Assembly (NCBI GenBank): GCA_900540495.1
Contig: UQGA01000002.1
Location: forward strand, 61,230 to 125,229
Direction of reading: 5' to 3'
DNA: 64,000 nucleotides
Origin: an uncultured Eubacteriales bacterium
Lineage (GTDB): Bacteria > Bacillota > Clostridia > Christensenellales > CAG-138
In this document: in pieces, positions 1 to 64,000 of the stretch
Position numbering within the stretch: the stretch's first letter is position 1
How the letters are laid out: each line of letters opens with the position of its first letter
The notes under the pieces: model-generated
Database searches by the model: none
The model's input: the letters and a program-made list of their open reading frames with translations, nothing else
Told to the model about the DNA's origin: nothing
Translations under genes and position numbers: made by a program

Positions 1-173
1 GGCCGGGACGGCGAATTTCAGGATCAAGGCCGGTTCGGCGAACGTGTTGACCCAGACGCTGACCGTCCAATGAGCTCTCCGCTGCGCGGCGCTGCCGCGC
101 GGCGTGACGATAGAACCCTTGCCGCGGGACAGCGCGGCAACCACAAAGGCAATAACAAAAAGGAGGAAGTACT

Positions 174-1292
174 ATGAAAAAGACCCTTGCGATCCTTCTG
201 GTGCTGTTGTTCTGCCTCGCGGCGTTCGCGGGCTGCGACACCCAGACGAACGATCCGGCCGTGGACGGCACCACGACGGAAGCCCCCGTTGTTACCGACG
301 ATGCGACCGAACCGGATGATTCCAACGACGACGAAACGGTGGAGAACGTTCAGCTCGACAGCCTCGTGCTCTACTTCGTCCCCTCCCGCGAGCCGGACGA
401 GATCGTCACCATCACCGAGCCGCTCAAGGACCTGCTCAAGAACGAGATGGCGGGCCTCGGCTATGACGTGGGCACCGTCGAAATCTTCGTCGGCACGACG
501 TATGAGGCGGTCGGCGAGGCGCTTTCCGCCGGCACGGCCGACATCGGCTTTGGTATGCCGGGCGGCACCTATGTGCTGTATGACGACGGCGCCGAGGTCA
601 TCCTGACCTCCACGCGCGACGGCCTCAGCAAGGATTCCGATAATGCCAAGGACTGGAACGACGGGCAGCCGACCGAGGCTTCCGACGTGCAGGCGGTCTC
701 CTATCGCGCGCTGCTGATCGCCGGTCCGTCCGAGAAGGGCCAGGCCGTTGCGGCCAAGGTCAACGCGGGCGAGGAGCTCACCTGGGACGACATCAACGGC
801 CTCAGCTGGAGCGTCATGAACTCTTCTTCCTCGGCCGGCTACATCTATCCGGCGCTCTGGATGCAGGAGCACTTCGGTAAGGGCATCACCGATCTGGACA
901 ACGCCGTCCAGGCGGATTCCTACGGCAGCGCGTTTGCGCGTCTTGCCTCCGGACAGGTGGATGCGCTGATGACCTATGCGGATGCGCGCCGCGACTATGA
1001 GGACAAGTGGACTAGCGAGTATGCCCGCACCGCCTCCATCTGGGAGGAGACGAACGTCATCGGCGTCACGCCGGGCATCTATAACGACACCATCTGCGTC
1101 AGTAAGACGGCCGAGAAGATGGACGATGCGCTGAAGGCTGCGCTGCAGCAGGCGTTCATCAACATCGCGGGCACGCCGGAGGGCCAGGAGGTCATCGCCA
1201 TCTACAGCCACAACGGCTATCAGACGGCCGTCGCCTCCGACTATGACGACGAGCGCGCTGCGCAGGAGCTGATCCAGAGCCTGAGCAACTGA
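174..1292 (+). CDS. phnD: ABC transporter substrate-binding lipoprotein, phosphonate/phosphite-binding (PhnD) family
   Basis: 372-aa ORF with lipoprotein signal MKKTLAILLVLLFCLAAFAGC. An acidic linker precedes a PhnD-like body. SD AAGGAGG lies just upstream. phnC/phnE-type genes follow. Confidence 0.8.
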   Translation: MKKTLAILLVLLFCLAAFAGCDTQTNDPAVDGTTTEAPVVTDDATEPDDSNDDETVENVQLDSLVLYFVPSREPDEIVTITEPLKDLLKNEMAGLGYDVGTVEIFVGTTYEAVGEALSAGTADIGFGMPGGTYVLYDDGAEVILTSTRDGLSKDSDNAKDWNDGQPTEASDVQAVSYRALLIAGPSEKGQAVAAKVNAGEELTWDDINGLSWSVMNSSSSAGYIYPALWMQEHFGKGITDLDNAVQADSYGSAFARLASGQVDALMTYADARRDYEDKWTSEYARTASIWEETNVIGVTPGIYNDTICVSKTAEKMDDALKAALQQAFINIAGTPEGQEVIAIYSHNGYQTAVASDYDDERAAQELIQSLSN

Positions 1293-1396
1293 GGACCGGG
1301 CAACCGGTTCACACCTGAACCGACCGGTACGCGGGGGGGCAACCTGCGCCCCCGCGTACCGCCATGCCAGACAAGATCCGTGCGGAGGTTATTTCC

Positions 1397-2161
1397 ATGA
1401 TTCGCTTTGACCATGTATCCAAGGTATATCCAAACGGCACCGTAGGGCTCGACGACATCTCGCTGGAGATCGAACAGGGGGAGTTTGTCGGCATCATCGG
1501 CCTGTCGGGGGCGGGGAAGTCGACGCTGCTGCGTTCGATCAACCGCATGCACGACGTCACGGGCGGCTCGCTTACGGTGGACGGGCAGGATGTATCCGCT
1601 CTGCGCGGCAAACCGCTGCGCCGCTTCCGCCGGAACATCGGCATGATCTTCCAGTCGTTCAACCTCGTGACGCGCACGACGGTCATTCGCAACGTGCTGA
1701 TGGCGCGGGTGCCGGACATGCCGTTCTGGCGCGTATTCTTCGGTGCGTTTAAAAAGCAGGATAAGCTGCTTGCCCTCGAGTGCCTCGACAAGGTGGGCAT
1801 TCTGGACAAGGCCTATATCCGGGCAGACCAGCTTTCCGGCGGACAGCAGCAGCGCGTAGCGCTGGCGCGCACGCTTGCGCAGAACCCGAAGATCATTCTG
1901 GCGGATGAGCCGGTGGCTGCGCTCGATCCCGTGACCGCCAAGCAGGTCATGGAGGATTTCGTACGCATCAACCGGGATATGAACATCTCCATTCTCATCA
2001 ACATCCACCATGTGGAGCTGGCGCTGACGTACGCCAACCGGATCATCGGCATCCGGGCAGGGCAGATCGTATTCGACGGTCCGTCTGCGGAGGTTACGCA
2101 GGACGTGCTCAACGCCATCTATGAGGGGCATATCCCCGAAAGCGGAGGGGATGCGGCATGA
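1397..2161 (+). CDS. phnC: Phosphonate-type ABC transporter ATP-binding protein
   Basis: Walker A GLSGAGKSTLLRSINRM, signature LSGGQQQRVALARTL and Walker B ILADEP. I prefer the ATG at 1397 (GGAGG 8 nt upstream) over the track start at 1364. Confidence 0.85.
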   Translation: MIRFDHVSKVYPNGTVGLDDISLEIEQGEFVGIIGLSGAGKSTLLRSINRMHDVTGGSLTVDGQDVSALRGKPLRRFRRNIGMIFQSFNLVTRTTVIRNVLMARVPDMPFWRVFFGAFKKQDKLLALECLDKVGILDKAYIRADQLSGGQQQRVALARTLAQNPKIILADEPVAALDPVTAKQVMEDFVRINRDMNISILINIHHVELALTYANRIIGIRAGQIVFDGPSAEVTQDVLNAIYEGHIPESGGDAA

Positions 2162-2979
2162 GCCTCTACGATAAGATTTTCAAACCGAAGCGGATGCAGC
2201 TTGCAAACGGCAAGGTCGTTGAGGAGAAGGCCTCGCGCACGCCGCTGGTGCTGCTGCTGTTGCTCGTTGCAGCGGTGATCTCCGTGCGCGTGACGGGCTT
2301 CAGTCTGCAAACGCTGATCCAGCGCGGCAAGGAGTTTTTTGTAATACTCGGCCAGATGTTCCCGCCCAAGGTGGGGTATCTGTCCAGCATCTGGCAGCCG
2401 CTGTTTGACACCATCAAAATGTCGCTGCTTGGCTCGTTCATCGGCAGCGCGCTTGCCATTCCGTTTGCGATCATCGCCTCGACCAATATCGTCCACAACC
2501 GCGTCTGCATCGCGCTGGTGCGGTTTTTCCTGAGCCTGGTGCGCACGCTGCCGACGCTGGTCACCGCATTGATCGCCACCTACATGTTCGGCCTCGGCAC
2601 CATCGCCGGGACGGTCGCCATCGCGGTGTTCACGTTCGCCTATGTCGGCAAGCAGCTCTATGAACAGATCGAGACCGTGGATATGGGCGCGTATGAGGCG
2701 ATGGAGGCGCTTGGCTCCACCAAGGTGCGGGCTTTCCTTTCCGCCATCCTGCCGCAGGTATTGCCGGTCTACCTGTCCATCTGCCTGTTCTGCTTTGAAG
2801 GGAACGTCCGCTATGCGTCCATCCTGGGCTACGTCGGGGCGGGCGGCCTTGGCTTGATTCTGAACGAGAAGATTGGCTGGCGGGATTATGCCAGCGTCGG
2901 CATGATCCTCATCGTGCTGTTCGTCACCGTACTGCTGATCGAGTCGATCAGCCAGTATATCCGCCGCAGGCTTTCGTAG
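2158..2979 (+). CDS. phnE: Phosphonate-type ABC transporter permease
   Basis: 273-aa polytopic membrane ORF. ATGA overlap with phnC. PhnE-like motifs (MGAYEAMEALG, ILPQVLP). Confidence 0.8.
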   Translation: MSLYDKIFKPKRMQLANGKVVEEKASRTPLVLLLLLVAAVISVRVTGFSLQTLIQRGKEFFVILGQMFPPKVGYLSSIWQPLFDTIKMSLLGSFIGSALAIPFAIIASTNIVHNRVCIALVRFFLSLVRTLPTLVTALIATYMFGLGTIAGTVAIAVFTFAYVGKQLYEQIETVDMGAYEAMEALGSTKVRAFLSAILPQVLPVYLSICLFCFEGNVRYASILGYVGAGGLGLILNEKIGWRDYASVGMILIVLFVTVLLIESISQYIRRRLS

Positions 2980-2994
2980 CAGGGGGAACGCGCC

Positions 2995-3804
2995 ATGAAA
3001 CAAACCGTTATCGAAAAATACGAGCACGCGCCCAAGACCTGGTACGTCAAGATCCTCATTGCGCTCATCGCGGCGGCCCTGATCGCGTGGTCGTCCTCCA
3101 CGCTGGAGGGCGGCGCCACGGGCGGCGACGGCTGGAGCATCGCCGGGCGCATCTTCTCCGGCATTTTCCATCCGGATACGGACCTGCTGTTCGACCTTGG
3201 CAAATCGGGCGTGGCCTACCTGCTGCTCGAAACGATGTGTATCGCATTTCTCGGCACGATCGTCGGCGCGGTGTTTTCCATCCCGCTTTCGTTCCTGTCG
3301 GCGACGAACCTCGTGCCCAAACCCATCGCCGTCGTGGTGCATACGGTCATCATGGCCATCCGCACCATTCCGCCGTTCGTCTACGGCCTCATGTTCATCC
3401 GCGTGACCGGACCGGGCGCGTTCGCGGGCCTCATGACCATGTCGGTCTGTTCCATCGGCATGGTATCGAAAATGTTTACCGAGTGCATCGAAGGTCTCGA
3501 CAAGCGCATTCTGGAATCGCTCGACGCGGCAGGCTGCAACACCTTCCAGAAGATCCGTTACGGCATTTTGCCCCAGCTGTTCCCCGACTTCATGTCCACG
3601 GTGATCTACCGCTTTGACATGAATCTGCGCGACGCGACCGTGCTGGGCCTTGTGGGCGCGGGCGGTATCGGCGCGCCGCTCATCTTTGCGATGAGCTCCT
3701 ACCGCTGGAACGAGGTGGGCGCGATCCTTGCCGGGCTGATTGTGCTCATCTTCATCATCGAGATCATCTCCACCAAGATTCGGGTGAAGCTCGCGCGGGG
3801 GTGA
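2995..3804 (+). CDS. phnE: Phosphonate-type ABC transporter permease (second copy)
   Basis: 269-aa membrane ORF, paralogous to the preceding permease (ESLDAAG, ILPQLFP, GLVGAGGIG). Confidence 0.8.
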   Translation: MKQTVIEKYEHAPKTWYVKILIALIAAALIAWSSSTLEGGATGGDGWSIAGRIFSGIFHPDTDLLFDLGKSGVAYLLLETMCIAFLGTIVGAVFSIPLSFLSATNLVPKPIAVVVHTVIMAIRTIPPFVYGLMFIRVTGPGAFAGLMTMSVCSIGMVSKMFTECIEGLDKRILESLDAAGCNTFQKIRYGILPQLFPDFMSTVIYRFDMNLRDATVLGLVGAGGIGAPLIFAMSSYRWNEVGAILAGLIVLIFIIEIISTKIRVKLARG

Positions 3805-3811
3805 CCTGTCC

Positions 3812-5344
3812 ATGCCGGAAAAGACCCTTACCATCTGTTATACGACCGACCTGCACGGGCACTTCTATCCCACCACCTATGGCGACAAGGCGGAAGCGCC
3901 GATCGGGCTCTTTCGCTGCGTGCCCCGGTTCGACCGGGGGGAGAACGTGCTGATCATCGACGGCGGCGATACGCTGCAGGGTTCTCCGTTCGCCACCTAC
4001 TGCCAGAAGGAACTGCATGCGCCGGATACGGTCGCGGAGATCATGAACCTGTGCGGCTATGATATCGTGACGCTGGGGAACCACGACTTCAACTATGGCA
4101 TGCCGTACCTGGACGCCTATCTGGCGCACGGTCGCTTCGCCTGCGTGTGCGAAAACCTGCACGACGGGGCGGGCGGGCCGCGATACCCCTATCTGATCCG
4201 GACGATGCCCAACGGCCTGCGCGTCGGGGTTGTCGGCGTCGTAACGGACTATGTCAACGTCTGGGAAAAGCCGGAGAATCTTTCCGGCGTGCGCATCACG
4301 GACCCGTTTGCAGCGGCGCGCGAGGCGCTCGAAGCCATGCGCGGGCAGGCCGACCTCACGGTCTGCATCTACCATGGCGGCTTTGAGCGCGACCTTGACA
4401 CGGGGCGGCTGCTGTCCGGGAGCGGCGAGAACATCGCCTACCGGCTCTGCCGGGAGCTGGATTTTGACCTGTTGCTGACCGGCCACCAACACCTTTCGCT
4501 GCCGGGCCGCATGCTCCACGGGACCTATACGCTGCAAGGCGCTGCCAATGGGATTGAGTTTCATCGCATCACCGTCGCAGTGGGAGAGGATGGCGGCAAG
4601 CGTATCTCCTCCGAGCGAATCGCTGCGAGCGCGCCGGCGGATGTCGCGCTGCAGATGACGTTTTCCGATGTGGAGTCAGCGGTGCAGGCCTGGCTGGATG
4701 AAAGCGTGGGCAGCCTGCCCCACGCGCTTCGGCGCGCGCCGCATCTGGAGATGGCCGCGCATGGCAGCGATATTGCGCGGCTGTTTCTCGACGTGCAGAT
4801 GGAGGCGACCGGCGCGCAGATCTCTGCCGTCAGCCTGGCCAACGACGTGTTGGGATTTGCCAGCTCTGTGACGAGGCGGGATATCCTGGCAAGCTATCCC
4901 TATTCCAATACGCTCGTGGTGCTCGAGATCACGGGGGCGAAGCTTCGCGCCGCGTTGGAACGCTCGGCGGCCTATTTTGCGCTGGACGCATCCGGCGCGC
5001 TGACCGTTTCGGAGGCGTTCCTGCTGCCGAAGGTCGAGCACTACAACTATGATTATTACGGCGGGATTGCATACCGGTTTGACGTATCGCGCCCGGTGGG
5101 GGAGCGCGTCGTATTCCTGCAATACGAGGGGCGCGATGTGCGTCCGGACGAGCGCTTTTCCATCTGCGTGAGCAATTATCGCGCCAGCGGCGCCGGCGGT
5201 TATGACATGTACCCCGGCTGTCGCGTGCTGCGCGAGGTGCAGCAGGACATGTCGGACCTGATCCTGGACTACTTCGAACGCGGCCTGCAGCAGACGCTGT
5301 TTTCGCGGATGCCGTTCCGGTTTGAGGTAACGGGTGGTCGCTGA
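3812..5344 (+). CDS. Bifunctional metallophosphatase/5'-nucleotidase family protein, no signal peptide
   Basis: 510 aa. Calcineurin-like motifs DLHGH, DGGD, GNHDFN and a C-terminal 5'-nucleotidase-like domain. Starts 7 nt after phnE. The N-terminus MPEKTLTICYTTDLHGHF is not a signal peptide. Confidence 0.8.
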   Translation: MPEKTLTICYTTDLHGHFYPTTYGDKAEAPIGLFRCVPRFDRGENVLIIDGGDTLQGSPFATYCQKELHAPDTVAEIMNLCGYDIVTLGNHDFNYGMPYLDAYLAHGRFACVCENLHDGAGGPRYPYLIRTMPNGLRVGVVGVVTDYVNVWEKPENLSGVRITDPFAAAREALEAMRGQADLTVCIYHGGFERDLDTGRLLSGSGENIAYRLCRELDFDLLLTGHQHLSLPGRMLHGTYTLQGAANGIEFHRITVAVGEDGGKRISSERIAASAPADVALQMTFSDVESAVQAWLDESVGSLPHALRRAPHLEMAAHGSDIARLFLDVQMEATGAQISAVSLANDVLGFASSVTRRDILASYPYSNTLVVLEITGAKLRAALERSAAYFALDASGALTVSEAFLLPKVEHYNYDYYGGIAYRFDVSRPVGERVVFLQYEGRDVRPDERFSICVSNYRASGAGGYDMYPGCRVLREVQQDMSDLILDYFERGLQQTLFSRMPFRFEVTGGR

Positions 5345-5540
5345 GACGCGCTGCATCCCCTGTGCTTGCCCGGCGGCCTGGCCGCCAGCGGCGACGGTGG
5401 GCCGGAGAACCGCATATCCGGCGCCCGCATCGTCGTTTTGCGCCAGTGCAGATGGGGGACCCCGGCCGCGCGCCGGGGGATACCGCCGGGCAGGGTTTCC
5501 TTTCCCATGCGCCCCGGGGCGGGCCATCCTGCGCCCCGGG

Positions 5541-5574
5541 AAAAGCGGCCCGCCGGCGATTGCCGGCGGGCCGC
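5541..5574. terminator. Strong hairpin between convergent genes, probable terminator for nahK and possibly bidirectional
   Basis: 13-bp perfect stem GCGGCCCGCCGGC-gatt-GCCGGCGGGCCGC. The A-run on the plus strand gives a T-run for the minus transcript. A weaker T-rich tract follows on the plus strand. Confidence 0.6.
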
Positions 5575-5623
5575 TTACTGCCTGTTTATAAGCCGCGCAG
5601 GAACTCAGCGGGCGGCCTGCGCC

Positions 5624-6739
5624 TCATGTGCCACCAGTTCCCCTCTCATGTGCCGCAAGTTCTCCCTCGCGTGCCGCAATTTCCTCCATGCGCGCCCATT
5701 TTTTCTCCATATCTTCGACAAGCCGCAGTTGCGTGCGGGCGCGGTCAAGGTTCTGCCCCGGGCGCGAGGTGTGGAAATACGTATCCCCCTGCAGATAGTC
5801 CGTCAGGAAGCGCACGCCGCACTCGAGCGTCATGATCTTGGCGCCGAGCGGCAGCAGGTTCTTTTCGGCCTCCGTCAGCGCGTTGCCGCAGGCGGACAGA
5901 TAGCCGCGGACATAGGTTTCAAACAGCGGGAGGCTCAGCTCCACGCGCGACAGATCCCGCTCGTCCTCGGCGGCCGTGGAGGCGCCGAAGCGGATGGAGT
6001 CGCCAAAGTCATACAGCGACAGCCCGGCCATGACGGTATCCAGGTCGATCACGCAGAGGGGCCTGCGGGTATCGAGATCGAGCATGACGTTGTTGAGCTT
6101 GGTGTCGTTGTGCGTCACGCGCAGCGGGAGCGCGCCGCTCTCCATCATCCGATGCAGCGTGCCGCCGGTTTCTTCGCGCGCGAGGAATCCGTCCAGCTCC
6201 GCCTGAACGTCGGCAACCCGCCCGCAGACGTCCGCGTCTACGGCGGCCTTCAGGTTTTCGTAACGGTTGACGGTGTTGTGGAAGTTCGGGATGACCGGAT
6301 ACAGCCGCTCCGCCGGGAAATCCGCCAGCAGATTTTGAAATTCGCCAAAGGCGACGGCGCTCTGGTAAAAGTCTTCCGGCGTTTCCGCCGCCTGCAGGCA
6401 AACGCCGTCCAGGACGAAATCGTACATGCGCCAGCAGCCGCCGTCCTCCAGGGTGAGGTAGGGCCGCCCGTCGCGCGTGGGTACGAGCCGAAGGGCATGG
6501 CGCGGATCGGCAGCCTTTTTCTGCAGATGCTCCGTCACCGCGACGATGTTTTGCATCAGTTCATCCGGATGCCGGAAGATATCCGTATTGATCCGCTGCA
6601 ATATGTACAGCCGGCCGGCATCGGTCGCCACCAGAAGCGTCGTGTTGATGTGCCCGGCGCCGTATCCGCCGCAGAGCACGGCGTTGCCGCGTGTGGCAAA
6701 GCGGGAAGCGACGGCAAGGCCGTCTACGGTCGTTTTCAT
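5624..6739 (-). CDS. nahK: N-acetylhexosamine 1-kinase (aminoglycoside phosphotransferase fold)
   Basis: True start is MKTTVDGLAV at 6739 (GGAGGA upstream). The track ORF is over-extended to 7036. Kinase motifs GHINTT, HNDTKLNNVM, IDLDT. Adjacent to the GH112 gene. Confidence 0.8.
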   Translation of the reverse strand: MKTTVDGLAVASRFATRGNAVLCGGYGAGHINTTLLVATDAGRLYILQRINTDIFRHPDELMQNIVAVTEHLQKKAADPRHALRLVPTRDGRPYLTLEDGGCWRMYDFVLDGVCLQAAETPEDFYQSAVAFGEFQNLLADFPAERLYPVIPNFHNTVNRYENLKAAVDADVCGRVADVQAELDGFLAREETGGTLHRMMESGALPLRVTHNDTKLNNVMLDLDTRRPLCVIDLDTVMAGLSLYDFGDSIRFGASTAAEDERDLSRVELSLPLFETYVRGYLSACGNALTEAEKNLLPLGAKIMTLECGVRFLTDYLQGDTYFHTSRPGQNLDRARTQLRLVEDMEKKWARMEEIAAREGELAAHERGTGGT

Positions 6740-6828
6740 GTGTGATCCTCCCATACGGAAATTGCGGCGCCGACCGCCGGGGGGCGGGGAGGCGCCGCGA
6801 TGGTTGCGCGCCCGTGCGCGTGCCGCCG

Positions 6829-9003
6829 TCAGGCGTCGATGGAAAACCAGCGAAGCTCGCCCGGTGCGAGCGACAGCGCAAAGGATTTGCCGTCCGGGCA
6901 GAAAACGGTTGTCTCCTGCGGCAGGTCGGTGTTGTTGACGGCGCAGAACCGGCCGTTGCGCACGTAAGCGTTTACCTCGACGGCCGGGTTGGAGCTGAAC
7001 CAGTTGCGCAGCTCGTCCTCGCTGCCGGCCGCCCAAAGGATGGCGCGGTGCAGGATGCGGCTGTTTTCGTCGCTGTATGGCAGCCCGGTAAGATAGACCG
7101 ACCGGCCGTGGCCGAAGGCGTTGGCCGCCATCAGCACATTGCGCCCGTCCTTTGCCAGCACCTGTGCGCCGGGCAGGGCGTAGATGCCGCGCTTGAGCGG
7201 GCCGAAGTCCGGCGTGCCGGCACAGTCGGCGAGAATGAAGTGGTTCGGCACGACGTCCCAGTTGTACTTGTCGTAACCGAGGGTAAAGCCGGTTTCCTTT
7301 TCCACGCCCAGCACCTGTGCAAGCTGGAGGATATGGCCCTGATAGGCATGCCCGCTCGGCTCCCCGACGCCGATCAGCCCGCCGCCGCGAGATACGAACC
7401 CGCGCACGGCCGCGCTGATGCGGGGATTCTCCCAGAGCACGCCGCCGGTGTGCGCGGTGTCGCCGTCGCCGACCAGCAGCAGTACATCCACATCCGCAAG
7501 GGCGTCCGGGTTTTGCAGCAGGTCGTCAAAGCTCAGGAAGCGCACGTCGAACGGCGCGCCGGAGAGCGCCTCGATCACGCCCGCATAGCTGTAATTCTCC
7601 GGATGGTAGATCGCGTGATGGACCATGTGGCAGCCCCACGAACGTTGCCTGCCCCAGCAGTTGAGCACGGCGACCGTCTTGGCGCAGTACGGTTCGGCCC
7701 CCTCCATGTTCGCATAGAGTTCGCGGAACTCGTCGCAGATGTTTTTGACGCAGTCTACAAAGCCGGGGAACTGCACCGCCAGCTTCAGGTATCCGCCGTA
7801 CCCGATGCGGTCGATGGGCTTGCGCAGGATCGCACGGCGCGCGGTCAGCCAGTTGCGGCGCGCCTCACCGACCGGATCGCCGCCCTCATGGAAGGTATCC
7901 GGGAAGAAGTACGGCAAAAACCGCCCCTCCGTGTAGGAAACGCCCTGAATATCCGAGATCAGGCGCAGCGTGCTGCCGTTGCCTACGGAGCCGACAACGC
8001 CGTCGAGCCCGATGGTGGAAAATTCCGGCAGGTATGGCTCCGTGCCGATCCAGTGGTCGCCGAGGAACATCAGCGCCTCCTTGCCGAGCTCGTGCGTGAT
8101 GTCCACCATTTCCCGGGCGAGTTTGGCGACTTCGCGGCGCTGAAAGGCCATGAAGTCGAGGTATTCCCGGCTGGGCACCCGGTACTGGTTGTTGTAATAG
8201 CCCTGGTCGATGATGTATTCCGGACGGAAGCGATAACCGACCTCGCGCTCAAACCGCTCGAGGATGTAGGGCGAAACGGACGCGGAATAGCCGTACCAGT
8301 CCACATATTTTTCCCGCCGCAGCTCGTCGAAGATCAGCGTGAACTGGTGGAAGAACGTGGTATACCGGATCACATCCACGTATGGGTGCTCGCGGATGTA
8401 TCGCCGCAGCCGCTCCAGGGAGTAGGCGTGCGTCTTGGGCTGGCGCACGTCGAAGGTCATCTGGTGTTCAAAGTCCTTCCAATCGTTGGTGACCGCGTTA
8501 TACATGTGCACCGGGTCCCAGATCAGGTAGGCGAGGAAGCTCACCGTATACTCGTGATATGCCTGCGGCTGCGGGATGACGACCGCGCCGGCGGCCTCGT
8601 CAAAGACCCATTCCGCCGGCGCAAGCGGGCGGTTTGCGGTGCGGTCCATGACCTCCCACCAGCGGCGGATATCGTCGCGGGCGTTGATCTGCAGCAGCTC
8701 CTCCGATATCCCCTGCATGAGCGGGATGGACAGGGCGCCCTCGCCGGCCGTGTGGAATCCGGTCATGATATAGCACTGCTGCACCTCGTCCGGGTTCGCC
8801 TTGGCCCAGGCGTTATCCTTGCGGGTCGTATAGTAGGTGGAGTAGATCTTGGCGCCCACCTGCTTGAGACCGTCGGGGAATTCCGTTCCATCGCAGTCGC
8901 GGATGGCGTCCGCCCCCCAGAGCTCCTTGACCGCAAGGGTCTCCTGCACCATGTCGAGGTCGGTCGGGATGGTGACGCGTCCGGTCCGTTTGCTATCGTT
9001 CAT
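6829..9003 (-). CDS. lnpA: 1,3-beta-galactosyl-N-acetylhexosamine phosphorylase (GH112, GNB/LNB phosphorylase)
   Basis: 724-aa ORF of GH112 size and N-terminus (TIPTDLDMVQETLAVKELWGADAIRDCDGTEFP). SD GAGGAG upstream. Sits in an operon with a sugar ABC transporter and nahK. Confidence 0.8.
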   Translation of the reverse strand: MNDSKRTGRVTIPTDLDMVQETLAVKELWGADAIRDCDGTEFPDGLKQVGAKIYSTYYTTRKDNAWAKANPDEVQQCYIMTGFHTAGEGALSIPLMQGISEELLQINARDDIRRWWEVMDRTANRPLAPAEWVFDEAAGAVVIPQPQAYHEYTVSFLAYLIWDPVHMYNAVTNDWKDFEHQMTFDVRQPKTHAYSLERLRRYIREHPYVDVIRYTTFFHQFTLIFDELRREKYVDWYGYSASVSPYILERFEREVGYRFRPEYIIDQGYYNNQYRVPSREYLDFMAFQRREVAKLAREMVDITHELGKEALMFLGDHWIGTEPYLPEFSTIGLDGVVGSVGNGSTLRLISDIQGVSYTEGRFLPYFFPDTFHEGGDPVGEARRNWLTARRAILRKPIDRIGYGGYLKLAVQFPGFVDCVKNICDEFRELYANMEGAEPYCAKTVAVLNCWGRQRSWGCHMVHHAIYHPENYSYAGVIEALSGAPFDVRFLSFDDLLQNPDALADVDVLLLVGDGDTAHTGGVLWENPRISAAVRGFVSRGGGLIGVGEPSGHAYQGHILQLAQVLGVEKETGFTLGYDKYNWDVVPNHFILADCAGTPDFGPLKRGIYALPGAQVLAKDGRNVLMAANAFGHGRSVYLTGLPYSDENSRILHRAILWAAGSEDELRNWFSSNPAVEVNAYVRNGRFCAVNNTDLPQETTVFCPDGKSFALSLAPGELRWFSIDA

Positions 9004-9019
9004 CTGCCTGCTCCTCGGT

Positions 9020-9247
9020 TCATTTTCTGCGCCGCTGCACGCGCGGCGACGGGTCCTCGAACGCCTTGTTGTAGACCAGCAGCGCCGAGAGCAGCAGCAC
9101 CAGCCCCACGAGCATGATCAGCAGCCCGCTCAGCTTGCCGGTCATGGCCCAACCCACGCATACGAGCGCCAGCCCCGCCGCAAAGAACACCAGGATCAGC
9201 GTCAGGCGCAATGCCTTATGGTCTTTCCAGAATTGCATCTTGCTCAC
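9020..9247 (-). CDS. Small hypothetical membrane protein (two predicted TM helices)
   Basis: 75-aa ORF, hydrophobic (LTLILVFFAAGLALVCVGWAM, LLIMLVGLVLLLSALLVY). Wedged between the permease stop (9249) and the lnpA start. Start codon is ambiguous (GTG 9247 or ATG 9238). Confidence 0.5.
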   Translation of the reverse strand: MSKMQFWKDHKALRLTLILVFFAAGLALVCVGWAMTGKLSGLLIMLVGLVLLLSALLVYNKAFEDPSPRVQRRRK

Positions 9248-9248
9248 C

Positions 9249-10139
9249 TTATCCTTTCAGTCCGCCAAGGGTCATGCCCTGCGTCAGCTTCTTCTGCGCG
9301 CACATGTAGAGGATGAGCGTCGGCAGCATAACGAGCACCAGCCCGGCGTAGAGCTGGCCGAACTCCGCGGACGATTGCTGCGCCTGCGTCAGTTGCATCA
9401 ATCCGACCGGCAGCGTTTTCTTGCCATTCGGGTCGGTCAGCAGCGTCAGCGCGATGATGTACTCGTTCCAGAACGAGAGGAAGTTGAACAGAATGACCGT
9501 CACGATGGAGGGCTTGGCCATCGGGAAGATGATGCGCACCATGGTCCGCCCGTAACCGGCGCCGTCCACATAGGCGGCCTCCTCAAAGTCGTGCGGGAGC
9601 GTGGCGAAGTAGCCGGAGAGCAGATAGATCGTGAACGGCAGCGCGGTCGAAGCGTAGACGAGCGCCAGAATCACGATATTGTTGAGCAGGAAGCCGCTGC
9701 CGAAGATGCTCCTCAGGAAGTTATCCCCATCGACCAGCATCAGGAAGATCGGCACGACGATGTAGTTGACGTTGATGAACAGGCCCGCCATGAACAGCGT
9801 GTTGAACGTGCTCTTGAGGCGGAATTTGAAGCGCGAGAGGACGTAGGCGGCCGGCAGCGCCACCAGCAGCAGAATGCCCAGCGCGAGCGCGGTGACAAGG
9901 ATGGAGTTGAACAGATATTCGCCCATCCGCGCCTTGTTCCACGCATCGATAAAGTTCTGGAAGTAGAACCCGGCGGGCAACGCCCAGGGGTTGCCATAGA
10001 ACTCGCTGTTCTCCTTGACGGAGGCCATGAACACCCACGCCACCGGCACGATGATGAGGATGGCGAGCGTGATGAGCGCCACGTAGATAAAGATTTTAAC
10101 GATGCGGTCCCCCGCCGGGGATTTTTCGGATTGCTTCAT
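9249..10139 (-). CDS. Carbohydrate ABC transporter permease (MalG-type)
   Basis: 296-aa polytopic ORF with an EAA-like loop (FEEAAYVDGAGYGRTMVRIIFPMAKP). Confidence 0.85.
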   Translation of the reverse strand: MKQSEKSPAGDRIVKIFIYVALITLAILIIVPVAWVFMASVKENSEFYGNPWALPAGFYFQNFIDAWNKARMGEYLFNSILVTALALGILLLVALPAAYVLSRFKFRLKSTFNTLFMAGLFINVNYIVVPIFLMLVDGDNFLRSIFGSGFLLNNIVILALVYASTALPFTIYLLSGYFATLPHDFEEAAYVDGAGYGRTMVRIIFPMAKPSIVTVILFNFLSFWNEYIIALTLLTDPNGKKTLPVGLMQLTQAQQSSAEFGQLYAGLVLVMLPTLILYMCAQKKLTQGMTLGGLKG

Positions 10140-10151
10140 GTGGACACCCCC

Positions 10152-11063
10152 TCAAAACTCCAGCACGTCGCGCTTGGTCACCCGGTTGACGAGCGCGGAG
10201 AGCGCAAACGAGAACAGGAACACGATCGCACCGATGGCCATGCCGTAACCATAGGTGGAGTTGGTATACGCCTGCTTGTACATGTAGGAAAGCGCCACCT
10301 CGGACGCACCGTTCGGCCCGCCGCTGGTCATGGCCTTGACGAACAGGAACGCCATGTTGATCGTGCTGATGATGAAAAACGTCAGCGTCGTACGGATATT
10401 GGTCCAGATCAGCGGGATCGTAATCTGGAAAAACTGGCGGATGCGGCCTGCGCCGTCCAGCCCGGCGCTTTCGTACAGGCTGACGGGGACGCTGGCCATG
10501 GAAGCCATGTACATCACCATGTAGTAACCGACCGCCTGCCAGATCATGGCGATGATCAGGCTCAGCATGACCATGCTTTCGCCCTTCCACAGGATGGAGA
10601 TCGTTTTCCCGCTGAAGAAGGAGAGCAGGCTGTTGAGCATACCGTTGTTGGTGCTGTAGATGGCGGAAAAGATCGCCGAGATGACGACCACGGAAAGAAT
10701 GTTCGGGATGTAGAACACGATGCGGAAAAAGTTCTGGCCGCGGATCTTCTCGCGCGTCAGGATGCCGGCAAAGACCAGCGCCAGCGCAAACGTCACGAGC
10801 GTGACCGCAACGATCAGCAGGATGGTGTTCTGCATGGAGCGGATAAAGTTGGCGTCGCCAAAGAGCGTGACGAAGTTCTCCAGCCCGACAAAGGTCTGTG
10901 TCGTGGAATAGGCGCTGCGACGGAACAGGGACATCCAGAACACATTCAGCGTCGGGATCAGCATGAATACGGTGAACAGGATTACGGCCGGCGCCAGGCA
11001 CAGAACGATAAAACGGCCGGTACGGCCTCTCGAACGGTTCACGATTGAGCTCCCTCCTTCCAT
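10152..11063 (-). CDS. Carbohydrate ABC transporter permease (MalF-type)
   Basis: 303-aa polytopic ORF with an EAA-like loop (YESAGLDGAGRIRQFFQITIPL). Confidence 0.85.
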   Translation of the reverse strand: MEGGSSIVNRSRGRTGRFIVLCLAPAVILFTVFMLIPTLNVFWMSLFRRSAYSTTQTFVGLENFVTLFGDANFIRSMQNTILLIVAVTLVTFALALVFAGILTREKIRGQNFFRIVFYIPNILSVVVISAIFSAIYSTNNGMLNSLLSFFSGKTISILWKGESMVMLSLIIAMIWQAVGYYMVMYMASMASVPVSLYESAGLDGAGRIRQFFQITIPLIWTNIRTTLTFFIISTINMAFLFVKAMTSGGPNGASEVALSYMYKQAYTNSTYGYGMAIGAIVFLFSFALSALVNRVTKRDVLEF

Positions 11064-11123
11064 GAAAGAGACGGGGGACGGCGGTGCGTCCCCCGTCGGA
11101 TGAACGGAGATACGGAATCAACC

Positions 11124-12440
11124 CTATTTGAGGTTGTCGCGCATCTGGTCGCTTGCGGCACGGATGCCGTCGATCCACTCCTGCTCGGTGATGGTGCCGG
11201 CCACCAGCGAGTTGACCGGATCGAACCACACGGTGCGGTTGTCGAGGCCCTCGATCGGGTCAAAGGCGGCGAAGTTGCCCATGGCCGCCTTCGCGCCGTT
11301 GTCGTAGATGGCGTAGAAGAGCTGGTTGTCGCCCTCGAGCTTGTCGGCGATGCCGAGCACCGGCTGGATGGCGCCGGCAGCGGCGAAGATCTCACAGGCC
11401 TTGTCGCTGTACAGGAAGGCGATGAACTGCTTGGCGGCATCCTGATTCTGCGAGCCGCTCGGGATCCAGGCCTGCTCAAACCAGGTGTAGCTGTACTGGT
11501 CGCCGCCCTCGGAGACCGCGGGCAGGGCGGTCATGCCCCAGCGGAACGTATCCGGACGCGGGGAGTCGGCCATCTCGCCGACGATCCAGGTGCCGTTGGG
11601 CATGAAGAGCGCCTTGTCGTCCAACACGAGCTGCTGGTTCATCTTGAAATCCTGGTCGTTGGCCTGCGCCGGGGTGGTGGGCTCGGTGTAGGTGGCGAGC
11701 TTGGCCACGATGTCAAAGCACGTCTGCGCTTCCGGCGTATCCCAGATGCCCTCTTCGTAATGCGTCGCCTTGTCGAAGAATTCCGGGCCGCCCACGGAGT
11801 ACATCAGCGCATAGAAGAATGCGTCAAAGTAGCCGGTGGTGGGGTAGGTGAACAGGTAGATGCCCTCGGCGAGCGCCTTGTCGCCCAGCTCCCACATCTC
11901 GTCCCACGTGGTCGGGACGGTCCAGCCCTTCTCGTCGAACAGGCCTGCGTCATAGAACAGACCGCAGGGCGAGTAGAACATCGGCGCCAGATAGGTCTTG
12001 CCGTCGCCGTAGGGGTTGGTCAGCGAGGTCTCGGTGAAGCCGCCGGCGATCTTGTCGGACACCTTCGCCTCTTCGCCCGGTACCGTCATGGACAGCACGT
12101 CGGTGATATCGACGAGGTTGTTGTCCTTGATAAAGGTTTCCGTCAGCGCGTCCTCACGGCCGGTCGCCAGATGGATCACGTCCGGATAATCGCCCGCCTT
12201 CATCGAGGGGCCGATCACATCCTCCAGGTTCTTGTCGGTCACCAGTTCCACTTCGATGCCTGTCACCTCGGTGAACGCGTCGCAAACCTGCTGCCACATC
12301 TCCGTGCCGTAGGCGGTTTCAATGGCAGCGACCTTGATCGTCTGCGCCGTGGCGTCGTCGCCGTTCTGGCCGTCGGTCGTGCAGGCGGCAAGACTCAGCG
12401 CCATGGCGAGCACAAGAACGAGAGCCAATACCTTTCTCAT
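11124..12440 (-). CDS. Sugar ABC transporter substrate-binding lipoprotein (probable GNB/LNB-binding)
   Basis: 438 aa. Lipobox LSLAAC. Family-1 extracellular solute-binding protein features. First gene of the minus-strand operon. SD AAGGAGGA upstream. Confidence 0.8.
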   Translation of the reverse strand: MRKVLALVLVLAMALSLAACTTDGQNGDDATAQTIKVAAIETAYGTEMWQQVCDAFTEVTGIEVELVTDKNLEDVIGPSMKAGDYPDVIHLATGREDALTETFIKDNNLVDITDVLSMTVPGEEAKVSDKIAGGFTETSLTNPYGDGKTYLAPMFYSPCGLFYDAGLFDEKGWTVPTTWDEMWELGDKALAEGIYLFTYPTTGYFDAFFYALMYSVGGPEFFDKATHYEEGIWDTPEAQTCFDIVAKLATYTEPTTPAQANDQDFKMNQQLVLDDKALFMPNGTWIVGEMADSPRPDTFRWGMTALPAVSEGGDQYSYTWFEQAWIPSGSQNQDAAKQFIAFLYSDKACEIFAAAGAIQPVLGIADKLEGDNQLFYAIYDNGAKAAMGNFAAFDPIEGLDNRTVWFDPVNSLVAGTITEQEWIDGIRAASDQMRDNLK

Positions 12441-12651
12441 CTTTTTTCCTCCTTGTTATTGATATATTGCAGCGCATCCGGCTGCGATGGAAAAGCCGGT
12501 TTATCCTGGGGGAGGGTAGTTGTGCAGGGAAGCCGATCTGTCCGTTCTGCTGTAAAAAATCGGTATCTCTTACATCTTTAGTTTAATTCGCACGTCCAAA
12601 AAGGCAAGGCAATTTATGTGGCAATGTTTTATAATTATTGGCATAAACGGC

Positions 12652-12680
12652 TTGCAAGAAAGGAAATATTTTTATATAAT
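12652..12680 (+). promoter_or_regulatory. Predicted sigmaA promoter of the AraC-family gene
   Basis: TTGCAA (12652-12657), 17-nt spacer, TATAAT (12675-12680), in an AT-rich divergent intergenic region. Confidence 0.5.
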
Positions 12681-12739
12681 ATATAAACAACGTGCGCTTG
12701 CGCCCATGCGCATCCATCCGGCAGGAAGGAGCCGTTTTC

Positions 12740-13579
12740 ATGAGCAACAGTCGATATGAATTTCTACCGCAGACGCAGGGGCTTCCGCCCTGCCAGTTGC
12801 TGTATCTCGCGTCCTCCCGTTTTGAGAACGACTGGCACAGCATCCGCCATTCGCACACCTGCGCGGAGATGTTTTTCTGCACGGGCGGGTCGGGACGTTT
12901 CCTGATTCAGGATGAAACGCTGCGCGTCGCCGGGGGAAATCTCGTGCTGATCAATGCGAATGTGGAGCATACGGAGCAGAGCCTGCGAGATAGCCCGCTG
13001 GCGTATACCGTGCTCGGGGTGGGCGGGCTGGAGTTCCACAGCGCCTCCCCGCGCGGGTATGCCCTGCTGGACTATGCCCCGCGCAGGAAGGAAGTGCTCG
13101 CCCTGTTGGAGGTGCTGCAGCGGGAGGCGACCCATCGGGAGGCGCACTATGCCGACGCCTGCCAGAGCGTCCTGCAACTGCTGCTGGTCGAACTGCAGCG
13201 GCTGTCCAACACGCGCGTGGGCAGCGTGGATGTGGGGGACAACCGGCCGATCAACAAGAACGCGGTGTGGGTCAAGCAGTATATCGACGAGCACTACAAC
13301 GAGAATCTGACGCTGGACGCTCTTGCGGACATCGTCCGCATGAACAAGTATTCGCTCGGGCACCTGTTCCAGAAGGCGTACGGCGTCAGCCCCATTAACT
13401 ATATGATCAATCGCCGCATCCTTGAGGCCAAACACCTGTTGGAGAGCACCGACCACAGCGTTTCCCAGATCGCGGAGATCCTGAACTTCTCCTCCCTCAG
13501 CTATTTTTCTCAGCGATTCCGCAAGCTCACCGGCATGTCGCCGAAGGAACACCGCGAGCACTATCAGCGCCGGTCGTAG
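12740..13579 (+). CDS. AraC family transcriptional regulator (cupin sensor plus HTH)
   Basis: Start MSNSRYEF at 12740 (AGGAAGGA upstream). C-terminal AraC HTH (SQIAEILNFSSLSYFSQRFRKLTGMSPKEHR). Divergent from the sugar operon. Confidence 0.85.
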   Translation: MSNSRYEFLPQTQGLPPCQLLYLASSRFENDWHSIRHSHTCAEMFFCTGGSGRFLIQDETLRVAGGNLVLINANVEHTEQSLRDSPLAYTVLGVGGLEFHSASPRGYALLDYAPRRKEVLALLEVLQREATHREAHYADACQSVLQLLLVELQRLSNTRVGSVDVGDNRPINKNAVWVKQYIDEHYNENLTLDALADIVRMNKYSLGHLFQKAYGVSPINYMINRRILEAKHLLESTDHSVSQIAEILNFSSLSYFSQRFRKLTGMSPKEHREHYQRRS

Positions 13580-13591
13580 CGCGGCCGCGGC

Positions 13592-15310
13592 ATGGCCCGC
13601 GTGTTCGCCAATCCGCTTTCCAACCGATACAAAGCCAGGATGCTCGACGCGGATACCATCAAGCCGTGGCCGGACGGGTTCGACGACGGATACGGCGCCG
13701 GATACGTGCAGGACGAAAGCTCTCTAATCATGGAAATGGCGTTTGAAAAGGCGATAGCGCGCGGGGATAACGTCATCATACCAAAGATCGGCGGCATCGC
13801 GGTTCGCGGAAGAAGGACGGCATCTTTCGCTGAATTACCTGCTGACCATTCGGAACAAAGCCACGGAAACCTTTACAAAAATGGGCGGAAAGCGGTATAT
13901 TTAATTATGCGGAATGGAGGAACAACGATGTCGGATTGGGAGAAGAACCGAGACTGGTCTGGCGCACCGGAGACGGAGGGCTTGCGTCCGTACTCGGAGA
14001 CGCTGCCGAACTGGAACGAACTGTCGGACGGAACCAAGGCGATGCTCAACGATATCGACGGGATATACCCGTTTCCGGAGGAACGGAGGCGGGCGATCGA
14101 GGAATTTCTGGCCAAGTCACAGGACGAAAACAAATAGACAGCGATACGACCGAAGCACCTGAAGAGGGTGCTTTTTTCGATGCGCTCATCCAGGATACGC
14201 CGCGCCGCTACTCGGCCAGAGCTACCACGAATGACGGTGCACACCGGCAGTCTGCCGAGGGAGAGCCTGCGGCGCCGGCTGTAGTGAAGCGGGGGATCGA
14301 GATTGACCATCATACGGAGCATAAAGGCCGAAACGATATTGAGAGCTACACGTTTGCAGCGCCAGTCGTGTTGAATGGCAAGCGCGGAAATGAAGCAGTG
14401 GTTGTTCAGCGTACGAACAGGAACAAGCCGCATGCGGTAAGGATTGTAATGCCTGACGGGAGTGGTTTCGACTTGGATGTGAATGAACGAAACAGCCCCG
14501 ACACATCCGAGAGGTTGCCACAAAGGGCAACAGTCTACGGGCCAGAAGGAACTGTTTCTGCAGACAGTATACACAATTCGCAGGAAGAGGTCAACTCTGC
14601 ATTGCCGGACCTCTGGTTTTCCCAGAAGGCGGATGCTGAGGGAGGAAGCGCACCGGGGAGGATTTACGATTACAGCAAGCCGTTTGCCGAGCAGGTGGAC
14701 GACTGGATGGCGGGGCAGATCCCTCAATATGATACGCTGCTCATCGGGCGGACGCCGCTGCTGTACCGGCAGATCGGCCTGAGCGACGTGCCGATGACGA
14801 TTGACCAGACGCACCTGGACTACATGGTCAACGGGACGAAAAACGAGGACCATCATCTGGGCGTAGAGCTGGTCAGGCAGCTGCCGGAGCTGCTGGAGCA
14901 TCCGGTGGCGGTCATCGAGTCGGCCACGCGGCCGGACGACAGCGTGATGGCGATCGTCAGGGGAAAGGTCAACGGCAAGCAGCTGGTGGCGGCGGTGCGC
15001 ATCGGCGGGAACGGCGTGTTAAATGATTTGGTAATTGATGCCAACCACATCGTGTCCGCACAGGGGCGTGGCAACGCCGTCACCAGACTGCTGAACGATG
15101 CGCTGCAAAAGGAACTGCGCGGCGAGGCGGGGGTTTACTACTGGAATAAAAACGAGGCTCTCCCGTTGATCGTGGATTCCGGGGTGCAATTCCCCGGAAG
15201 ACTCATCAACGACGGCCTCATTCATAGTATATTCGACGCGGCCTTTCCTGTCAACAGGAACTACCTGGAACAGACGGAGACGCGGCAATTCAAGCGCTGG
15301 TTCGCGGCGG
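13592..15310 (+). pseudogene. Degraded internal fragment of a mobile-element polyvalent protein (zeta-toxin/P-loop kinase-like piece, MuF-C-like domain); truncated at both ends and frameshifted
   Basis: Frame 2 reads DADTIKPWPDGFDDGYGAGYVQDESSLIMEMAFEKAIARGDNVIIPKIGG, which is zeta-toxin-like but lacks Walker A. Frame 1 reads YDYSKPFAEQVDDWMAGQIPQYDTLLIGRTPLLYRQIGL...HHLGVELVRQLPELLEHPVAVIES, which is MuF-C-like. It ends right after the inter-domain motif TETRQFKRWF. GC is lower here than in the flanks. Confidence 0.55.
13928..14137 (+). CDS. Possible small ORF inside the degraded element (69 aa)
   Basis: ATG at 13928 has GGAGG 7 nt upstream. A GCACC-N7-GGTGC-TTTTTT hairpin follows at 14155-14177. 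It could equally be part of the pseudogene. Confidence 0.3.
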   Translation: MSDWEKNRDWSGAPETEGLRPYSETLPNWNELSDGTKAMLNDIDGIYPFPEERRRAIEEFLAKSQDENK

Positions 15311-15477
15311 CTCTGTCGCCGCTCACGAGCATCGCCGGCCTGCCGGAGGTGAACCTGCAAATTCGTGTCCATTTTCGTGTCCACTCCGTTCCTAGAAACG
15401 CATATTTGGGTTCAAAAAAGCGGCAAATTTGCATAAAATATTGCAAATGCAACGGGGGAAAGTCCAGAAAAACAGGG

Positions 15478-15521
15478 AAAAAACAAGCAAGAAGCAGCCT
15501 TTAGGGCTGCTTCTTGCTTGT
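15478..15521 (-). terminator. Rho-independent terminator of tRNA-Ala
   Basis: 17-bp perfect stem (15483-15499 / 15505-15521) immediately after the tRNA CCA end, followed on the minus strand by a T-run (plus-strand A-run 15478-15482). Confidence 0.8.
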
Positions 15522-15597
15522 TGGTGGAGATAAGGGGACTCGAACCCCTGACTTCTGCATTGCGAACGCAGCGCTCTACCAACTGAGCTATATCCCC
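15522..15597 (-). tRNA. tRNA-Ala (anticodon CGC), CCA encoded
   Basis: Reverse complement reads GGGGATATAGCTCAGTTGGTAGAGCGCTGCGTTCGCAATGCAGAAGTCAGGGGTTCGAGTCCCCTTATCTCCACCA (76 nt). It folds as a cloverleaf with the G3:U70 Ala identity pair and anticodon loop TTCGCAA. Confidence 0.95.
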
Positions 15598-15627
15598 AAA
15601 TGTCATGCCGTTCTTAACAGCTTTCAT

Positions 15628-15656
15628 ATCATACAACAATTCCCCGTAAATTGCAA
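15628..15656 (-). promoter_or_regulatory. Predicted sigmaA promoter of tRNA-Ala
   Basis: On the minus strand: TTGCAA (15656-15651), 17 nt, TATGAT (15633-15628). The predicted TSS lies about 24 nt before the mature tRNA 5' end. Confidence 0.55.
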
Positions 15657-15668
15657 GATGCAATTTAC
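15646..15668. repeat. Perfect 10-bp-arm palindrome overlapping the tRNA promoter -35
   Basis: GTAAATTGCA-aga-TGCAATTTAC. Confidence 0.9.
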
Positions 15669-15783
15669 AGCGGGCGCCGTTTTTTTTCATCGCATGGCGG
15701 CGCCATGCTGCGGGCGGAGGCGCCGCCGCTTTCCGGGAATGGACGGGGCAATCGGAGCGCCGCTGTCCGTCCGGCGGGCGGGG

Positions 15784-15815
15784 ATAAAAAGGGGGGGGAG
15801 ACCGGCGTCTCCCCC
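15784..15815 (-). terminator. Rho-independent terminator of the feoAB/small-ORF operon
   Basis: On the minus strand: GGGGGAGAC-GCCG-GTCTCCCCC followed by CCCTTTTTAT. Confidence 0.7.
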
Positions 15816-15829
15816 TTGCCGGACGCCCG

Positions 15830-15991
15830 TCAAAGCTCCTTGACCAGCGCCTCCATCTCCGCGCGGCTTCGAACGCCGCGCGCCCGCGTGATGTGCTGCG
15901 CCTTCACGCCCTCCGGCAGCGCGGCGAAGCGCCGCATGGCGGCCGGGTCGCGCGAGAGGCATTGCAGAAAACCCTGCGGCATCTCGTCCAT
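15830..15991 (-). CDS. Small hypothetical protein (53 aa), YdeI/OmdA C-terminal-like
   Basis: Not in the ORF track because it is under 60 aa. Sequence MDEMPQGFLQCLSRDPAAMRRFAALPEGVKAQHITRARGVRSRAEMEALVKEL. SD GAGGTG upstream. Lies 44 nt after the feoB stop, with a terminator directly downstream. Confidence 0.55.
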   Translation of the reverse strand: MDEMPQGFLQCLSRDPAAMRRFAALPEGVKAQHITRARGVRSRAEMEALVKEL

Positions 15992-16034
15992 ATCCGTATC
16001 ACCTCGGCAATAGTATGGCGGCTGCCGGCGGCGG

Positions 16035-18185
16035 CTATGCGAGGCCCAGCAGGCGCGCGGCGGTCGCCGTCAGCAGGCAGAGTCCCATCCCGATAGCCGT
16101 CGGCAGCAAAGCCGCCACGCCGGCCCACTTCCAGCTCTGCGTTTCCTTGCGGATGGCCAGCAGCGTGGTCGAGCACGGCCAGTGGAACAGGGAGAACAGG
16201 AGCATGTTCAGCGCCGTCAGCCACGTCCAGCCGTGGGCGGTCAGCAGCATGCGCAGTTCCGCAAGGCTGCCGTATTCGGTCAGCGTGCCGGTCGCGGCGT
16301 AGGCCATGAAAATGATCGGGATGACGATTTCGTTGGCGGGGAGGCCGAGCACAAACGCCATCAAAATGACGCCGTCCAGCCCCAGCAGCCGGCCGAACGG
16401 GTCGAGCGCGCCCGCAAGGTGCGACAGCAGCGTGCCGCCGCCCACGGTGATGTTTGCCAGCGCATAGATCAGCAGGCCGGCCGGCGCCGCGACGCTGGCC
16501 GCCCGCGCCAGCACAAACAGCGTGCGGTCGAGCGCGGAGCGCACCAGCACCCGGCCGACCTGCGGGATGCGATAGGGCGGCAGCTCCAGCGTGAAGGACG
16601 ACGGAATGCCGCGCAGCAGCGTTTTGGACAGGAACCGGGAGGCGGCGAACGTCATTCCTACGCTCAGCAGGATGGCGGCGGTGAGCAGCAGGGCGGCGCT
16701 GCCCGCTCCTGCCGCCCCTGCGAAAAACATGCCGATCACCGCCGTAAGCATGGGGAAGCGGCCGTTGCAGGGGACGAGCGCGTTGGTCAAAATGGCGATC
16801 AGCCGCTCGCGCGGGCTGTCGATGATCCGGCACCCGATTACCCCCGCCGCATTGCACCCAAAGCCCATGCACATCGTCAGCGCCTGCTTGCCGCAGGCGG
16901 CGCAGCGGCGGAAGCGGTTGTCGAGGTTGAAGGCGACGCGCGGCAGATAGCCGAGGTCCTCGAGCAGCGTAAACAGGGGGAAGAAAATGGCCATCGGCGG
17001 CAGCATGACCGATATGACCCATGCGAGCGTGCGGTATACGCCGAGCACGAGAGCGCCGTGCAGCCAATCGGGCATCCCGATGGCCAGACAGGCGGCGCTC
17101 AGCGTATCCTGGAACGAAAAGAGCGCGCGGGAGAGCAGCGCGGAGGGCAGGTTGGCGCCCGCCATCGTCAGGTAAAGCACGAGCAGCAGCCCGAGCAGCA
17201 TCGCGGGCAGGCCGGTCCAGCGCCCGGTGAGGATGCGGTCGGCACGCCGCTGGCGCTCCTGTACGCGCCCGGTCCCCTGCTGCACGGCGCGTTTGCAGAT
17301 GGCCTCCGCATCGCGGAAGATGGCGGAGGTCGCTTCGTCCCGTACGCGGGCGGGGGAATAGCCGGCGCTCGCAAGTGCCGCCTGCGCGGCGGAAAGCGCC
17401 TCGGCCACGGCGGGATCTTCGCCCAGCGGCGCGCCGAGCATCGAGTCCACGCCGGAGAGCAACGACAGATCTCCGCACAGCAGGCGCATGGCGACAAAGC
17501 GTGCGCCCAGCTGACCGGCAAGGAATGCGGCCAACGGCGGCTGCAGCTTGGCGATGGCCTGTTCGACCGGCCGCGCATATCGCACGAGGTGCCGCTGCCG
17601 CTCGCCGCCCGGCCGCGCCGCTGCCGCCGCCTGCTCCATCAATGCGTGCAGGCCGCGCTTACTGCGCGCGCTCGTACCCACGCACGGCACGCCGAGTGCA
17701 TCCGACAGCGCGGCGAGATCCGGCCGGATGCCGCGGCGCTTTGCCTCGTCCATGAGGTTGACGCAGACAACGGCGCGTCCGGTGACCTCCAGAATCTGCA
17801 GCACGAGGTTCAGGTTGCGCTCGAGGCAGGTCGCGTCGCAGACGATGACCACGGCGTCCGCTCCGCCGAAGCACAAAAAGTCGCGCGCGACCTCCTCTTC
17901 GGCGGATTGGGCGCAGAGCGAGTACGCGCCAGGAATGTCCACGAGCACATACGGTTCTCCCGCAAAGCGGCATACGCCCTGCGCGCTGCCCACGGTTTTG
18001 CCCGGCCAGTTCCCGGTGTGCTGGCGCAGCCCGGTGAGCGCGTTGAACACGGTGCTCTTGCCCACGTTCGGGTTCCCGGCCAGCGCAATGATGCGAGCGC
18101 CTGCAACGGCAGGGCGCGGCATGGCCGCCGCAACGCCTGCGCCGCAACCCGCCTGCTGGCCGGTGGAGGCAACGGTCAGTCCCAT
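16035..18185 (-). CDS. feoB: Ferrous iron transporter FeoB
   Basis: G-domain GNPNVGKSTVFNALTG, DIPG, then a polytopic membrane domain. Start is ambiguous: ATG 18185 (overlaps feoA by 10 nt) or ATG 18122. The track ORF is over-extended to 18581. Confidence 0.9.
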   Translation of the reverse strand: MGLTVASTGQQAGCGAGVAAAMPRPAVAGARIIALAGNPNVGKSTVFNALTGLRQHTGNWPGKTVGSAQGVCRFAGEPYVLVDIPGAYSLCAQSAEEEVARDFLCFGGADAVVIVCDATCLERNLNLVLQILEVTGRAVVCVNLMDEAKRRGIRPDLAALSDALGVPCVGTSARSKRGLHALMEQAAAAARPGGERQRHLVRYARPVEQAIAKLQPPLAAFLAGQLGARFVAMRLLCGDLSLLSGVDSMLGAPLGEDPAVAEALSAAQAALASAGYSPARVRDEATSAIFRDAEAICKRAVQQGTGRVQERQRRADRILTGRWTGLPAMLLGLLLVLYLTMAGANLPSALLSRALFSFQDTLSAACLAIGMPDWLHGALVLGVYRTLAWVISVMLPPMAIFFPLFTLLEDLGYLPRVAFNLDNRFRRCAACGKQALTMCMGFGCNAAGVIGCRIIDSPRERLIAILTNALVPCNGRFPMLTAVIGMFFAGAAGAGSAALLLTAAILLSVGMTFAASRFLSKTLLRGIPSSFTLELPPYRIPQVGRVLVRSALDRTLFVLARAASVAAPAGLLIYALANITVGGGTLLSHLAGALDPFGRLLGLDGVILMAFVLGLPANEIVIPIIFMAYAATGTLTEYGSLAELRMLLTAHGWTWLTALNMLLFSLFHWPCSTTLLAIRKETQSWKWAGVAALLPTAIGMGLCLLTATAARLLGLA

Positions 18186-18469
18186 GGGTCCGCCCCCCGT
18201 TCCCCGTCGGGCTGCGCCAGCTCCACGGCGGCGGCGTCGGCGTTGCGCAGCGCGATGACCGTGCCGCGGATCAGATAGGCGCGCGGATCGCCGGACGGCG
18301 CGTCGAACAGGCGCGTAGCCGAGGCGCGCGCGGTCAGGCCGAGGTCCATGAGCCGCCGCCGCATGGGCCCCTGCAACCGGATGGCCCCGATGACGGCGGT
18401 GCCGCCGGGCGGGATGGAGAGCAGGGAGGGCGGGGCCTCGGGGCGCATGGGGGCCTGGGAAATACGCAT
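18176..18469 (-). CDS. feoA: FeoA family protein
   Basis: Start MRISQ at 18469 with an AAGGAG-type SD. FeoA SH3-like core (RRRLMDLGLTARASATRLFDAPSGDPRAYLIRGTVIALR). Confidence 0.75.
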   Translation of the reverse strand: MRISQAPMRPEAPPSLLSIPPGGTAVIGAIRLQGPMRRRLMDLGLTARASATRLFDAPSGDPRAYLIRGTVIALRNADAAAVELAQPDGERGADPWD

Positions 18470-18554
18470 GGCGCTGACACTCCTTTTTTGCAGGGCTTTG
18501 CCCAATACTATGCCTGCAAGGCCGTCGCGGGTGCGTCTCCGCTCCGGACAACGC

Positions 18555-18579
18555 ATAAAAACAGCGGCGGGCCGCCCGC
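18555..18579 (-). terminator. Probable terminator of the AI-2E/YtvI gene
   Basis: GC-rich hairpin GCGGGCGGCCCGCCGC followed by TGTTTTTAT on the minus strand. Confidence 0.45.
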
Positions 18580-18638
18580 AAAAGGGACGGTTCGCCGCTT
18601 GTTGATCTGCCTTTCGGCGCAGTTTTACCGGCGCCGGG

Positions 18639-19883
18639 CTATGCTTCTTCCGCCGGGCCGTTGCCCTCGGCAGGGACTGCGGACGCATGGGCTTCGCCGC
18701 CGTCCTCCGCCACGCCGCCGTCCTCCGCCGCGCCGCCGTCGTCTCCGGGCGGCTGCGCGCGCCTGCCGCGTTTTGCGCCGCCCCTTGGCGGGTCAGGCGG
18801 CGCCTCGACACGGCGGAACAGGTGGATCACGCCGGCGTCGTTCATGCTTACGGCAATGGCCAGCGCCACCGGCAGCCCGAGCAGGCCGACCGGCCCGAAC
18901 ACGAACGTACCGACGACCATCGACAGCAGCGTGACGATCGGATGCAGGCCCACGTGTTGCCCGACGATTTTCGGTTCGATGACATTGCGGACGATGACCA
19001 CGACGATGTACAGCAGCATCAGCCCGGCCGCAAGCCGGTAGTTGCCGAGGACGGCGGTGATGATCGCCCACGGGATGAGGACCGTACCGCTGCCGACGAC
19101 GGGCAGAATATCGAACAGCGCGATGAGCAGCGCGATGAGCACGGCGTGCTCCACGCCGATGAGCAACAGGCCGACGGAGAGCTCGCAAAACGTGATGAAC
19201 AGGATCAGCGCGTAGGAGCGTACGTAGCGCCCGAGCGTCTTGCCAAGGTGCACGCGCACTTCGTGGACGCGCTCGCGCTGCGAATCGGAGAGCTGTTGCA
19301 GCAGGAATGCCTTGAGCAGCGGGAAATCCGCCGTGATGAACACCGTGGCGATGATCATGATGAGCGTGTTGAGCAGCCAGCCGGGCAGGGAGAACGCAAC
19401 GCCGCCGAGCATGGTGAGCGCCCTGCCGGAGAAGCTGAGCACCGCCTGTTCAATCGAAGTGCCGGCGCTCTCGAGCAGGCCGCTGACGGAGCTGAGCGCC
19501 GCCGGGTCGAGCCGGGCGACGAAGCGCTCCAGCTCTTCGGAAAAGGCCTCGAGCAGCGGCTCGACGACCGTGTTGTACAGCTCTGGCAGATTCAGCACGA
19601 ACGCCTTGGCGTTGGCGAACAGCTTGACCGAGAGCAGCCCGAGCGCAAGGCCGAGCAGGCTGTAGAACAGCAGCACCGTCACCGCCGCAGCGACGCCTTT
19701 GTGCACGCGGCAGCGCTCGTGCAGCAGGCGCACGACGGGGCGCAGAAGCAGCGAAACCAGCAGCGCGGCGACAAACGGCGCCAGCACGGGCAGGGCATAC
19801 CGGCACAGGAAGATCGTGACGGCAAGGATGACGGCCGCATAGCAAAAGCGGAGCAGGAAACGTTTCTGTGCTTCGATGTTCAA
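18639..19883 (-). CDS. AI-2E family transporter / YtvI-like sporulation integral membrane protein
   Basis: Polytopic AI-2E-type sequence. I prefer the TTG start at 19883 (GGGAGG 6 nt upstream) because the track start at 19973 would run through the mntP promoter. The tail is acidic and Gly-rich. Confidence 0.75.
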   Translation of the reverse strand: MNIEAQKRFLLRFCYAAVILAVTIFLCRYALPVLAPFVAALLVSLLLRPVVRLLHERCRVHKGVAAAVTVLLFYSLLGLALGLLSVKLFANAKAFVLNLPELYNTVVEPLLEAFSEELERFVARLDPAALSSVSGLLESAGTSIEQAVLSFSGRALTMLGGVAFSLPGWLLNTLIMIIATVFITADFPLLKAFLLQQLSDSQRERVHEVRVHLGKTLGRYVRSYALILFITFCELSVGLLLIGVEHAVLIALLIALFDILPVVGSGTVLIPWAIITAVLGNYRLAAGLMLLYIVVVIVRNVIEPKIVGQHVGLHPIVTLLSMVVGTFVFGPVGLLGLPVALAIAVSMNDAGVIHLFRRVEAPPDPPRGGAKRGRRAQPPGDDGGAAEDGGVAEDGGEAHASAVPAEGNGPAEEA

Positions 19884-19933
19884 AACATGCCTCCCAGGGT
19901 TGGATACCTTTTTTATAACATGATATATACCCC

Positions 19934-19964
19934 TTGTAAACAGGGTGCAAACCTGTGCTATAAT
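19934..19964 (+). promoter_or_regulatory. Predicted promoter of mntP
   Basis: TTGTAA (19934-19939), 19-nt spacer, TGc-TATAAT extended -10 (19956-19964). Confidence 0.45.
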
Positions 19965-20018
19965 ATTGTTCATAAAATTTCACGATTGGGCGCCGGTCCG
20001 GCGCGGATGGGGGACAAG

Positions 20019-20582
20019 ATGACCTTTATGGAACTGTTGCTGACCGGCGTCGGCCTGTCGGCGGATGCGTTTGCCGCGGCCCTTTGCGAGGGCCTGCACA
20101 TGCGGCGGCTGAACCTGCCCCGGGCGGCGCTGGTGGGCCTGTTCTTTGGGGGCTTTCAGGCGCTGATGCCGCTGATCGGCTATCTGCTTGGCAGCCAGCT
20201 CGAGCAGTATATCGCGCAGTTGGATCACTGGATCGTGTTTGCGCTGCTGCTGTTCATCGGCGGCAAGATGATCGTGGAAACGCTGCGCGGCGAGGAGGAA
20301 ACCGCAGAGAGCGGCCGCGCGTGGCTGGTGTCGCTTCTGCTGCTTGCGCTTGCCACGAGCATCGACGCCTTGGCGGTGGGCATCTCGTTCGCCTTTTTGC
20401 AGGTTTCGATCGTCCCGGCCGTGCTGATCATCGGGGCGACGACGTTCGTGCTCTCCGTTGCCGGCGTGGCGCTGGGCACGCGGTTTGGCACGCGCTTTCG
20501 CAAGCAGGCGGGCATTGCCGGCGGCGCGATCCTTGTGCTGATCGGTATCAAGATTCTGCTGGAGCATACCGGCGTGCTTTGA
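20019..20582 (+). CDS. mntP: Manganese efflux pump MntP
   Basis: 187 aa. Start MTFMELLLTGVGLSADAFAAAL. The duplicated DUF204 motif (SADAFA / SIDALAVG) is typical of MntP. It is embedded in an over-extended track ORF (18687..20582). Confidence 0.85.
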   Translation: MTFMELLLTGVGLSADAFAAALCEGLHMRRLNLPRAALVGLFFGGFQALMPLIGYLLGSQLEQYIAQLDHWIVFALLLFIGGKMIVETLRGEEETAESGRAWLVSLLLLALATSIDALAVGISFAFLQVSIVPAVLIIGATTFVLSVAGVALGTRFGTRFRKQAGIAGGAILVLIGIKILLEHTGVL

Positions 20583-20643
20583 GGGACAAGCTCCTCCGGG
20601 CGATGCCGCTGCGACGGATTCGGCTGAAAGCGAGGGAAGCGAA

Positions 20644-21231
20644 ATGGATTGTGAGGCATTGCTGTCGTTTTTGCATCTGGCCGAACGGCTCAAGGGTACG
20701 CCGCGGCACTGCACGACCACGGCCGGCACGCCGGAGTGCGTGGCCGCGCACGTGTGGCGGCTCATGCTGCTCTGCTGGCTGCTTTGGGACGAGGAGCCGG
20801 ATGTGGATATGCGCCGCGTGATGGAGCTGGCGCTCATACACGACCTCGGGGAAGCGGTCACGGGCGACATCCCGAGCTTTGTCAAGACGGACGCGGATGA
20901 GCGCGTGGAGTCGGACGCGCTGACGGCCATCGCGGCCATGCTGCCCGCATCGCGCGGCGAGGCGCTCGCCGCACTGTTCGAGGAATGGGAGGCGCAGCGG
21001 ACGCGGGAAGCGCGGTTTTGCCGCGCGCTGGACAAGCTGGAGGCCGTCATTTCGCACAACGAGAGCGACATCGCCACCTGGCTGCCCGTCGAGTACGAGC
21101 TCAACCCGGTCTACGGCACGGCGGAGGCGGCGGAGTTCCGGAGCCTGCGGCTGTTGCGCGAGCGGATCCGGCAGGACACGCTGGAGAAAATTTCGGCGCA
21201 AAGGAACAGGGAAGGGGAGCAGGGCGAATGA
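20644..21231 (+). CDS. HD domain hydrolase (YfbR-like 5'-deoxynucleotidase family)
   Basis: 195 aa. H...HD...D motif (AAHVWRL, IHDLGEAVTGDIP). Confidence 0.7.
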   Translation: MDCEALLSFLHLAERLKGTPRHCTTTAGTPECVAAHVWRLMLLCWLLWDEEPDVDMRRVMELALIHDLGEAVTGDIPSFVKTDADERVESDALTAIAAMLPASRGEALAALFEEWEAQRTREARFCRALDKLEAVISHNESDIATWLPVEYELNPVYGTAEAAEFRSLRLLRERIRQDTLEKISAQRNREGEQGE

Positions 21232-21779
21232 AGGAGCAGGAAGCGTATTTTGACCTGATCGCCGCGCGGCAGAGCTGCCGCCGGTTCGATCCATCGCGCC
21301 CGGTGGAGCGTGAAAAGCTCGATCGGTGCCTGGAGGCGGCCCGCCTTGCGCCGTCGGCGTGCAACAGCCAGCCGTGGCGGTTTCACGTGGCGACCGGCGA
21401 GGCGCTGTGCGGAAAGCTGCGGCCCTGCGTGCAGCGGCTCGGCATGAACCGCTTTGCGGACGATTGCCCGGCGTTCATCGTGGTGACGGAGGCGCGCGCC
21501 GCGCTCAAGCCCCTGATCGCCGCGCACCTGAGCGAGCGGGAGTTTTCGAGCGTCGATATCGGCATCGCCACGGCGCACCTGTGCCTGGCGGCCACGGCGC
21601 AGGGGCTGTCCACCTGCATCATCGGCTGGTTGGACGGAAAGAAAATCTGCGCGGCGCTCGACCTGCCGGAGACGACGCGCGTGCGGCTCGTCATCGCGGT
21701 CGGGTATGCGCAGGCGGACGATCCGCTGCGCAAGAAGCAGCGCAAGCCGCTCGAAGAGATTGTAACCTTTCACGAGTAG
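21228..21779 (+). CDS. Nitroreductase family protein
   Basis: Start MKEQEAYF at 21228 with ATGA overlap onto the HD gene. Nitroreductase motifs (RQSCRRFD, APSACNSQPWRF). Confidence 0.8.
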   Translation: MKEQEAYFDLIAARQSCRRFDPSRPVEREKLDRCLEAARLAPSACNSQPWRFHVATGEALCGKLRPCVQRLGMNRFADDCPAFIVVTEARAALKPLIAAHLSEREFSSVDIGIATAHLCLAATAQGLSTCIIGWLDGKKICAALDLPETTRVRLVIAVGYAQADDPLRKKQRKPLEEIVTFHE

Positions 21780-21899
21780 GAGCATGAAGGGCAAACAGGG
21801 CATTTTTCATCCGGTTTTCATGTGGGCAAAAGGATGGCTTCATGTGCGCGCCGTACAATGAAGCCATAAAACGTTCCGCAGGAACAGGGAGGGATTTGC

Positions 21900-22112
21900 A
21901 TGGACGAGCGGGTTGAGAAGGTGGAGCGGCTGCGGCGCGAGACGGGCGTTTCCTATGAGGAGGCGCGCGCGGCGTTCGAGACGGCGGGCCGGGATCTGCT
22001 GGACGCGCTGATTGCGCTTGAGAAGCAGGGCAAAGCGAGACGGCGCCGGCAGAGAGCGGGCCCGCCACGGGAACCTCCCGTGGCGGAAGAAGCCCCGAAG
22101 GGAAGCGCATAG
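21900..22112 (+). CDS. Small protein with an N-terminal UBA/EF-Ts-N-like helix bundle
   Basis: 70 aa. ETGVSYEEARAAFETAGRDLLDALIALEKQGK followed by a basic low-complexity tail. SD GGGAGGG upstream. Confidence 0.5.
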   Translation: MDERVEKVERLRRETGVSYEEARAAFETAGRDLLDALIALEKQGKARRRRQRAGPPREPPVAEEAPKGSA

Positions 22113-22159
22113 CGCCTTTTTGCGGCGGACGCGCTTACCATACATACGGTTCCGGATGA

Positions 22160-22206
22160 AAACAGAAAGATGAAACGGCGGGCGCCCCGTTCGGGCCGCC
22201 CGCCGT
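22160..22206 (-). terminator. Rho-independent terminator downstream of the pseudokinase gene
   Basis: ACGGCGGGCG ... CGCCCGCCGT stem (22175-22206) with an inner CCCG/CGGG extension. A T-rich tract follows on the minus strand. Confidence 0.6.
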
Positions 22207-22242
22207 TATTGCAGGACGTGGGCGCGTTGCGCCGCGCCGCCG

Positions 22243-23070
22243 TCAGAGCCAGTCAAGCTCATGGCGAATCTCCAGCACGGAGGCGTAGCCGCCGGCGCGC
22301 ATCCGTTCGAGCAGCGCGCGCAGCTCCGCCGGTGCCCCGGCGGATGCCGGCAGCAGCGCGAGCAGCGCCGCCCCGAAGCCGCGCAGGTCGTCCGCCGCAT
22401 CGCCGTGCTGCGGCACGGGCGGCACGTACAGGCAGGGCATGTCCGGCGCGCCGGGAATGCCCGCCGGGAAGTACCAGATCGACGCGGTCGACGGCGCGCC
22501 GTGTACGGCGCCCGTCCCGCCCAGACTGTGGAGGACGAGCAGCGCGTCGCAAAGCCGCCGCAGCGCGTCGGTCAGCGCCGCGCCGTCCGGCGGCACATCG
22601 GCCAGGGTTCGAAGCGGCAGGGCGGTTACGGTGAGGAACCGGCCGTCCGCCTCAAACGCGTCGAGCGGGGCAACGATGGCGTTGCAGGCGGCAAGCGTGC
22701 GCAGCGACGCGGCGCGGGCCAAACAGGCGTCCCGCATGGCGGGCTCCATGGGCCTTGCCGCAAGGCGTATCCGGCTGCCGCAGGACGTATCGAATCCGGC
22801 GCACACATAGGCGCCGGCGTCGACTCCGGCCGGCAGCGCCGCCCCGACGAGGTAGCGCCCGTGCAGCAGCGCGCCCGGCGGCAGCGGCGCAGCCCCGTCA
22901 TCCGGCACGGCGTGCAGCAAGCGCAAACAGGCCGGGCAGCGCCGCGACAGCGGCCCGACCGGCCCAAAGCAATGCGGGCAGCGCCGCGCCGCGCGCGGCG
23001 CGCGCGCCGGGTTGTTACGACAGGACCTGCGCAATGTCGGCGATGGTATCCGCCGAGAGCGGATCGGCAA
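22243..23070 (-). CDS. Zinc-ribbon protein with a degenerate protein-kinase-like domain (predicted pseudokinase)
   Basis: CPHCFGPVGPLSRRCPAC ribbon, then LLHGRYLVG...; the kinase K, HRD and DFG positions are not conserved (LHSLGGTGAVHGAPSTAS). Only TTG starts are available (23070 or 23034), and both overlap the 3' end of the M3 peptidase gene. A terminator lies downstream. Confidence 0.55.
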   Translation of the reverse strand: MPIRSRRIPSPTLRRSCRNNPARAPRAARRCPHCFGPVGPLSRRCPACLRLLHAVPDDGAAPLPPGALLHGRYLVGAALPAGVDAGAYVCAGFDTSCGSRIRLAARPMEPAMRDACLARAASLRTLAACNAIVAPLDAFEADGRFLTVTALPLRTLADVPPDGAALTDALRRLCDALLVLHSLGGTGAVHGAPSTASIWYFPAGIPGAPDMPCLYVPPVPQHGDAADDLRGFGAALLALLPASAGAPAELRALLERMRAGGYASVLEIRHELDWL

Positions 23071-24889
23071 GGCCGGCGGCCACGAGCGTTTCGCGGAAAT
23101 CCGTGTAGGGCCCGCGCTGCAGGATCGTCAGGTAGGCGTTTCTGGCGGCGTCCGCGTCGGTCTGCGCCAGGTCCCAGAGTTCGAGCGACGCGATCATGCT
23201 TGTGGCATAACTGATGTAGTACATCGGCGTCTGGAACGTGTGCGGGATCATCGTCCACTCGCAACCCGTGTACCCGTACAGGTCGGCAAAGCCGTATTCC
23301 TGCGCCAGCTTGTAGTAGAGCGCGTTCATCTCTTCGAGCGTCATATCCGGATCGGCATAGACGGCCTGCTGGAACTCATCCTCCATGCAGCCGGAGAGCA
23401 CCGAGTACAGCGCGTCCGACAGCCGGGAGGCCAGCGCCGCTTCCGCAGCCTCGTCGGAGCCGTAAAGCCGGTCAAAATAGGCGGTCATCAACAGCTCGAG
23501 CCCCTGCGAATCGACCTCCGCCAGGTCAAGTGACTCGGAGACGCTCCAGCCGCTGGCCGGGCTGACGAAGTAGTTGGTGTAGTGCCCAAGCTCGTGGATC
23601 AGCGTCCCCGTGTTGTAGAACGAGTCCTCCCATGCGGTGAACATGAAGGGCGAAGAGTAGTTTGCAAAATAGGTCGTGAAGCTCGACTCCATCTTGTTCT
23701 CGTTTGCCTCGAAATCGTACAGGCCGTATTCAACCATGTAGTCGAGCGCTTCGCACACCTGCGGCGAGAAATCCAGCAACACGCCCCGCAGCTTTTCAAC
23801 GAACTCCTCCAACGGGAACGAGTCCAGACTGAGGTCGTACTCGCTGTAAACGCTCATGAAAACATAGGTATAATAGAGCGGCACGAGGTATTCCTTTACT
23901 GCTGTGTGGAGCGCCTGTGCCTCCGTCACGGTGAAGTCACGCCCGTAGTAGTCGTAACCATAGGCGGCGTAACTGCCGTAGCCGAGCTTGGCGGCGATGT
24001 CGCTGCGCAGCGCCAGCAGGTCCAGATAGATTTCTCCGGCCTCCGCGTTGAGCTGTGCGACATACGCGCAGTACAGGCGGTAGTATTCGTCGTAGTCCTG
24101 CGCCGCGATCTCGCCGATCTGCTCCATCGTATAGGTGCGCCCGCCTTCCTTGAGCACGAACGAGGAGAGCAGGTCGTCATAGGTCTGCACGAGCTTCTGC
24201 TCCTCCTCGAGCAGCGGCTGGATGGACTCGTCGTTGAGCCTGTCGCCCGCCACGACGGCGTCAGCGAAATCTTCGCCCCAACGCTCCAGCGCTTCGTCGC
24301 CACGGTCGAGCAGCGCCAGCGCCACATCCGTCATCGCCAGATCGATCCGGTTCAACTCGGTCTGCAGACGCGTGTACTCGTCCCGGTATTCGGCGTCGGA
24401 GACGTCGTGCGCGTAGTACACATAGCAGAGCGAGAGCTGCGAAGAGGCTTCGTTGAATTGGCTGAGCGCCTCGTCGTAGCGGTCGAGCAGCTCCTTGGTG
24501 GGCTTCCCGGCTTCCGCATCCTGAAGCAGATCTTCGAGCAGCGACGAAAGCGCCTCGGTATCCGGCGCTTCGTAGACCATCTCGGAAAACGGGATGTTCG
24601 GGTGCTCGACCGGCGTTTTTACGGGCGCGTCCGGTTCTTCTGACGGATCGGGTGCGCTCGGCTTGCTTGGCGCATCCGGCACACCGGGCGTGTCCGGCCC
24701 GTCGGGCGGCTGGACGGCGGGGTCGTCCGTTTCTCCGGAAACGGCCTTGCGCACGCCCTCGGCGACGTTGGCGAACAGGATGCTCGAGCAGGCGCATCCG
24801 GCGCTGCAACCTGCGAGCACAAGCGCAAGCAGCAGCGGCAGCACGCGCTTCAACAGGGAAATACCGGCGGTTTTCATCATCTTTTTCAT
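23015..24889 (-). CDS. M3 family oligoendopeptidase (PepF-like), lipoprotein
   Basis: 624 aa. Signal/lipobox LLLALVLAGC. Zinc motif HELGHY. Pro/Asp-rich linker after the signal peptide. Confidence 0.85.
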   Translation of the reverse strand: MKKMMKTAGISLLKRVLPLLLALVLAGCSAGCACSSILFANVAEGVRKAVSGETDDPAVQPPDGPDTPGVPDAPSKPSAPDPSEEPDAPVKTPVEHPNIPFSEMVYEAPDTEALSSLLEDLLQDAEAGKPTKELLDRYDEALSQFNEASSQLSLCYVYYAHDVSDAEYRDEYTRLQTELNRIDLAMTDVALALLDRGDEALERWGEDFADAVVAGDRLNDESIQPLLEEEQKLVQTYDDLLSSFVLKEGGRTYTMEQIGEIAAQDYDEYYRLYCAYVAQLNAEAGEIYLDLLALRSDIAAKLGYGSYAAYGYDYYGRDFTVTEAQALHTAVKEYLVPLYYTYVFMSVYSEYDLSLDSFPLEEFVEKLRGVLLDFSPQVCEALDYMVEYGLYDFEANENKMESSFTTYFANYSSPFMFTAWEDSFYNTGTLIHELGHYTNYFVSPASGWSVSESLDLAEVDSQGLELLMTAYFDRLYGSDEAAEAALASRLSDALYSVLSGCMEDEFQQAVYADPDMTLEEMNALYYKLAQEYGFADLYGYTGCEWTMIPHTFQTPMYYISYATSMIASLELWDLAQTDADAARNAYLTILQRGPYTDFRETLVAAGLADPLSADTIADIAQVLS

Positions 24890-24996
24890 GCTACCAGTAT
24901 ACTATATCCCAGACCGCTTTTACACCCCCGGACTGCATATATTTTTTAATTTTGGCGCCGCGGATGAAAACGGGCGGATTCCACACCGGTTTCCCC

Positions 24997-25025
24997 TTGT
25001 CCTGCGGCGGGAAACGTGATATAAA
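24997..25025 (+). promoter_or_regulatory. Predicted promoter of ddl-murF
   Basis: TTGTCC (24997-25002), 17 nt, TGa-TATAAA (25017-25025). Confidence 0.45.
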
Positions 25026-25098
25026 AGAATGACGGCCATGCGCCGGGGCGCTTCGCCCTGCGGCGGCCGTCAAGAACCGACCGATGTTGGGGGTTTTC

Positions 25099-26133
25099 AT
25101 GAACATTGTGGTACTGGCCGGCGGGCTGTCGCCCGAACGCGACGTTTCCCTCTCCTCCGGCGCGAAGATTGCGGCTGCGCTGCAGGCGCGCGGGCACCGG
25201 GTCTGCCTTGTGGATCTGTTTTTTGGCGTGGAGCGCCTTCCGGCGGACCCGCTTTCGCTGTTTTCGGCCACGAAGCAGCCGGCGGCGCCCGCCATTGGCA
25301 CCGCCGCGCCGGATCTTGCCGCCGTGCGCGCTTCGCGCGGGAGCGGCCTTTCCACCGCCATCGGCAACGGGGTGCTGGAGCTGTGCCGGGCGGCCGATAT
25401 CACCTTTTTGGCGCTGCACGGCGGCGACGGGGAGAACGGCCGATTGCAGGCGCTGTTCGACCTGCTCGACATCCGCTACACCGGCAGCGGCTCGCTTGGC
25501 TGCGCGGTCGCCATGCACAAGTGGGTCGCGCGGCAACTGCTTTGCGGCGCGGGCATACCGGTTCCGCGCGGGGCGCTGCTGCGCGAGGGCGAAACGGAGA
25601 GCGGTATTCCGCTGCCCTGCGTGGTAAAGCCGTGCTGCGGCGGCTCCTCCATCGGCATCGCCATCGTACGCACGGATGCGGAATACCGGTCGGCGCTTGA
25701 ACAGGCGTTCCGCTATGAGCGCGAGGTGCTCGTGGAGGAATACATCGCCGGGCGCGAGCTGTCCGCAGGCGTGCTCGACGGCAGGGCGCTGCCGCTGATC
25801 GAGATCATTCCCCGCGGCGAGTTTTACGATTATGCGCACAAGTATCAGGCAGGCTGGACGGAGGAGATCACCCCCGCCCGGCTCGACGCGGCGACGACGG
25901 CGCGCATCCAGACGCTGGCAGAGCGCGCATGCACGGCGCTGGGCCTCGCCGTCTATGCCCGCGTGGACTTCCTGCTTGCGCCGGACGGGCAGCCCTACTG
26001 TCTGGAAGCGAACACCCTGCCCGGCATGACGCCCACGAGCCTGCTCCCGCAGGAGGCGGCGGCAGACGGGATCGACTATCCGGCGCTTTGCGATTGCATC
26101 GTGCGCCTGTCCGAAGGGAAGGCGGGCGCATGA
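25099..26133 (+). CDS. ddl: D-alanine--D-alanine ligase
   Basis: Start MNIVVLAGGLSPERDVSLSSG. ATP-grasp body with C-terminal LEANTLPGMT. Confidence 0.9.
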   Translation: MNIVVLAGGLSPERDVSLSSGAKIAAALQARGHRVCLVDLFFGVERLPADPLSLFSATKQPAAPAIGTAAPDLAAVRASRGSGLSTAIGNGVLELCRAADITFLALHGGDGENGRLQALFDLLDIRYTGSGSLGCAVAMHKWVARQLLCGAGIPVPRGALLREGETESGIPLPCVVKPCCGGSSIGIAIVRTDAEYRSALEQAFRYEREVLVEEYIAGRELSAGVLDGRALPLIEIIPRGEFYDYAHKYQAGWTEEITPARLDAATTARIQTLAERACTALGLAVYARVDFLLAPDGQPYCLEANTLPGMTPTSLLPQEAAADGIDYPALCDCIVRLSEGKAGA

Positions 26134-27476
26134 ATCCGTTTTCGCTCGGCGAGGCCGTCGCCGCATGCGGCGGCGTGTATGCGGGCGACGCGGCGCTGCT
26201 CGGCCGGCCGGTGTGCGACGTATGCATTGACAGCCGAAAAGTGACGCCCGGCGCGCTGTACGTGCCGATCATCGGCGAGGTGCACGACGGCCATGCGTTC
26301 ATCGACGGCGCCCGCCGCAACGGCGCCCTGTGCACGCTGACCGACCGCCCGCTTGCGGAAGGGCCGTATGTGCTTGTGCCGGATACGCTCGAGGCGCTGC
26401 AGCGGCTCGCCGCCTTCTATCGCAACCGGTTTTCCATCCCGGTCATCGGCGTGACCGGCAGCGTAGGCAAGACCTCGACAAAGGAGATGCTCTATGCCGT
26501 GCTGTCCGGGCGCTATCGCACGTTCAAAACGCCCGGCAACCTGAACAACCAGACCGGCGTGCCGCTCACGCTGTTCCAGCTTTCGGACGGGGACGAAATG
26601 GCCATCATCGAGATGGGGACGAACCATCCCGGGGAGATCCGCCGCCTTTCTGCGATGGTGCAGCCGACCGTTTGCGTGATTACCAACGTCGGCGTGGCGC
26701 ACATCGAGTTTTTCGGGTCGAGGGAAAACATCTTCCGGGGCAAGGCCGAAATGCTGGAGCACATGCGCGAGGGCGGCGCCGCGGTGGTCAACGGCGACGA
26801 CGACATGCTCGTGCAGTTGCCGGATGCGGTGCGCTACGGCTTTCAGGCACATAACGCCGTGCGGGCCGTGGACGAAGAGGATATGGGGCTGGCCGGCAGC
26901 GCCTTTACCGTATGCGAGGGCGGCGAGCGCGTGCGCATACATGTGCCTGCGCCGGGACGCCACATGATTTACAATGCGCTGGCCGCCGTTGCGGTGGGCC
27001 GCGTACTGGGCCTGCCGCTGGAAGAGCTCAGGAGGGGGGTGGAGCGGTTCGCCCCGTCCGCCGGACGGATGCACGTGCGCAGGAGCGCGCGCTTCACCGT
27101 CCTCGATGACACCTATAACGCCAATCCCACCTCCGTCATGGCTGCGATCGACGTGCTCGAGCACACCCCGGGACGGCACGTCTGCGTGCTCGGAGACATG
27201 CTGGAGCTTGGCGCGCAGGCGGAGGAGTTTCACGAGGTGGTGGGCATGTATGCGGCGCTCCACGGCGTGGAGCTGATCGTGTGCGTCGGCCCCAATTCCG
27301 AGCAGACCTTCCTTGGCGCGCATGCGCTCGCACCGCAGCGCGCGCGCTATTTTGAAACGCAGGAATCGCTGCTGTCCATCCTGCCGTTGCTGCTGCGCGA
27401 CGGGGATACGATCCTCGTCAAGGGTTCGCGCGGGATGCATCTGGAGCAGACCGTGGAGACGCTGCTCGGCCTGTAG
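26130..27476 (+). CDS. murF: UDP-N-acetylmuramoyl-tripeptide--D-alanyl-D-alanine ligase
   Basis: Start MNPFSLGE at 26130 with ATGA overlap onto ddl. Mur ligase motifs GVTGSVGKTSTKE, DTYNANP. Confidence 0.9.
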   Translation: MNPFSLGEAVAACGGVYAGDAALLGRPVCDVCIDSRKVTPGALYVPIIGEVHDGHAFIDGARRNGALCTLTDRPLAEGPYVLVPDTLEALQRLAAFYRNRFSIPVIGVTGSVGKTSTKEMLYAVLSGRYRTFKTPGNLNNQTGVPLTLFQLSDGDEMAIIEMGTNHPGEIRRLSAMVQPTVCVITNVGVAHIEFFGSRENIFRGKAEMLEHMREGGAAVVNGDDDMLVQLPDAVRYGFQAHNAVRAVDEEDMGLAGSAFTVCEGGERVRIHVPAPGRHMIYNALAAVAVGRVLGLPLEELRRGVERFAPSAGRMHVRRSARFTVLDDTYNANPTSVMAAIDVLEHTPGRHVCVLGDMLELGAQAEEFHEVVGMYAALHGVELIVCVGPNSEQTFLGAHALAPQRARYFETQESLLSILPLLLRDGDTILVKGSRGMHLEQTVETLLGL

Positions 27477-27503
27477 CGCCGCCGCTTCCGACGAGGATTT
27501 CCG

Positions 27504-27540
27504 GCCCGTGCCGTTTCCCGGCGCGGGCTTGAATTATTTG
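27504..27540 (+). terminator. Probable terminator after murF
   Basis: 10-bp stem GCCCGTGCCG / CGGCGCGGGC (one G-U pair) followed by TTGAATTATTTG. It overlaps the next promoter's -35. Confidence 0.5.
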
Positions 27541-27557
27541 TAGAGGCGATGTAAAAT
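27529..27557 (+). promoter_or_regulatory. Predicted promoter placing +1 on the ATG of the acyltransferase gene
   Basis: TTGAAT (27529-27534), 17 nt, TAAAAT (27552-27557), 6 nt, ATG (27564). No SD is present. Confidence 0.5.
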
Positions 27558-27563
27558 GCCGCT

Positions 27564-28799
27564 ATGGGACCTCAATCGGATGTGCAATGCATAGATACGA
27601 AACATGTGGACGTGCTCGACGGCGTACGCGCCGCGGCCATTCTGGTGATCGTCTGGTATCATCTCTGGCAGCAGAGCTGGCTGATGCCCATTTTTGAGAC
27701 GCCCGCCCTGTCCGGTCTCGGCATTTCCTACATCAATCTGGACAACATTCCCCGTACCGGCTATCTGTTTGTGGATCTGCTGCTCCTGCTCAGCGCGTTC
27801 TGCCTCTTCCTGCCGTATGCGCGCGCCGCGCTGCTGGACGAGCCGTATCCGTCCACGCGCGCGTTTTACAAAAAGCGGTTTGTGCGCATCGTGCCGTGCT
27901 ACTATCTCAGCGCGCTGCTCATCTTTTTCTGCTATTCGCTGCCCGCAGGCGTGTACTGGAGCGCCGGCAGCGCATGGACGGATCTGTTCGCCACGCTCAC
28001 GTTCACCCAGACGTTTCAGATGCAGACCTATCTTGGTACGAACATCAACGTCGTACTCTGGACGGCGGCGGTCGAGATGCAGTTTTATCTGATTTTTCCG
28101 TTGCTGGCAAAGGCGTTTACGCGCAGACCGCTGCTCACCTATCTGGCGATGGTCGGCGTATCGGAGTTGTATTTGCGGGGCTTTGCGCTGCAAAACGAGG
28201 AGACCCTGCGCATGACGCTCAACCAGATGGTCGCCTTCCTCGGCGTATTTGCCAACGGTATGGGCGGCGCCTACCTGTTCGTGCTGCTGTCCAAACGCGT
28301 GCAGCGCAGCGGCTGGCTCTCGGCGATAGGTACGACGGCTTTTTTTGCCGGCCTCGTACCGCTTGCCGCGGTGATGAACGGCGCTGCTCGCGCCCCTGTG
28401 ACACAGGCCTATCAGGCCGCCGTGCGCCTGCCGCTCTCGCTGCTGTTTCTCGCGCTCATCTTTGCGCTTGCGCTTTCGTGCCGGGCATTGCGCGCCGTGT
28501 TCAGCAACCGGCTTGCGCGCTTTATCGCCCTGATTTCGTACAATCTGTATATCTGGCATCAGTGGATTGCCGTGCGTCTGAAGGAATGGCGCATCCCGTA
28601 CTGGGAGGGCGACACCCCGCCCAACATGACCGGCGATCTCGCCTGGCAATGGCAGTACTTCCTGCTTTCGATCGGCCTTGCGTTCGGCGTGGCCATCCTC
28701 GTCACATATTGTTTTGAACGGCCGCTTTCACGCCGCCTGCCCGGCCGGCCGGCGCGCCCGTTGCGGTCGGTCAATCTTACGGATACGGAGGAAGCATGA
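27564..28799 (+). CDS. Acyltransferase family 3 membrane protein (OatA-like O-acyltransferase)
   Basis: 411 aa, polytopic. N-terminal acyltransferase_3 motif DGVRAAAILVIVWYHLWQ. Confidence 0.8.
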   Translation: MGPQSDVQCIDTKHVDVLDGVRAAAILVIVWYHLWQQSWLMPIFETPALSGLGISYINLDNIPRTGYLFVDLLLLLSAFCLFLPYARAALLDEPYPSTRAFYKKRFVRIVPCYYLSALLIFFCYSLPAGVYWSAGSAWTDLFATLTFTQTFQMQTYLGTNINVVLWTAAVEMQFYLIFPLLAKAFTRRPLLTYLAMVGVSELYLRGFALQNEETLRMTLNQMVAFLGVFANGMGGAYLFVLLSKRVQRSGWLSAIGTTAFFAGLVPLAAVMNGAARAPVTQAYQAAVRLPLSLLFLALIFALALSCRALRAVFSNRLARFIALISYNLYIWHQWIAVRLKEWRIPYWEGDTPPNMTGDLAWQWQYFLLSIGLAFGVAILVTYCFERPLSRRLPGRPARPLRSVNLTDTEEA

Positions 28800-29047
28800 T
28801 GCATTACGAGTGGAAACCCCGGGGCGTGTGCGCCTCGCACCTTTCGTTCGATATCGAGGACGGAACCCTCAGGAACGTGGCCTTTACCGGCGGTTGCAAC
28901 GGCAATCTCAAGGCGATTGGCCTGCTCGTGGAGGGGCGGGACGCGCGGTCCGTCGCCCGGACGCTGCGGGGCAATCGTTGCGGCGTGAAGCCCACAAGCT
29001 GCGCCGACCAGCTCGCGCAGGCCATCGAGCGCGCGCTCGGCGGCTGA
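28796..29047 (+). CDS. TSCPD domain protein (TIGR03905-like, function unknown)
   Basis: 83 aa. Motifs FTGGCNGNLKAIGLLVEG and CGVKPTSCADQLA. ATGA overlap with the acyltransferase stop. SD GGAGGA. Confidence 0.75.
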   Translation: MMHYEWKPRGVCASHLSFDIEDGTLRNVAFTGGCNGNLKAIGLLVEGRDARSVARTLRGNRCGVKPTSCADQLAQAIERALGG

Positions 29048-29048
29048 C

Positions 29049-29081
29049 GGGCGCCGGCCGGCGCCGCCCCCTTTTGATTTT
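29049..29081 (+). terminator. Rho-independent terminator after the TSCPD gene
   Basis: GC-rich palindrome GGGCGCCGGCCGGCGCCGCCC followed by CCTTTTGATTTT. Confidence 0.65.
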
Positions 29082-29302
29082 GGGCAAGCGGCATTTTCAG
29101 CAGGAAGGGCGAAGACCGCGCCAAACGCCGGCGGCACAGCCCCGCGGGTGACGGTGGGGCGGGGAAGGCCCCGGACGCGGGACGCCGGTTTTTCAGGGGG
29201 CGCGACGCCCTGCAGGCGGACGGGCCGGAAAACGGCAGCGCGCGGCAGGCGGAGCGGGAAGCGCGCCGGGAGCCGCCGGCGCACAGGGAGCCGGCCGGAA
29301 AC

Positions 29303-29338
29303 ACAAAGGAAAAGGGCGGGCGCTTTTCGCGCCCGCCC
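29303..29338 (-). terminator. Rho-independent terminator after the M29 aminopeptidase gene
   Basis: On the minus strand: GGGCGGGCGCG-AAAA-GCGCCCGCCC followed by TTTTCCTTTGTGTTT. Confidence 0.75.
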
Positions 29339-29344
29339 TGCGGT

Positions 29345-30460
29345 TCATTTCAGGTTTTCGGGGTTGAGGCATTCCAGTTCCGGCAGGACGAAGCGGCCGT
29401 CCTTGCGCACGAGCACGTCGTCGAAATACATCTCGCCGCCGCCGTATTCCGGCGTCTGGATCAGCACAAGGTCCCAGTGCTGGGAGGATTTGTTGCCGTT
29501 GTCGCATTCGTCGTAGCAGGAGCCGGGCGTGAAGTGGAACGAGCCGGCGATCTTCTCGTCGAACAGCGTGTCCTTCATCGGGAACGTGATGTACGGGTTC
29601 ACGCCGATGGCAAACTCGCCCACATACCGGGCGCCCTCGTCGATGTCGAGCTGCTTGTTGATGCGGGCGGTGTCGTTGGCCGTGGCCTCCACAATCTTCC
29701 CGTCGCGGAACACGAAGCGGATGTCCGTATAGGTGAACCCGTTCTCGAGCGAAGGCGTGTTGTAGGCGATCACGCCGTTGACGCTGTCGCGTACGGGCGC
29801 GGTGAACACCTCGCCGTCGGGGATGTTCAACTTACCGGCGCACTTGACCGCGGGCAACCCCTTGATCGAGAACGAGAGGTCGGTGCCGGGGGATACGATG
29901 CGCACGCGGTCGGTGCGCTCCATGAGCGCGACGAGCGCGTCCATCGCCCGGTCCATCCGGGAATAGTCGAGGCAGCACACGTTGAAAAAGAAATCCTCGA
30001 ACGCTTCGGTGCTCATGTCGGCCATCTGCGCCATGGAGGGCGACGGATAGCGCAGGATGACCCACTTGGTCTTGGGCACGCGGATATTGCCGTGCACCGG
30101 CTGCCAGTAGTGCGCCATGTATTCGTTCATGCGCTCCGAGGGTACGTCGGACAGCTCGCTGCTGTTGCTGCCGCCGCGCACGCCGATGTAAGCGTCCATG
30201 CCCGCCATGACCGCGCTGTCCCAGACGGCCCGCTGCCGGAGCTGTTCGACGCTGCCGCCCAGCAGCAGCTCGCGCTCAAACGCCTTGTCGGACAGCCACA
30301 GGAACGGCGTGCCGCCCGCCGCATAGGCCTCCTTGATCAGCGCACGCACCAGGTCGTCGTTGCCGCCGATGGATTCGATGAGGATTTTTTCTCCCGGCTT
30401 GAGGTCGCAGGAAAATGTTACCAACCCGTGCGCAAGCTGCCGGATTCGGGGATCAAACAT
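29345..30460 (-). CDS. Aminopeptidase, M29 (AmpS/PepS) family
   Basis: Start MFDPRIRQLA at 30460 (GGAGGT 7 nt upstream). Typical M29 N-terminus and length. Confidence 0.85.
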   Translation of the reverse strand: MFDPRIRQLAHGLVTFSCDLKPGEKILIESIGGNDDLVRALIKEAYAAGGTPFLWLSDKAFERELLLGGSVEQLRQRAVWDSAVMAGMDAYIGVRGGSNSSELSDVPSERMNEYMAHYWQPVHGNIRVPKTKWVILRYPSPSMAQMADMSTEAFEDFFFNVCCLDYSRMDRAMDALVALMERTDRVRIVSPGTDLSFSIKGLPAVKCAGKLNIPDGEVFTAPVRDSVNGVIAYNTPSLENGFTYTDIRFVFRDGKIVEATANDTARINKQLDIDEGARYVGEFAIGVNPYITFPMKDTLFDEKIAGSFHFTPGSCYDECDNGNKSSQHWDLVLIQTPEYGGGEMYFDDVLVRKDGRFVLPELECLNPENLK

Positions 30461-30564
30461 GGAAAACACCTCCGTCTGTCAAATGCATTACCTGTATTAT
30501 CGCACCGTTTTCTGCAAAAATCCACCCCCTGCCGGCGGCGGACGCCGGAATTGCCGGGGCTTTC

Positions 30565-30593
30565 TTGCGCTGCGGGGCAAAATGCGGTATGAT
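30565..30593 (+). promoter_or_regulatory. Predicted promoter of tldD-pmbA
   Basis: TTGCGC (30565-30570), 17 nt, TATGAT (30588-30593). Confidence 0.45.
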
Positions 30594-30655
30594 GATGCTT
30601 GGAAAGCATCGGCGGCGCGCGGCAAAGGCGCGCGCCGCCGGCGGAAAAGGAGGGA

Positions 30656-32050
30656 ATGCGCTTGATCGAACGAGAGGTCGCGGAACGGGTGTTGCAGGCG
30701 GCGCTGTGCTGCGGGGCGGATTTTTCAGAGCTGTTCGTGGAGGACACCGTCAGCAATTCGCTGGAGATGACCGACGGCAAGGTGGAGAACGCCGCCTATA
30801 CGCGGCGGCACGGGGCGGGCGTGCGCGTGCTCATGGGCGTGCGCAGCGCCTACGCGTATACCGCGGAAACGGACGAGGCGTCGCTCGTCGCTACGGCAAG
30901 GGCGGCCGCCGCCGCTCTGCAGGGCGCGCCGGCGGCGCGGGAGATCGTCTTTGCGGCGCAGGGATATCGGGCGCCGATGGCGGTGCCGTTCACCGCGGTC
31001 GGGAACGATCGCCGCATGGCGTTGCTGCGCGAGGCGACGAAGGCGGCGCGCAGCGTGTCCGCCGAGATTACGCAGGTGCAGGCCAGATATCAGGATAAGG
31101 TGCGGCGTACGCTGGTGTGCAATTCCGACGGCGTGTTTGCCACGGCGGAGCGCCCGTATACGCGCACGGCCGTCATCGCCATCGCCATGCAGGATACGCA
31201 GGCGCAGATGGGATATGAAGCGCCGGGCTGCTGCCGCGGCTTTGAGGCGTATTCCGGCCCGATCGACCTGAACGCGAGCGCCATCGTGGCGGCCAAGACC
31301 GCCGTGACGATGCTCCATGCGCCGGATTGCCCTGCGGGGCGGCTGCCGGTCGTGATCGACGGCGGGTTTGGCGGCGTCATCTTCCATGAGGCGTGCGGCC
31401 ACAGCCTGGAGGCCACAAGCGTGAGCAGGGGCAACAGCGAGTTCTGCGGCAAGCTGGGGCAGAAGATCGCGGCGGATTGCGTATCCGCCGTGGACGACGG
31501 CACGCTTGCGGGCGAATGGGGTTCCATCGACATCGACGACGAGGGCACGCCGTCGCAGCGCAATCTGCTCATTGAAAACGGCGTGCTGCGCGGCTACCTG
31601 GTCGACCTGTTGGGCGCGCGGCGCATGGAGATGAAGACGACCGGTTCGAGCCGGCGGCAGGATTACACCTTCGCACCAACCTCCCGCATGACAAACACAT
31701 TCATCTGCCCCGGGCAGGACAGCGAGGAGGAGATGATCGCCACGATGGGCGAGGGGTTGTACGCCAAGAAGATGGGCGGCGGTTCGGTCAACCCGCTGAC
31801 GGGCGAGTTCAACTTTGCCGTAAGCGAAGGCTACTTGGTGCGCGACGGCAAGATCGTTTCGCCCGTGCGCGGCGCGACGCTTATCGGCAAGGGGGCGGAA
31901 ATTCTGCCGCGCATCGACCGCGTCGGCCCGCGCATGTGGATGGGGCAGGGGATGTGCGGCTCCCTGTCCGGTTCCGTGCCGACAAACGTGGGACAGCCGC
32001 GCATCCGTGTGACCGAGATCACCGTTGGAGGAAAGGGAGGTGCGCTGTGA
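30656..32050 (+). CDS. tldD: TldD family metalloprotease
   Basis: Start MRLIEREV at 30656 (AAGGAGGG upstream). HEACGH zinc motif. Confidence 0.85.
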   Translation: MRLIEREVAERVLQAALCCGADFSELFVEDTVSNSLEMTDGKVENAAYTRRHGAGVRVLMGVRSAYAYTAETDEASLVATARAAAAALQGAPAAREIVFAAQGYRAPMAVPFTAVGNDRRMALLREATKAARSVSAEITQVQARYQDKVRRTLVCNSDGVFATAERPYTRTAVIAIAMQDTQAQMGYEAPGCCRGFEAYSGPIDLNASAIVAAKTAVTMLHAPDCPAGRLPVVIDGGFGGVIFHEACGHSLEATSVSRGNSEFCGKLGQKIAADCVSAVDDGTLAGEWGSIDIDDEGTPSQRNLLIENGVLRGYLVDLLGARRMEMKTTGSSRRQDYTFAPTSRMTNTFICPGQDSEEEMIATMGEGLYAKKMGGGSVNPLTGEFNFAVSEGYLVRDGKIVSPVRGATLIGKGAEILPRIDRVGPRMWMGQGMCGSLSGSVPTNVGQPRIRVTEITVGGKGGAL

Positions 32051-33381
32051 TGAAACTGCAGGAATTCCGCGAGCGGGCGTTCGCGCTCGCGCTTGCGCTG
32101 GGCTGCGATGCGGCCGAGACCTACTATGCGGCGGGCGATTCTTTCGAGGCGCAGGCGCAGGATGGGGAGATCGACCGGTATGCCGTGTCGCACACCGCCG
32201 GCCTGAGCCTGCGCGTACAGCTTGGCGGGCGCAACGGCTACGCCTATACCGAAATCCTTGACGATCCGGACGAGCTGGTCCGCCGGGCGATGGACAATGC
32301 GCGCTCCATCGAAGCCGAGGAGGAACATCCGATGCAGGGCGCGTGCACCTATCGCGCGGTCGCGCAGCGGCTGGACCCGCTTTCCGATATGGACGAGGCG
32401 GGCAAGATCGAACTGGCGCTTTCGCTCGAGCGGGCGACGCTTGCGCAGGATGCGCGCGTGCTGCGCGTGATGAGCTGCGAGGTGGGGACGCAGCGCGCGC
32501 GCGTTGCCATCCACAATACGCGCGGCCTTTGCGCCGAGCGCGCGGACCGCATTTCCTATTGTTATACCATGCCGGTCGCCCGCGATGGGGACGAGGTGCA
32601 AAACGCGTTCGCTTTCCGCGTGGGCGAAGCGGTGCTGGACACGGACGGTTGCGCCGCGGAGGCGGTGGCGGAGACGGTGGCGCTCTTCGGCGGGGAGCCG
32701 GTGGCCTCCGGCACATATGCGGTCGTGCTGCGCAACGATGCGGCGGCAAGCCTGCTTGGCGCGTTTTCCACCGTATTCTCCGCGGACGAGGCGCAGAAGG
32801 GGCGGTCGCTGCTGGCCGGCCGGGAGGGCGAGGAAATTGCAGCGCCGTGCGTGAGCATTCTCGACGACCCGTTCCATCCGTATCTGCCATGCGCCTTTGA
32901 CGACGAGGGCACGCCCGGCCGTACCAAGCGCATCGTGGACGGCGGCAAGCTGACCACGCTGCTGCACAACCTCAAGACCGCAAGGAAAGCGGGTTGCGAG
33001 AGCACCGGCAACGGCCGGCGGCCGTCCGCCGCCGCACCGGTCGGCGTCGGCCCCACGACCCTGTACCTCGCGCCGGGCGCCGAAACGCGCGAAGCGCTCC
33101 TTGCACGCATGGGCGACGGCCTGCTCATTACGGATCTCGAGGGGCTGCATGCCGGGCTGGACCCGGTCTCGGGAGATTTTTCCCTCAAGGCCAGCGGCCG
33201 CCGGATCACGGGCGGCCACGATGCGGGCGCGGTCTCGCAGATCACGGTCGCGGGCAATTTCTTCCAAATGCTCCGGGAGATCGCCGCCGTGGGGGACGAC
33301 CTGAAGTTCGGTCTGCCGGGGGGCGCCTGCTTTGGCGCGCCCAGCGTGCTGGTAAGCGGACTCATGGTCGCCGGCAAGTGA
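32050..33381 (+). CDS. pmbA: PmbA/TldE family metalloprotease partner
   Basis: Start MKLQEFRERA at 32050, overlapping the tldD stop by 1 nt. PmbA/TldD fold without the HExxxH motif. Confidence 0.8.
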   Translation: MKLQEFRERAFALALALGCDAAETYYAAGDSFEAQAQDGEIDRYAVSHTAGLSLRVQLGGRNGYAYTEILDDPDELVRRAMDNARSIEAEEEHPMQGACTYRAVAQRLDPLSDMDEAGKIELALSLERATLAQDARVLRVMSCEVGTQRARVAIHNTRGLCAERADRISYCYTMPVARDGDEVQNAFAFRVGEAVLDTDGCAAEAVAETVALFGGEPVASGTYAVVLRNDAAASLLGAFSTVFSADEAQKGRSLLAGREGEEIAAPCVSILDDPFHPYLPCAFDDEGTPGRTKRIVDGGKLTTLLHNLKTARKAGCESTGNGRRPSAAAPVGVGPTTLYLAPGAETREALLARMGDGLLITDLEGLHAGLDPVSGDFSLKASGRRITGGHDAGAVSQITVAGNFFQMLREIAAVGDDLKFGLPGGACFGAPSVLVSGLMVAGK

Positions 33382-33454
33382 AGCGGCGAACCGGGCCGAT
33401 GGACCAAGAGCGTGGCGGGGAGAGGGAGACGCAAGCCCTTTCCCCGCCGGTCCA

Positions 33455-33477
33455 ACCGCCTGACCGGGCGGTTTTTT
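33455..33477 (+). terminator. Possible terminator after pmbA
   Basis: ACCGCC-tgaccg-GGCGGT followed by TTTTTT. Confidence 0.45.
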
Positions 33478-33539
33478 CGGGCCGCAACACACCGCCGCCG
33501 GGCCGGAAACGGACTTTTTTGGTTTCCGGCAAAAAAGCG

Positions 33540-33568
33540 TTGACACGGGCGGCGGGTTGTGGTATCTT
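33540..33568 (+). promoter_or_regulatory. Predicted sigmaA promoter of rpmG-secE-nusG
   Basis: TTGACA (33540-33545), 17 nt, TGg-TATCTT (33560-33568). Confidence 0.6.
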
Positions 33569-33577
33569 ATCAAAGGC

Positions 33578-33605
33578 GCCCCGAAAACGGGGCTCGTTTT
33601 TGATG
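33578..33605 (+). promoter_or_regulatory. Terminator-like hairpin in the rpmG leader (candidate attenuator)
   Basis: GCCCCG-AAAA-CGGGGC followed by TCGTTTTTGATGCTTTTG. It lies between the predicted TSS (about 33575) and the rpmG ATG (33635). Confidence 0.4.
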
Positions 33606-33634
33606 CTTTTGACCTGAACAGGAGGGGTTTACGA

Positions 33635-33784
33635 ATGCGCGTCAAGATTACACTGGCCTGCACCGAATGCAAGCAGCGGAATTACAACACCTTCAAAAAC
33701 AAGAAGAACGATCCCGACCGGCTGGAGTTCTCCAAGTACTGCCGTTTCTGCCGCAAGCATACGGTGCACCGGGAAGCCAAGTAA
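33635..33784 (+). CDS. rpmG: 50S ribosomal protein L33
   Basis: [49 protein letters not shown], 49 aa. SD AGGAGGGG. Confidence 0.95.
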
Positions 33785-33804
33785 GCCGGAGGAAAGAGGA
33801 AGCA

Positions 33805-34053
33805 ATGGCCAAGACCGCAGAAAAGACCGTTGAAAAGAAGAAGCCCAAGAAGGAGCGGCGCTTCCACCCCATTCGGTACTTCCGCGAGATGTTCGGCGAG
33901 CTCAAGAAGCTCACCTGGCTGACGGGGAAGGATCTGCTTTCGCATACGATCGCCGTGTTTGTGTTCGTGATTGCGATGGCGCTCATCATCTACGTGCTGG
34001 ATCTCGGCTTCTCCTCCGGCATGGGCGCGCTTGAGAGCATCCATCTCGGGTAA
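33805..34053 (+). CDS. secE: Preprotein translocase subunit SecE
   Basis: 82 aa. Basic N-terminus and a single C-terminal TM helix. ELKKLTWLTGKDL motif. Position between rpmG and nusG. Confidence 0.9.
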   Translation: MAKTAEKTVEKKKPKKERRFHPIRYFREMFGELKKLTWLTGKDLLSHTIAVFVFVIAMALIIYVLDLGFSSGMGALESIHLG

Positions 34054-34057
34054 GGCC

Positions 34058-34642
34058 ATGAGTCAGGAAGCAAAGTGGTACGTTGTCCATACCTATTCCG
34101 GGTATGAGAACAAGGTCAAGGAGGACCTCGAAAAGTCGGTGGAGAACCTCGGATTGCAGGATACGATCCTTGAGGTGAAATACCCGACCGAGGAGGTCAT
34201 CGAGATCCTGCCCAACGGCAAGCGCAAGGTTTCGCAGCGCAAGGTGTTCCCCGGCTACGTCATGGTCAAGATGGTCGTGGATGTGGTCGAGAAGGAGCGG
34301 CCGCCGGAAAAGGGCGGCGGCACGGTGCAGGATCTGGTGATGAACCCGCGGGCCTGGTACGTCGTGCGCAACACGCGCGGCGTGACCGGCTTTGTGGGGC
34401 CCGGCTCGAAGCCCATCCCCCTCTCCGACGAGGAGGTTACGGCCATGGGCGTGGAGCGCATCCCGATCGTGCTCAACATCGAGGTGGGCGAGAACGTGCG
34501 CGTGGTCTCCGGCCCGCTGGAGAACTTCATCGGCCGCGTCGAGCATCTCGATCCGGAGCGGCAGAAGGTCAAGCTCACCGTTTCCATGTTCGGCCGCGAA
34601 ACGCCGGTCGAGCTGGATTTTGTACAGGTACAAAAGCTGTGA
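34058..34642 (+). CDS. nusG: Transcription termination/antitermination factor NusG
   Basis: KWYVVHTYSGYENKV NGN domain and C-terminal KOW (GENVRVVSGPLENFIGRVEHLD). Confidence 0.95.
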   Translation: MSQEAKWYVVHTYSGYENKVKEDLEKSVENLGLQDTILEVKYPTEEVIEILPNGKRKVSQRKVFPGYVMVKMVVDVVEKERPPEKGGGTVQDLVMNPRAWYVVRNTRGVTGFVGPGSKPIPLSDEEVTAMGVERIPIVLNIEVGENVRVVSGPLENFIGRVEHLDPERQKVKLTVSMFGRETPVELDFVQVQKL

Positions 34643-34732
34643 CGTCCCGCGCGCCGCAGGGCGCGCCGGTCATAAAGCGTGGGAGGGGGAGGCACCCCGC
34701 TCGCACCACAAAACAAACAGGAGGGAACTGCA

Positions 34733-35158
34733 ATGGCAAAGAAAATCACAGGCTATGTGAAGCTTCAAATCCCTGCGGGCAAGGCAACGCCCGCGCCGCC
34801 GGTCGGTCCGGCGCTCGGCCAGCACGGCGTGAACATCATGGGCTTCTGCAAGGAATTCAACGAGCGTACGAACAAGCAGGCCGGCCTGATCATCCCGGTC
34901 GTCATCACCGTGTATCAGGATCGCTCGTTCTCGTTCGTCACGAAGACGCCGCCGGCCGCCGTCCTCATCAAGAAGGCGTGCAACATCGAGACCGCCTCCG
35001 GCGTGCCGAACAAGACCAAGGTCGCCACGATCACGCAGGCGCAGGTGCGCGAGATCGCGGAACTGAAGATGCCCGACCTGAACGCCGCGAGCGTCGAGGC
35101 GGCCATGCGCATGATCGCAGGTACCGCCCGCAGCATGGGCGTCGTGGTCAGCGAGTGA
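34733..35158 (+). CDS. rplK: 50S ribosomal protein L11
   Basis: [36 protein letters not shown], 141 aa. Confidence 0.95.
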
Positions 35159-35171
35159 GGAGGGAACGGAT

Positions 35172-35864
35172 ATGAAGCACGGCAAGAAATATCTCGATAG
35201 CAAGAAGTCGTACGACACGCTCAAGCTGTTCGATATCCGCGAGGGCCTCGATACCGTATTGAGCACCGCCAAGGCCAAGTTTGACGAGACGATCGAAATT
35301 TCCGTCCGTCTGGGCGTCGACCCGCGACATGCGGACCAGCAGGTGCGCGGCGCGGTCGTGCTGCCGCACGGCACGGGCAAGACCGTCCGCGTGCTGGTGT
35401 TCGCCAAGGCCGACAAGGCGCGCGAAGCGCAGGAAGCCGGCGCGGATTACGTGGGCGACGAGGATCTGGTCAAGAAGATTCAGACCGAGAACTGGTTCGA
35501 TTTCGACGTGTGCGTGGCCACGCCGGACATGATGGGCGTCGTCGGCCGCATCGGCCGCGTGCTCGGCCCCAAGGGCCTCATGCCGAACCCGAAGAGCGGC
35601 ACCGTGACGATGGACGTGGCCAAGGCCATTGCGGACATCAAGGCCGGTAAGGTCGAGTACCGCGTGGACAAGACCAGCATCGTGCATTGCCCGATCGGGA
35701 AGGCGTCTTTCGGCGCGGAGAAGCTTGAGGAGAACCTCACGGCGCTCATGGACGCGATCGTGAAGGCCAAGCCGTCGGCGGCCAAGGGCACCTACCTCAA
35801 GAGCGTCGTGGTGTCCTCGACGATGGGCCCGGGCGTCAAGTTCAACCCGGTCCGTTTCGGCTGA
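35172..35864 (+). CDS. rplA: 50S ribosomal protein L1
   Basis: 230 aa. [12 protein letters not shown] and [24 protein letters not shown] motifs. Confidence 0.95.
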
Positions 35865-35881
35865 AAAACACGGCCGGACGC

Positions 35882-35911
35882 TTGACAGGCGCCCCGCAGG
35901 CGTGGTATACT
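35882..35911 (+). promoter_or_regulatory. Predicted sigmaA promoter of rplJL
   Basis: TTGACA (35882-35887), 18 nt, TGg-TATACT (35903-35911). Confidence 0.55.
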
Positions 35912-36058
35912 GCCTGCCGGTAGCAAAACCGCATATCCGCCAAAGACAGTCGGTGGCCGCAAGGCGTAAATCCTACCGAGGCGCAGGCGCGGAGCGATCC
36001 GCGCGGGCAATTCGCTCACATGCGTTCCCTGTCGTTTGGCGGGGAACGCTTTTTCATG
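35912..36058 (+). promoter_or_regulatory. Ribosomal protein L10 leader (autoregulatory attenuator) with intrinsic terminator
   Basis: Roughly 150-nt structured leader upstream of rplJ. It ends in GCGTTCCC-N11-GGGGAACGC-TTTTTCATGTTTTT (36022-36058). Position and architecture match the Firmicutes L10 leader. No covariance model was run. Confidence 0.6.
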
Positions 36059-36085
36059 TTTTTGCGAGGAGGTGAAACAACAACC

Positions 36086-36613
36086 ATGGCAAACCAGAAG
36101 AACATCGAGATGAAGGCCGCACAGGTCACCGAGGTGCAGGACAAGATCCAGCGCGCCAGCTCGGTCGTCGCGTTCGATTACCGCGGGCTGACGGTCGATG
36201 AGGTGACCCAACTGCGCAATGAGATGCGCAAGGCGGGCGTGGAGTACATCGTGCTCAAGAACCACATCGTCGGTCGCGCGTGCGACGCCGCGGGCGTCGA
36301 CCCGTCGTTCCACGAGGTGCTGCACGGGCCGAGCGCCTTTGCATTCGGGTATGAGGATGCGGTCATGCCGGCCAAGCTCCTCAAGGACTTCATCAAGAAG
36401 GTCAAGAAGTGCGAGATCAAGGGCGGTATCGTCGAGGGCGCCGTCACCGGCGCGAAGGATCTCGACGCCATCGCGGACCTGCCGTCGCGCGATGTGCTCA
36501 TCGCCCGCCTGCTTGGCAGCATGATGTCGCCGATCTCCGGCCTTGCGATCGTGCTCGATCAGATCGCCAAGAAGATGGGCGGGGACGCGCCCGCCGCGGC
36601 TGCAGCCGAGTAA
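36086..36613 (+). CDS. rplJ: 50S ribosomal protein L10
   Basis: Start [14 protein letters not shown] at 36086 (GAGGAGGTG upstream), 175 aa. Confidence 0.95.
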
Positions 36614-36656
36614 CCGAAACGACCACCAACACAAATTATTATGGGAGGAAATACCA

Positions 36657-37028
36657 ATGGATAAAGAGCAACTGATTGCTGATATCAAAGCGATGTCCGT
36701 GCTGGAGCTCAGCGAGCTCGTCAAGGCGCTGGAGGAGGAGTTCGGCGTATCCGCCGCCGCGACCGCCGTTGCCGTCGCCGGCCCCGCGACCGCCGCTGCC
36801 GCCGAGGTGGAGGAGAAGACCGAGTTCGACGTCGTGCTCAAGGAAGTCGGACCCGAGAAGATCAAGGTCATCAAGACCGTCCGCGAGCTCACCGGCCTCG
36901 GCCTCAAGGAGGCCAAGGACGTCGTGGACAACGCGCCCAAGCCGGTCAAGGAAGGCGTTTCCAAGGAAGAGGCCGAGAAGATCGCGGCCGCTTTCAAAGA
37001 GGTTGGCGCGACCTGCGAGATCAAATAA
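36657..37028 (+). CDS. rplL: 50S ribosomal protein L7/L12
   Basis: [31 protein letters not shown] ... [26 protein letters not shown], 123 aa. Confidence 0.95.
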
Positions 37029-37050
37029 CCAAATCGCAAAAAACACCGCC

Positions 37051-37075
37051 GAAGGGGAGCATATCGCTCCCCTTC
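37051..37075 (+). terminator. Hairpin after rplL (probable partial terminator)
   Basis: GAAGGGGAGC-atatc-GCTCCCCTTC, 10-bp stem. The downstream tract ACGTCTCTTTCGTC is only weakly U-rich. Confidence 0.45.
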
Positions 37076-37091
37076 ACGTCTCTTTCGTCGG

Positions 37092-39146
37092 ATGAAGACA
37101 CCGTTTGGCAGAAGAATCGTTGCTTGCACGGCGGCCGCCCTGCTTCTCCCCGCGCTTGTTGGCTGTGGGAAGGGGAGGGAGGCGTCATCATCGTCGCCGT
37201 CGCCCGTATCGGTCCGGCTCGTCACGCCGGCCGCGACTGCCTCGCCCGTGAGCATCACGCCCGGCGCCACGCCGCCCATCGTGGCGTCGGCCCCGGACGC
37301 GGACGACCTCGTGCGCGTGACCGACTACGTGCCGAACGTTTCGCAACGGCTCGCCTATGCGACAGCGGACAATTTTACCGGCCGCCGGATCTATGATTTT
37401 ACGGACGCCTATCTGCGCTATGGAACGGTGCAAAAGCTCGAAAAGGCGGTTGCGGCGCTCGACGAGATGGGGCTGACGCTGGTGATTTGGGATGCTTACT
37501 GGCCGCTTGCGGCGCAGCGAGCGCTCTTTGCGGCCTTTCCCGATCCCGCGTATGTTTCGGACCCGGAAACCGGCAGCCGGACGCATTGCCGCGGCGGCGC
37601 CGTGGATGTGACGTTGGCGGATGAGTACGGGGCGCTGCTGGAGATGCCCTCCGGCTTTGACGATTTTACGGCGCGGGCCGACCGCGACTATTTGGACTGC
37701 TCGGCCGTTGCCGCCGCCAACGCCCGCCTGTTGCAGGAGGTCATGGAGGATTGCGGTTTTGTCGGCTATGCGGGCGAGTGGTGGCATTACAGCGACGCCG
37801 AGGCGTATCCGGTCGAGGAGACCTTCACGCCGCGGCCGGCGGCACGCTATCGAATTTCCGAAGGCGCGCCGGCCGGGCTGGGGGCCGGACCGGACGGCGG
37901 ATCTGCGTTCGCCTCCGTTGCGCCGGGGGAGGAGGTGCAGCTGCTGGCATGCAACGGCGCGTACGCGCTTGTCCGCTACCGGGAGGCTGCGGGGTATGTG
38001 GCTTCGGAACGCCTCGTGCCGCTGCCGGAGGACGGCTTTGCGCGGCCGCTGCTCTGGCGTGCCGAATGCGAGGAATACATCAACCTGCGAAGCACGCCGG
38101 GCGGGGACGACCTCATCGGCACGATCCGTGCCGGCGAGGTCATGGCGTTGCTGTCATGGGACGGGCGCTACGCGCAGGTGTGTCATGCCGGTCGGACCGG
38201 CTATGTGCTTTCGAGCTATATCCGGCCCGCCGACGAGGCATATCTGTCGGCGCTGCTGCCCACCGTGACGCCCACGGACACCTATACCTATGAGACCCTG
38301 CTGGAGGATGCCGCCTCGCTGGCGGAGGCATATCCCGGGAAAATAGAGGTGGAGCGCATCGGCGCGTCCGAAATGGGACGGGACCTCCTCGTCCTGCGGC
38401 TCGGCGAGGCGGACGCGGCGCACCATGTCCTGCTGCAGGGGGCGATCCACGGGCGCGAGCACATGACCGCATGGCTGTTGATGGCGCTTGCGGATGACTG
38501 GGCGGGGCGTGGTCTGGCGGATGGAGATGTCTGCTGGCACATCGTCCCCATGTCCAATCCGGATGGCGTGACCGTTTCGCAAAGCGGTTCGCTGGACGGG
38601 GAACAGCTTGCCGTCTATCGGGCCGACGTACAGGCCGGCTTCACCGCGCTGGACGAGGCGGCGTATGCCCGGGCCTGGAAGGCGAACGGCCTGGGCACGG
38701 ATTTGAACCGGAATTTTCCGGCCGGCTGGGAGACGACCGCGCGGCGCAACGCGCCCTCCTCCGAGCGGTACGGCGGCGAAGCGCCGTTTTCCGCGGCGGA
38801 GACGGAGGCGCTGCGGGCGTATACGCTGCGATTCCCCTTCGATGCGACCGTCAGTTACCATGCCACCGGCAGCCTGCTCTATTACGGATATGGCGACGGG
38901 CAGCCCGTCAACAGCCGCTCGGCGGCGCTGGCGGACGGCATTTCGCTCGCAACCGGCTACCCGCTGCAGGGCGGCGGCGTGGACGGCGCGGGGTATAAGG
39001 ACTGGGCGGTGGAGGCGCTGGGCATCCCCTCCGTGACGGTCGAGATCGGGTGCGAAAGCGCGCCGCTTTCCGGGCGCGAGCTTTACAGCGCGTTTGTGCG
39101 CAACCGCACCGTGGCGGATGCGATTGTCCGTTGGCTGGAGGACTGA
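37092..39146 (+). CDS. Trimodular cell-wall peptidase lipoprotein: M15D (VanX/DdpX-like D-Ala-D-Ala dipeptidase), two SH3b domains, M14 carboxypeptidase
   Basis: Lipobox LPALVGC. M15D motifs RLAYATADNFTGRRIY, SRTHCRGGAVDVTL, GEWWHY. Two SH3b-like segments. M14 motifs HGREH, NPDG, and a C-terminal His/Glu region. 684 aa. Confidence 0.75.
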   Translation: MKTPFGRRIVACTAAALLLPALVGCGKGREASSSSPSPVSVRLVTPAATASPVSITPGATPPIVASAPDADDLVRVTDYVPNVSQRLAYATADNFTGRRIYDFTDAYLRYGTVQKLEKAVAALDEMGLTLVIWDAYWPLAAQRALFAAFPDPAYVSDPETGSRTHCRGGAVDVTLADEYGALLEMPSGFDDFTARADRDYLDCSAVAAANARLLQEVMEDCGFVGYAGEWWHYSDAEAYPVEETFTPRPAARYRISEGAPAGLGAGPDGGSAFASVAPGEEVQLLACNGAYALVRYREAAGYVASERLVPLPEDGFARPLLWRAECEEYINLRSTPGGDDLIGTIRAGEVMALLSWDGRYAQVCHAGRTGYVLSSYIRPADEAYLSALLPTVTPTDTYTYETLLEDAASLAEAYPGKIEVERIGASEMGRDLLVLRLGEADAAHHVLLQGAIHGREHMTAWLLMALADDWAGRGLADGDVCWHIVPMSNPDGVTVSQSGSLDGEQLAVYRADVQAGFTALDEAAYARAWKANGLGTDLNRNFPAGWETTARRNAPSSERYGGEAPFSAAETEALRAYTLRFPFDATVSYHATGSLLYYGYGDGQPVNSRSAALADGISLATGYPLQGGGVDGAGYKDWAVEALGIPSVTVEIGCESAPLSGRELYSAFVRNRTVADAIVRWLED

Positions 39147-39164
39147 GCGGCCGCTCCCGCCGCC

Positions 39165-39686
39165 CTATTCCGCTTCGGGGTGTTCCTGGGGATCAGGGAT
39201 CAGATGGGGTTCTTCGGACGGGCGGTCGGCGGATTTCCCATGCTTGGCGCGCAAACGACAATGGAGCTCGTACAGCGCCGTACGATTTGAGTCCCATTTC
39301 AGCTTCCGGGCGGCTTCCGCACAGGACAACCAGGCGCATGCGGTATGTTCTTGCGACAATCTGATGCACGCATCCGCGGGACAAGCAAACGCGAAAGCAT
39401 ATTCCGGTATCACATAGACATCCTCGCGCCAGTGCCGGCGATGGGGTTCCCGAATCGCCTCGGCGGGAATATGGGCCACGCTTTCGAGCGCCATCCATTC
39501 GGTTGAACGGACGCCGCTCTCCTCAAACGCCTCCCGCCTTGCCGCTTCGAGAGGCGTTTCAGAATCCTCGCCGCCCCCGGCAATAAACTGCCATTGACCA
39601 GAGCCCGCACGACGGAACACGCAGAAAAGAGGCCGGCTGTCCACCACTCGATAGGGGATGGCAAGGATTTGAAACGCCGCCCGCAT
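39165..39686 (-). CDS. NUDIX hydrolase
   Basis: Nudix box GGGEDSETPLEAARREAFEESGV. Start MRAAFQIL at 39686 (GAGGAGG upstream). Confidence 0.85.
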   Translation of the reverse strand: MRAAFQILAIPYRVVDSRPLFCVFRRAGSGQWQFIAGGGEDSETPLEAARREAFEESGVRSTEWMALESVAHIPAEAIREPHRRHWREDVYVIPEYAFAFACPADACIRLSQEHTACAWLSCAEAARKLKWDSNRTALYELHCRLRAKHGKSADRPSEEPHLIPDPQEHPEAE

Positions 39687-40085
39687 GGCAATCCTCCTCA
39701 AGATCGATACGGCAGTTTAACATACATGGCGCGCCGCGGCAAGGGGACGCTCCGGAAGCGGCAGCGTGCCATCCATCCATTTTTCGTGATACGGCTGCAT
39801 CATCGCTGCCGAATACATGGTTCGGACAGGGTTGTGGGAGACGGATTTGTCAGACGGACGCCCGCCGGCGCTCGTTTTTTCAATTCGTTCTGCCGCAACT
39901 GTAACGGCCATTGCCGCAAAGGGGAGCAGCGTTCGACTCTGCCCCTGCGGCGCATCCGGCCGGCATCCTCCGAGGGATTCCTGCACGCAGAAATGAAACT
40001 CTCCCCACCTGAAGACGTTTTTTTGAGAGAACAGCAGGCTATTTCCCCATTCGATCCGGATTTCCTACAAATTTCGCCGGACGCA

Positions 40086-40114
40086 TTGCAATCCTGCGGC
40101 AGATGTGGTACCAT
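40086..40114 (+). promoter_or_regulatory. Predicted promoter of the type III glutamine synthetase gene
   Basis: TTGCAA (40086-40091), 17 nt, TGg-TACCAT (40106-40114). Leaves a leader of roughly 105 nt. Confidence 0.45.
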
Positions 40115-40226
40115 CAGAAAAACCCGGCCTGGCGCGCCGAGCGCCGCTATGGCCGGGAGAGATTGTGCCTGTGCGCGCCTGAGAGGAGGGAGGGACCGCC
40201 GGGCGTCCGCAGAGAGGGAGGGTCCC

Positions 40227-42344
40227 ATGCCGGAGATCGATAAGACCGCCGCATACAGCGCGTTCGGCGCTGATGTATTTTCCGACGCAGAGATGGAGCG
40301 CCGTCTGGAGCCTGCGATGTATCGCGCGTTGCACCGCACGATGGAGGAAGGCAGCGAACTGACGTTCGAGGTGGCGGGGGCCGTGGCCGCCGCCATGATG
40401 GCGTGGGCGGTCGAGCGCGGCGCGACGCACTATACCCACTGGTTTCAGCCGATGACCGGCGCCACCGCGGAAAAGCGCGATACGTTTCTCGATTTCGGCG
40501 GCCTCGATCGCGCGCCCATCCTGTCGTTTTCGGCCAAGGCGCTCATCCGTGGCGAGGCGGATGGATCGTCGTTCCCGTCGGGCGGGCTGCGCGCCACGTT
40601 CGAGGCGCGCGGCTATACCACGTGGGATTGCACGAGCCCGGCGTTTCTCAAGCGCAATGGCGACGGCACATCCTGCCTGTGCATTCCGACGGCGTTCTGT
40701 TCGTTTTCCGGCGAGGCGCTGGATGAAAAGACGCCCCTGCTGCGCTCCATGGAGGCGCTCAACCGGCAGGCGGTGCGCGTGCTGCGCCTGCTGGGCGACG
40801 AACAGACGCACCGCGTCACGCCTTCGGTCGGCGGCGAACAGGAATATTTCCTCATCGATAAGCGCGCGTTTCAACGCCGCAAGGATCTCGTCTATACGGG
40901 GCGAACCCTCTTCGGCGCGCCGCCCGCCAAAGGGCAGGAGCTTTCCGACCAGTATTTTGCCGCCACGCCGGAGCCGGTGATGGCGTTCATGCACGAGCTG
41001 AACGCCGCGCTCTGGCGTATGGGCGTGCCCTGCAAGACCGAGCACAACGAGGTCGCCCCCTCGCAGTACGAACTGGCGCCGCTGTTCGTTTCCGCCAACC
41101 TTGCGGTGGATCACAACCAGATCATCATGGAGACCATGCGCCGCGTCGCCGACCGGCACGGGATGACCTGCCTGCTGCACGAAAAGCCGTTTGCCGGCGT
41201 GAATGGCAGCGGCAAGCACAGCAACTGGTCGCTGCTGACCGATACCGGCGTGAACCTGCTCAAGCCCGGCAAGGATGCGACTGCCAACCGTGTGTTTTTC
41301 ACATTTTTGATGGCGGTCATCGCCGCGGTGGATGCGTACGCGCCTATGCTCCGCATGAGCTGCGCAACCATCGGCAACGAGAGCCGCCTCGGCGGGTCGG
41401 AGGCGCCGCCGTCCATTCTGTCCGTGTTCCTCGGCAACCGGCTGCAGTCGGCGCTGCAGAGCGTGGCGCGGGGCGGCGAGGTGCCGACCCATGCCGGGGA
41501 GATGATGCATATCGGCGTATCCACCCTCGCCGAGATCAAGCGCGACGATACCGACCGCAACCGCACCTCTCCCTTTGCGTTTACGGGCAATAAGTTCGAA
41601 TTCCGCATGGTCGGCTCGTCGCAGTCGCTCGGGATGCCGAACACCGTGCTCAACACCATCGTGGCCGACAGCCTCATGCGGATGGCGGACGCGCTGGAGG
41701 CCGCGCCGGATCGGGACGCCGCATGGCGCGCGCTCATGGGCCAATGGTACGCCGCGCACGAGCGCGTGCTGTTCAACGGCAATAATTACGACGCGGCATG
41801 GACCGCGCGGGCTTTGCGCCGCGGCCTGCCCGCCATCGACAATACGGTCGATGCGATCAACGTCTACGCCGAGCGGCAGACGCTCGACGTGTTTGCCCGG
41901 CACGGCGTGCTCTCCGAGGGGGAGGCGCTCGCCCGGCGCGAGGTCGCGCTGCTCAACTATGCCACGCAGGGCCACATTGAGGCCGTGACCATGCTGAAGA
42001 TTGCCCGCCAGACCATCTTGCCCGCCTGCGCCCGATACAGCGCCGTGCTGGCGCAGGCGGCGGCGGACTGCCGGCAGGCGGGCGTGGCCGCCCCGGCACA
42101 GACGGCCATGCTGCGCACGCTTAACCGCCGCATGCACGAATGCCGTATCGCGCTCGACGCGCTGGATGGTGCCGTGGACCGGACCAGCGGCGGCAGCGCG
42201 CTGGAACGCGCCTGCGCCCATCGGGACGCGGTCAGGCCGCGCATGGAGCAGCTGCGCGACTGCGTCGACGCGCTCGAACGCATCGTCGACAAGGCCTGCT
42301 GGCCGCTGCCGTCGTATGGGGAGATGCTCTTCCGTATCGTGTAG
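40227..42344 (+). CDS. glnN: Glutamine synthetase type III
   Basis: 705 aa. THYTHWFQPMTGATAEKRD, NEVAPSQYELAPLF, GVNGSGKHSNWS, DRNRTSPFAFTGNKFEFR. Start at 40227 (GGGAGGG upstream). The track ORF is over-extended to 39594. Confidence 0.9.
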   Translation: MPEIDKTAAYSAFGADVFSDAEMERRLEPAMYRALHRTMEEGSELTFEVAGAVAAAMMAWAVERGATHYTHWFQPMTGATAEKRDTFLDFGGLDRAPILSFSAKALIRGEADGSSFPSGGLRATFEARGYTTWDCTSPAFLKRNGDGTSCLCIPTAFCSFSGEALDEKTPLLRSMEALNRQAVRVLRLLGDEQTHRVTPSVGGEQEYFLIDKRAFQRRKDLVYTGRTLFGAPPAKGQELSDQYFAATPEPVMAFMHELNAALWRMGVPCKTEHNEVAPSQYELAPLFVSANLAVDHNQIIMETMRRVADRHGMTCLLHEKPFAGVNGSGKHSNWSLLTDTGVNLLKPGKDATANRVFFTFLMAVIAAVDAYAPMLRMSCATIGNESRLGGSEAPPSILSVFLGNRLQSALQSVARGGEVPTHAGEMMHIGVSTLAEIKRDDTDRNRTSPFAFTGNKFEFRMVGSSQSLGMPNTVLNTIVADSLMRMADALEAAPDRDAAWRALMGQWYAAHERVLFNGNNYDAAWTARALRRGLPAIDNTVDAINVYAERQTLDVFARHGVLSEGEALARREVALLNYATQGHIEAVTMLKIARQTILPACARYSAVLAQAAADCRQAGVAAPAQTAMLRTLNRRMHECRIALDALDGAVDRTSGGSALERACAHRDAVRPRMEQLRDCVDALERIVDKACWPLPSYGEMLFRIV

Positions 42345-42445
42345 GGGCGCCGGTGGCGGACCGTTCCCGGCGGGCCGGGCGGTTTCCTGCCGCCGCCTCT
42401 TTCGGGCCGGCGGGGAGAATATGGAGCAAACGGAGAGGGATACTT

Positions 42446-43102
42446 ATGCTGATTGTCGGTATCTGCGGCGCGAGCGGCAGCGGGAAGAGCACGCTGGCGG
42501 CGCGCATCCGCGACTCGCTCTCCTGTTCCTGCCATGTGATGGGGCAGGACGGGTATTACCGGAGCTTTCCGGAGCTGTCGTTTGCGGAACGCGCGCGAAC
42601 GAACTATGACGAACCATCGATCTTTGACTACGACGAGATGTTGCGCGACGTGCAGGCGCTTGCGCGCGGCGAAGCGATTACGACCAAGGCGTACGACTAT
42701 GCGCAGCACCTGCGCGCGGACAAGCCGGATCTGATCGCCCCGCCGGATGTGCTGATCCTGGAGGGGATCCATATGTTCCGGGACAGGCGGCTCTGCGAGA
42801 TGATGGTGCTGAAGGTGTTCCTGCAGGTGGACGCGGATATCTGCCTGCTCAGACGCATCCGGCGCGACATCAAGCAGCGCGGCCGCACGATCGACAACAT
42901 TGCCGCCCAGTATCTGGAGACGGTCAAGCCGATGTACGAAAAGTATATCTCCAAGTACATCGACGATGCGGATTTTGCCGTCATGCGGGGCGGCAAGAAC
43001 CGAATGGCCATCGACGCGATCTCGGCGTATCTGACCACGCGCCTGCTGGCGGAACGGCTTGAGGGCATGGACTCCTCCACGGCGGAGGCGCGCGATGCAT
43101 GA
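42446..43102 (+). CDS. udk: Uridine kinase
   Basis: P-loop GICGASGSGKSTLA. The motifs YDHP-like NYDEPSIFDYDEM and RRIRRDIKQRGRT match Udk. Confidence 0.85.
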   Translation: MLIVGICGASGSGKSTLAARIRDSLSCSCHVMGQDGYYRSFPELSFAERARTNYDEPSIFDYDEMLRDVQALARGEAITTKAYDYAQHLRADKPDLIAPPDVLILEGIHMFRDRRLCEMMVLKVFLQVDADICLLRRIRRDIKQRGRTIDNIAAQYLETVKPMYEKYISKYIDDADFAVMRGGKNRMAIDAISAYLTTRLLAERLEGMDSSTAEARDA

Positions 43103-43616
43103 GCCCGTGCCGGCGGCGCCGGCCATCCGCCCCACCGGCTGGGCGGATCTTGCGGAGGTCCTCGAGATTTATGCGCGCGCCCGTGCGTACATGTGCGCGC
43201 ATGGCAACGCTGCGCAGTGGCGGGGCGGACACCCGGCGCGCGCACTGGTAGAGCGGGATATCGAAGAAGGGACTGGCTTTGTACTCGAAGCGGGCGGCCG
43301 GATCGAAGGCGCGTTTGCGCTCGTCGGCGGGGACGATCCGACCTATGCGCGGATCGAGGGCGGGGCCTGGCGTTCCGACACGCCGTATTGCACCATTCAC
43401 CGCATCGCCAGCGCGGGGCGGATACACGGCGTACTGCGCGCCTGCGTCGGCTGGAGCGCCGGCAGATGCGCGCACCTGCGCACCGATACGCATGCGAATA
43501 ACGCGCCGATGCTGCACCTGCTGCCGGCGCTCGGGTTTGTGCGTTGCGGGATCATCTACGTGGCGGACGGCACGCCGCGCATCGCGTTTGAACGGCTGCC
43601 GGGGGAGGGCGCCTGA
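43095..43616 (+). CDS. GNAT family N-acetyltransferase
   Basis: 173 aa. Start at 43095 overlaps udk by 8 nt. GNAT-like core (IHRIASAGRIHGVLRACV, NAPMLHLLPALGF). Confidence 0.7.
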   Translation: MHEPVPAAPAIRPTGWADLAEVLEIYARARAYMCAHGNAAQWRGGHPARALVERDIEEGTGFVLEAGGRIEGAFALVGGDDPTYARIEGGAWRSDTPYCTIHRIASAGRIHGVLRACVGWSAGRCAHLRTDTHANNAPMLHLLPALGFVRCGIIYVADGTPRIAFERLPGEGA

Positions 43617-43629
43617 CGGACGGCGCACA

Positions 43630-44913
43630 TCAGCGCAGGCGCAGGCCCTTGGGCAGGTGGTTTTTGAGCGTGCCGCCGGTCAGCTTGCCAAAACCGAGCG
43701 GGTGGCCGTGCCAGCACACGGCGGCGTAGCCTTCGCCGGGCGCATCGCACGCGACGGTTTCGCCCGCGAGAAACGCGGCCAAAGCGGCCCCGTCGAGTTC
43801 GACGGCGAGGCGAAACATCGATTTTTCATAGGACAGGAACAGCGCATGGGCGGGGACGAACCGCCCTTTTTTGATCTCCCCTGCCGCCACGCCTGCGCCA
43901 AGCACGCGCAGCCGTTCCAGATGCGGCGGCAGATGATGCGGCAGCAGGAACACCCGCCCGTCCGGCAGCAGGCGCGCCGGCTCCTCCGGTACGGCGGCAA
44001 GCGTTGTGCGGCAAAACGTCAAAAAGGCGGGGATGGTCTCCCCCGTGGGGTTAGCCGTGGCGGCAACGCCTTCGCCCCGGCGCTGCAGGAGCGCTGCGAA
44101 CTGGCCCTCGCCCGGCGACGTGTGCGGGTAGAGCCGCCGCGTTTCAAGCAGCCGGAAATCCGGGTGCGCGCGCAGGAAATGCGCGACCGTCTCCTCATCC
44201 TCTTCGGGGGAAAACGTACAGGTGGCGTAGACGAGCCGGCCGCCGGGACGCAGCGCGACGGCGGCGCTGTCGAGGATGGCCCGCTGCCGGAAGGCGCAGG
44301 CGGCTACGGCCGCCTCCGACCAGTCCGAAACGGCCTGCGCCTCGCGCCGGAACATTCCTTCGCCCGAGCAGGGCGCGTCCACGAGCGCCGCGTCAAACGC
44401 GCCGGGCAGTGCGGTGCAGAGCGCATCCGGCCGCAGCGAGGCGACCACGGCGCAGCGCGCGCCGAGCCGTTCGAGCGTGCGCTGCAACACTGCCGCACGC
44501 GACGGCGACACCTCGTTGGCCACGAGCAACCCCGTGTTGCGCAGCGACGCGGCAATCTGTCCCGCCTTGCCGCCGGGGGCGGCGCACAGGTCCAGCACGG
44601 CCTCGCCGGGCTGCACGCCCAACATCGTTACGGGCACCTGCGCCGACGGCTCCTGCATGTAGAACAGGCCCGCCGCATGGGCGGGGTGCCGGCCGGGGCG
44701 GATGCCGTCGGGCAGGAAATAGGCGTCCGGCGCGACGCCGCATGATGCGAGCGGCGCGCCGAGCAGCCCGGCGAGCGCGTCGGCCGTGGTTTTGAGCGTG
44801 TTGACCCGCAGCGCGCGGCGCGACGGCCGCTCCATGGCGGACAGATATGCGGCAAATCCTTCCGCGCCCAGCTGCGAATGCATCCGGTCAAGATACGCCT
44901 GCGGCAGATCCAT
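43630..44913 (-). CDS. RsmB/RsmF (NOL1/NOP2/Sun) family rRNA cytosine-C5 methyltransferase
   Basis: DLCAAPGGKAGQIA SAM motif, DAPCSGEGMFRR and YATCTF catalytic Cys motifs, and a C-terminal PUA-like extension. I prefer the start at 44913. The track ORF is over-extended. Confidence 0.85.
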   Translation of the reverse strand: MDLPQAYLDRMHSQLGAEGFAAYLSAMERPSRRALRVNTLKTTADALAGLLGAPLASCGVAPDAYFLPDGIRPGRHPAHAAGLFYMQEPSAQVPVTMLGVQPGEAVLDLCAAPGGKAGQIAASLRNTGLLVANEVSPSRAAVLQRTLERLGARCAVVASLRPDALCTALPGAFDAALVDAPCSGEGMFRREAQAVSDWSEAAVAACAFRQRAILDSAAVALRPGGRLVYATCTFSPEEDEETVAHFLRAHPDFRLLETRRLYPHTSPGEGQFAALLQRRGEGVAATANPTGETIPAFLTFCRTTLAAVPEEPARLLPDGRVFLLPHHLPPHLERLRVLGAGVAAGEIKKGRFVPAHALFLSYEKSMFRLAVELDGAALAAFLAGETVACDAPGEGYAAVCWHGHPLGFGKLTGGTLKNHLPKGLRLR

Positions 44914-44924
44914 GCGCATCCCCC

Positions 44925-45500
44925 CTACAGTTCGCGGATAACCCGGGCGGGGTTGCCCGCGACCACCGTGTTTGCCGGCACATCGCGCGTGACGACGGCG
45001 CCCGCTCCAATTACGCTGTTGTCGCCGACGGTCACGCCCGGCAGCAGGATGGCGGCAGCGCCGATCCATACGTTTTTTCCCAGCACGATGGGGCGCGATA
45101 TGGTTGTCCGCCGCCCGGCGGGATCGAGCGCGTGGCTGGTTGTGATCCGGTTTACATTCGGGCCGACGAACGCATGGTCGCCAATGGCGATGCCGCCGCG
45201 ATCCATGAACATGCAACACGAGTTGATGAACACATTTTTCCCGACGCGGATGTTCCGGCCGAATCCGGCATAAAAGGGCGTGTAGATGCGCAGCGTCTCT
45301 TCGGGGGCCGTGCCGGTCAGGCGCGCGAACAGCTCGCGCACACGCGCAGGCGGCTGGCAGCCCGCGTTCATCTCGGCGCAGATGCGGTGCGCCTCTTCGA
45401 TGATCGCATCGATCACGCCATAGTCCGGGTCATCCAGCGAGACGGGATACCCGGCGCGGTCGCGCGCAAGGATCCCCATGGGGATATGCGGTTGCTCCAC
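44925..45500 (-). CDS. Maltose/galactoside O-acetyltransferase-like (left-handed beta-helix) acetyltransferase
   Basis: 191 aa. Hexapeptide repeats (IGKNVWIGAAAILLPGVTVGDNSVIGAGAVV). GTG start with GGAGGA 7 nt upstream. Confidence 0.8.
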   Translation of the reverse strand: MEQPHIPMGILARDRAGYPVSLDDPDYGVIDAIIEEAHRICAEMNAGCQPPARVRELFARLTGTAPEETLRIYTPFYAGFGRNIRVGKNVFINSCCMFMDRGGIAIGDHAFVGPNVNRITTSHALDPAGRRTTISRPIVLGKNVWIGAAAILLPGVTVGDNSVIGAGAVVTRDVPANTVVAGNPARVIREL

Positions 45501-45746
45501 CTGTCAATCCTCCGTTTTCGTTGCGGCTGGGCGGGCAAAGCGGCGCGGTATCTGCGCGTTTCCCTACCGCTCACAGTATAGCATACCGCCCTTCCCCTGC
45601 AAAGTTTTACGCCACGTTTTCCCGTATTTACAAAAAGTTCATAAATTGCTTACATCTGCCGCGCAACCCGGATGCTATAGTATGAGTGTTATTATTAACA
45701 CAACATTTTGTGTCTGAAAGTCATTGGCGACTCAGGATACGGGGGT

Positions 45747-46526
45747 ATGGCGCGTATGGAGCAACAGCCGCTGATCGCGGTGCGCGAGGCAAAAAAGGTC
45801 TATCGGGTGGGCAGCGTGGACGTGCATGCGCTGCGCGGCGTCAACCTCACGATCGAAGCGGGGGAGCTGTGCTGTATCCTTGGCCGCTCCGGTTCGGGCA
45901 AGAGTACGTTGCTCAATGTGCTGGCCGGCCTTGAACATGTGACTTCCGGAGAGCTGATCGTCGCCGGCAGGCGCCTTGAGCGCATGAATCAGAGCGAGCT
46001 GATCCGCTTCCGGCAGCAGCACGTCGGGTTTATCTTCCAATCCTTCAACCTCATGCCGTATTATAACGCGCTTGAAAACGTCGCGTTCCCGCTGGCGTTT
46101 CGCGGCGTGCCCACGTATCGGCGCAACCGCCTGGCGGCGGATATGCTGAGGCTCGTCGGGCTGGAGACGCACATGAAGCACAAGCCTTCGCAGATGAGCG
46201 GCGGGCAGCAGCAGCGCGTGGGCATTGCGCGCGCGTTGGTGACGGACCCGGAGATCGTGTTTGCCGACGAGCCGACCGGCAACCTCGATTCCACGACGTC
46301 CGACGAGGTCATGCAGGTGATCTGCCGCATTCTGCGCGAGAAGGGGAAGACGCTCATCATGGTCACGCACGATGCGAACATGGCCGCTTATGCGGACAAG
46401 GTCGTTCATTTGCTTGACGGCCGGATTGTGGACGTCCGGCGGCAGGCGCCGATGGGCGCCCCGGCGGACGCAGCGCAGCCGGAGGCGGCCGATAAGGAAA
46501 CGGATCAGGAGGAACAGGGAGCATGA
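45747..46526 (+). CDS. ABC transporter ATP-binding protein (MacB/FtsE/LolD type)
   Basis: GRSGSGKSTLLNVLAGLE, MSGGQQQRVGIARAL, VFADEPTGNLD. Start is ambiguous (45747 or 45756). Confidence 0.85.
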   Translation: MARMEQQPLIAVREAKKVYRVGSVDVHALRGVNLTIEAGELCCILGRSGSGKSTLLNVLAGLEHVTSGELIVAGRRLERMNQSELIRFRQQHVGFIFQSFNLMPYYNALENVAFPLAFRGVPTYRRNRLAADMLRLVGLETHMKHKPSQMSGGQQQRVGIARALVTDPEIVFADEPTGNLDSTTSDEVMQVICRILREKGKTLIMVTHDANMAAYADKVVHLLDGRIVDVRRQAPMGAPADAAQPEAADKETDQEEQGA

Positions 46527-48175
46527 AACGCAAATGGTTGACAGGGGCAAAGGCGCGGCGGCTGCTTGCGTTGCTGCTCGGCGCGATGCTGCTGGCGGGT
46601 TGCTTTGGCACGGCGCTGGCAGAGGATGAGGACCTGCCCGACGAGCCGGTAAGCGGCTCAGAACCCGTGGACGTACCGACGTTAACGCCTACGCCGTCCC
46701 CTACGCCAAGTCCTACCCCGACGACGATCCATGTGGTGCTCGTATCGCCTACGCCGCAGGCCGGGGACGACGGGCAACCGGACGGCGGCGGGGAAGAGGA
46801 GCCTGCGCCCGAGCCGGATGCAGGCGGGGAGCGCGTCGAATTGTCCCGGTGGCTGGGCGGCAAGCAGGAGAACGGCGAGGTTCCGGCGCTCAATGGCGAG
46901 CGTGGCGGCAAGCTCACGATCACGCTGCCCCTGGTCGCGCGATATGACCTTGCGGACGTGGAGATCGAGCCGGTCTACAGCACGAGCCTCGACAGCTTCC
47001 CGTTCGTGCTGCCCACGATGTCCCTCGCTGTCAAAAAGGCGGAGGACCCGAACGGCGGCGGCACCGGCGCTCTGGCGGCGGGCGAATGCTGGCAGGTCGT
47101 GTACAAGGACCTCACGTTCAGCAACGACATCACCAAGGGCGTCAAGCAGGTGGATTTTCAGGTGCGCTATACCTATCAGGGCGTGCGCGCGGAGGAGACC
47201 ATCAGCGTGTTCGTCAACGTTACCAAGGGCGTTTCCACGGGCGGCGGTGGCGGCGGGGTCACGTTCCGTTCGCAGCCGAAACTGATCGTGGAGAAGTATT
47301 CGCTCGATACCGATCGGCTTTATGCGGGCGAGCCGTTTGAGCTGACGCTCGAACTGCGCAACACTTCGCCCGACGAGGCGATCAAAAACATCCAGCTTCA
47401 CATGAGCGAGGAGACGGGCGTTGTGCTGCCCGCGGAGAACGGGAGCAACACCATCTATATCAGGGAAATCGAGAAGGAGGGGCTGTCCGTCGTCAAGGTA
47501 CGGCTCCAGGCGGCGCCGGACGCGGAGGCGAAGGCGTATGCGCTTTCCCTCTCGTTCAGCTATGACGGCGTGTCGAGCAAGCAGGCGTATACCGCCGAGG
47601 AATCGATCACGCTCCCGGTCCAGCAGCGCATTCGCATCAAGTGCGACGATCCGCTCGTGTACGACGAGCCGTGGGTGGGGCAGACGATCGCCGTGGGCGT
47701 GTCGCTCTACAACATGGGGCGATCCACCGTGTACAACTGTATGGTCGGCGTAGAGGGCGAGGGTCTCTCCCTGCCGGAGACGTACTTTGGCGGCAATGTC
47801 GCAAGCGGCGGTACGCTGCGCGCCGAATTTGACGTGCAGACGGATGTGGCCGGCGACATCGCGGGGACGGTCGTCATCACGTACGAGGATGTATACGGCG
47901 AGCAGATGGAGGAGCGGCTGCCCCTGCCGCTGCTGGTAAATGAACCGATCGTCATCGATCCCGTACCCGGTATGGACGGCGTGATCGACGGGACGGGGGC
48001 CGATCTGCCCGCTGTGGACGGCTATCCGGCCATGGGCGGCGCGGACGGCATGGCGGACGGGGGTGGCGTCGCCTGGTACTGGTGGGCGCTGGCCATCGCG
48101 GCCGTCGCCGCCGGCGTCGTGGTGCTCGGCGTGCGGCGGCACAGGGCGCGCAAGAAGGAGCTGGAGGCGCTATGA
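46523..48175 (+). CDS. Exported, C-terminally membrane-anchored protein with tandem beta-sandwich (CARDB/COG1361-like) modules
   Basis: 550 aa. Signal peptide with LLAGC. TPTPSPTPSPTPTT linker. Repeated modules (YAGEPFELTLELRNTS..., VGQTIAVGVSLYNMG...). C-terminal TM WYWWALAIAAVAAGVVVLGV followed by RRHRARKK. ATGA overlaps on both sides. Confidence 0.65.
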   Translation: MKRKWLTGAKARRLLALLLGAMLLAGCFGTALAEDEDLPDEPVSGSEPVDVPTLTPTPSPTPSPTPTTIHVVLVSPTPQAGDDGQPDGGGEEEPAPEPDAGGERVELSRWLGGKQENGEVPALNGERGGKLTITLPLVARYDLADVEIEPVYSTSLDSFPFVLPTMSLAVKKAEDPNGGGTGALAAGECWQVVYKDLTFSNDITKGVKQVDFQVRYTYQGVRAEETISVFVNVTKGVSTGGGGGGVTFRSQPKLIVEKYSLDTDRLYAGEPFELTLELRNTSPDEAIKNIQLHMSEETGVVLPAENGSNTIYIREIEKEGLSVVKVRLQAAPDAEAKAYALSLSFSYDGVSSKQAYTAEESITLPVQQRIRIKCDDPLVYDEPWVGQTIAVGVSLYNMGRSTVYNCMVGVEGEGLSLPETYFGGNVASGGTLRAEFDVQTDVAGDIAGTVVITYEDVYGEQMEERLPLPLLVNEPIVIDPVPGMDGVIDGTGADLPAVDGYPAMGGADGMADGGGVAWYWWALAIAAVAAGVVVLGVRRHRARKKELEAL

Positions 48176-49455
48176 GGCTTTGCGATCTGCTCTCGATCGC
48201 GTTTTTGAACCTGTGGCGGCGCAAGCTGCGCGCGTTTCTGACCGTGCTCGGCATGACGATCGGCGTGGCGTCGATCGTGGTCATGGTATCGCTCGGCATC
48301 GGCATCCGCGAGGCGACGATCCAGAGCTTTGCGGGCACCGGCAGCCTGACGTTGATTCAGGTCAACTCCTGGTCGTACGTGGACATGGGGGATGGCACGG
48401 GGACGAGCCGCGAAACGGAGCTGAACAGGCAGAGCGTCGAGGCGTTCAAACAGATTCCGGGCGTGCGCGCGGTCATGCCGATGGTCGAAACGTACGGGCT
48501 GCTCAAGAGCGGCCGGTACGTGTCGGATGTGAACATCCTCGGCGTGGAGGCGGAGCTGGCCGCGGAGTTTGACCTCACGCTTGGCGAGGGCGTCTATCCG
48601 GAGGCCCGGCGTGGCAGCACCAAGGAGATGGTCGTGGGCAGCTACGTGCTGCAATGGTTCCGGGACCCGAACACCGGCAAGCAGGCCGTCGACCGGGACG
48701 GGAATCCGCGCGTCGAGCTGGACGACCGCTTCCAGCTCACGTTCGACTACAACAACGTCTACCAGTCCGGCGGCGAGAGCATGGAGCCGAGGGGTTCGAT
48801 GTACAAGATCGAGATGGTCGGGCGCATGCAGGACGAGGGCAACTATTCCTATTATTGCCTGATGGAGATGGAGACGCTCGAGGAGCTCATCAAGGACAAC
48901 AAGGATTATGTGGGCGGCGGCAAGGGGACCTACAACCAGGTGCTCGTCAAGTGCAACGAGCTCGAGGACGTCAAGGCCGTCAAGACGCAGATCGAGAACA
49001 TGGGCTACGGCACGTACAGCGCGCAGGACGCCGTGGAGATGGCGGAGGAGCAGACGGCGCGCATCCAGTACCTGCTCGGCGCCATCGGCGGCGTTTCGCT
49101 GCTCGTGGCGGCCATCGGCATCATCAACACGATGATGATGAGCATTTATGAGCGCACCAGGGAGATCGGTATCATCAAGGTGCTGGGCTGCCGCATGAGC
49201 AATATCGCGGGCATGTTCCTCGCCGAGTCGGCGTTCATCGGCCTGTTCGGCGGCGCGCTCGGCCTTGGCGTGTCCTTCGGCCTCGGGCTGCTGCTCAACG
49301 CCGCGCTCGCCTCCTCCGGGCTTACGAGCGTGATCCCGCTGTATCTGGCCGTGGGCGCGGTGGCTTTTTCCGTGCTTGTCGGCCTGCTGGCCGGGCTGTA
49401 TCCGGCCGTGCGCGCCATGCGGTTGAGCCCGCTGGCAGCCATCCGCAACGAGTGA
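48172..49455 (+). CDS. ABC transporter permease, FtsX/MacB type with a large extracytoplasmic domain
   Basis: 427 aa. N-terminal TM, an extracytoplasmic domain of roughly 250 aa, and a C-terminal FtsX domain (ERTREIGIIKVLG). Confidence 0.85.
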   Translation: MRLCDLLSIAFLNLWRRKLRAFLTVLGMTIGVASIVVMVSLGIGIREATIQSFAGTGSLTLIQVNSWSYVDMGDGTGTSRETELNRQSVEAFKQIPGVRAVMPMVETYGLLKSGRYVSDVNILGVEAELAAEFDLTLGEGVYPEARRGSTKEMVVGSYVLQWFRDPNTGKQAVDRDGNPRVELDDRFQLTFDYNNVYQSGGESMEPRGSMYKIEMVGRMQDEGNYSYYCLMEMETLEELIKDNKDYVGGGKGTYNQVLVKCNELEDVKAVKTQIENMGYGTYSAQDAVEMAEEQTARIQYLLGAIGGVSLLVAAIGIINTMMMSIYERTREIGIIKVLGCRMSNIAGMFLAESAFIGLFGGALGLGVSFGLGLLLNAALASSGLTSVIPLYLAVGAVAFSVLVGLLAGLYPAVRAMRLSPLAAIRNE

Positions 49456-49599
49456 CGCCTGCGGGCGGCCAGCGGGGCGGAGCTCCGTTCGGCCGTCCGT
49501 TTCCCATCTTTTCCTTTTCCCGATTGCGCTAAAAACTGTGGCGTTTTTTCGCCCGCTGTTGTATGATAAAAGGAATCAGGCGAATATGGAGGATTTTCC

Positions 49600-49875
49600 A
49601 TGAAAAAAGCGATTGTCACCGTCATCGGGCACGACCGCGTGGGGATCATTGCGCGCGTGAGCACGTTGCTGGCCGAATACGGGGTGAACGTGCTGGACAT
49701 CAGCCAGACGGTCATGAACGAGTATTTTACGATGGTCATGCTGGCGGATGTGCAGGGCTGTACGACCGACTTTTCGACGCTGCGGGACGCGCTGGTGCAT
49801 TTGGGCGAGGAGATGGCGCTTTCCATCCGCATCCAGCACGAGGACATCTTCAACGCCATGCATGCGGTGAACTGA
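49600..49875 (+). CDS. ACT domain protein (UPF0237 family)
   Basis: 91 aa. [37 protein letters not shown]. Confidence 0.8.
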
Positions 49876-49876
49876 T

Positions 49877-51235
49877 ATGCAGAACCAGAGGGAGATTCTT
49901 GAAACCGTCCGCATGATCGAACAGCAGCATCTCGACATTCGGACGATCACGATGGGCATTTCGCTGTACGATTGCGCCGACGCCGATCCGAAGGCTGCCT
50001 GCCGCAAGATCTACGACAAGGTGACGCGTATGGCGGGGCAGCTTGTGCGCACGGGCGAGGCGATCGAAACCGAGTACGGCATTCCGATCGTCAACAAGCG
50101 CGTGGCCGTTACCCCGGTGGCGGAGGTGGCGGCGGCGTCGGCGACGGTGGACTACGTGCCGTTTGCGGAGGCGCTCGACCGGGCGGCCGAGACGCTCGGC
50201 GTCAATTTTATCGGCGGGTTTTCCGCGCTCGTACAAAAGGGCATGACCGAGGCGGACCGCCGCCTCATCTCCGGCATCCCGGAGGCGCTGGCGGTGACGG
50301 AGCGCGTTTGCTCTTCGGTCAACGTCGCCTCCACGCGCGCCGGCATCAACATGGACGCCGTTGCGTGGATGGGCCGCATCATCAAGGCGACGGCGCGCCG
50401 GACGGAGGCGCGCGGCGGGTTCGGCTGCGCCAAGCTCGTCGTGTTTGCCAATGCCGTGGAGGACAATCCGTTCATGGCGGGCGCGTTCCATGGCGCCGGC
50501 GAGCCGGAGTGCTGCATCAACGTGGGCGTATCCGGCCCCGGCGTGGTCAAGACCGCGCTTGAACAGGTGCGCGGCGAACCGTTCGACGTGGTGGCCGAAA
50601 CCGTGAAGAAGACGGCGTTCCGCATCACGCGCATGGGCCAGCTCGTGGCGCGCGTGGCGGCGGAACGGCTGGGCGTGCCGTTCGGCATCGTCGACCTGTC
50701 GCTCGCGCCGACCCCGGCGGTGGGCGATTCCGTGGCCTATATTCTTGAGGAGATGGGGCTCGAGCGCGCAGGCGCCCCGGGCACCACGGCGGCGCTGGCG
50801 CTGCTCAACGATGCGGTGAAGAAGGGCGGCGTCATGGCGTCCGGCCATGTGGGCGGACTTTCCGGCGCGTTCATCCCGGTCAGCGAGGACGCCGGCATGA
50901 TCGAGGCGGCGCGCAGCGGCGCGTTGACGATCGAAAAACTCGAGGCCATGACGTGCGTCTGCTCGGTCGGCATCGATATGGTGGCAGTGCCGGGCGCAAC
51001 CAGCGCGGACACGATTGCCGGCATCATTGCGGACGAGGCGGCCATCGGCATGATCAACCAGAAGACGACGGCCGTGCGCATCATCCCGGTCCCCGGCAAG
51101 GACGTGGGCGATACGGTCGCCTACGGCGGCCTGCTCGGCACCGCGCCGGTCATGCGCGTCAACGGGTGCGACAATGCGGCGTTCATCGCCCGCGGCGGCC
51201 GCATCCCGGCGCCGATTCACAGCCTGCGCAACTGA
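49877..51235 (+). CDS. UPF0210 / DUF711 (PFL-like) family protein
   Basis: 452 aa. [24 protein letters not shown]. Starts 1 nt after the ACT gene stop. This is a known conserved pair. Confidence 0.8.
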
Positions 51236-51260
51236 GGCGCGGGGAGGGGAAGAAGCGGAT

Positions 51261-51818
51261 ATGGAACAAGGTTTTTACGTCGATCCCGTGCTGTACGAGG
51301 GCAGGCCGCAGAACCCGACCGGGCGTGAAGCGCGCGAGCTGGCCGTCTATGACCTGCTCGACCGGCTGGGCGTCGCCTATGCGCGTGCCGATCACGACCC
51401 GGCCATGACCATCGCCGACTGCGGCGCCGTGGACCGGCTGCTCGGCGTGGCCATGTGCAAGAACCTGTTCCTGTGCAACGCGCAGCGCACGGCGTTCTAC
51501 CTGCTGCTGCTGCCGGGGACCAAGCCGTTTCGCACGAAGGACCTCTCGCGCCAGATCGGCTCGGCGCGCCTGTCCTTTGCCGATGCTGCGCATATGGAGG
51601 AATACCTGGATATTTTGCCGGGCGCCGTGTCCGTCATGGGCCTGATGAACGATACCGGCGGGCATGTCCGCCTGCTCATCGACCGGGATGTGACGGAGGC
51701 GCCGTACATCGGCTGCCATCCGTGCGTGAACACATCCAGCCTGCGCATCCGCACGCCGGATCTGCTCGGGCGGTTTTTGCCGCACGTGGGACATGCCCCC
51801 ACGTTTGTCACGCTCTGA
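51261..51818 (+). CDS. YbaK/ProX-like aminoacyl-tRNA editing domain protein
   Basis: 185 aa. CKNLFLCNAQRTAFYLLLLPGTKPFRTKDLSRQIGSARLSFA, GCHPCVNTSSL. Confidence 0.75.
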   Translation: MEQGFYVDPVLYEGRPQNPTGREARELAVYDLLDRLGVAYARADHDPAMTIADCGAVDRLLGVAMCKNLFLCNAQRTAFYLLLLPGTKPFRTKDLSRQIGSARLSFADAAHMEEYLDILPGAVSVMGLMNDTGGHVRLLIDRDVTEAPYIGCHPCVNTSSLRIRTPDLLGRFLPHVGHAPTFVTL

Positions 51819-51940
51819 ACGAACCGGGCCGAACGGCCAGCCCTCTTGGGAATACCGGCCAACGGTTCGGCTCTCCGGCCACAGGGATACGGGGAGACGG
51901 AGCGAAGACGGCGCGACTGCGCCGGGAAACGGAGGAAGCC

Positions 51941-53200
51941 ATGCGGGAAAACGAACGGACGGACCCGGCCCTGCTGGCCGCAAAGGAACGCGAGTATGCA
52001 AAGCTGCTCGTCGAGGTGGGGCTGAACCTGCAGCCGGGACAGCCGCTGGTCATCTCCTGCCCGGTGGACGCGGCGCCCTTTGCACGCCTGTGCGCGGCGG
52101 CCGCCTATGCGGCGGGCTGTGCGCGCGTAGAGATGGAGTGGCGGGACGACGCGCTCACGCGCCTGCGATACCTGCATGCGGACGACCCGGTGTTCGACGT
52201 CTGCCCGATGTGGCGACGCGCGTTCCGGCTGGACAATCTGCACGACGGGGCGGCGTTTCTCTCCATCCATGCGGACGATCCGGCGGCGCTTGCCGGCGTG
52301 GATGCGGCCCGCATCGCGCGGGCCAACCGCGCTGCGGGCGAGGCGCTGCGCGAGTTCCGGGAGGCGACTGCGGGCAACCGCGTGCAGTGGTGCGTGGCGT
52401 CGGTGCCGACGCCGGCATGGGCGGCCGTCGTGTTCCCGAACGCTTCGGCGAAGGAGGGCGTGGCGCGGCTCTATGAGCGGATCTTTGAAGCCGTGCGCGT
52501 GCGCGGCGACGGCAACGCCCCGGCTGCGTGGCGCGCGCATCTGGACCGGCTGGCGCGCGTGCGAGACCGGCTCAACGCGCTTTCCCTGCGCGCGCTGCGC
52601 TATCGCAATGCGCTTGGCACGGATCTGACCGTCGAGTTGCCAGAGGGGCATTTCTTTGTCGGCGGCGCAGAGCGCACCACGGGCGGCGTGCCGTTTGTGG
52701 CGAACATGCCCACCGAGGAACTGTTCACCGCGCCAAAGCGCGACGGGGTGAACGGCCGCGCGGTCGGTTCGCTGCCGCTTGTGCTGGACGGCAACGTCGT
52801 GCGCGGCTTTGCGCTGACGTTTGAAAACGGGCGCATCGTTCGCGTGGAGGCGGAGGAGGGGCAGGCGCTGCTCGAGAGGGCGATCGCGCTGGACGACGGA
52901 GCGGCGTATCTTGGGGAGGCGGCGCTCGTGCCGTTCGACTCCCCCATCGCGCAGATGGGCACGCTGTTTTACAACACCCTGTTCGACGAGAATGCCGCCT
53001 GCCACTTTGCGTTCGGCGACGCGTATCCCTGTATTGCGGGAGGCGATGCGATGGATGCGGCGCAGCGGCTGGAGCACGGGCTCAATGTGTCCGTGACGCA
53101 CGTGGATTTCATGATCGGCACGGCCGACCTGTCCGTTACCGGCATATTGCCGGATGGCGGCGAAACGATCATCCTGCGGGACGGGGTCTTTGCCCTGTAA
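51941..53200 (+). CDS. Aminopeptidase, M29 family (second copy)
   Basis: 419 aa. Start at 51941 (GGAGGA upstream). LVEVGLNLQPGQPLVI, NTLFDENAACHFAFG. Confidence 0.85.
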   Translation: MRENERTDPALLAAKEREYAKLLVEVGLNLQPGQPLVISCPVDAAPFARLCAAAAYAAGCARVEMEWRDDALTRLRYLHADDPVFDVCPMWRRAFRLDNLHDGAAFLSIHADDPAALAGVDAARIARANRAAGEALREFREATAGNRVQWCVASVPTPAWAAVVFPNASAKEGVARLYERIFEAVRVRGDGNAPAAWRAHLDRLARVRDRLNALSLRALRYRNALGTDLTVELPEGHFFVGGAERTTGGVPFVANMPTEELFTAPKRDGVNGRAVGSLPLVLDGNVVRGFALTFENGRIVRVEAEEGQALLERAIALDDGAAYLGEAALVPFDSPIAQMGTLFYNTLFDENAACHFAFGDAYPCIAGGDAMDAAQRLEHGLNVSVTHVDFMIGTADLSVTGILPDGGETIILRDGVFAL

Positions 53201-53244
53201 GGAAGGCGCGCCCGGCAAAGGATCAAGAGGAGGGGGACATACAC

Positions 53245-55896
53245 ATGAGGAACCGATTTGGGAGAGCTCTTGCGGCGCTGCTGGCCATGGCGCTGCTCCT
53301 TGCGACGCTGCCGGGCGCGACGACGGCGCAGGCGACGGACGCAGCGGAAACGGCGGCGGAGGCGCTGCCGCTCGTGCTTACGCTCCCCGCGCAGCCGGAG
53401 GGCGCCGTCGTGGCGGACGCCGCCTCCGTAACGGATCTGTCTGAGCGATTGACGGACGGCAACGCCAATACGCGCGTTCCCTGCGCGCTGGGCGAGACGA
53501 TCCGGGCCGACTGGCCGGACGCCGGGCAGGCGGCGGGGACGCTGTATCTGGAATGGCATGCCGCGCCGGCGGACGGCTATACGCTCGTGCAGTACGGGGC
53601 GGCCGGGGAGGAACTGTCGCGCGAACTGGTCAGGGATGGCATCCTGAACCGGACGTTCACGCTCGAGGCGGGGTGCAGCGGCGTCGAACTGCTCGTGGGA
53701 GACGGGCTTATCCCGCAGGAGGAGACGGAGTCGCAACGAAAGGAACGGCTGAGCGAGGATCGCATGGCGCTTTCCGGGCTGACCGTTTATGGCGAGGGCG
53801 TCCTGCCGGCAACGGTGCAGCAGTGGACGACAGGCGATCCGGAGCCGGATGTGCTGCTCGTCGTCGCCCAACCGGGGGAGGAATTTACCGTATTTGGCGG
53901 GCTGCTGCCGGTGCTGCTCGATCATGGGGCGGACGTGCGCGTGCTGTTCATGACGGAGACGACGGCGCAGGCGCGCAGCGAGTCGTTCGCGGCGCTGTAT
54001 GCGCTGGGGCTGCGCGCGCAGCCCATCGTCGCCGGGTTTACCGGCCGCGGCGGCACGGATTACGACATGCTGCGCGGCAAGAAGGAATGGGGCGCGGGCG
54101 AAGCGCCCAGCCGCGTGCTGGAGGATATCATCGGCGCGCTGCGGCCGGCGGTCGTCGTCACCTATTCGAGCGACCGCGCGCAGGAGAACGGCATGCACCG
54201 CCTCACCGGCGAGGCGGTGGAGGACGCGCTCGCCGCGCTCGCCGGCGGGGAGGAGACCTCCTGGCAGCCGCAGAAGTTTTACATGCTGGCCACGGCGCAG
54301 CAGACGGCGGAGGCGGCGCAGGCCACCGTGCCGGATACCGCGGCGCCGCTTGTTGCCTACGGCGGGCAGAGCGCCGATGCGCTCGCGCAGCGGGCGCTGG
54401 ATACCGGCTATGCCTCGCAGGCGGTGCTGCGCCCGCAGGCCGCCGCGGGGTGCGCCTACCGGCTCGTGACGAGCGCCGTCGGCGCGGATACCGGCGCGGA
54501 CCTGCTCGAGCACATCGACGTGCCGCCCGCGCCGACCGCCACGCCGGAGCCGACGCCGGAACCCACGCCGGAGCCGACGATGGAGCCCACGCCGGAGCCC
54601 ACGGCGGAACCGGCGGCCGCGCCGGCGGGGACGGATGCGGCCGGCGGCGCGCTGGCGGGCCTTGCCGGCGTGACGCAGGAGCGGCTGCTGCTCATGGGCA
54701 CGCTCGTGCTCGCCGGGCTGGCCGGGACGCTCGCGCTGCTGCTGTGGCGCAGCCGCCGCCCGGCCGCGGCGCGGAAGGGGAAGCGGCCCGCGCCGCATGT
54801 GGCCGTGTGCCTGCTGCCGCTGCTTGCCATGCTGCTCGCCGCGGCGCTGTTGCTGCTTTTGCCGGGGGCGGACGCGCAGCAGGCGGCCGGCGCGCAGGGC
54901 GAAGCGGCGCTGCCGGAGCAGACGAGCGCGCCGCAGGCGCCCGCCACGGCCGCGCCGGCGGAAGAACCCACGCCGGAGCCGACGATAGAGCCCACGCCGG
55001 AGCCCACGCCGCACCCGTGGGCGGAGTATTTCCGCGCGGAGGACGACCCGGAGGAGGTCGTGGTGGCCGATGCGGAGCGGGGCGTGTGGGAATACCGCAC
55101 CGATACGCTCTCCATCCTGATCGAGCGCCGCTCTAACGACAAGCCCATGACCTATTTCGTGGCGCACATCCGCATGCGCGACGTCGATTCGTTCCGCGCC
55201 GTTTTCTCAAACGCGCTGCAAAACGGCGGCGGCCCCAAGCAGATGCCGTGGAAGGTCGCGCGCATGAACAAGGCGGTGCTGCTCATTACGGGCGACAACC
55301 TCATCCATCAGGAGAAGGAGGATAAGGGCGTGATGATCCGCAACGGCTTCCTCTATTATGAGGGCCAGGCGTCGGATACCCTGGCGCTCTATCCGGACAT
55401 GAGCATGCGCGTGTTCGACCGCAAGACCGTCACCGCGCAGGAGCTGCTCGAGGCCGGCGTGCTCAACAGCTACGGCTTCATGTACGACCCCATCCTCGTG
55501 CGCGACGGCGCGATCGTGGAATCCGTGGCGTCCAGCCGGATCAAGGGCAACAACCCGCGCACCGGCATCGGCATGGTGGAGCCGGGGCACTTTGTGGCCA
55601 TCGTCGTGGACGGGCGGCAGGCCAAGGTCAAGGTCGACGGCGAGACCGTGCCCTACAGTGCCGGCGCGACGATGACGGAGCTTGCGCAGCTGTTCCTCGA
55701 CGAGGGCTGCACCGTCGCCTACAACCTCGACGGCGGCATCTCCGCGTGCATGGTGTTCATGGGCGAACAGATCAACACCCACCTGGGCGAGGGGGAGAGC
55801 TACCAGCGCTCCATGCCCGAGGCGATGGCCTGGGGCTATTCGGACCTGGTGCCATCCGTGGACGATCCGGTCACCGGCACGGGCGAGCGGAAGTAG
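53245..55896 (+). CDS. Mosaic envelope protein: signal peptide, N-terminal sugar-binding-like and degenerate PIG-L/LmbE-like region, central TM hairpin with Pro-rich linkers, C-terminal phosphodiester glycosidase (DUF2233/NAGPA) domain
   Basis: 883 aa. Signal ALLAMALLLATLPGATTAQA. LLVVAQPGEEFTVFGG sits where LmbE enzymes have AHPDDE. TM helices LLLMGTLVLAGLAGTLALLLW and VAVCLLPLLAMLLAAALLLLL. C-terminal region is DUF2233-like (AYNLDGGIS). Confidence 0.65.
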   Translation: MRNRFGRALAALLAMALLLATLPGATTAQATDAAETAAEALPLVLTLPAQPEGAVVADAASVTDLSERLTDGNANTRVPCALGETIRADWPDAGQAAGTLYLEWHAAPADGYTLVQYGAAGEELSRELVRDGILNRTFTLEAGCSGVELLVGDGLIPQEETESQRKERLSEDRMALSGLTVYGEGVLPATVQQWTTGDPEPDVLLVVAQPGEEFTVFGGLLPVLLDHGADVRVLFMTETTAQARSESFAALYALGLRAQPIVAGFTGRGGTDYDMLRGKKEWGAGEAPSRVLEDIIGALRPAVVVTYSSDRAQENGMHRLTGEAVEDALAALAGGEETSWQPQKFYMLATAQQTAEAAQATVPDTAAPLVAYGGQSADALAQRALDTGYASQAVLRPQAAAGCAYRLVTSAVGADTGADLLEHIDVPPAPTATPEPTPEPTPEPTMEPTPEPTAEPAAAPAGTDAAGGALAGLAGVTQERLLLMGTLVLAGLAGTLALLLWRSRRPAAARKGKRPAPHVAVCLLPLLAMLLAAALLLLLPGADAQQAAGAQGEAALPEQTSAPQAPATAAPAEEPTPEPTIEPTPEPTPHPWAEYFRAEDDPEEVVVADAERGVWEYRTDTLSILIERRSNDKPMTYFVAHIRMRDVDSFRAVFSNALQNGGGPKQMPWKVARMNKAVLLITGDNLIHQEKEDKGVMIRNGFLYYEGQASDTLALYPDMSMRVFDRKTVTAQELLEAGVLNSYGFMYDPILVRDGAIVESVASSRIKGNNPRTGIGMVEPGHFVAIVVDGRQAKVKVDGETVPYSAGATMTELAQLFLDEGCTVAYNLDGGISACMVFMGEQINTHLGEGESYQRSMPEAMAWGYSDLVPSVDDPVTGTGERK
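54541..54612 (+). repeat. Six tandem 12-nt units encoding (T-P-E-P)n linker
   Basis: acgccggagccg / acgccggaaccc / acgccggagccg / acgatggagccc / acgccggagccc / acggcggaaccg. Confidence 0.9.
54967..55014 (+). repeat. Second (P-T-P-E)n tandem 12-nt repeat block
   Basis: cccacgccggag / ccgacgatagag / cccacgccggag / cccacgccgcac. Confidence 0.85.
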
Positions 55897-55927
55897 GCCG
55901 CTTTTCGCCCGGCGGCAAAACTTGCCG

Positions 55928-55956
55928 TTGCAAAGCCCCTGATCCTGCGGTACAAT
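55928..55956 (+). promoter_or_regulatory. Predicted promoter placing +1 on the ATG of the VanZ gene
   Basis: TTGCAA (55928-55933), 17 nt, TACAAT (55951-55956), 6 nt, ATG (55963). No SD is present. Confidence 0.5.
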
Positions 55957-55962
55957 GTGTGC

Positions 55963-56646
55963 ATGGAACGCAGGATGGTTCTCAGACGCGCCGCCGCCTG
56001 CCTGCTGTATGCAGCGGCGGCGTTTCTTATGTTGCAGATGTTCGATCTGCCGCTTCCGGAGCTGGGCCCGCGCTGGCGGGACTGGGTGCCGGTTGCGGTG
56101 CTGACGTTGCTGCTCGCCCTGTTGGCCACATCGCTGATGACCAGCGCGCTGCCGGATGCAAAGGAGCGGGTGCAGGCGGCGCGTTTCTGCCTCTGGATGT
56201 TGTTCACCGCATATGCGGCGCTGCTGCTGTACGTGCTGTTTTTGAGCCGCCGTGACGACATGCTGTCCGATTGGGACGCCTACCGGCGTTACGGCGTCAA
56301 CCTGCGGCCGTTTGCCACGGTGTCGCGCTACGTGCGCGCTCTGTGGCGCGGCGCCATCCCGCTGACGGCGCTGGCCAATCTTCTCGGCAACCTTGTGCTG
56401 TTCGTGCCCATGGGCGTGCTGCTGCCGCTGCTGTTCAGGCCCATGCGGCGGCTGCTGCCGTTTTTGGGCGTCATGCTGGCGCTGCTGCTTGCGGTGGAAG
56501 CCCTGCAGCTTGCGCTGCGATGCGGCAGTTGCGATGTGGACGACGTGATCCTGAACCTTGCCGGCGCGCTTGCCGCCCGGCTCTGGCTGCGCCTGCCGCC
56601 CCTGCGACGGCTCCTCGACAGCGGCGGTTGCCTGCCGGCGCCGTAA
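55963..56646 (+). CDS. VanZ family membrane protein
   Basis: VanZ-like motifs NLLGNLVLFVPMG and DVDDVILNLAGA. Start options are GTG 55957, ATG 55963 and ATG 55975. I prefer 55963 from the promoter geometry. Confidence 0.75.
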   Translation: MERRMVLRRAAACLLYAAAAFLMLQMFDLPLPELGPRWRDWVPVAVLTLLLALLATSLMTSALPDAKERVQAARFCLWMLFTAYAALLLYVLFLSRRDDMLSDWDAYRRYGVNLRPFATVSRYVRALWRGAIPLTALANLLGNLVLFVPMGVLLPLLFRPMRRLLPFLGVMLALLLAVEALQLALRCGSCDVDDVILNLAGALAARLWLRLPPLRRLLDSGGCLPAP

Positions 56647-56697
56647 GGCGGCTTGCCGGTCCGGGATTGTTGCGGGAGAAGGCTTTGGGACCACGGC

Positions 56698-56726
56698 TTG
56701 CAACGGGTGGCCGCTTGTGGTATGAT
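56698..56726 (+). promoter_or_regulatory. Predicted promoter placing +1 on the ATG of the polysaccharide deacetylase gene
   Basis: TTGCAA (56698-56703), 17 nt, TGg-TATGAT (56718-56726), 6 nt, ATG (56733). No SD is present. Confidence 0.55.
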
Positions 56727-56732
56727 TTCGAC

Positions 56733-57713
56733 ATGAAACGACATCGCAGGATACGCATTCGCCCGTTGGGGGCGCTGTTCCTCCTCATCATCGCCCTGCT
56801 GCTGGTGCTGACGGTGGTGCTTGTTGTGCGCCTGTCCGGCGGCGGGGACGCCGAGCAGGCCGGCCCGGCGGAGACGGTCATACCCGATGAGGGGGCCGAC
56901 CTCGAGGCGGAGACGCCGGCCATGCCGGCGGCCACGGCGGAACCCAGCATCATGGAGGACTGGTATCTGGAGCGGTGCGCGCAGCTCAGACGCTATCTCA
57001 CCGCTTACGGCGGATATGAGGACGAGGCGGCGGTGGAGGCCGCCATCGAGGCCATGAACATCGATCCGGACGGCAAGATGGTCGCCATCACGTTTGACGA
57101 CGGGCCGGACCCGTACCATACGCCGCGCATCCTTGAAACGCTGCGGCAGTATAACGCACGGGCCACCTTCTTTGTGCTGGGGCAGCAGATCCCCGGCAAC
57201 TATGGGATTCTGGAGGATATCCTTGGCGCCGGTTGCGAAATTGGCAATCATACGCAGGCGCATACCGATCTGCGCGCCGTCAGTGCGGAGGAGGCGCGCG
57301 AAGCCATCGTGTCGGTCAATGAAACGCTCAAGGAGTTGTTCGATTACGACGTAAAGCTGCTGCGCCCGCCATATGGCAGCTACAAGACCGACGATGACCG
57401 CATCAAAACGCTGGCCAGGGAACTCGGCCTGTCCATTATCATGTGGCGCCGCAGTACGGACGATTCGTTGACGCCGCGCCCGACCGTCGATCAGATCGTT
57501 GAACGGGCGCTGGCCGAATGGGATGAGAACGGCACCGGCCTCAACGGGGCGATCATCCTGTTCCACGATCGGTATGACGAAACGGTGGAGGCGATTGCGC
57601 GCATTGTGCCGGCGTTGCAGGAGCAGGGCTATCAGCTCGTTACCGTATCGGAACTGTTGCAGACCGATGAGGGCGGCATGAATCCGGGCGGGGTATACCG
57701 CTTTAAGGGATAG
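56733..57713 (+). CDS. Polysaccharide deacetylase (NodB/CE4), N-terminal membrane anchor
   Basis: 326 aa. TM LGALFLLIIALLLVLTVVLVV. CE4 motifs ITFDDGP, GNHTQAHTDL, LLRPPYG. Confidence 0.85.
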   Translation: MKRHRRIRIRPLGALFLLIIALLLVLTVVLVVRLSGGGDAEQAGPAETVIPDEGADLEAETPAMPAATAEPSIMEDWYLERCAQLRRYLTAYGGYEDEAAVEAAIEAMNIDPDGKMVAITFDDGPDPYHTPRILETLRQYNARATFFVLGQQIPGNYGILEDILGAGCEIGNHTQAHTDLRAVSAEEAREAIVSVNETLKELFDYDVKLLRPPYGSYKTDDDRIKTLARELGLSIIMWRRSTDDSLTPRPTVDQIVERALAEWDENGTGLNGAIILFHDRYDETVEAIARIVPALQEQGYQLVTVSELLQTDEGGMNPGGVYRFKG

Positions 57714-57738
57714 AACGGCGTTCCGCCCGTTGCGCTAT

Positions 57739-57761
57739 GGCCGCGTTGCGGCCTTTTGTTT
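57739..57761 (+). terminator. Rho-independent terminator after the deacetylase gene
   Basis: GGCCGC-gtt-GCGGCC followed by TTTTGTTT. Confidence 0.6.
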
Positions 57762-57825
57762 GGCGCAGGCGCCGGCAGAGGCGGGATCACCCGGAAATGG
57801 ACACGAAAAGGCAAAGAGGTACGCG

Positions 57826-59292
57826 ATGGAGACGACGGATACGGCTGGATACGACACACAGGAGCCGGCGGGCGCCGACGAGCAGGACCGGACGGTCGAG
57901 GAGGCCAAGCGGAAGCAGGCGGAGCTGTTTGAGGTGATGCCCATTCCGCGCGCCGTCATGAAGCTCGTGCTGCCGACCATTGCGGCTTCGCTCGTCACGG
58001 TGCTCTACAGCCTTGCGGACACCTATTTTGTCGGGCTGCTCAACCAGCCGGTGCAGACGGCCGCCGTCACGCTGGCGGCGCCGGTTCTGCTGGCGTTCTA
58101 TGCGGTCAACAACCTGTTCGGCGTGGGCAGTGCGAGCATGATGGGCCGTGCGCTCGGCCGCCGGGATTACGATGCGGTGCGCGCCAGCGCCGCATTCGGT
58201 TTTTATGGCGCATTGGCGTGCAGCCTGCTGTTTTCGCTGCTTTGCGCGGTGTTCCAGCGGCCGTTGCTGCTGCTGCTTGGCGCGGACGCCACGACGCTGC
58301 CGGTCACGGCGCGCTACCTGAACTGGACGGTGACGGCGGGCGCGGCGCCGGCCATTTTGAACGTGGTGCTCGCCTATATGATCCGCTCCGAGGGCGCGTC
58401 CCTGCACGCGAGCATCGGTACGATGAGCGGCGCGCTGCTCAATATCGTGCTTGATCCGATCTTTGTGTTGCCATGGGGCCTGGATCTCGGCGCAGAGGGC
58501 GCGGCGCTGGCCACATTCCTTTCCAACTGCGTTGCGCTGCTGTATTTCCTGATCTATCTGCGCGTCCGCCGGAGCGCGACCAACATCCGCCTGTCCCCGC
58601 GCTGGCTGCGCCTGCGGCGCGACATCGTATTGGGCGTGTGCGGGGTCGGGGTGCCCGCCGCGGTGCAGAATTTGCTCAATGTGGTCGCCTCGTCCGCGAT
58701 TAACGCGCTGGCGGCGCCCTTCGGCGCGGAGGCCCTTGCCGCCATGGGCATCTGTACGCGCGTGTCCATGGTGCCCATGTATGTGGCGCTGGGGCTCTCG
58801 CAGGGGCTCATGCCGCTGGTGAGCTACAACTATGCCTCCGGCAACGCTTCCCGGCTCAAGGGGGGCCTGTGGTTCGCGGCCCGGATTGACCTCGCCATCT
58901 TGTTGAGCCTTGGCGCGGTGTTGTTTGCCGCGCCGGATGTGGTGGTGCGCGCTTTTTTGAACGATTCGGCCACCGTCGCGTATGGAGCCGTATTCCTGCG
59001 CGGGCTGACGCTGCCCCTGCCTGCGATGGGGCTGGACTTTTTGGCCGTGGCCGTGTTTCAGGCCACGGGCATGGGGCGCGAATCGCTGCTGTTCGCCATC
59101 CTGCGCAAACTCGTCTTTGAGATTCCGGCGCTGTATCTGCTCAATGCGGCCTGGCCGCTGTACGGGCTTTCCTATGCCCAGTTCGTCTCCGAGACGCTCA
59201 CGGCCGTGCTCGCAATGATCGTACTGCTGCGCTTTTTGCGCCGCTTCACCCGTGGGGGCGATGCCCCGCAGGACGGTGCGATTGCGACTTGA
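57826..59292 (+). CDS. MATE family efflux transporter
   Basis: 488 aa from METTDTAGYD (AAGAGGT upstream). 12-TM MATE pattern (PTIAASLVTVLYSLADTYFVG). Confidence 0.85.
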   Translation: METTDTAGYDTQEPAGADEQDRTVEEAKRKQAELFEVMPIPRAVMKLVLPTIAASLVTVLYSLADTYFVGLLNQPVQTAAVTLAAPVLLAFYAVNNLFGVGSASMMGRALGRRDYDAVRASAAFGFYGALACSLLFSLLCAVFQRPLLLLLGADATTLPVTARYLNWTVTAGAAPAILNVVLAYMIRSEGASLHASIGTMSGALLNIVLDPIFVLPWGLDLGAEGAALATFLSNCVALLYFLIYLRVRRSATNIRLSPRWLRLRRDIVLGVCGVGVPAAVQNLLNVVASSAINALAAPFGAEALAAMGICTRVSMVPMYVALGLSQGLMPLVSYNYASGNASRLKGGLWFAARIDLAILLSLGAVLFAAPDVVVRAFLNDSATVAYGAVFLRGLTLPLPAMGLDFLAVAVFQATGMGRESLLFAILRKLVFEIPALYLLNAAWPLYGLSYAQFVSETLTAVLAMIVLLRFLRRFTRGGDAPQDGAIAT

Positions 59293-59429
59293 CGTTGCGT
59301 CAGGCCGGCCGGCGCCGCGCCCCCTGCCGGCACGGCGCATATTTATACATGTATCCGGCTTTACACCATGTTAAAACAATCTGGCCGGCATTGCCGCATG
59401 GGCAAACATGCAATAAGATGCAAATGCGG

Positions 59430-59458
59430 TTGCATGGGGTTGGATTTTGCAGTATAAT
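59430..59458 (+). promoter_or_regulatory. Predicted promoter of the PlsC-like acyltransferase gene
   Basis: TTGCAT (59430-59435), 17 nt, TATAAT (59453-59458), in an AT-rich island. Confidence 0.55.
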
Positions 59459-59546
59459 GATCTGTAAATATTTGATGAACAACTCTGCCGTCGGTTGACC
59501 GAGCGCGCGTGCGCCCGCTTCGGGCGGCGCCGGAAGGGGGCTGCCG

Positions 59547-60713
59547 ATGGCTTCCCATTCGTTTCATGTCCGCATCAACCGCTTTCTCAAACGGACGCTT
59601 GGCGGCCCCATTTGCCGGGCGGTTGGGTTTTCCGCGCCCGTTTGCGCACCGGGGTGCGCACCCATGCTCGTGGTCGCCAACCATAACATGGATTACGACC
59701 CCATTCTTGTAAGCATGGCGTTCGACGATCACCTGTATTTTGTCGCCAGCGAGCATGTGTTCCGCTGGGGCCTGCTTTCCCGCCTGCTGGTATGGGCGTT
59801 TGCCCCCATCGCGCGGATGAAGGGCACGGCGGACGCCCAGTCCGCCATGCAGATCCTTCGCACGCTGCGCAAGGGCCGGAACGTGTGCCTGTTTGCGGAG
59901 GGCAACCGCTCGTTCAACGGCGTGACCGGACCGATCTATCCGGCCACGGGCAAGCTGGCGCGCGCTTCGCGCGCCTCGCTGGCGACCTACCGGCTGCGGG
60001 GCGGCTATCTGTCCACGCCGCGCTGGGCGCTCACCCGGCGCAGGGGCGGCGTCACGGGCGAACTCGTGCATGTGTACAAACCCGAACAGCTCGCCGGCAT
60101 GACGGATGAACAGGTCAACGCGGCCATTGCCGCCGATTTGTACGAGGATGCGTTTGAGAGCCAGCGCCAGCGCGAGCGAATGCTGCGCTACCGGGGCAAG
60201 CGGCTGGCAGAGGGCCTCGAATACGCGCTGTACCTGTGCCCGCGCTGCGGCGGCGTCGGCACGCTGCATGGCAAGGATGACCGGTTTACGTGCAGTTGCG
60301 GCCTCTCCGTGCGCTACAACGAGTACGGATTTTTTGAAGGGGACGACGTGCCGTTTGCGACCGTGCGCGACTGGGACGCCTGGCAGCGCGCCGGGACGAG
60401 GCAGCTTGCCGCCAGGGCGGAGGCGACCCCGGACGAACCCGTGTTTTCCGACCCTGCGCAGCGGCTTTTGCGCATTGACGGCGGGCGGCACCGCACCGCC
60501 TGCGTGGCGGAGGGGACGCTCTCGCTGTCGGCCTCCACGCTGCGCGTAGGGGAAGCGGCCTTCCCCCTCGACGAGGTGACCGACCTTGCGCTGTGCGGCC
60601 GGGCGTGCATGGTCTTTTTCTCCGGCGGCACGCAATATGAGATCGGGGCAAAGCCGCCGTGCTGTGGCTATAAATATGCCATTCTTCTGCAATACCTGAA
60701 AGAACAGAGGTGA
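59547..60713 (+). CDS. Lysophospholipid (PlsC-like) acyltransferase with a C-terminal zinc-ribbon-containing extension
   Basis: 388 aa. NHNMDYD (HX4D) and FAEGNRS motifs. The C-terminal half carries CPRCGG...FTCSCG. Confidence 0.7.
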   Translation: MASHSFHVRINRFLKRTLGGPICRAVGFSAPVCAPGCAPMLVVANHNMDYDPILVSMAFDDHLYFVASEHVFRWGLLSRLLVWAFAPIARMKGTADAQSAMQILRTLRKGRNVCLFAEGNRSFNGVTGPIYPATGKLARASRASLATYRLRGGYLSTPRWALTRRRGGVTGELVHVYKPEQLAGMTDEQVNAAIAADLYEDAFESQRQRERMLRYRGKRLAEGLEYALYLCPRCGGVGTLHGKDDRFTCSCGLSVRYNEYGFFEGDDVPFATVRDWDAWQRAGTRQLAARAEATPDEPVFSDPAQRLLRIDGGRHRTACVAEGTLSLSASTLRVGEAAFPLDEVTDLALCGRACMVFFSGGTQYEIGAKPPCCGYKYAILLQYLKEQR

Positions 60714-62113
60714 CCGGTTTGGAATTCAGCGCAAACAATACCGCATTGTGGAACTTCGTGATCCAGCTTGGCATCATCGCCCTGGCGATCCTGTTTGCCA
60801 CGCTGCTGCGGCGCAAGCTCCCCTTTATCCGCAGGACGATGATGCCGACGGCCGTGCTGGCCGGCTTTCTGCTGCTGCTGGCGCGCAGCGTCGGCCTGCT
60901 GGAGCTCGACCTCGAGTTCCTGGAAATGACCACCTATCATGGCATTGCCGTGGGCTTTATCGCCATGTCGTTGCGCGTTCCGAAGGAAAGGACGAAGGGC
61001 GGCGGTGGGCTGGTCGGCGCCAAGAGCGGCGCGCTGATCGTGAGCACATACCTGGTGCAGGCGCTGCTGGGGCTGGCCATTTCCATCGGCCTTGCGTATA
61101 CGTTCATGCCGGGGTTGTTCAAGGCATCGGGCATCCTGCTGCCGATGGGATACGGACAGGGGCCCGGCCAGGCGAACAACATTGGCTCGAGCTACGAGGC
61201 GCTGGGCTTTGCGGGCGGGCGGTCGTTCGGCCTGTCGCTTGCGGCGGCCGGGTATCTGTGCGCCTGCATCGTGGGCGTGATTTATATCAACGTCCTGCGC
61301 CGCCGTGGCCGCGTGGGCGGCACGGGCGAGACGGTCAGCGCCGTCACCGTGGATGATTTTGAAAACCGTGGCGAGATCCCCGTATCCGAGTCCATCGACC
61401 GATTCTCCGTGCAGGTCATGCTGGTTGGCATGGTCTACCTGCTGACGTATCTGGTTTCGCGCGGCATTGATTCACTCGTTGCGGCGGTCGCGCCGGGACT
61501 CACGGCCACGGTATCGCCGCTGCTCTGGGGGTTCAACTTCATCGTGGGCTCGGCGCTGGCCATGCTTGTGCGCGCCTGTATGGGGCTGCTGCGGCGCGCC
61601 AACGTCATGACCCGCCAGTACCAGAACAACTATCTGCTCTCGCGCATCTCCGGCGTGGCGTTCGACCTGATGATCGTTGCGGGCATTGCGTCGATCAACA
61701 TCGAGGATTTGTCCGGCCTGTGGGTGCCGTTCCTGCTGATGGCCGTAGCCGGCGGCGCCGTGACGCTATTCTATCTGCAATGGGTATGCAAGCGGATCTA
61801 TCCGGATTATTATTATGAGGGGCTGGTCTCCATGTACGGCATGTTGACCGGCACGATCAGCTCCGGCGTGCTGCTGCTGCGCGAGATCGACGACACGTTT
61901 GAAACGCCGGCAGCCAACAACCTCGTGCTGGGCTCGAGCTTCGGCATTCTGTTTGGTGCGCCGATGCTCGTGCTCATCGGCCTCGCGCCCGATTCGGACG
62001 CGATGCTGTTCCTCGTGGTGGGCCTGTGCGCGGTCTATCTGGCGGCGCTGCTGCTGTTCATGCTCCGTGCGGGCACCGGCAGGAGGCGCAAGCGGCGCGA
62101 GAAGCAGGCCTGA
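60710..62113 (+). CDS. Sodium/glutamate symporter (GltS/ESS) family transporter
   Basis: 467 aa, polytopic. GltS-like N-terminus (LLRRKLPFIRRTMMPTAVLAGFLLL). GTGA overlap with the upstream gene. An alternative TTG start is at 60719. Confidence 0.6.
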   Translation: MTGLEFSANNTALWNFVIQLGIIALAILFATLLRRKLPFIRRTMMPTAVLAGFLLLLARSVGLLELDLEFLEMTTYHGIAVGFIAMSLRVPKERTKGGGGLVGAKSGALIVSTYLVQALLGLAISIGLAYTFMPGLFKASGILLPMGYGQGPGQANNIGSSYEALGFAGGRSFGLSLAAAGYLCACIVGVIYINVLRRRGRVGGTGETVSAVTVDDFENRGEIPVSESIDRFSVQVMLVGMVYLLTYLVSRGIDSLVAAVAPGLTATVSPLLWGFNFIVGSALAMLVRACMGLLRRANVMTRQYQNNYLLSRISGVAFDLMIVAGIASINIEDLSGLWVPFLLMAVAGGAVTLFYLQWVCKRIYPDYYYEGLVSMYGMLTGTISSGVLLLREIDDTFETPAANNLVLGSSFGILFGAPMLVLIGLAPDSDAMLFLVVGLCAVYLAALLLFMLRAGTGRRRKRREKQA

Positions 62114-62127
62114 ATCGGCGGGATCAA

Positions 62128-62159
62128 GCGGGACGGCTATGGGCCGCCCCGCATTTTTT
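62128..62159 (+). terminator. Rho-independent terminator after the GltS-like gene
   Basis: GCGGGaCGGC-tatgg-GCCGcCCCGC followed by ATTTTTTC. Confidence 0.65.
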
Positions 62160-62231
62160 CAAAATACTGCTCACATTTTCGCTCTTCCATTCGTTATCCG
62201 TGTGAAAGGCAGAGGAAAGGAGCGCCGCCGC

Positions 62232-62711
62232 ATGGTCGAACAGCTATACCCGCTGTATTTTGACGAGCTCGTGCGGTTTCTGAGCGGGCTGCTGGGCAGC
62301 CGCGCCGCCGCCGAGGATGCGGCGCAGGAGACGTTTTTGCGCGCGCTCGGCCATGCGGATCAGCTCGCCGAGATGGACAGCCCGGCCTGTCGGGCCTGGC
62401 TGTATCGCACGGCCAAGCGCATCTGTATCGACCGGTTTCGGCGCGAACGCATTGCAACGCGCCTGCCGATGGCGTCGGAGACGGCGGGGGAGGACGACCT
62501 TTCCCGCGTGGCGGTGGAGGAACTGGTCGGCCGGCTCCCGCCGCACGAGCAGGCGCTGTTCGTGATGAACGTCTTCGAGGGCTACGCCGCGCGGGATCTG
62601 GCCGAGCTGTTCGGCCTGCGGCCGGACGCGGTGCGGCAGCGGCTCTGCTCTGCGCGCGCACGGCTCAGACGCTGGTATGCGGAAACGGAAGGATGGAGGG
62701 AACGGACATGA
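62232..62711 (+). CDS. ECF-type RNA polymerase sigma-70 family factor
   Basis: 159 aa. Region 2 (AEDAAQETFLRAL, WLYRTAKRICIDRFRRE) and region 4 (LPPHEQALFVMNVFEGYAARDLAELFGLRPDAVRQRLCSARARL). Confidence 0.85.
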   Translation: MVEQLYPLYFDELVRFLSGLLGSRAAAEDAAQETFLRALGHADQLAEMDSPACRAWLYRTAKRICIDRFRRERIATRLPMASETAGEDDLSRVAVEELVGRLPPHEQALFVMNVFEGYAARDLAELFGLRPDAVRQRLCSARARLRRWYAETEGWRERT

Positions 62712-62887
62712 AGAGGACGAAACCCGGCCGGCAGGGGTTGCCGGGCGGCATGCCGGAGGGAGCCGGCGAACTGTGGGAACGGGAGGCATGGCTGCTGCGG
62801 TGCGGCCGCAGGCGGGAGGCTTTGCGGATGCGGGAGGCGCAGCGGCGCATGCCGGACGGATGGTTTGCGACCGGGATGCAGCGATGA
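62708..62887 (+). CDS. Small hypothetical protein (59 aa) translationally coupled to the ECF sigma gene
   Basis: ATGA overlap with the sigma stop. High GC3 in this frame. No TM helix and no zf-HC2 motif. Sequence MKRTKPGRQGLPGGMPEGAGELWEREAWLLRCGRRREALRMREAQRRMPDGWFATGMQR. Confidence 0.45.
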   Translation: MKRTKPGRQGLPGGMPEGAGELWEREAWLLRCGRRREALRMREAQRRMPDGWFATGMQR

Positions 62888-62904
62888 CGGAAAGGAGTAT
62901 GGGC

Positions 62905-64000
62905 ATGGAAAGACAAACGAGAAGGCTGAAGGTGAACGCCGCATTGTGCGATATGCGCGGCGCGACGGAGGAAAAGCTCTGCCAATACGAACGGTTTGAA
63001 GTAAATGCGGCGATACTCGTGACAACGCCGACGGTGCAGGCGCTTGTGGCGCGCCATGCGGCGTGCATCAATGCGGCGAACATTCTGGAGTTGCCCGAGG
63101 GGGACGACGTGCGGTTGATCACCCAGAACGGGAGAATGACCATCGGCCCCGGCAATCCACCGCCGCCCGGCCGGCTGGCGCTGGTTGTCAACGGAATGCT
63201 CACGCTGGAACCGGGCGCAGAGGCCGCGCTTGCGGACTGCATCAGCATTCTGGTGAACGGTTCGGTGCGCTGCCCGGCGAGCGTGGCCGCCGCGCTGCAG
63301 GGGCGGTTGTCGGTGAACGGCTCCATGGTGACGTATCCCGACGGCGCCATACTGCTCGGTTCCACGTTCGTGCTGGACGATACCTTCGTGCTGCGCGCGC
63401 GAGCCGCGCTGTATTATGCCGAGAGCCGCATTGTGCTGCTCGATCCGGCGGTCGATCCGGCCGCCTTGCGGGATAAGGGCGTGCGCTTTCGGACGCGGAC
63501 GGCGCTTCTTGCGCGCAGCCTCACGGCGGAAGCGGCGCCGCTGTTTGACGATGCGACGGAACTGGTCGTTCTGCCGGACGGCTGTGCGTTTGTGAACGAC
63601 GACGCCGCGCTCGACCGGGCGCTGCTCAGACGCTACGGCGGCAAGCTGTATATCAACGGCGACCTGAAGGTTGGAGCAGAAGCGGCGCCGCTGCTCGCAC
63701 AGGTCGAATTCCTGCGCGTCAACGGCGACGTCTGGGTGGCGTCTGCGGCGACGGAGGCGTTTTTGAGCGTGGACGCCAGGTACGATGCGCTCCGCCGCCT
63801 GCCGGGCCGTTGGTTGCGGGACCAGGCCCAGGCGCGGGTGGATGCCGGCCTGCTCGAGCGCAACCCGGACGGCGTGCAGGTGAGCGACTGTGCGGTGGTC
63901 GAGATTGCGGCGGATATCCTTCCGGAGACGATCGAACAGCGGCTCTCGCTTTCCGACTGCGGCACGGTGGTCTGCACGGAGGCGCAGGCGGCCGCCGTGG
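62905..64000 (+). CDS. Hypothetical cytoplasmic protein with recurring (V/I)NG-type repeats; 3' end beyond the window
   Basis: Absent from the ORF track because it has no stop. ATG at 62905 with AAGGAG 7 nt upstream. I translated 365 codons by hand and found no stop. High GC3. Motifs KVNAAL, EVNAAIL, CINAANI, VVNGMLT, LVNGSVR, SVNGSMV, YINGDLK, RVNGDVW. Confidence 0.65.
   Translation, partial: MERQTRRLKVNAALCDMRGATEEKLCQYERFEVNAAILVTTPTVQALVARHAACINAANILELPEGDDVRLITQNGRMTIGPGNPPPPGRLALVVNGMLTLEPGAEAALADCISILVNGSVRCPASVAAALQGRLSVNGSMVTYPDGAILLGSTFVLDDTFVLRARAALYYAESRIVLLDPAVDPAALRDKGVRFRTRTALLARSLTAEAAPLFDDATELVVLPDGCAFVNDDAALDRALLRRYGGKLYINGDLKVGAEAAPLLAQVEFLRVNGDVWVASAATEAFLSVDARYDALRRLPGRWLRDQAQARVDAGLLERNPDGVQVSDCAVVEIAADILPETIEQRLSLSDCGTVVCTEAQAAAV

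Follow-up and report, generated by a model that had tools for sequence, protein, structure and literature searches.

The 684-aa product of the open reading frame at 37092–39146 (forward strand, ATG start) belongs, in the reading that we consider probable, to a family of lipid-anchored bifunctional zinc peptidases, in which the tryptophan at residue 137 (W137) is a recent polymorphism that probably cripples the M15D domain and is not a family trait. The window is the whole analyzed stretch of 64,000 nucleotides from an uncultured Eubacteriales bacterium. The domain order is lipobox, tether, M15D, SH3b, SH3b, and M14. The features, with their basis, are:

37051–37075, forward strand: terminator-like hairpin GAAGGGGAGC-ATATC-GCTCCCCTTC, 3' of rplL (10-bp stem, 7 GC pairs)
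37092–39146, forward strand: coding sequence of the 684-aa lipoprotein (ORF, Pfam, AlphaFold2 model)
37092–37166, forward strand: signal peptide with lipobox L22-V23-G24-C25 (sequence pattern, alignment)
37167–37295, forward strand: Ser/Pro/Thr/Ala-rich disordered tether, aa 26–68 (AlphaFold2 pLDDT and sequence)
37296–37832, forward strand: VanX/DdpX-type M15D domain, aa 69–247 (Pfam, NCBIfam, VanX/DdpX alignments)
37500–37502, forward strand: codon 137 at the VanX Arg71 position, here TGG (Trp); most conspecific alleles have CGG (Arg)
37833–38027, forward strand: diverged first SH3b-like module, aa 248–312 (homologue alignment, AlphaFold2)
38043–38231, forward strand: second SH3b (SH3_3), aa ~318–380 (Pfam, AlphaFold2)
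38274–39143, forward strand: M14 zinc carboxypeptidase, aa 395–684 (Pfam, structure and profile matches)

Every motif quoted in the earlier note is located: LVGC at residues 22–25, IWDAYWP at 132–138, HCRGGAVD at 165–172, EWWH at 229–232, HGRE at 453–456, and NPDG at 489–492. The N-terminal segment MKTPFGRRIVACTAAALLLPALVGC satisfies the lipoprotein signal pattern, with a basic n-region, a hydrophobic h-region, and the lipobox [LVI][ASTVI][GAS]C; at this pattern level, lipidation is predicted. Cys25 is unchanged across 115 aligned homologues. The sequence pattern thus bears out the proposed lipobox, as Pfam does the proposed M15D and M14 domains. In the AlphaFold2 model, pLDDT is below 50 over aa 24–57. 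The host would be a monoderm gut Clostridium, Oscillospiraceae-like, and the flexible tether of ~45 residues would keep the lipoprotein at the outer face of its membrane.

Peptidase_M15 (PF01427) matches aa 71–245 with E = 1.6e-34 (119.9 bits against a cutoff of 27), and the domain HMM therefore assigns the N-terminal module to the family claimed for it. E. coli DdpX and Enterococcus VanX (MEROPS M15D) are of the same fold family as this domain and share with it the H-x6-D...H ligands and the ExxH base. The zinc ligands H165, D172, and H232 and the catalytic base E229 are aligned with H116, D123, H184, and E181 of VanX and with their DdpX counterparts; HCRGGAVD and EWWH are intact, as proposed. 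H165 and H232 are invariant in the 115 homologues, and the conservation of D172 and E229 is 90% or higher. Y89, D134, and D190 are also invariant in this alignment. Their equivalents in VanX presumably grip the free amino end of the dipeptide. Neither NCBIfam equivalog is reached: the score is 160.5 against 176 for DdpX (NF007557) and 74.1 against 320 for VanX (NF033115). Judged by these alignments, the fold and residue set of M15D are DdpX-like, and the domain would cleave D-Ala-D-Ala or a similar X-D-Ala dipeptide.

The earlier proposal of two SH3b domains stands for the second copy. SH3_3 (PF08239) matches it at aa 330–377, with 32.6 bits in the whole protein and 27.5 as an isolated segment, against a cutoff of 27. 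For the first copy (aa ~248–312), there is no Pfam match in the 684-aa lipoprotein. It aligns with the SH3_3-positive copies of four homologues (P0005, P0012, P0101, and P0009), and AlphaFold2 predicts a confident all-beta module there. Based on these homologues and the model, it is probably a diverged SH3b copy. One or two SH3b modules are thus predicted to retain the lipoprotein on peptidoglycan.

Peptidase_M14 (PF00246) matches aa 408–656 with E = 1.5e-32 (113.8 bits against a cutoff of 21.6). The zinc triad H453/E456/H590, the carboxylate clamp N539-R540, and the catalytic Glu E651 are all invariant in the family. From this residue set, M14 appears to be a complete carboxypeptidase, intact in the W alleles. 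Its best matches are carboxypeptidases T, B, and A, both in the structure search (TM-score ~0.7 on the target, E ~1e-17) and in the profile search (E from 2e-26 to 6e-21). On the MpaA side, PDB 5HXD is matched only at E ~4e-4 to 9e-3, and the MpaA equivalog gives 20.7 bits against a cutoff of 157. The metal motif of Csd4 is QxxE (PMC4220969), whereas HGRE (HxxE) is seen here. M14 thus stands nearer to the T, A, and B carboxypeptidases than to either MpaA or Csd4, and its previous description as gamma-D-Glu-DAP/LD-carboxypeptidase-like is not supported. A stand-alone M14 protein of C. butyricum, 35% identical, was tried as a source for a name, and it gave only generic ones ("M14 family zinc carboxypeptidase").

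With the M14A enzymes (Thermoactinomyces CPT; insect and mammalian CPB and CPA), the domain shares the HxxE...H triad, the N144-R145 equivalents, and the catalytic Glu. It differs from them in the lack of a pro-segment, in an extra helical insert at aa ~497–528, and in the fusion to SH3b and M15D. The invariant Lys530 would correspond to CPA Arg127 by the mapping of W529-K530 to W126-R127, a stretch in which the profile alignment is poor; Lys is seen there in 56 of 58 related representatives. Lys in place of the canonical Arg127 is unusual among M14A enzymes. At the position of residue 255 (S1'), the family has the invariant K636 in place of the Asp of CPB and the Ile of CPA. This Lys in the S1' pocket weakly suggests that M14 might strip a C-terminal residue with a side-chain carboxylate, such as meso-DAP. 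MpaA, Csd4/Pgp1, and Lysinibacillus ENP1 are M14 enzymes that free meso-DAP from gamma-D-Glu-mDAP; by analogy, such a release would fit the basic S1' residue and the wall-binding partner domain.

The bond specificities of both catalytic domains are thus predicted ones, and the two-activity enzyme on wall peptides outside the membrane, put forward in the earlier note, is plausible. Within the family, wall peptides would be turned over and salvaged or trimmed where membrane and wall meet. It is somewhat unlikely that the family instead acts in maturation, trimming the cell's own nascent peptidoglycan to control cross-linking or shape. Under that reading, M15D would be a DD-/LD-carboxypeptidase like VanXY, VanY, and LdcB, and M14 would shorten tripeptides like Csd4 and Pgp1. 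The lipoprotein tether near the nascent wall and the SH3b modules, which bind insoluble peptidoglycan, are compatible with it. LdcB (an M15B LD-carboxypeptidase) and VanXY are LAS-family zinc peptidases on D-Ala-terminated wall peptides, and weak or marginal VanY (PF02557) matches are seen in some homologues. At four related loci, a LiaF/DUF4097/ABC-2 envelope-stress module adjoins the gene. However, the alignment of M15D with DdpX, a strict dipeptidase, runs over the whole length with only 3 gap positions, and the domain keeps Y89, D134, and D190, which we take to be the residues for the amino end of a dipeptide. The score of M15D on the VanX/DdpX model is far above that on VanY, and in the 684-aa lipoprotein the Pfam search gives no match to PF02557. 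LdcB and VanXY form a separate VanY-like subfamily, whereas M15D here is strong on PF01427. M14 is without the Csd4-type QxxE. On the side of maturation, LdcB is likewise an extracellular LAS-family enzyme that acts on wall tetrapeptides (PMC4087270).

The family with its two predicted activities is the background on which residue 137 is considered. In the W allele, the catalytic Arg of the WDxYRP motif (VanX Arg71) is absent. Trp137 is aligned with VanX Arg71 in the pairwise comparison and by the 115-sequence family profile (VanX 1R44, E = 3.9e-27), and in E. coli DdpX the residue opposite it is likewise Arg (175 aa aligned at 40% identity, 3 gaps). The replacement of this Arg by Trp, as first noticed, is thus confirmed by three alignments. 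From the alignments to VanX and DdpX, we infer where the side chain of Trp137 lies with respect to the zinc. No Arg takes over from a shifted position or compensates for the loss: Arg143 is common to the R137 and W137 alleles, and codon 137 is their sole difference in M15D.

In LAS-type peptidases, the corresponding Arg is beside the zinc-bound water and touches the scissile carbonyl or oxyanion. The kcat of VanX R71 mutants was reportedly lowered by orders of magnitude in the 1999 work of Lessard and Walsh. A part in binding the substrate and in catalysis is attributed to VanX Arg71 (PMC5778951). LdcB and VanXY have the same Arg/Glu pair around the zinc-bound water as the M15D family. In LdcB, Arg120 forms a salt bridge to the carboxylate of the zinc-bound product and, as Arg127 does in CPA, pairs with the catalytic Glu; the position is Arg or Lys among orthologues (PMC4087270). 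Because the Arg contacts the scissile carbonyl or oxyanion beside the zinc-bound water, the W allele most likely represents a naturally occurring hypomorphic or null form of M15D, segregating in the population. M15D activity would be lost or lowered, and SH3b and M14 would be unaffected.

The Arg is kept in all 120 of the best 120 homologues (from 418 clusters), at 71 of 71 species-level genomic loci, and in 65 of 65 representatives at 50% identity. In the window's own 90% cluster, 13 of the 15 alleles listed have Arg (CGG) and two have Trp (TGG). A separate collection of metagenome contigs contains one matching contig, with the codon CGG. In comparison with the Arg allele P0131, the TGG/CGG change is the sole difference of the W alleles in nucleotides 1–750 of the gene. 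Downstream of nucleotide 750, they form a recombinant mosaic relative to P0131. The first 750 nt match save for one C>T, which indicates that the change is recent. In the W lineage, a single C>T (CGG to TGG) would have replaced the catalytic Arg137 by Trp. It is at 37500, on the inner C of a CCGG site. As judged from the alleles, W137 is a recent single transition and a minority, strain-level allele of one species. The replaced catalytic Arg is an ordinary polymorphism at the strain level and no novel type of enzyme.

At least 19 contigs carry the exact W protein; they come from several ENA/Logan samples, and the protein is also present at NCBI. A second W allele is found on 4 further contigs. 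The W protein is on many contigs from three repositories, and therefore it is no sequencing error. It occurs in many samples and in two recombinant backgrounds, and therefore it is not strongly counter-selected. The lack of strong counter-selection fits a dispensable activity and equally a retained or altered function.

The earlier note considered Trp137 as an evolved change of specificity or an inactive binding module. An inactive or hypomorphic M15D is still the likeliest outcome, whereas the evolved part is poorly compatible with a C>T present in two of the 15 alleles listed and absent elsewhere. An adaptive W137 is unlikely; M15D would become a non-hydrolytic binder of D-Ala-D-Ala or the stem peptide, or shift its specificity, retargeting M14 or sparing D-Ala-D-Ala termini. 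Binding without turnover is conceivable because the zinc ligands and the remaining substrate-contact residues are all intact in the W allele, and the persistence of this allele in many samples on two haplotype backgrounds is consistent with it. Against this, W137 is a lone, very recent transition with no companion substitution in M15D, the allele is in the minority, and it was never met in 250-plus other family members at three sampling depths. Where the guanidinium would be at the oxyanion site, a bulky indole more plausibly disrupts the pocket. A narrower version is still more improbable: selection would maintain W137 within some of the gut population as a catalytically dead D-Ala-D-Ala-binding "lectin" domain, which retargets M14/SH3b to un-cross-linked pentapeptide stems or halts the destruction of D-Ala-D-Ala. 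If true, it would be a natural segregating switch from enzyme to binding module in a wall hydrolase and may shape the DAP-type muropeptides that reach the host. There is a negligible chance that the Trp codon arose as an error of sequencing or assembly: one base separates the gene from its cluster representative, but the identical 2055-nt W gene is seen in at least 6 independently assembled contigs examined (of 19 read) and the second W allele on 4 contigs, and these come from different runs and repositories.

DdpX and VanX are cytoplasmic and stand-alone, with ~190–200 aa, whereas here M15D follows an export signal with lipobox and shares its chain with SH3b and M14. PcgL, a VanX homologue from a diderm, is soluble and periplasmic and has a single domain. 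By description, it resembles the present protein as an exported M15D enzyme outside the cytoplasmic membrane with natural loss-of-function alleles; the present protein, from a presumed monoderm, differs in being a lipoprotein and in its wall-binding and second catalytic modules. Export of VanX homologues has precedents: PcgL of Salmonella is a D-Ala-D-Ala dipeptidase of the periplasm, and its gene has naturally decayed to a pseudogene in S. Typhimurium DT2 (PMC3760250). ZrlA of Acinetobacter was rejected as a lipoprotein precedent, as its M15-type domain is of another kind and contains a QxH motif.

The 418 clusters at 90% identity have E ≤ 1e-5, and both M15 and M14 are found in all of the best 120. 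The M15D-SH3b-M14 fusion is seen in ~24 GTDB species. M15D alone or with one SH3b is seen in ~53, mostly with a lipobox. The statement that such enzymes are normally small and cytoplasmic was thus overstated, in view of PcgL (PMC3760250) and some 50 gut Clostridia species. Most carriers belong to Oscillospiraceae, Faecousia, and uncultured Clostridia and come chiefly from the gut, and M15 and M14 modules are also found apart among the 50%-identity representatives. The earlier note allowed that the architecture might be common and already characterized. It is common in gut Oscillospiraceae/Faecousia-type MAGs, yet no published characterization of M15D-SH3b-M14 was found in the literature. A 2019 survey of cell-wall hydrolase architectures omits the M15 and M14 catalytic pairing (PMC6403190).

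Exported M15D-SH3b-M14 lipoproteins are widespread in abundant uncultured gut Oscillospiraceae. Cleavage of D-Ala-D-Ala, and possibly of gamma-D-Glu-mDAP, outside the cell would affect wall turnover and could alter the gut supply of D-amino acids and DAP-containing, NOD-active muropeptides. The alleles P0131 (Arg) and P0128 (Trp) provide a natural active-site point mutant in an otherwise identical background, a control for assigning the M15D activity.

The hairpin at 37051–37075 ends 17 nt upstream of the ATG, and no sigma-70-like promoter site for the gene is seen in 36500–39800; the gene may be transcribed by read-through from rplJL. The window's own species is absent from the GTDB scan matches, of which the best has 75% identity. 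The order rplL, gene, NUDIX, and glutamine synthetase III is confined to the window's species; in the 75%-identity relative, only glutamine synthetase III of that order is seen downstream. Clustering of the flanking ORFs over 77 loci gives no general conserved neighbour and no pathway clue. The LiaF/DUF4097/ABC-2 module adjoins the gene at 4–7 fusion loci, and a LysR-type neighbour, recognized by sequence motif only, is present at 21 of the 77 loci.

The lipoprotein gene is an ORF with an ATG start on the + strand (37092..39146), encoding 684 aa. The earlier note had read it as a fusion of a VanX/DdpX-type M15D dipeptidase, two SH3b domains and an M14 carboxypeptidase. The ORF is confirmed, Pfam gives M15, SH3_3 and M14 domains in it, and every motif quoted in that note lies where it was placed. 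The parts of the protein are as follows.

aa ~24-57: disordered tether (AlphaFold2 model)
aa 71-245: Peptidase_M15 (PF01427, VanX/DdpX family; Pfam, E=1.6e-34)
aa ~245-312: first all-beta module (AlphaFold2 model)
aa 321-379: second all-beta module (AlphaFold2 model)
aa 330-377: SH3_3 (Pfam)
aa 408-656: Peptidase_M14 (Pfam, E=1.5e-32)

The N-terminal sequence MKTPFGRRIVACTAAALLLPALVGC has the classic form of a lipoprotein signal, and the lipobox Cys25 is invariant across 115 aligned homologues. The AlphaFold2 model, based on the homologue alignment, is confident (mean pLDDT 89.8, pTM 0.82) and also shows the M15D and M14 domains. The first beta module has no Pfam match in the window protein. 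Because it aligns with homologue copies that match SH3_3 (one, two or three copies per homologue), the count of two SH3b domains, the first diverged, is reasonable. The top NCBIfam match is the E. coli DdpX equivalog (160.5 bits, slightly below the cutoff of 176). The VanX model gives 74 bits (cutoff 320), and MpaA is a trace match (20.7 bits, cutoff 157).

The window protein matches 418 clusters (90% identity, E<=1e-5), and both catalytic domains are present in all of the best 120. The M15D-SH3b-M14 architecture is seen in ~24 GTDB species, mostly Oscillospiraceae, Faecousia and "uncultured Clostridia" assemblies, chiefly gut-derived (humans, ruminants, deer, mice, chickens). A further ~53 species have an M15D domain of this kind, either by itself or with a single SH3b, and SH3b-M14 proteins without M15D exist; the window protein thus joins two modules also found separately. 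VanX-type enzymes had been described in the earlier note as normally small and cytoplasmic. That is overstated: in most of the ~53 species the protein has a lipobox, so exported enzymes of this type are not unusual in the group, and the characterised PcgL of Salmonella is periplasmic (PMC3760250). The architecture is common. A literature search found no paper on it, and the M15-M14 pairing is absent from a 2019 survey of wall-hydrolase architectures (PMC6403190). The novelty is the combination, M15D, SH3b and M14 each being known.

Codon 137 of the window gene is TGG (37500-37502). Trp137 aligns to VanX Arg71 both pairwise (PDB 1R44) and in the family-profile alignment (E=3.9e-27), and to the corresponding Arg of E. 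coli DdpX (ddpX of MG1655; 40% identity, 175 aa, 3 gaps). The replacement is genuine, and no Arg lies at a shifted position.

The replacement is not a trait of the family. W-D-x-[YF]-R-P is present in 120/120 best homologues (best 120 of the 418 clusters) and at 71/71 genomic loci from species representatives in which an M15D ORF is recognisable. Among the best 150 representatives at 50% identity, Arg is kept in 65/65 M15D-bearing proteins, counting three pattern-search misses that visibly contain RP. The 90%-identity cluster of the window protein has 211 sequences; 13 of the 15 members listed have Arg137, and the other two, the window's own protein (P0121) and a second allele, P0128, have Trp137. 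Both of these carry TGG. The codon is CGG in the Arg alleles and in the sole matching contig of a separate metagenome-contig collection. By contig counts, W alleles are ~1/7 of the listed members, a crude figure from 15 of 211. An artefact is ruled out: the exact window protein is found on at least 19 contigs in several ENA and Logan samples and also at NCBI, with 100% identity over 2055 nt in the six contigs examined, and P0128 on four additional contigs.

Gene nt 1-750 span the signal peptide and the entire M15D domain. In this stretch, nt 409 (window 37500) is the only position at which the window allele, P0128 and P0131 (an Arg allele) are not all the same. Downstream of nt 750 the window allele is a mosaic, resembling another allele, P0126, from nt 753 to 1002, which indicates intragenic recombination. 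In the simplest history, a single C>T transition would have arisen recently on a haplotype like P0131, and recombination would have come later. Recurrent mutation by methyl-cytosine deamination may also have occurred, since the base that changed is, in the Arg alleles, the inner C of CCGG (window 37497-37505). This CCGG would be a deamination hotspot in an organism with an m5C methylase of the HpaII type. Judged from these sequences, Arg137Trp is a within-species polymorphism of recent origin.

In zinc peptidases of the LAS type, the Arg at this site adjoins the water bound to the zinc and makes contact with the scissile carbonyl or oxyanion. Lessard and Walsh reportedly found in 1999 that VanX mutants at R71 had a kcat lower by orders of magnitude. 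A role for Arg71 of VanX in aiding substrate binding and catalysis is cited in PMC5778951. Its equivalent in LdcB, Arg120, forms a salt bridge with the product carboxylate at the zinc, pairs with the catalytic Glu just as Arg127 does with Glu270 in carboxypeptidase A, and is Arg or Lys in orthologues (PMC4087270). Because the Arg sits at the zinc-bound water and nothing else is changed within the M15D domain, the Trp137 allele is most likely hypomorphic or null for M15D activity, probably a natural knock-down; the SH3b and M14 parts, as encoded, are untouched. A precedent for natural inactivation is pcgL, which encodes an exported VanX homologue and is a pseudogene in a host-restricted Salmonella lineage (PMC3760250). 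The earlier observation is confirmed and its interpretation partly supported. The pair P0131/P0128 would be a convenient natural control for biochemistry of the family.

The M15D domain matches the strict dipeptidase DdpX end to end, and Y89, D134 and D190 are kept, being invariant in both family alignments. In the VanX structure, the equivalent residues hold the free amino end of the dipeptide. We infer that the Arg form would act as a dipeptidase on D-Ala-D-Ala (or X-D-Ala) and not as a carboxypeptidase on stem peptides. The M14 catalytic set is complete (H453, E456, H590, N539-R540, E651). The "gamma-D-Glu-DAP" label proposed earlier for this domain is not established, because the solved structures closest to it are those of carboxypeptidases B, T and A (Foldseek E~1e-17, target TM-score ~0.7; profile E from 2e-26 to 6e-21), MpaA is a marginal match, and Csd4 has the metal motif QxxE whereas the window domain has HxxE. 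The invariant K530 appears to fall at the Arg127 position. The other invariant lysine, K636, is at position 255, which determines S1' specificity and is occupied by Asp in CPB and by Ile in CPA. A basic residue at position 255 may favour substrates whose C-terminal residue has a carboxylate in its side chain, as meso-DAP does. The tethered, wall-bound enzyme could process wall-derived peptides at the membrane-wall interface, the M15D half cleaving D-Ala-D-Ala and the M14 half taking off a C-terminal residue, possibly DAP. The main rival explanation is that the enzyme would help to mature the nascent wall of its own cell.

Gene context gives no help on the function of the fused family. Around the lipoprotein gene, the window contains the following features.

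35922-36064: L10 leader RNA, upstream of rplJ
37051-37075: terminator-like hairpin after rplL, strong but with a weak T-tail
39165-39701 (-): convergent NUDIX gene

The lipoprotein gene is directly 3' of rplL, its start codon 17 nt past the hairpin, and a sequence search (36500-39800) found no promoter-like site near it. It occupies the place of rpoB and rpoC, which are unusually absent 3' of rplL. The rplL linkage is limited to the window's species; in the closest relative, only glutamine synthetase III is seen downstream. The NUDIX gene varies in length and spacing between lineages (window versus conspecific haplotype contigs L085-L097): in the window lineage the gene call is 173 aa long and lies 18 nt from the lipoprotein stop, and in the other haplotypes it is 157 aa long, with a 59-nt gap. 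In a Faecousia/Oscillospiraceae MAG subclade (loci L014, L020, L022, L031), LiaF-like, DUF4097 "toastrack" and ABC-2 transporter (ATPase and permease) genes lie downstream of the fusion gene (for example L020:5709-6383, L022:3599-4411, L031:3148-4377, L014:4146-5048). This set is a module of the cell-envelope stress type.

Among related proteins, a 1093-aa ORF in MAG CAMFBN010000014.1 (L049:1454-4732 (+)) has at its N-terminus a BlaR1-type M56 signal-transducer domain (aa 7-280, E=1.5e-44) and at its C-terminus a VanX-type M15D domain with Arg kept (aa 852-1026, E=4e-34). It looks like a BlaR1-like sensor with a putative D-Ala-D-Ala dipeptidase domain in place of the penicillin-binding sensor domain. 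Another locus, L069, has a similar M15D-SH3 motif pattern. In the plasmid collection, the closest M14 relative that stands alone (35% identity) is on the C. butyricum megaplasmid NZ_CP033248.1 (L098:2788-5912); it adjoins an N-acetylmuramoyl-L-alanine amidase gene, a weak hint that the M14 clade acts on wall peptides.

Elsewhere in the window, two large predicted exported proteins (23015-24889 (-) and 46523-48175 (+)) have no Pfam match; one has 624 aa and a lipobox-like ...LVLAGCSAGC, and the other, of 550 aa, is directly 3' of an ABC ATPase-like ORF. An 883-aa secreted protein (53245-55896 (+)) has a NAGPA phosphodiester-glycosidase domain at its C-terminus and no domain assignment in its remaining part. 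A lacto-N-biose/galacto-N-biose phosphorylase adjoins putative sugar ABC transporter ORFs (6829-9003 (-) with 9249-12440 (-)), which fits a gut bacterium using mucin or milk glycans.
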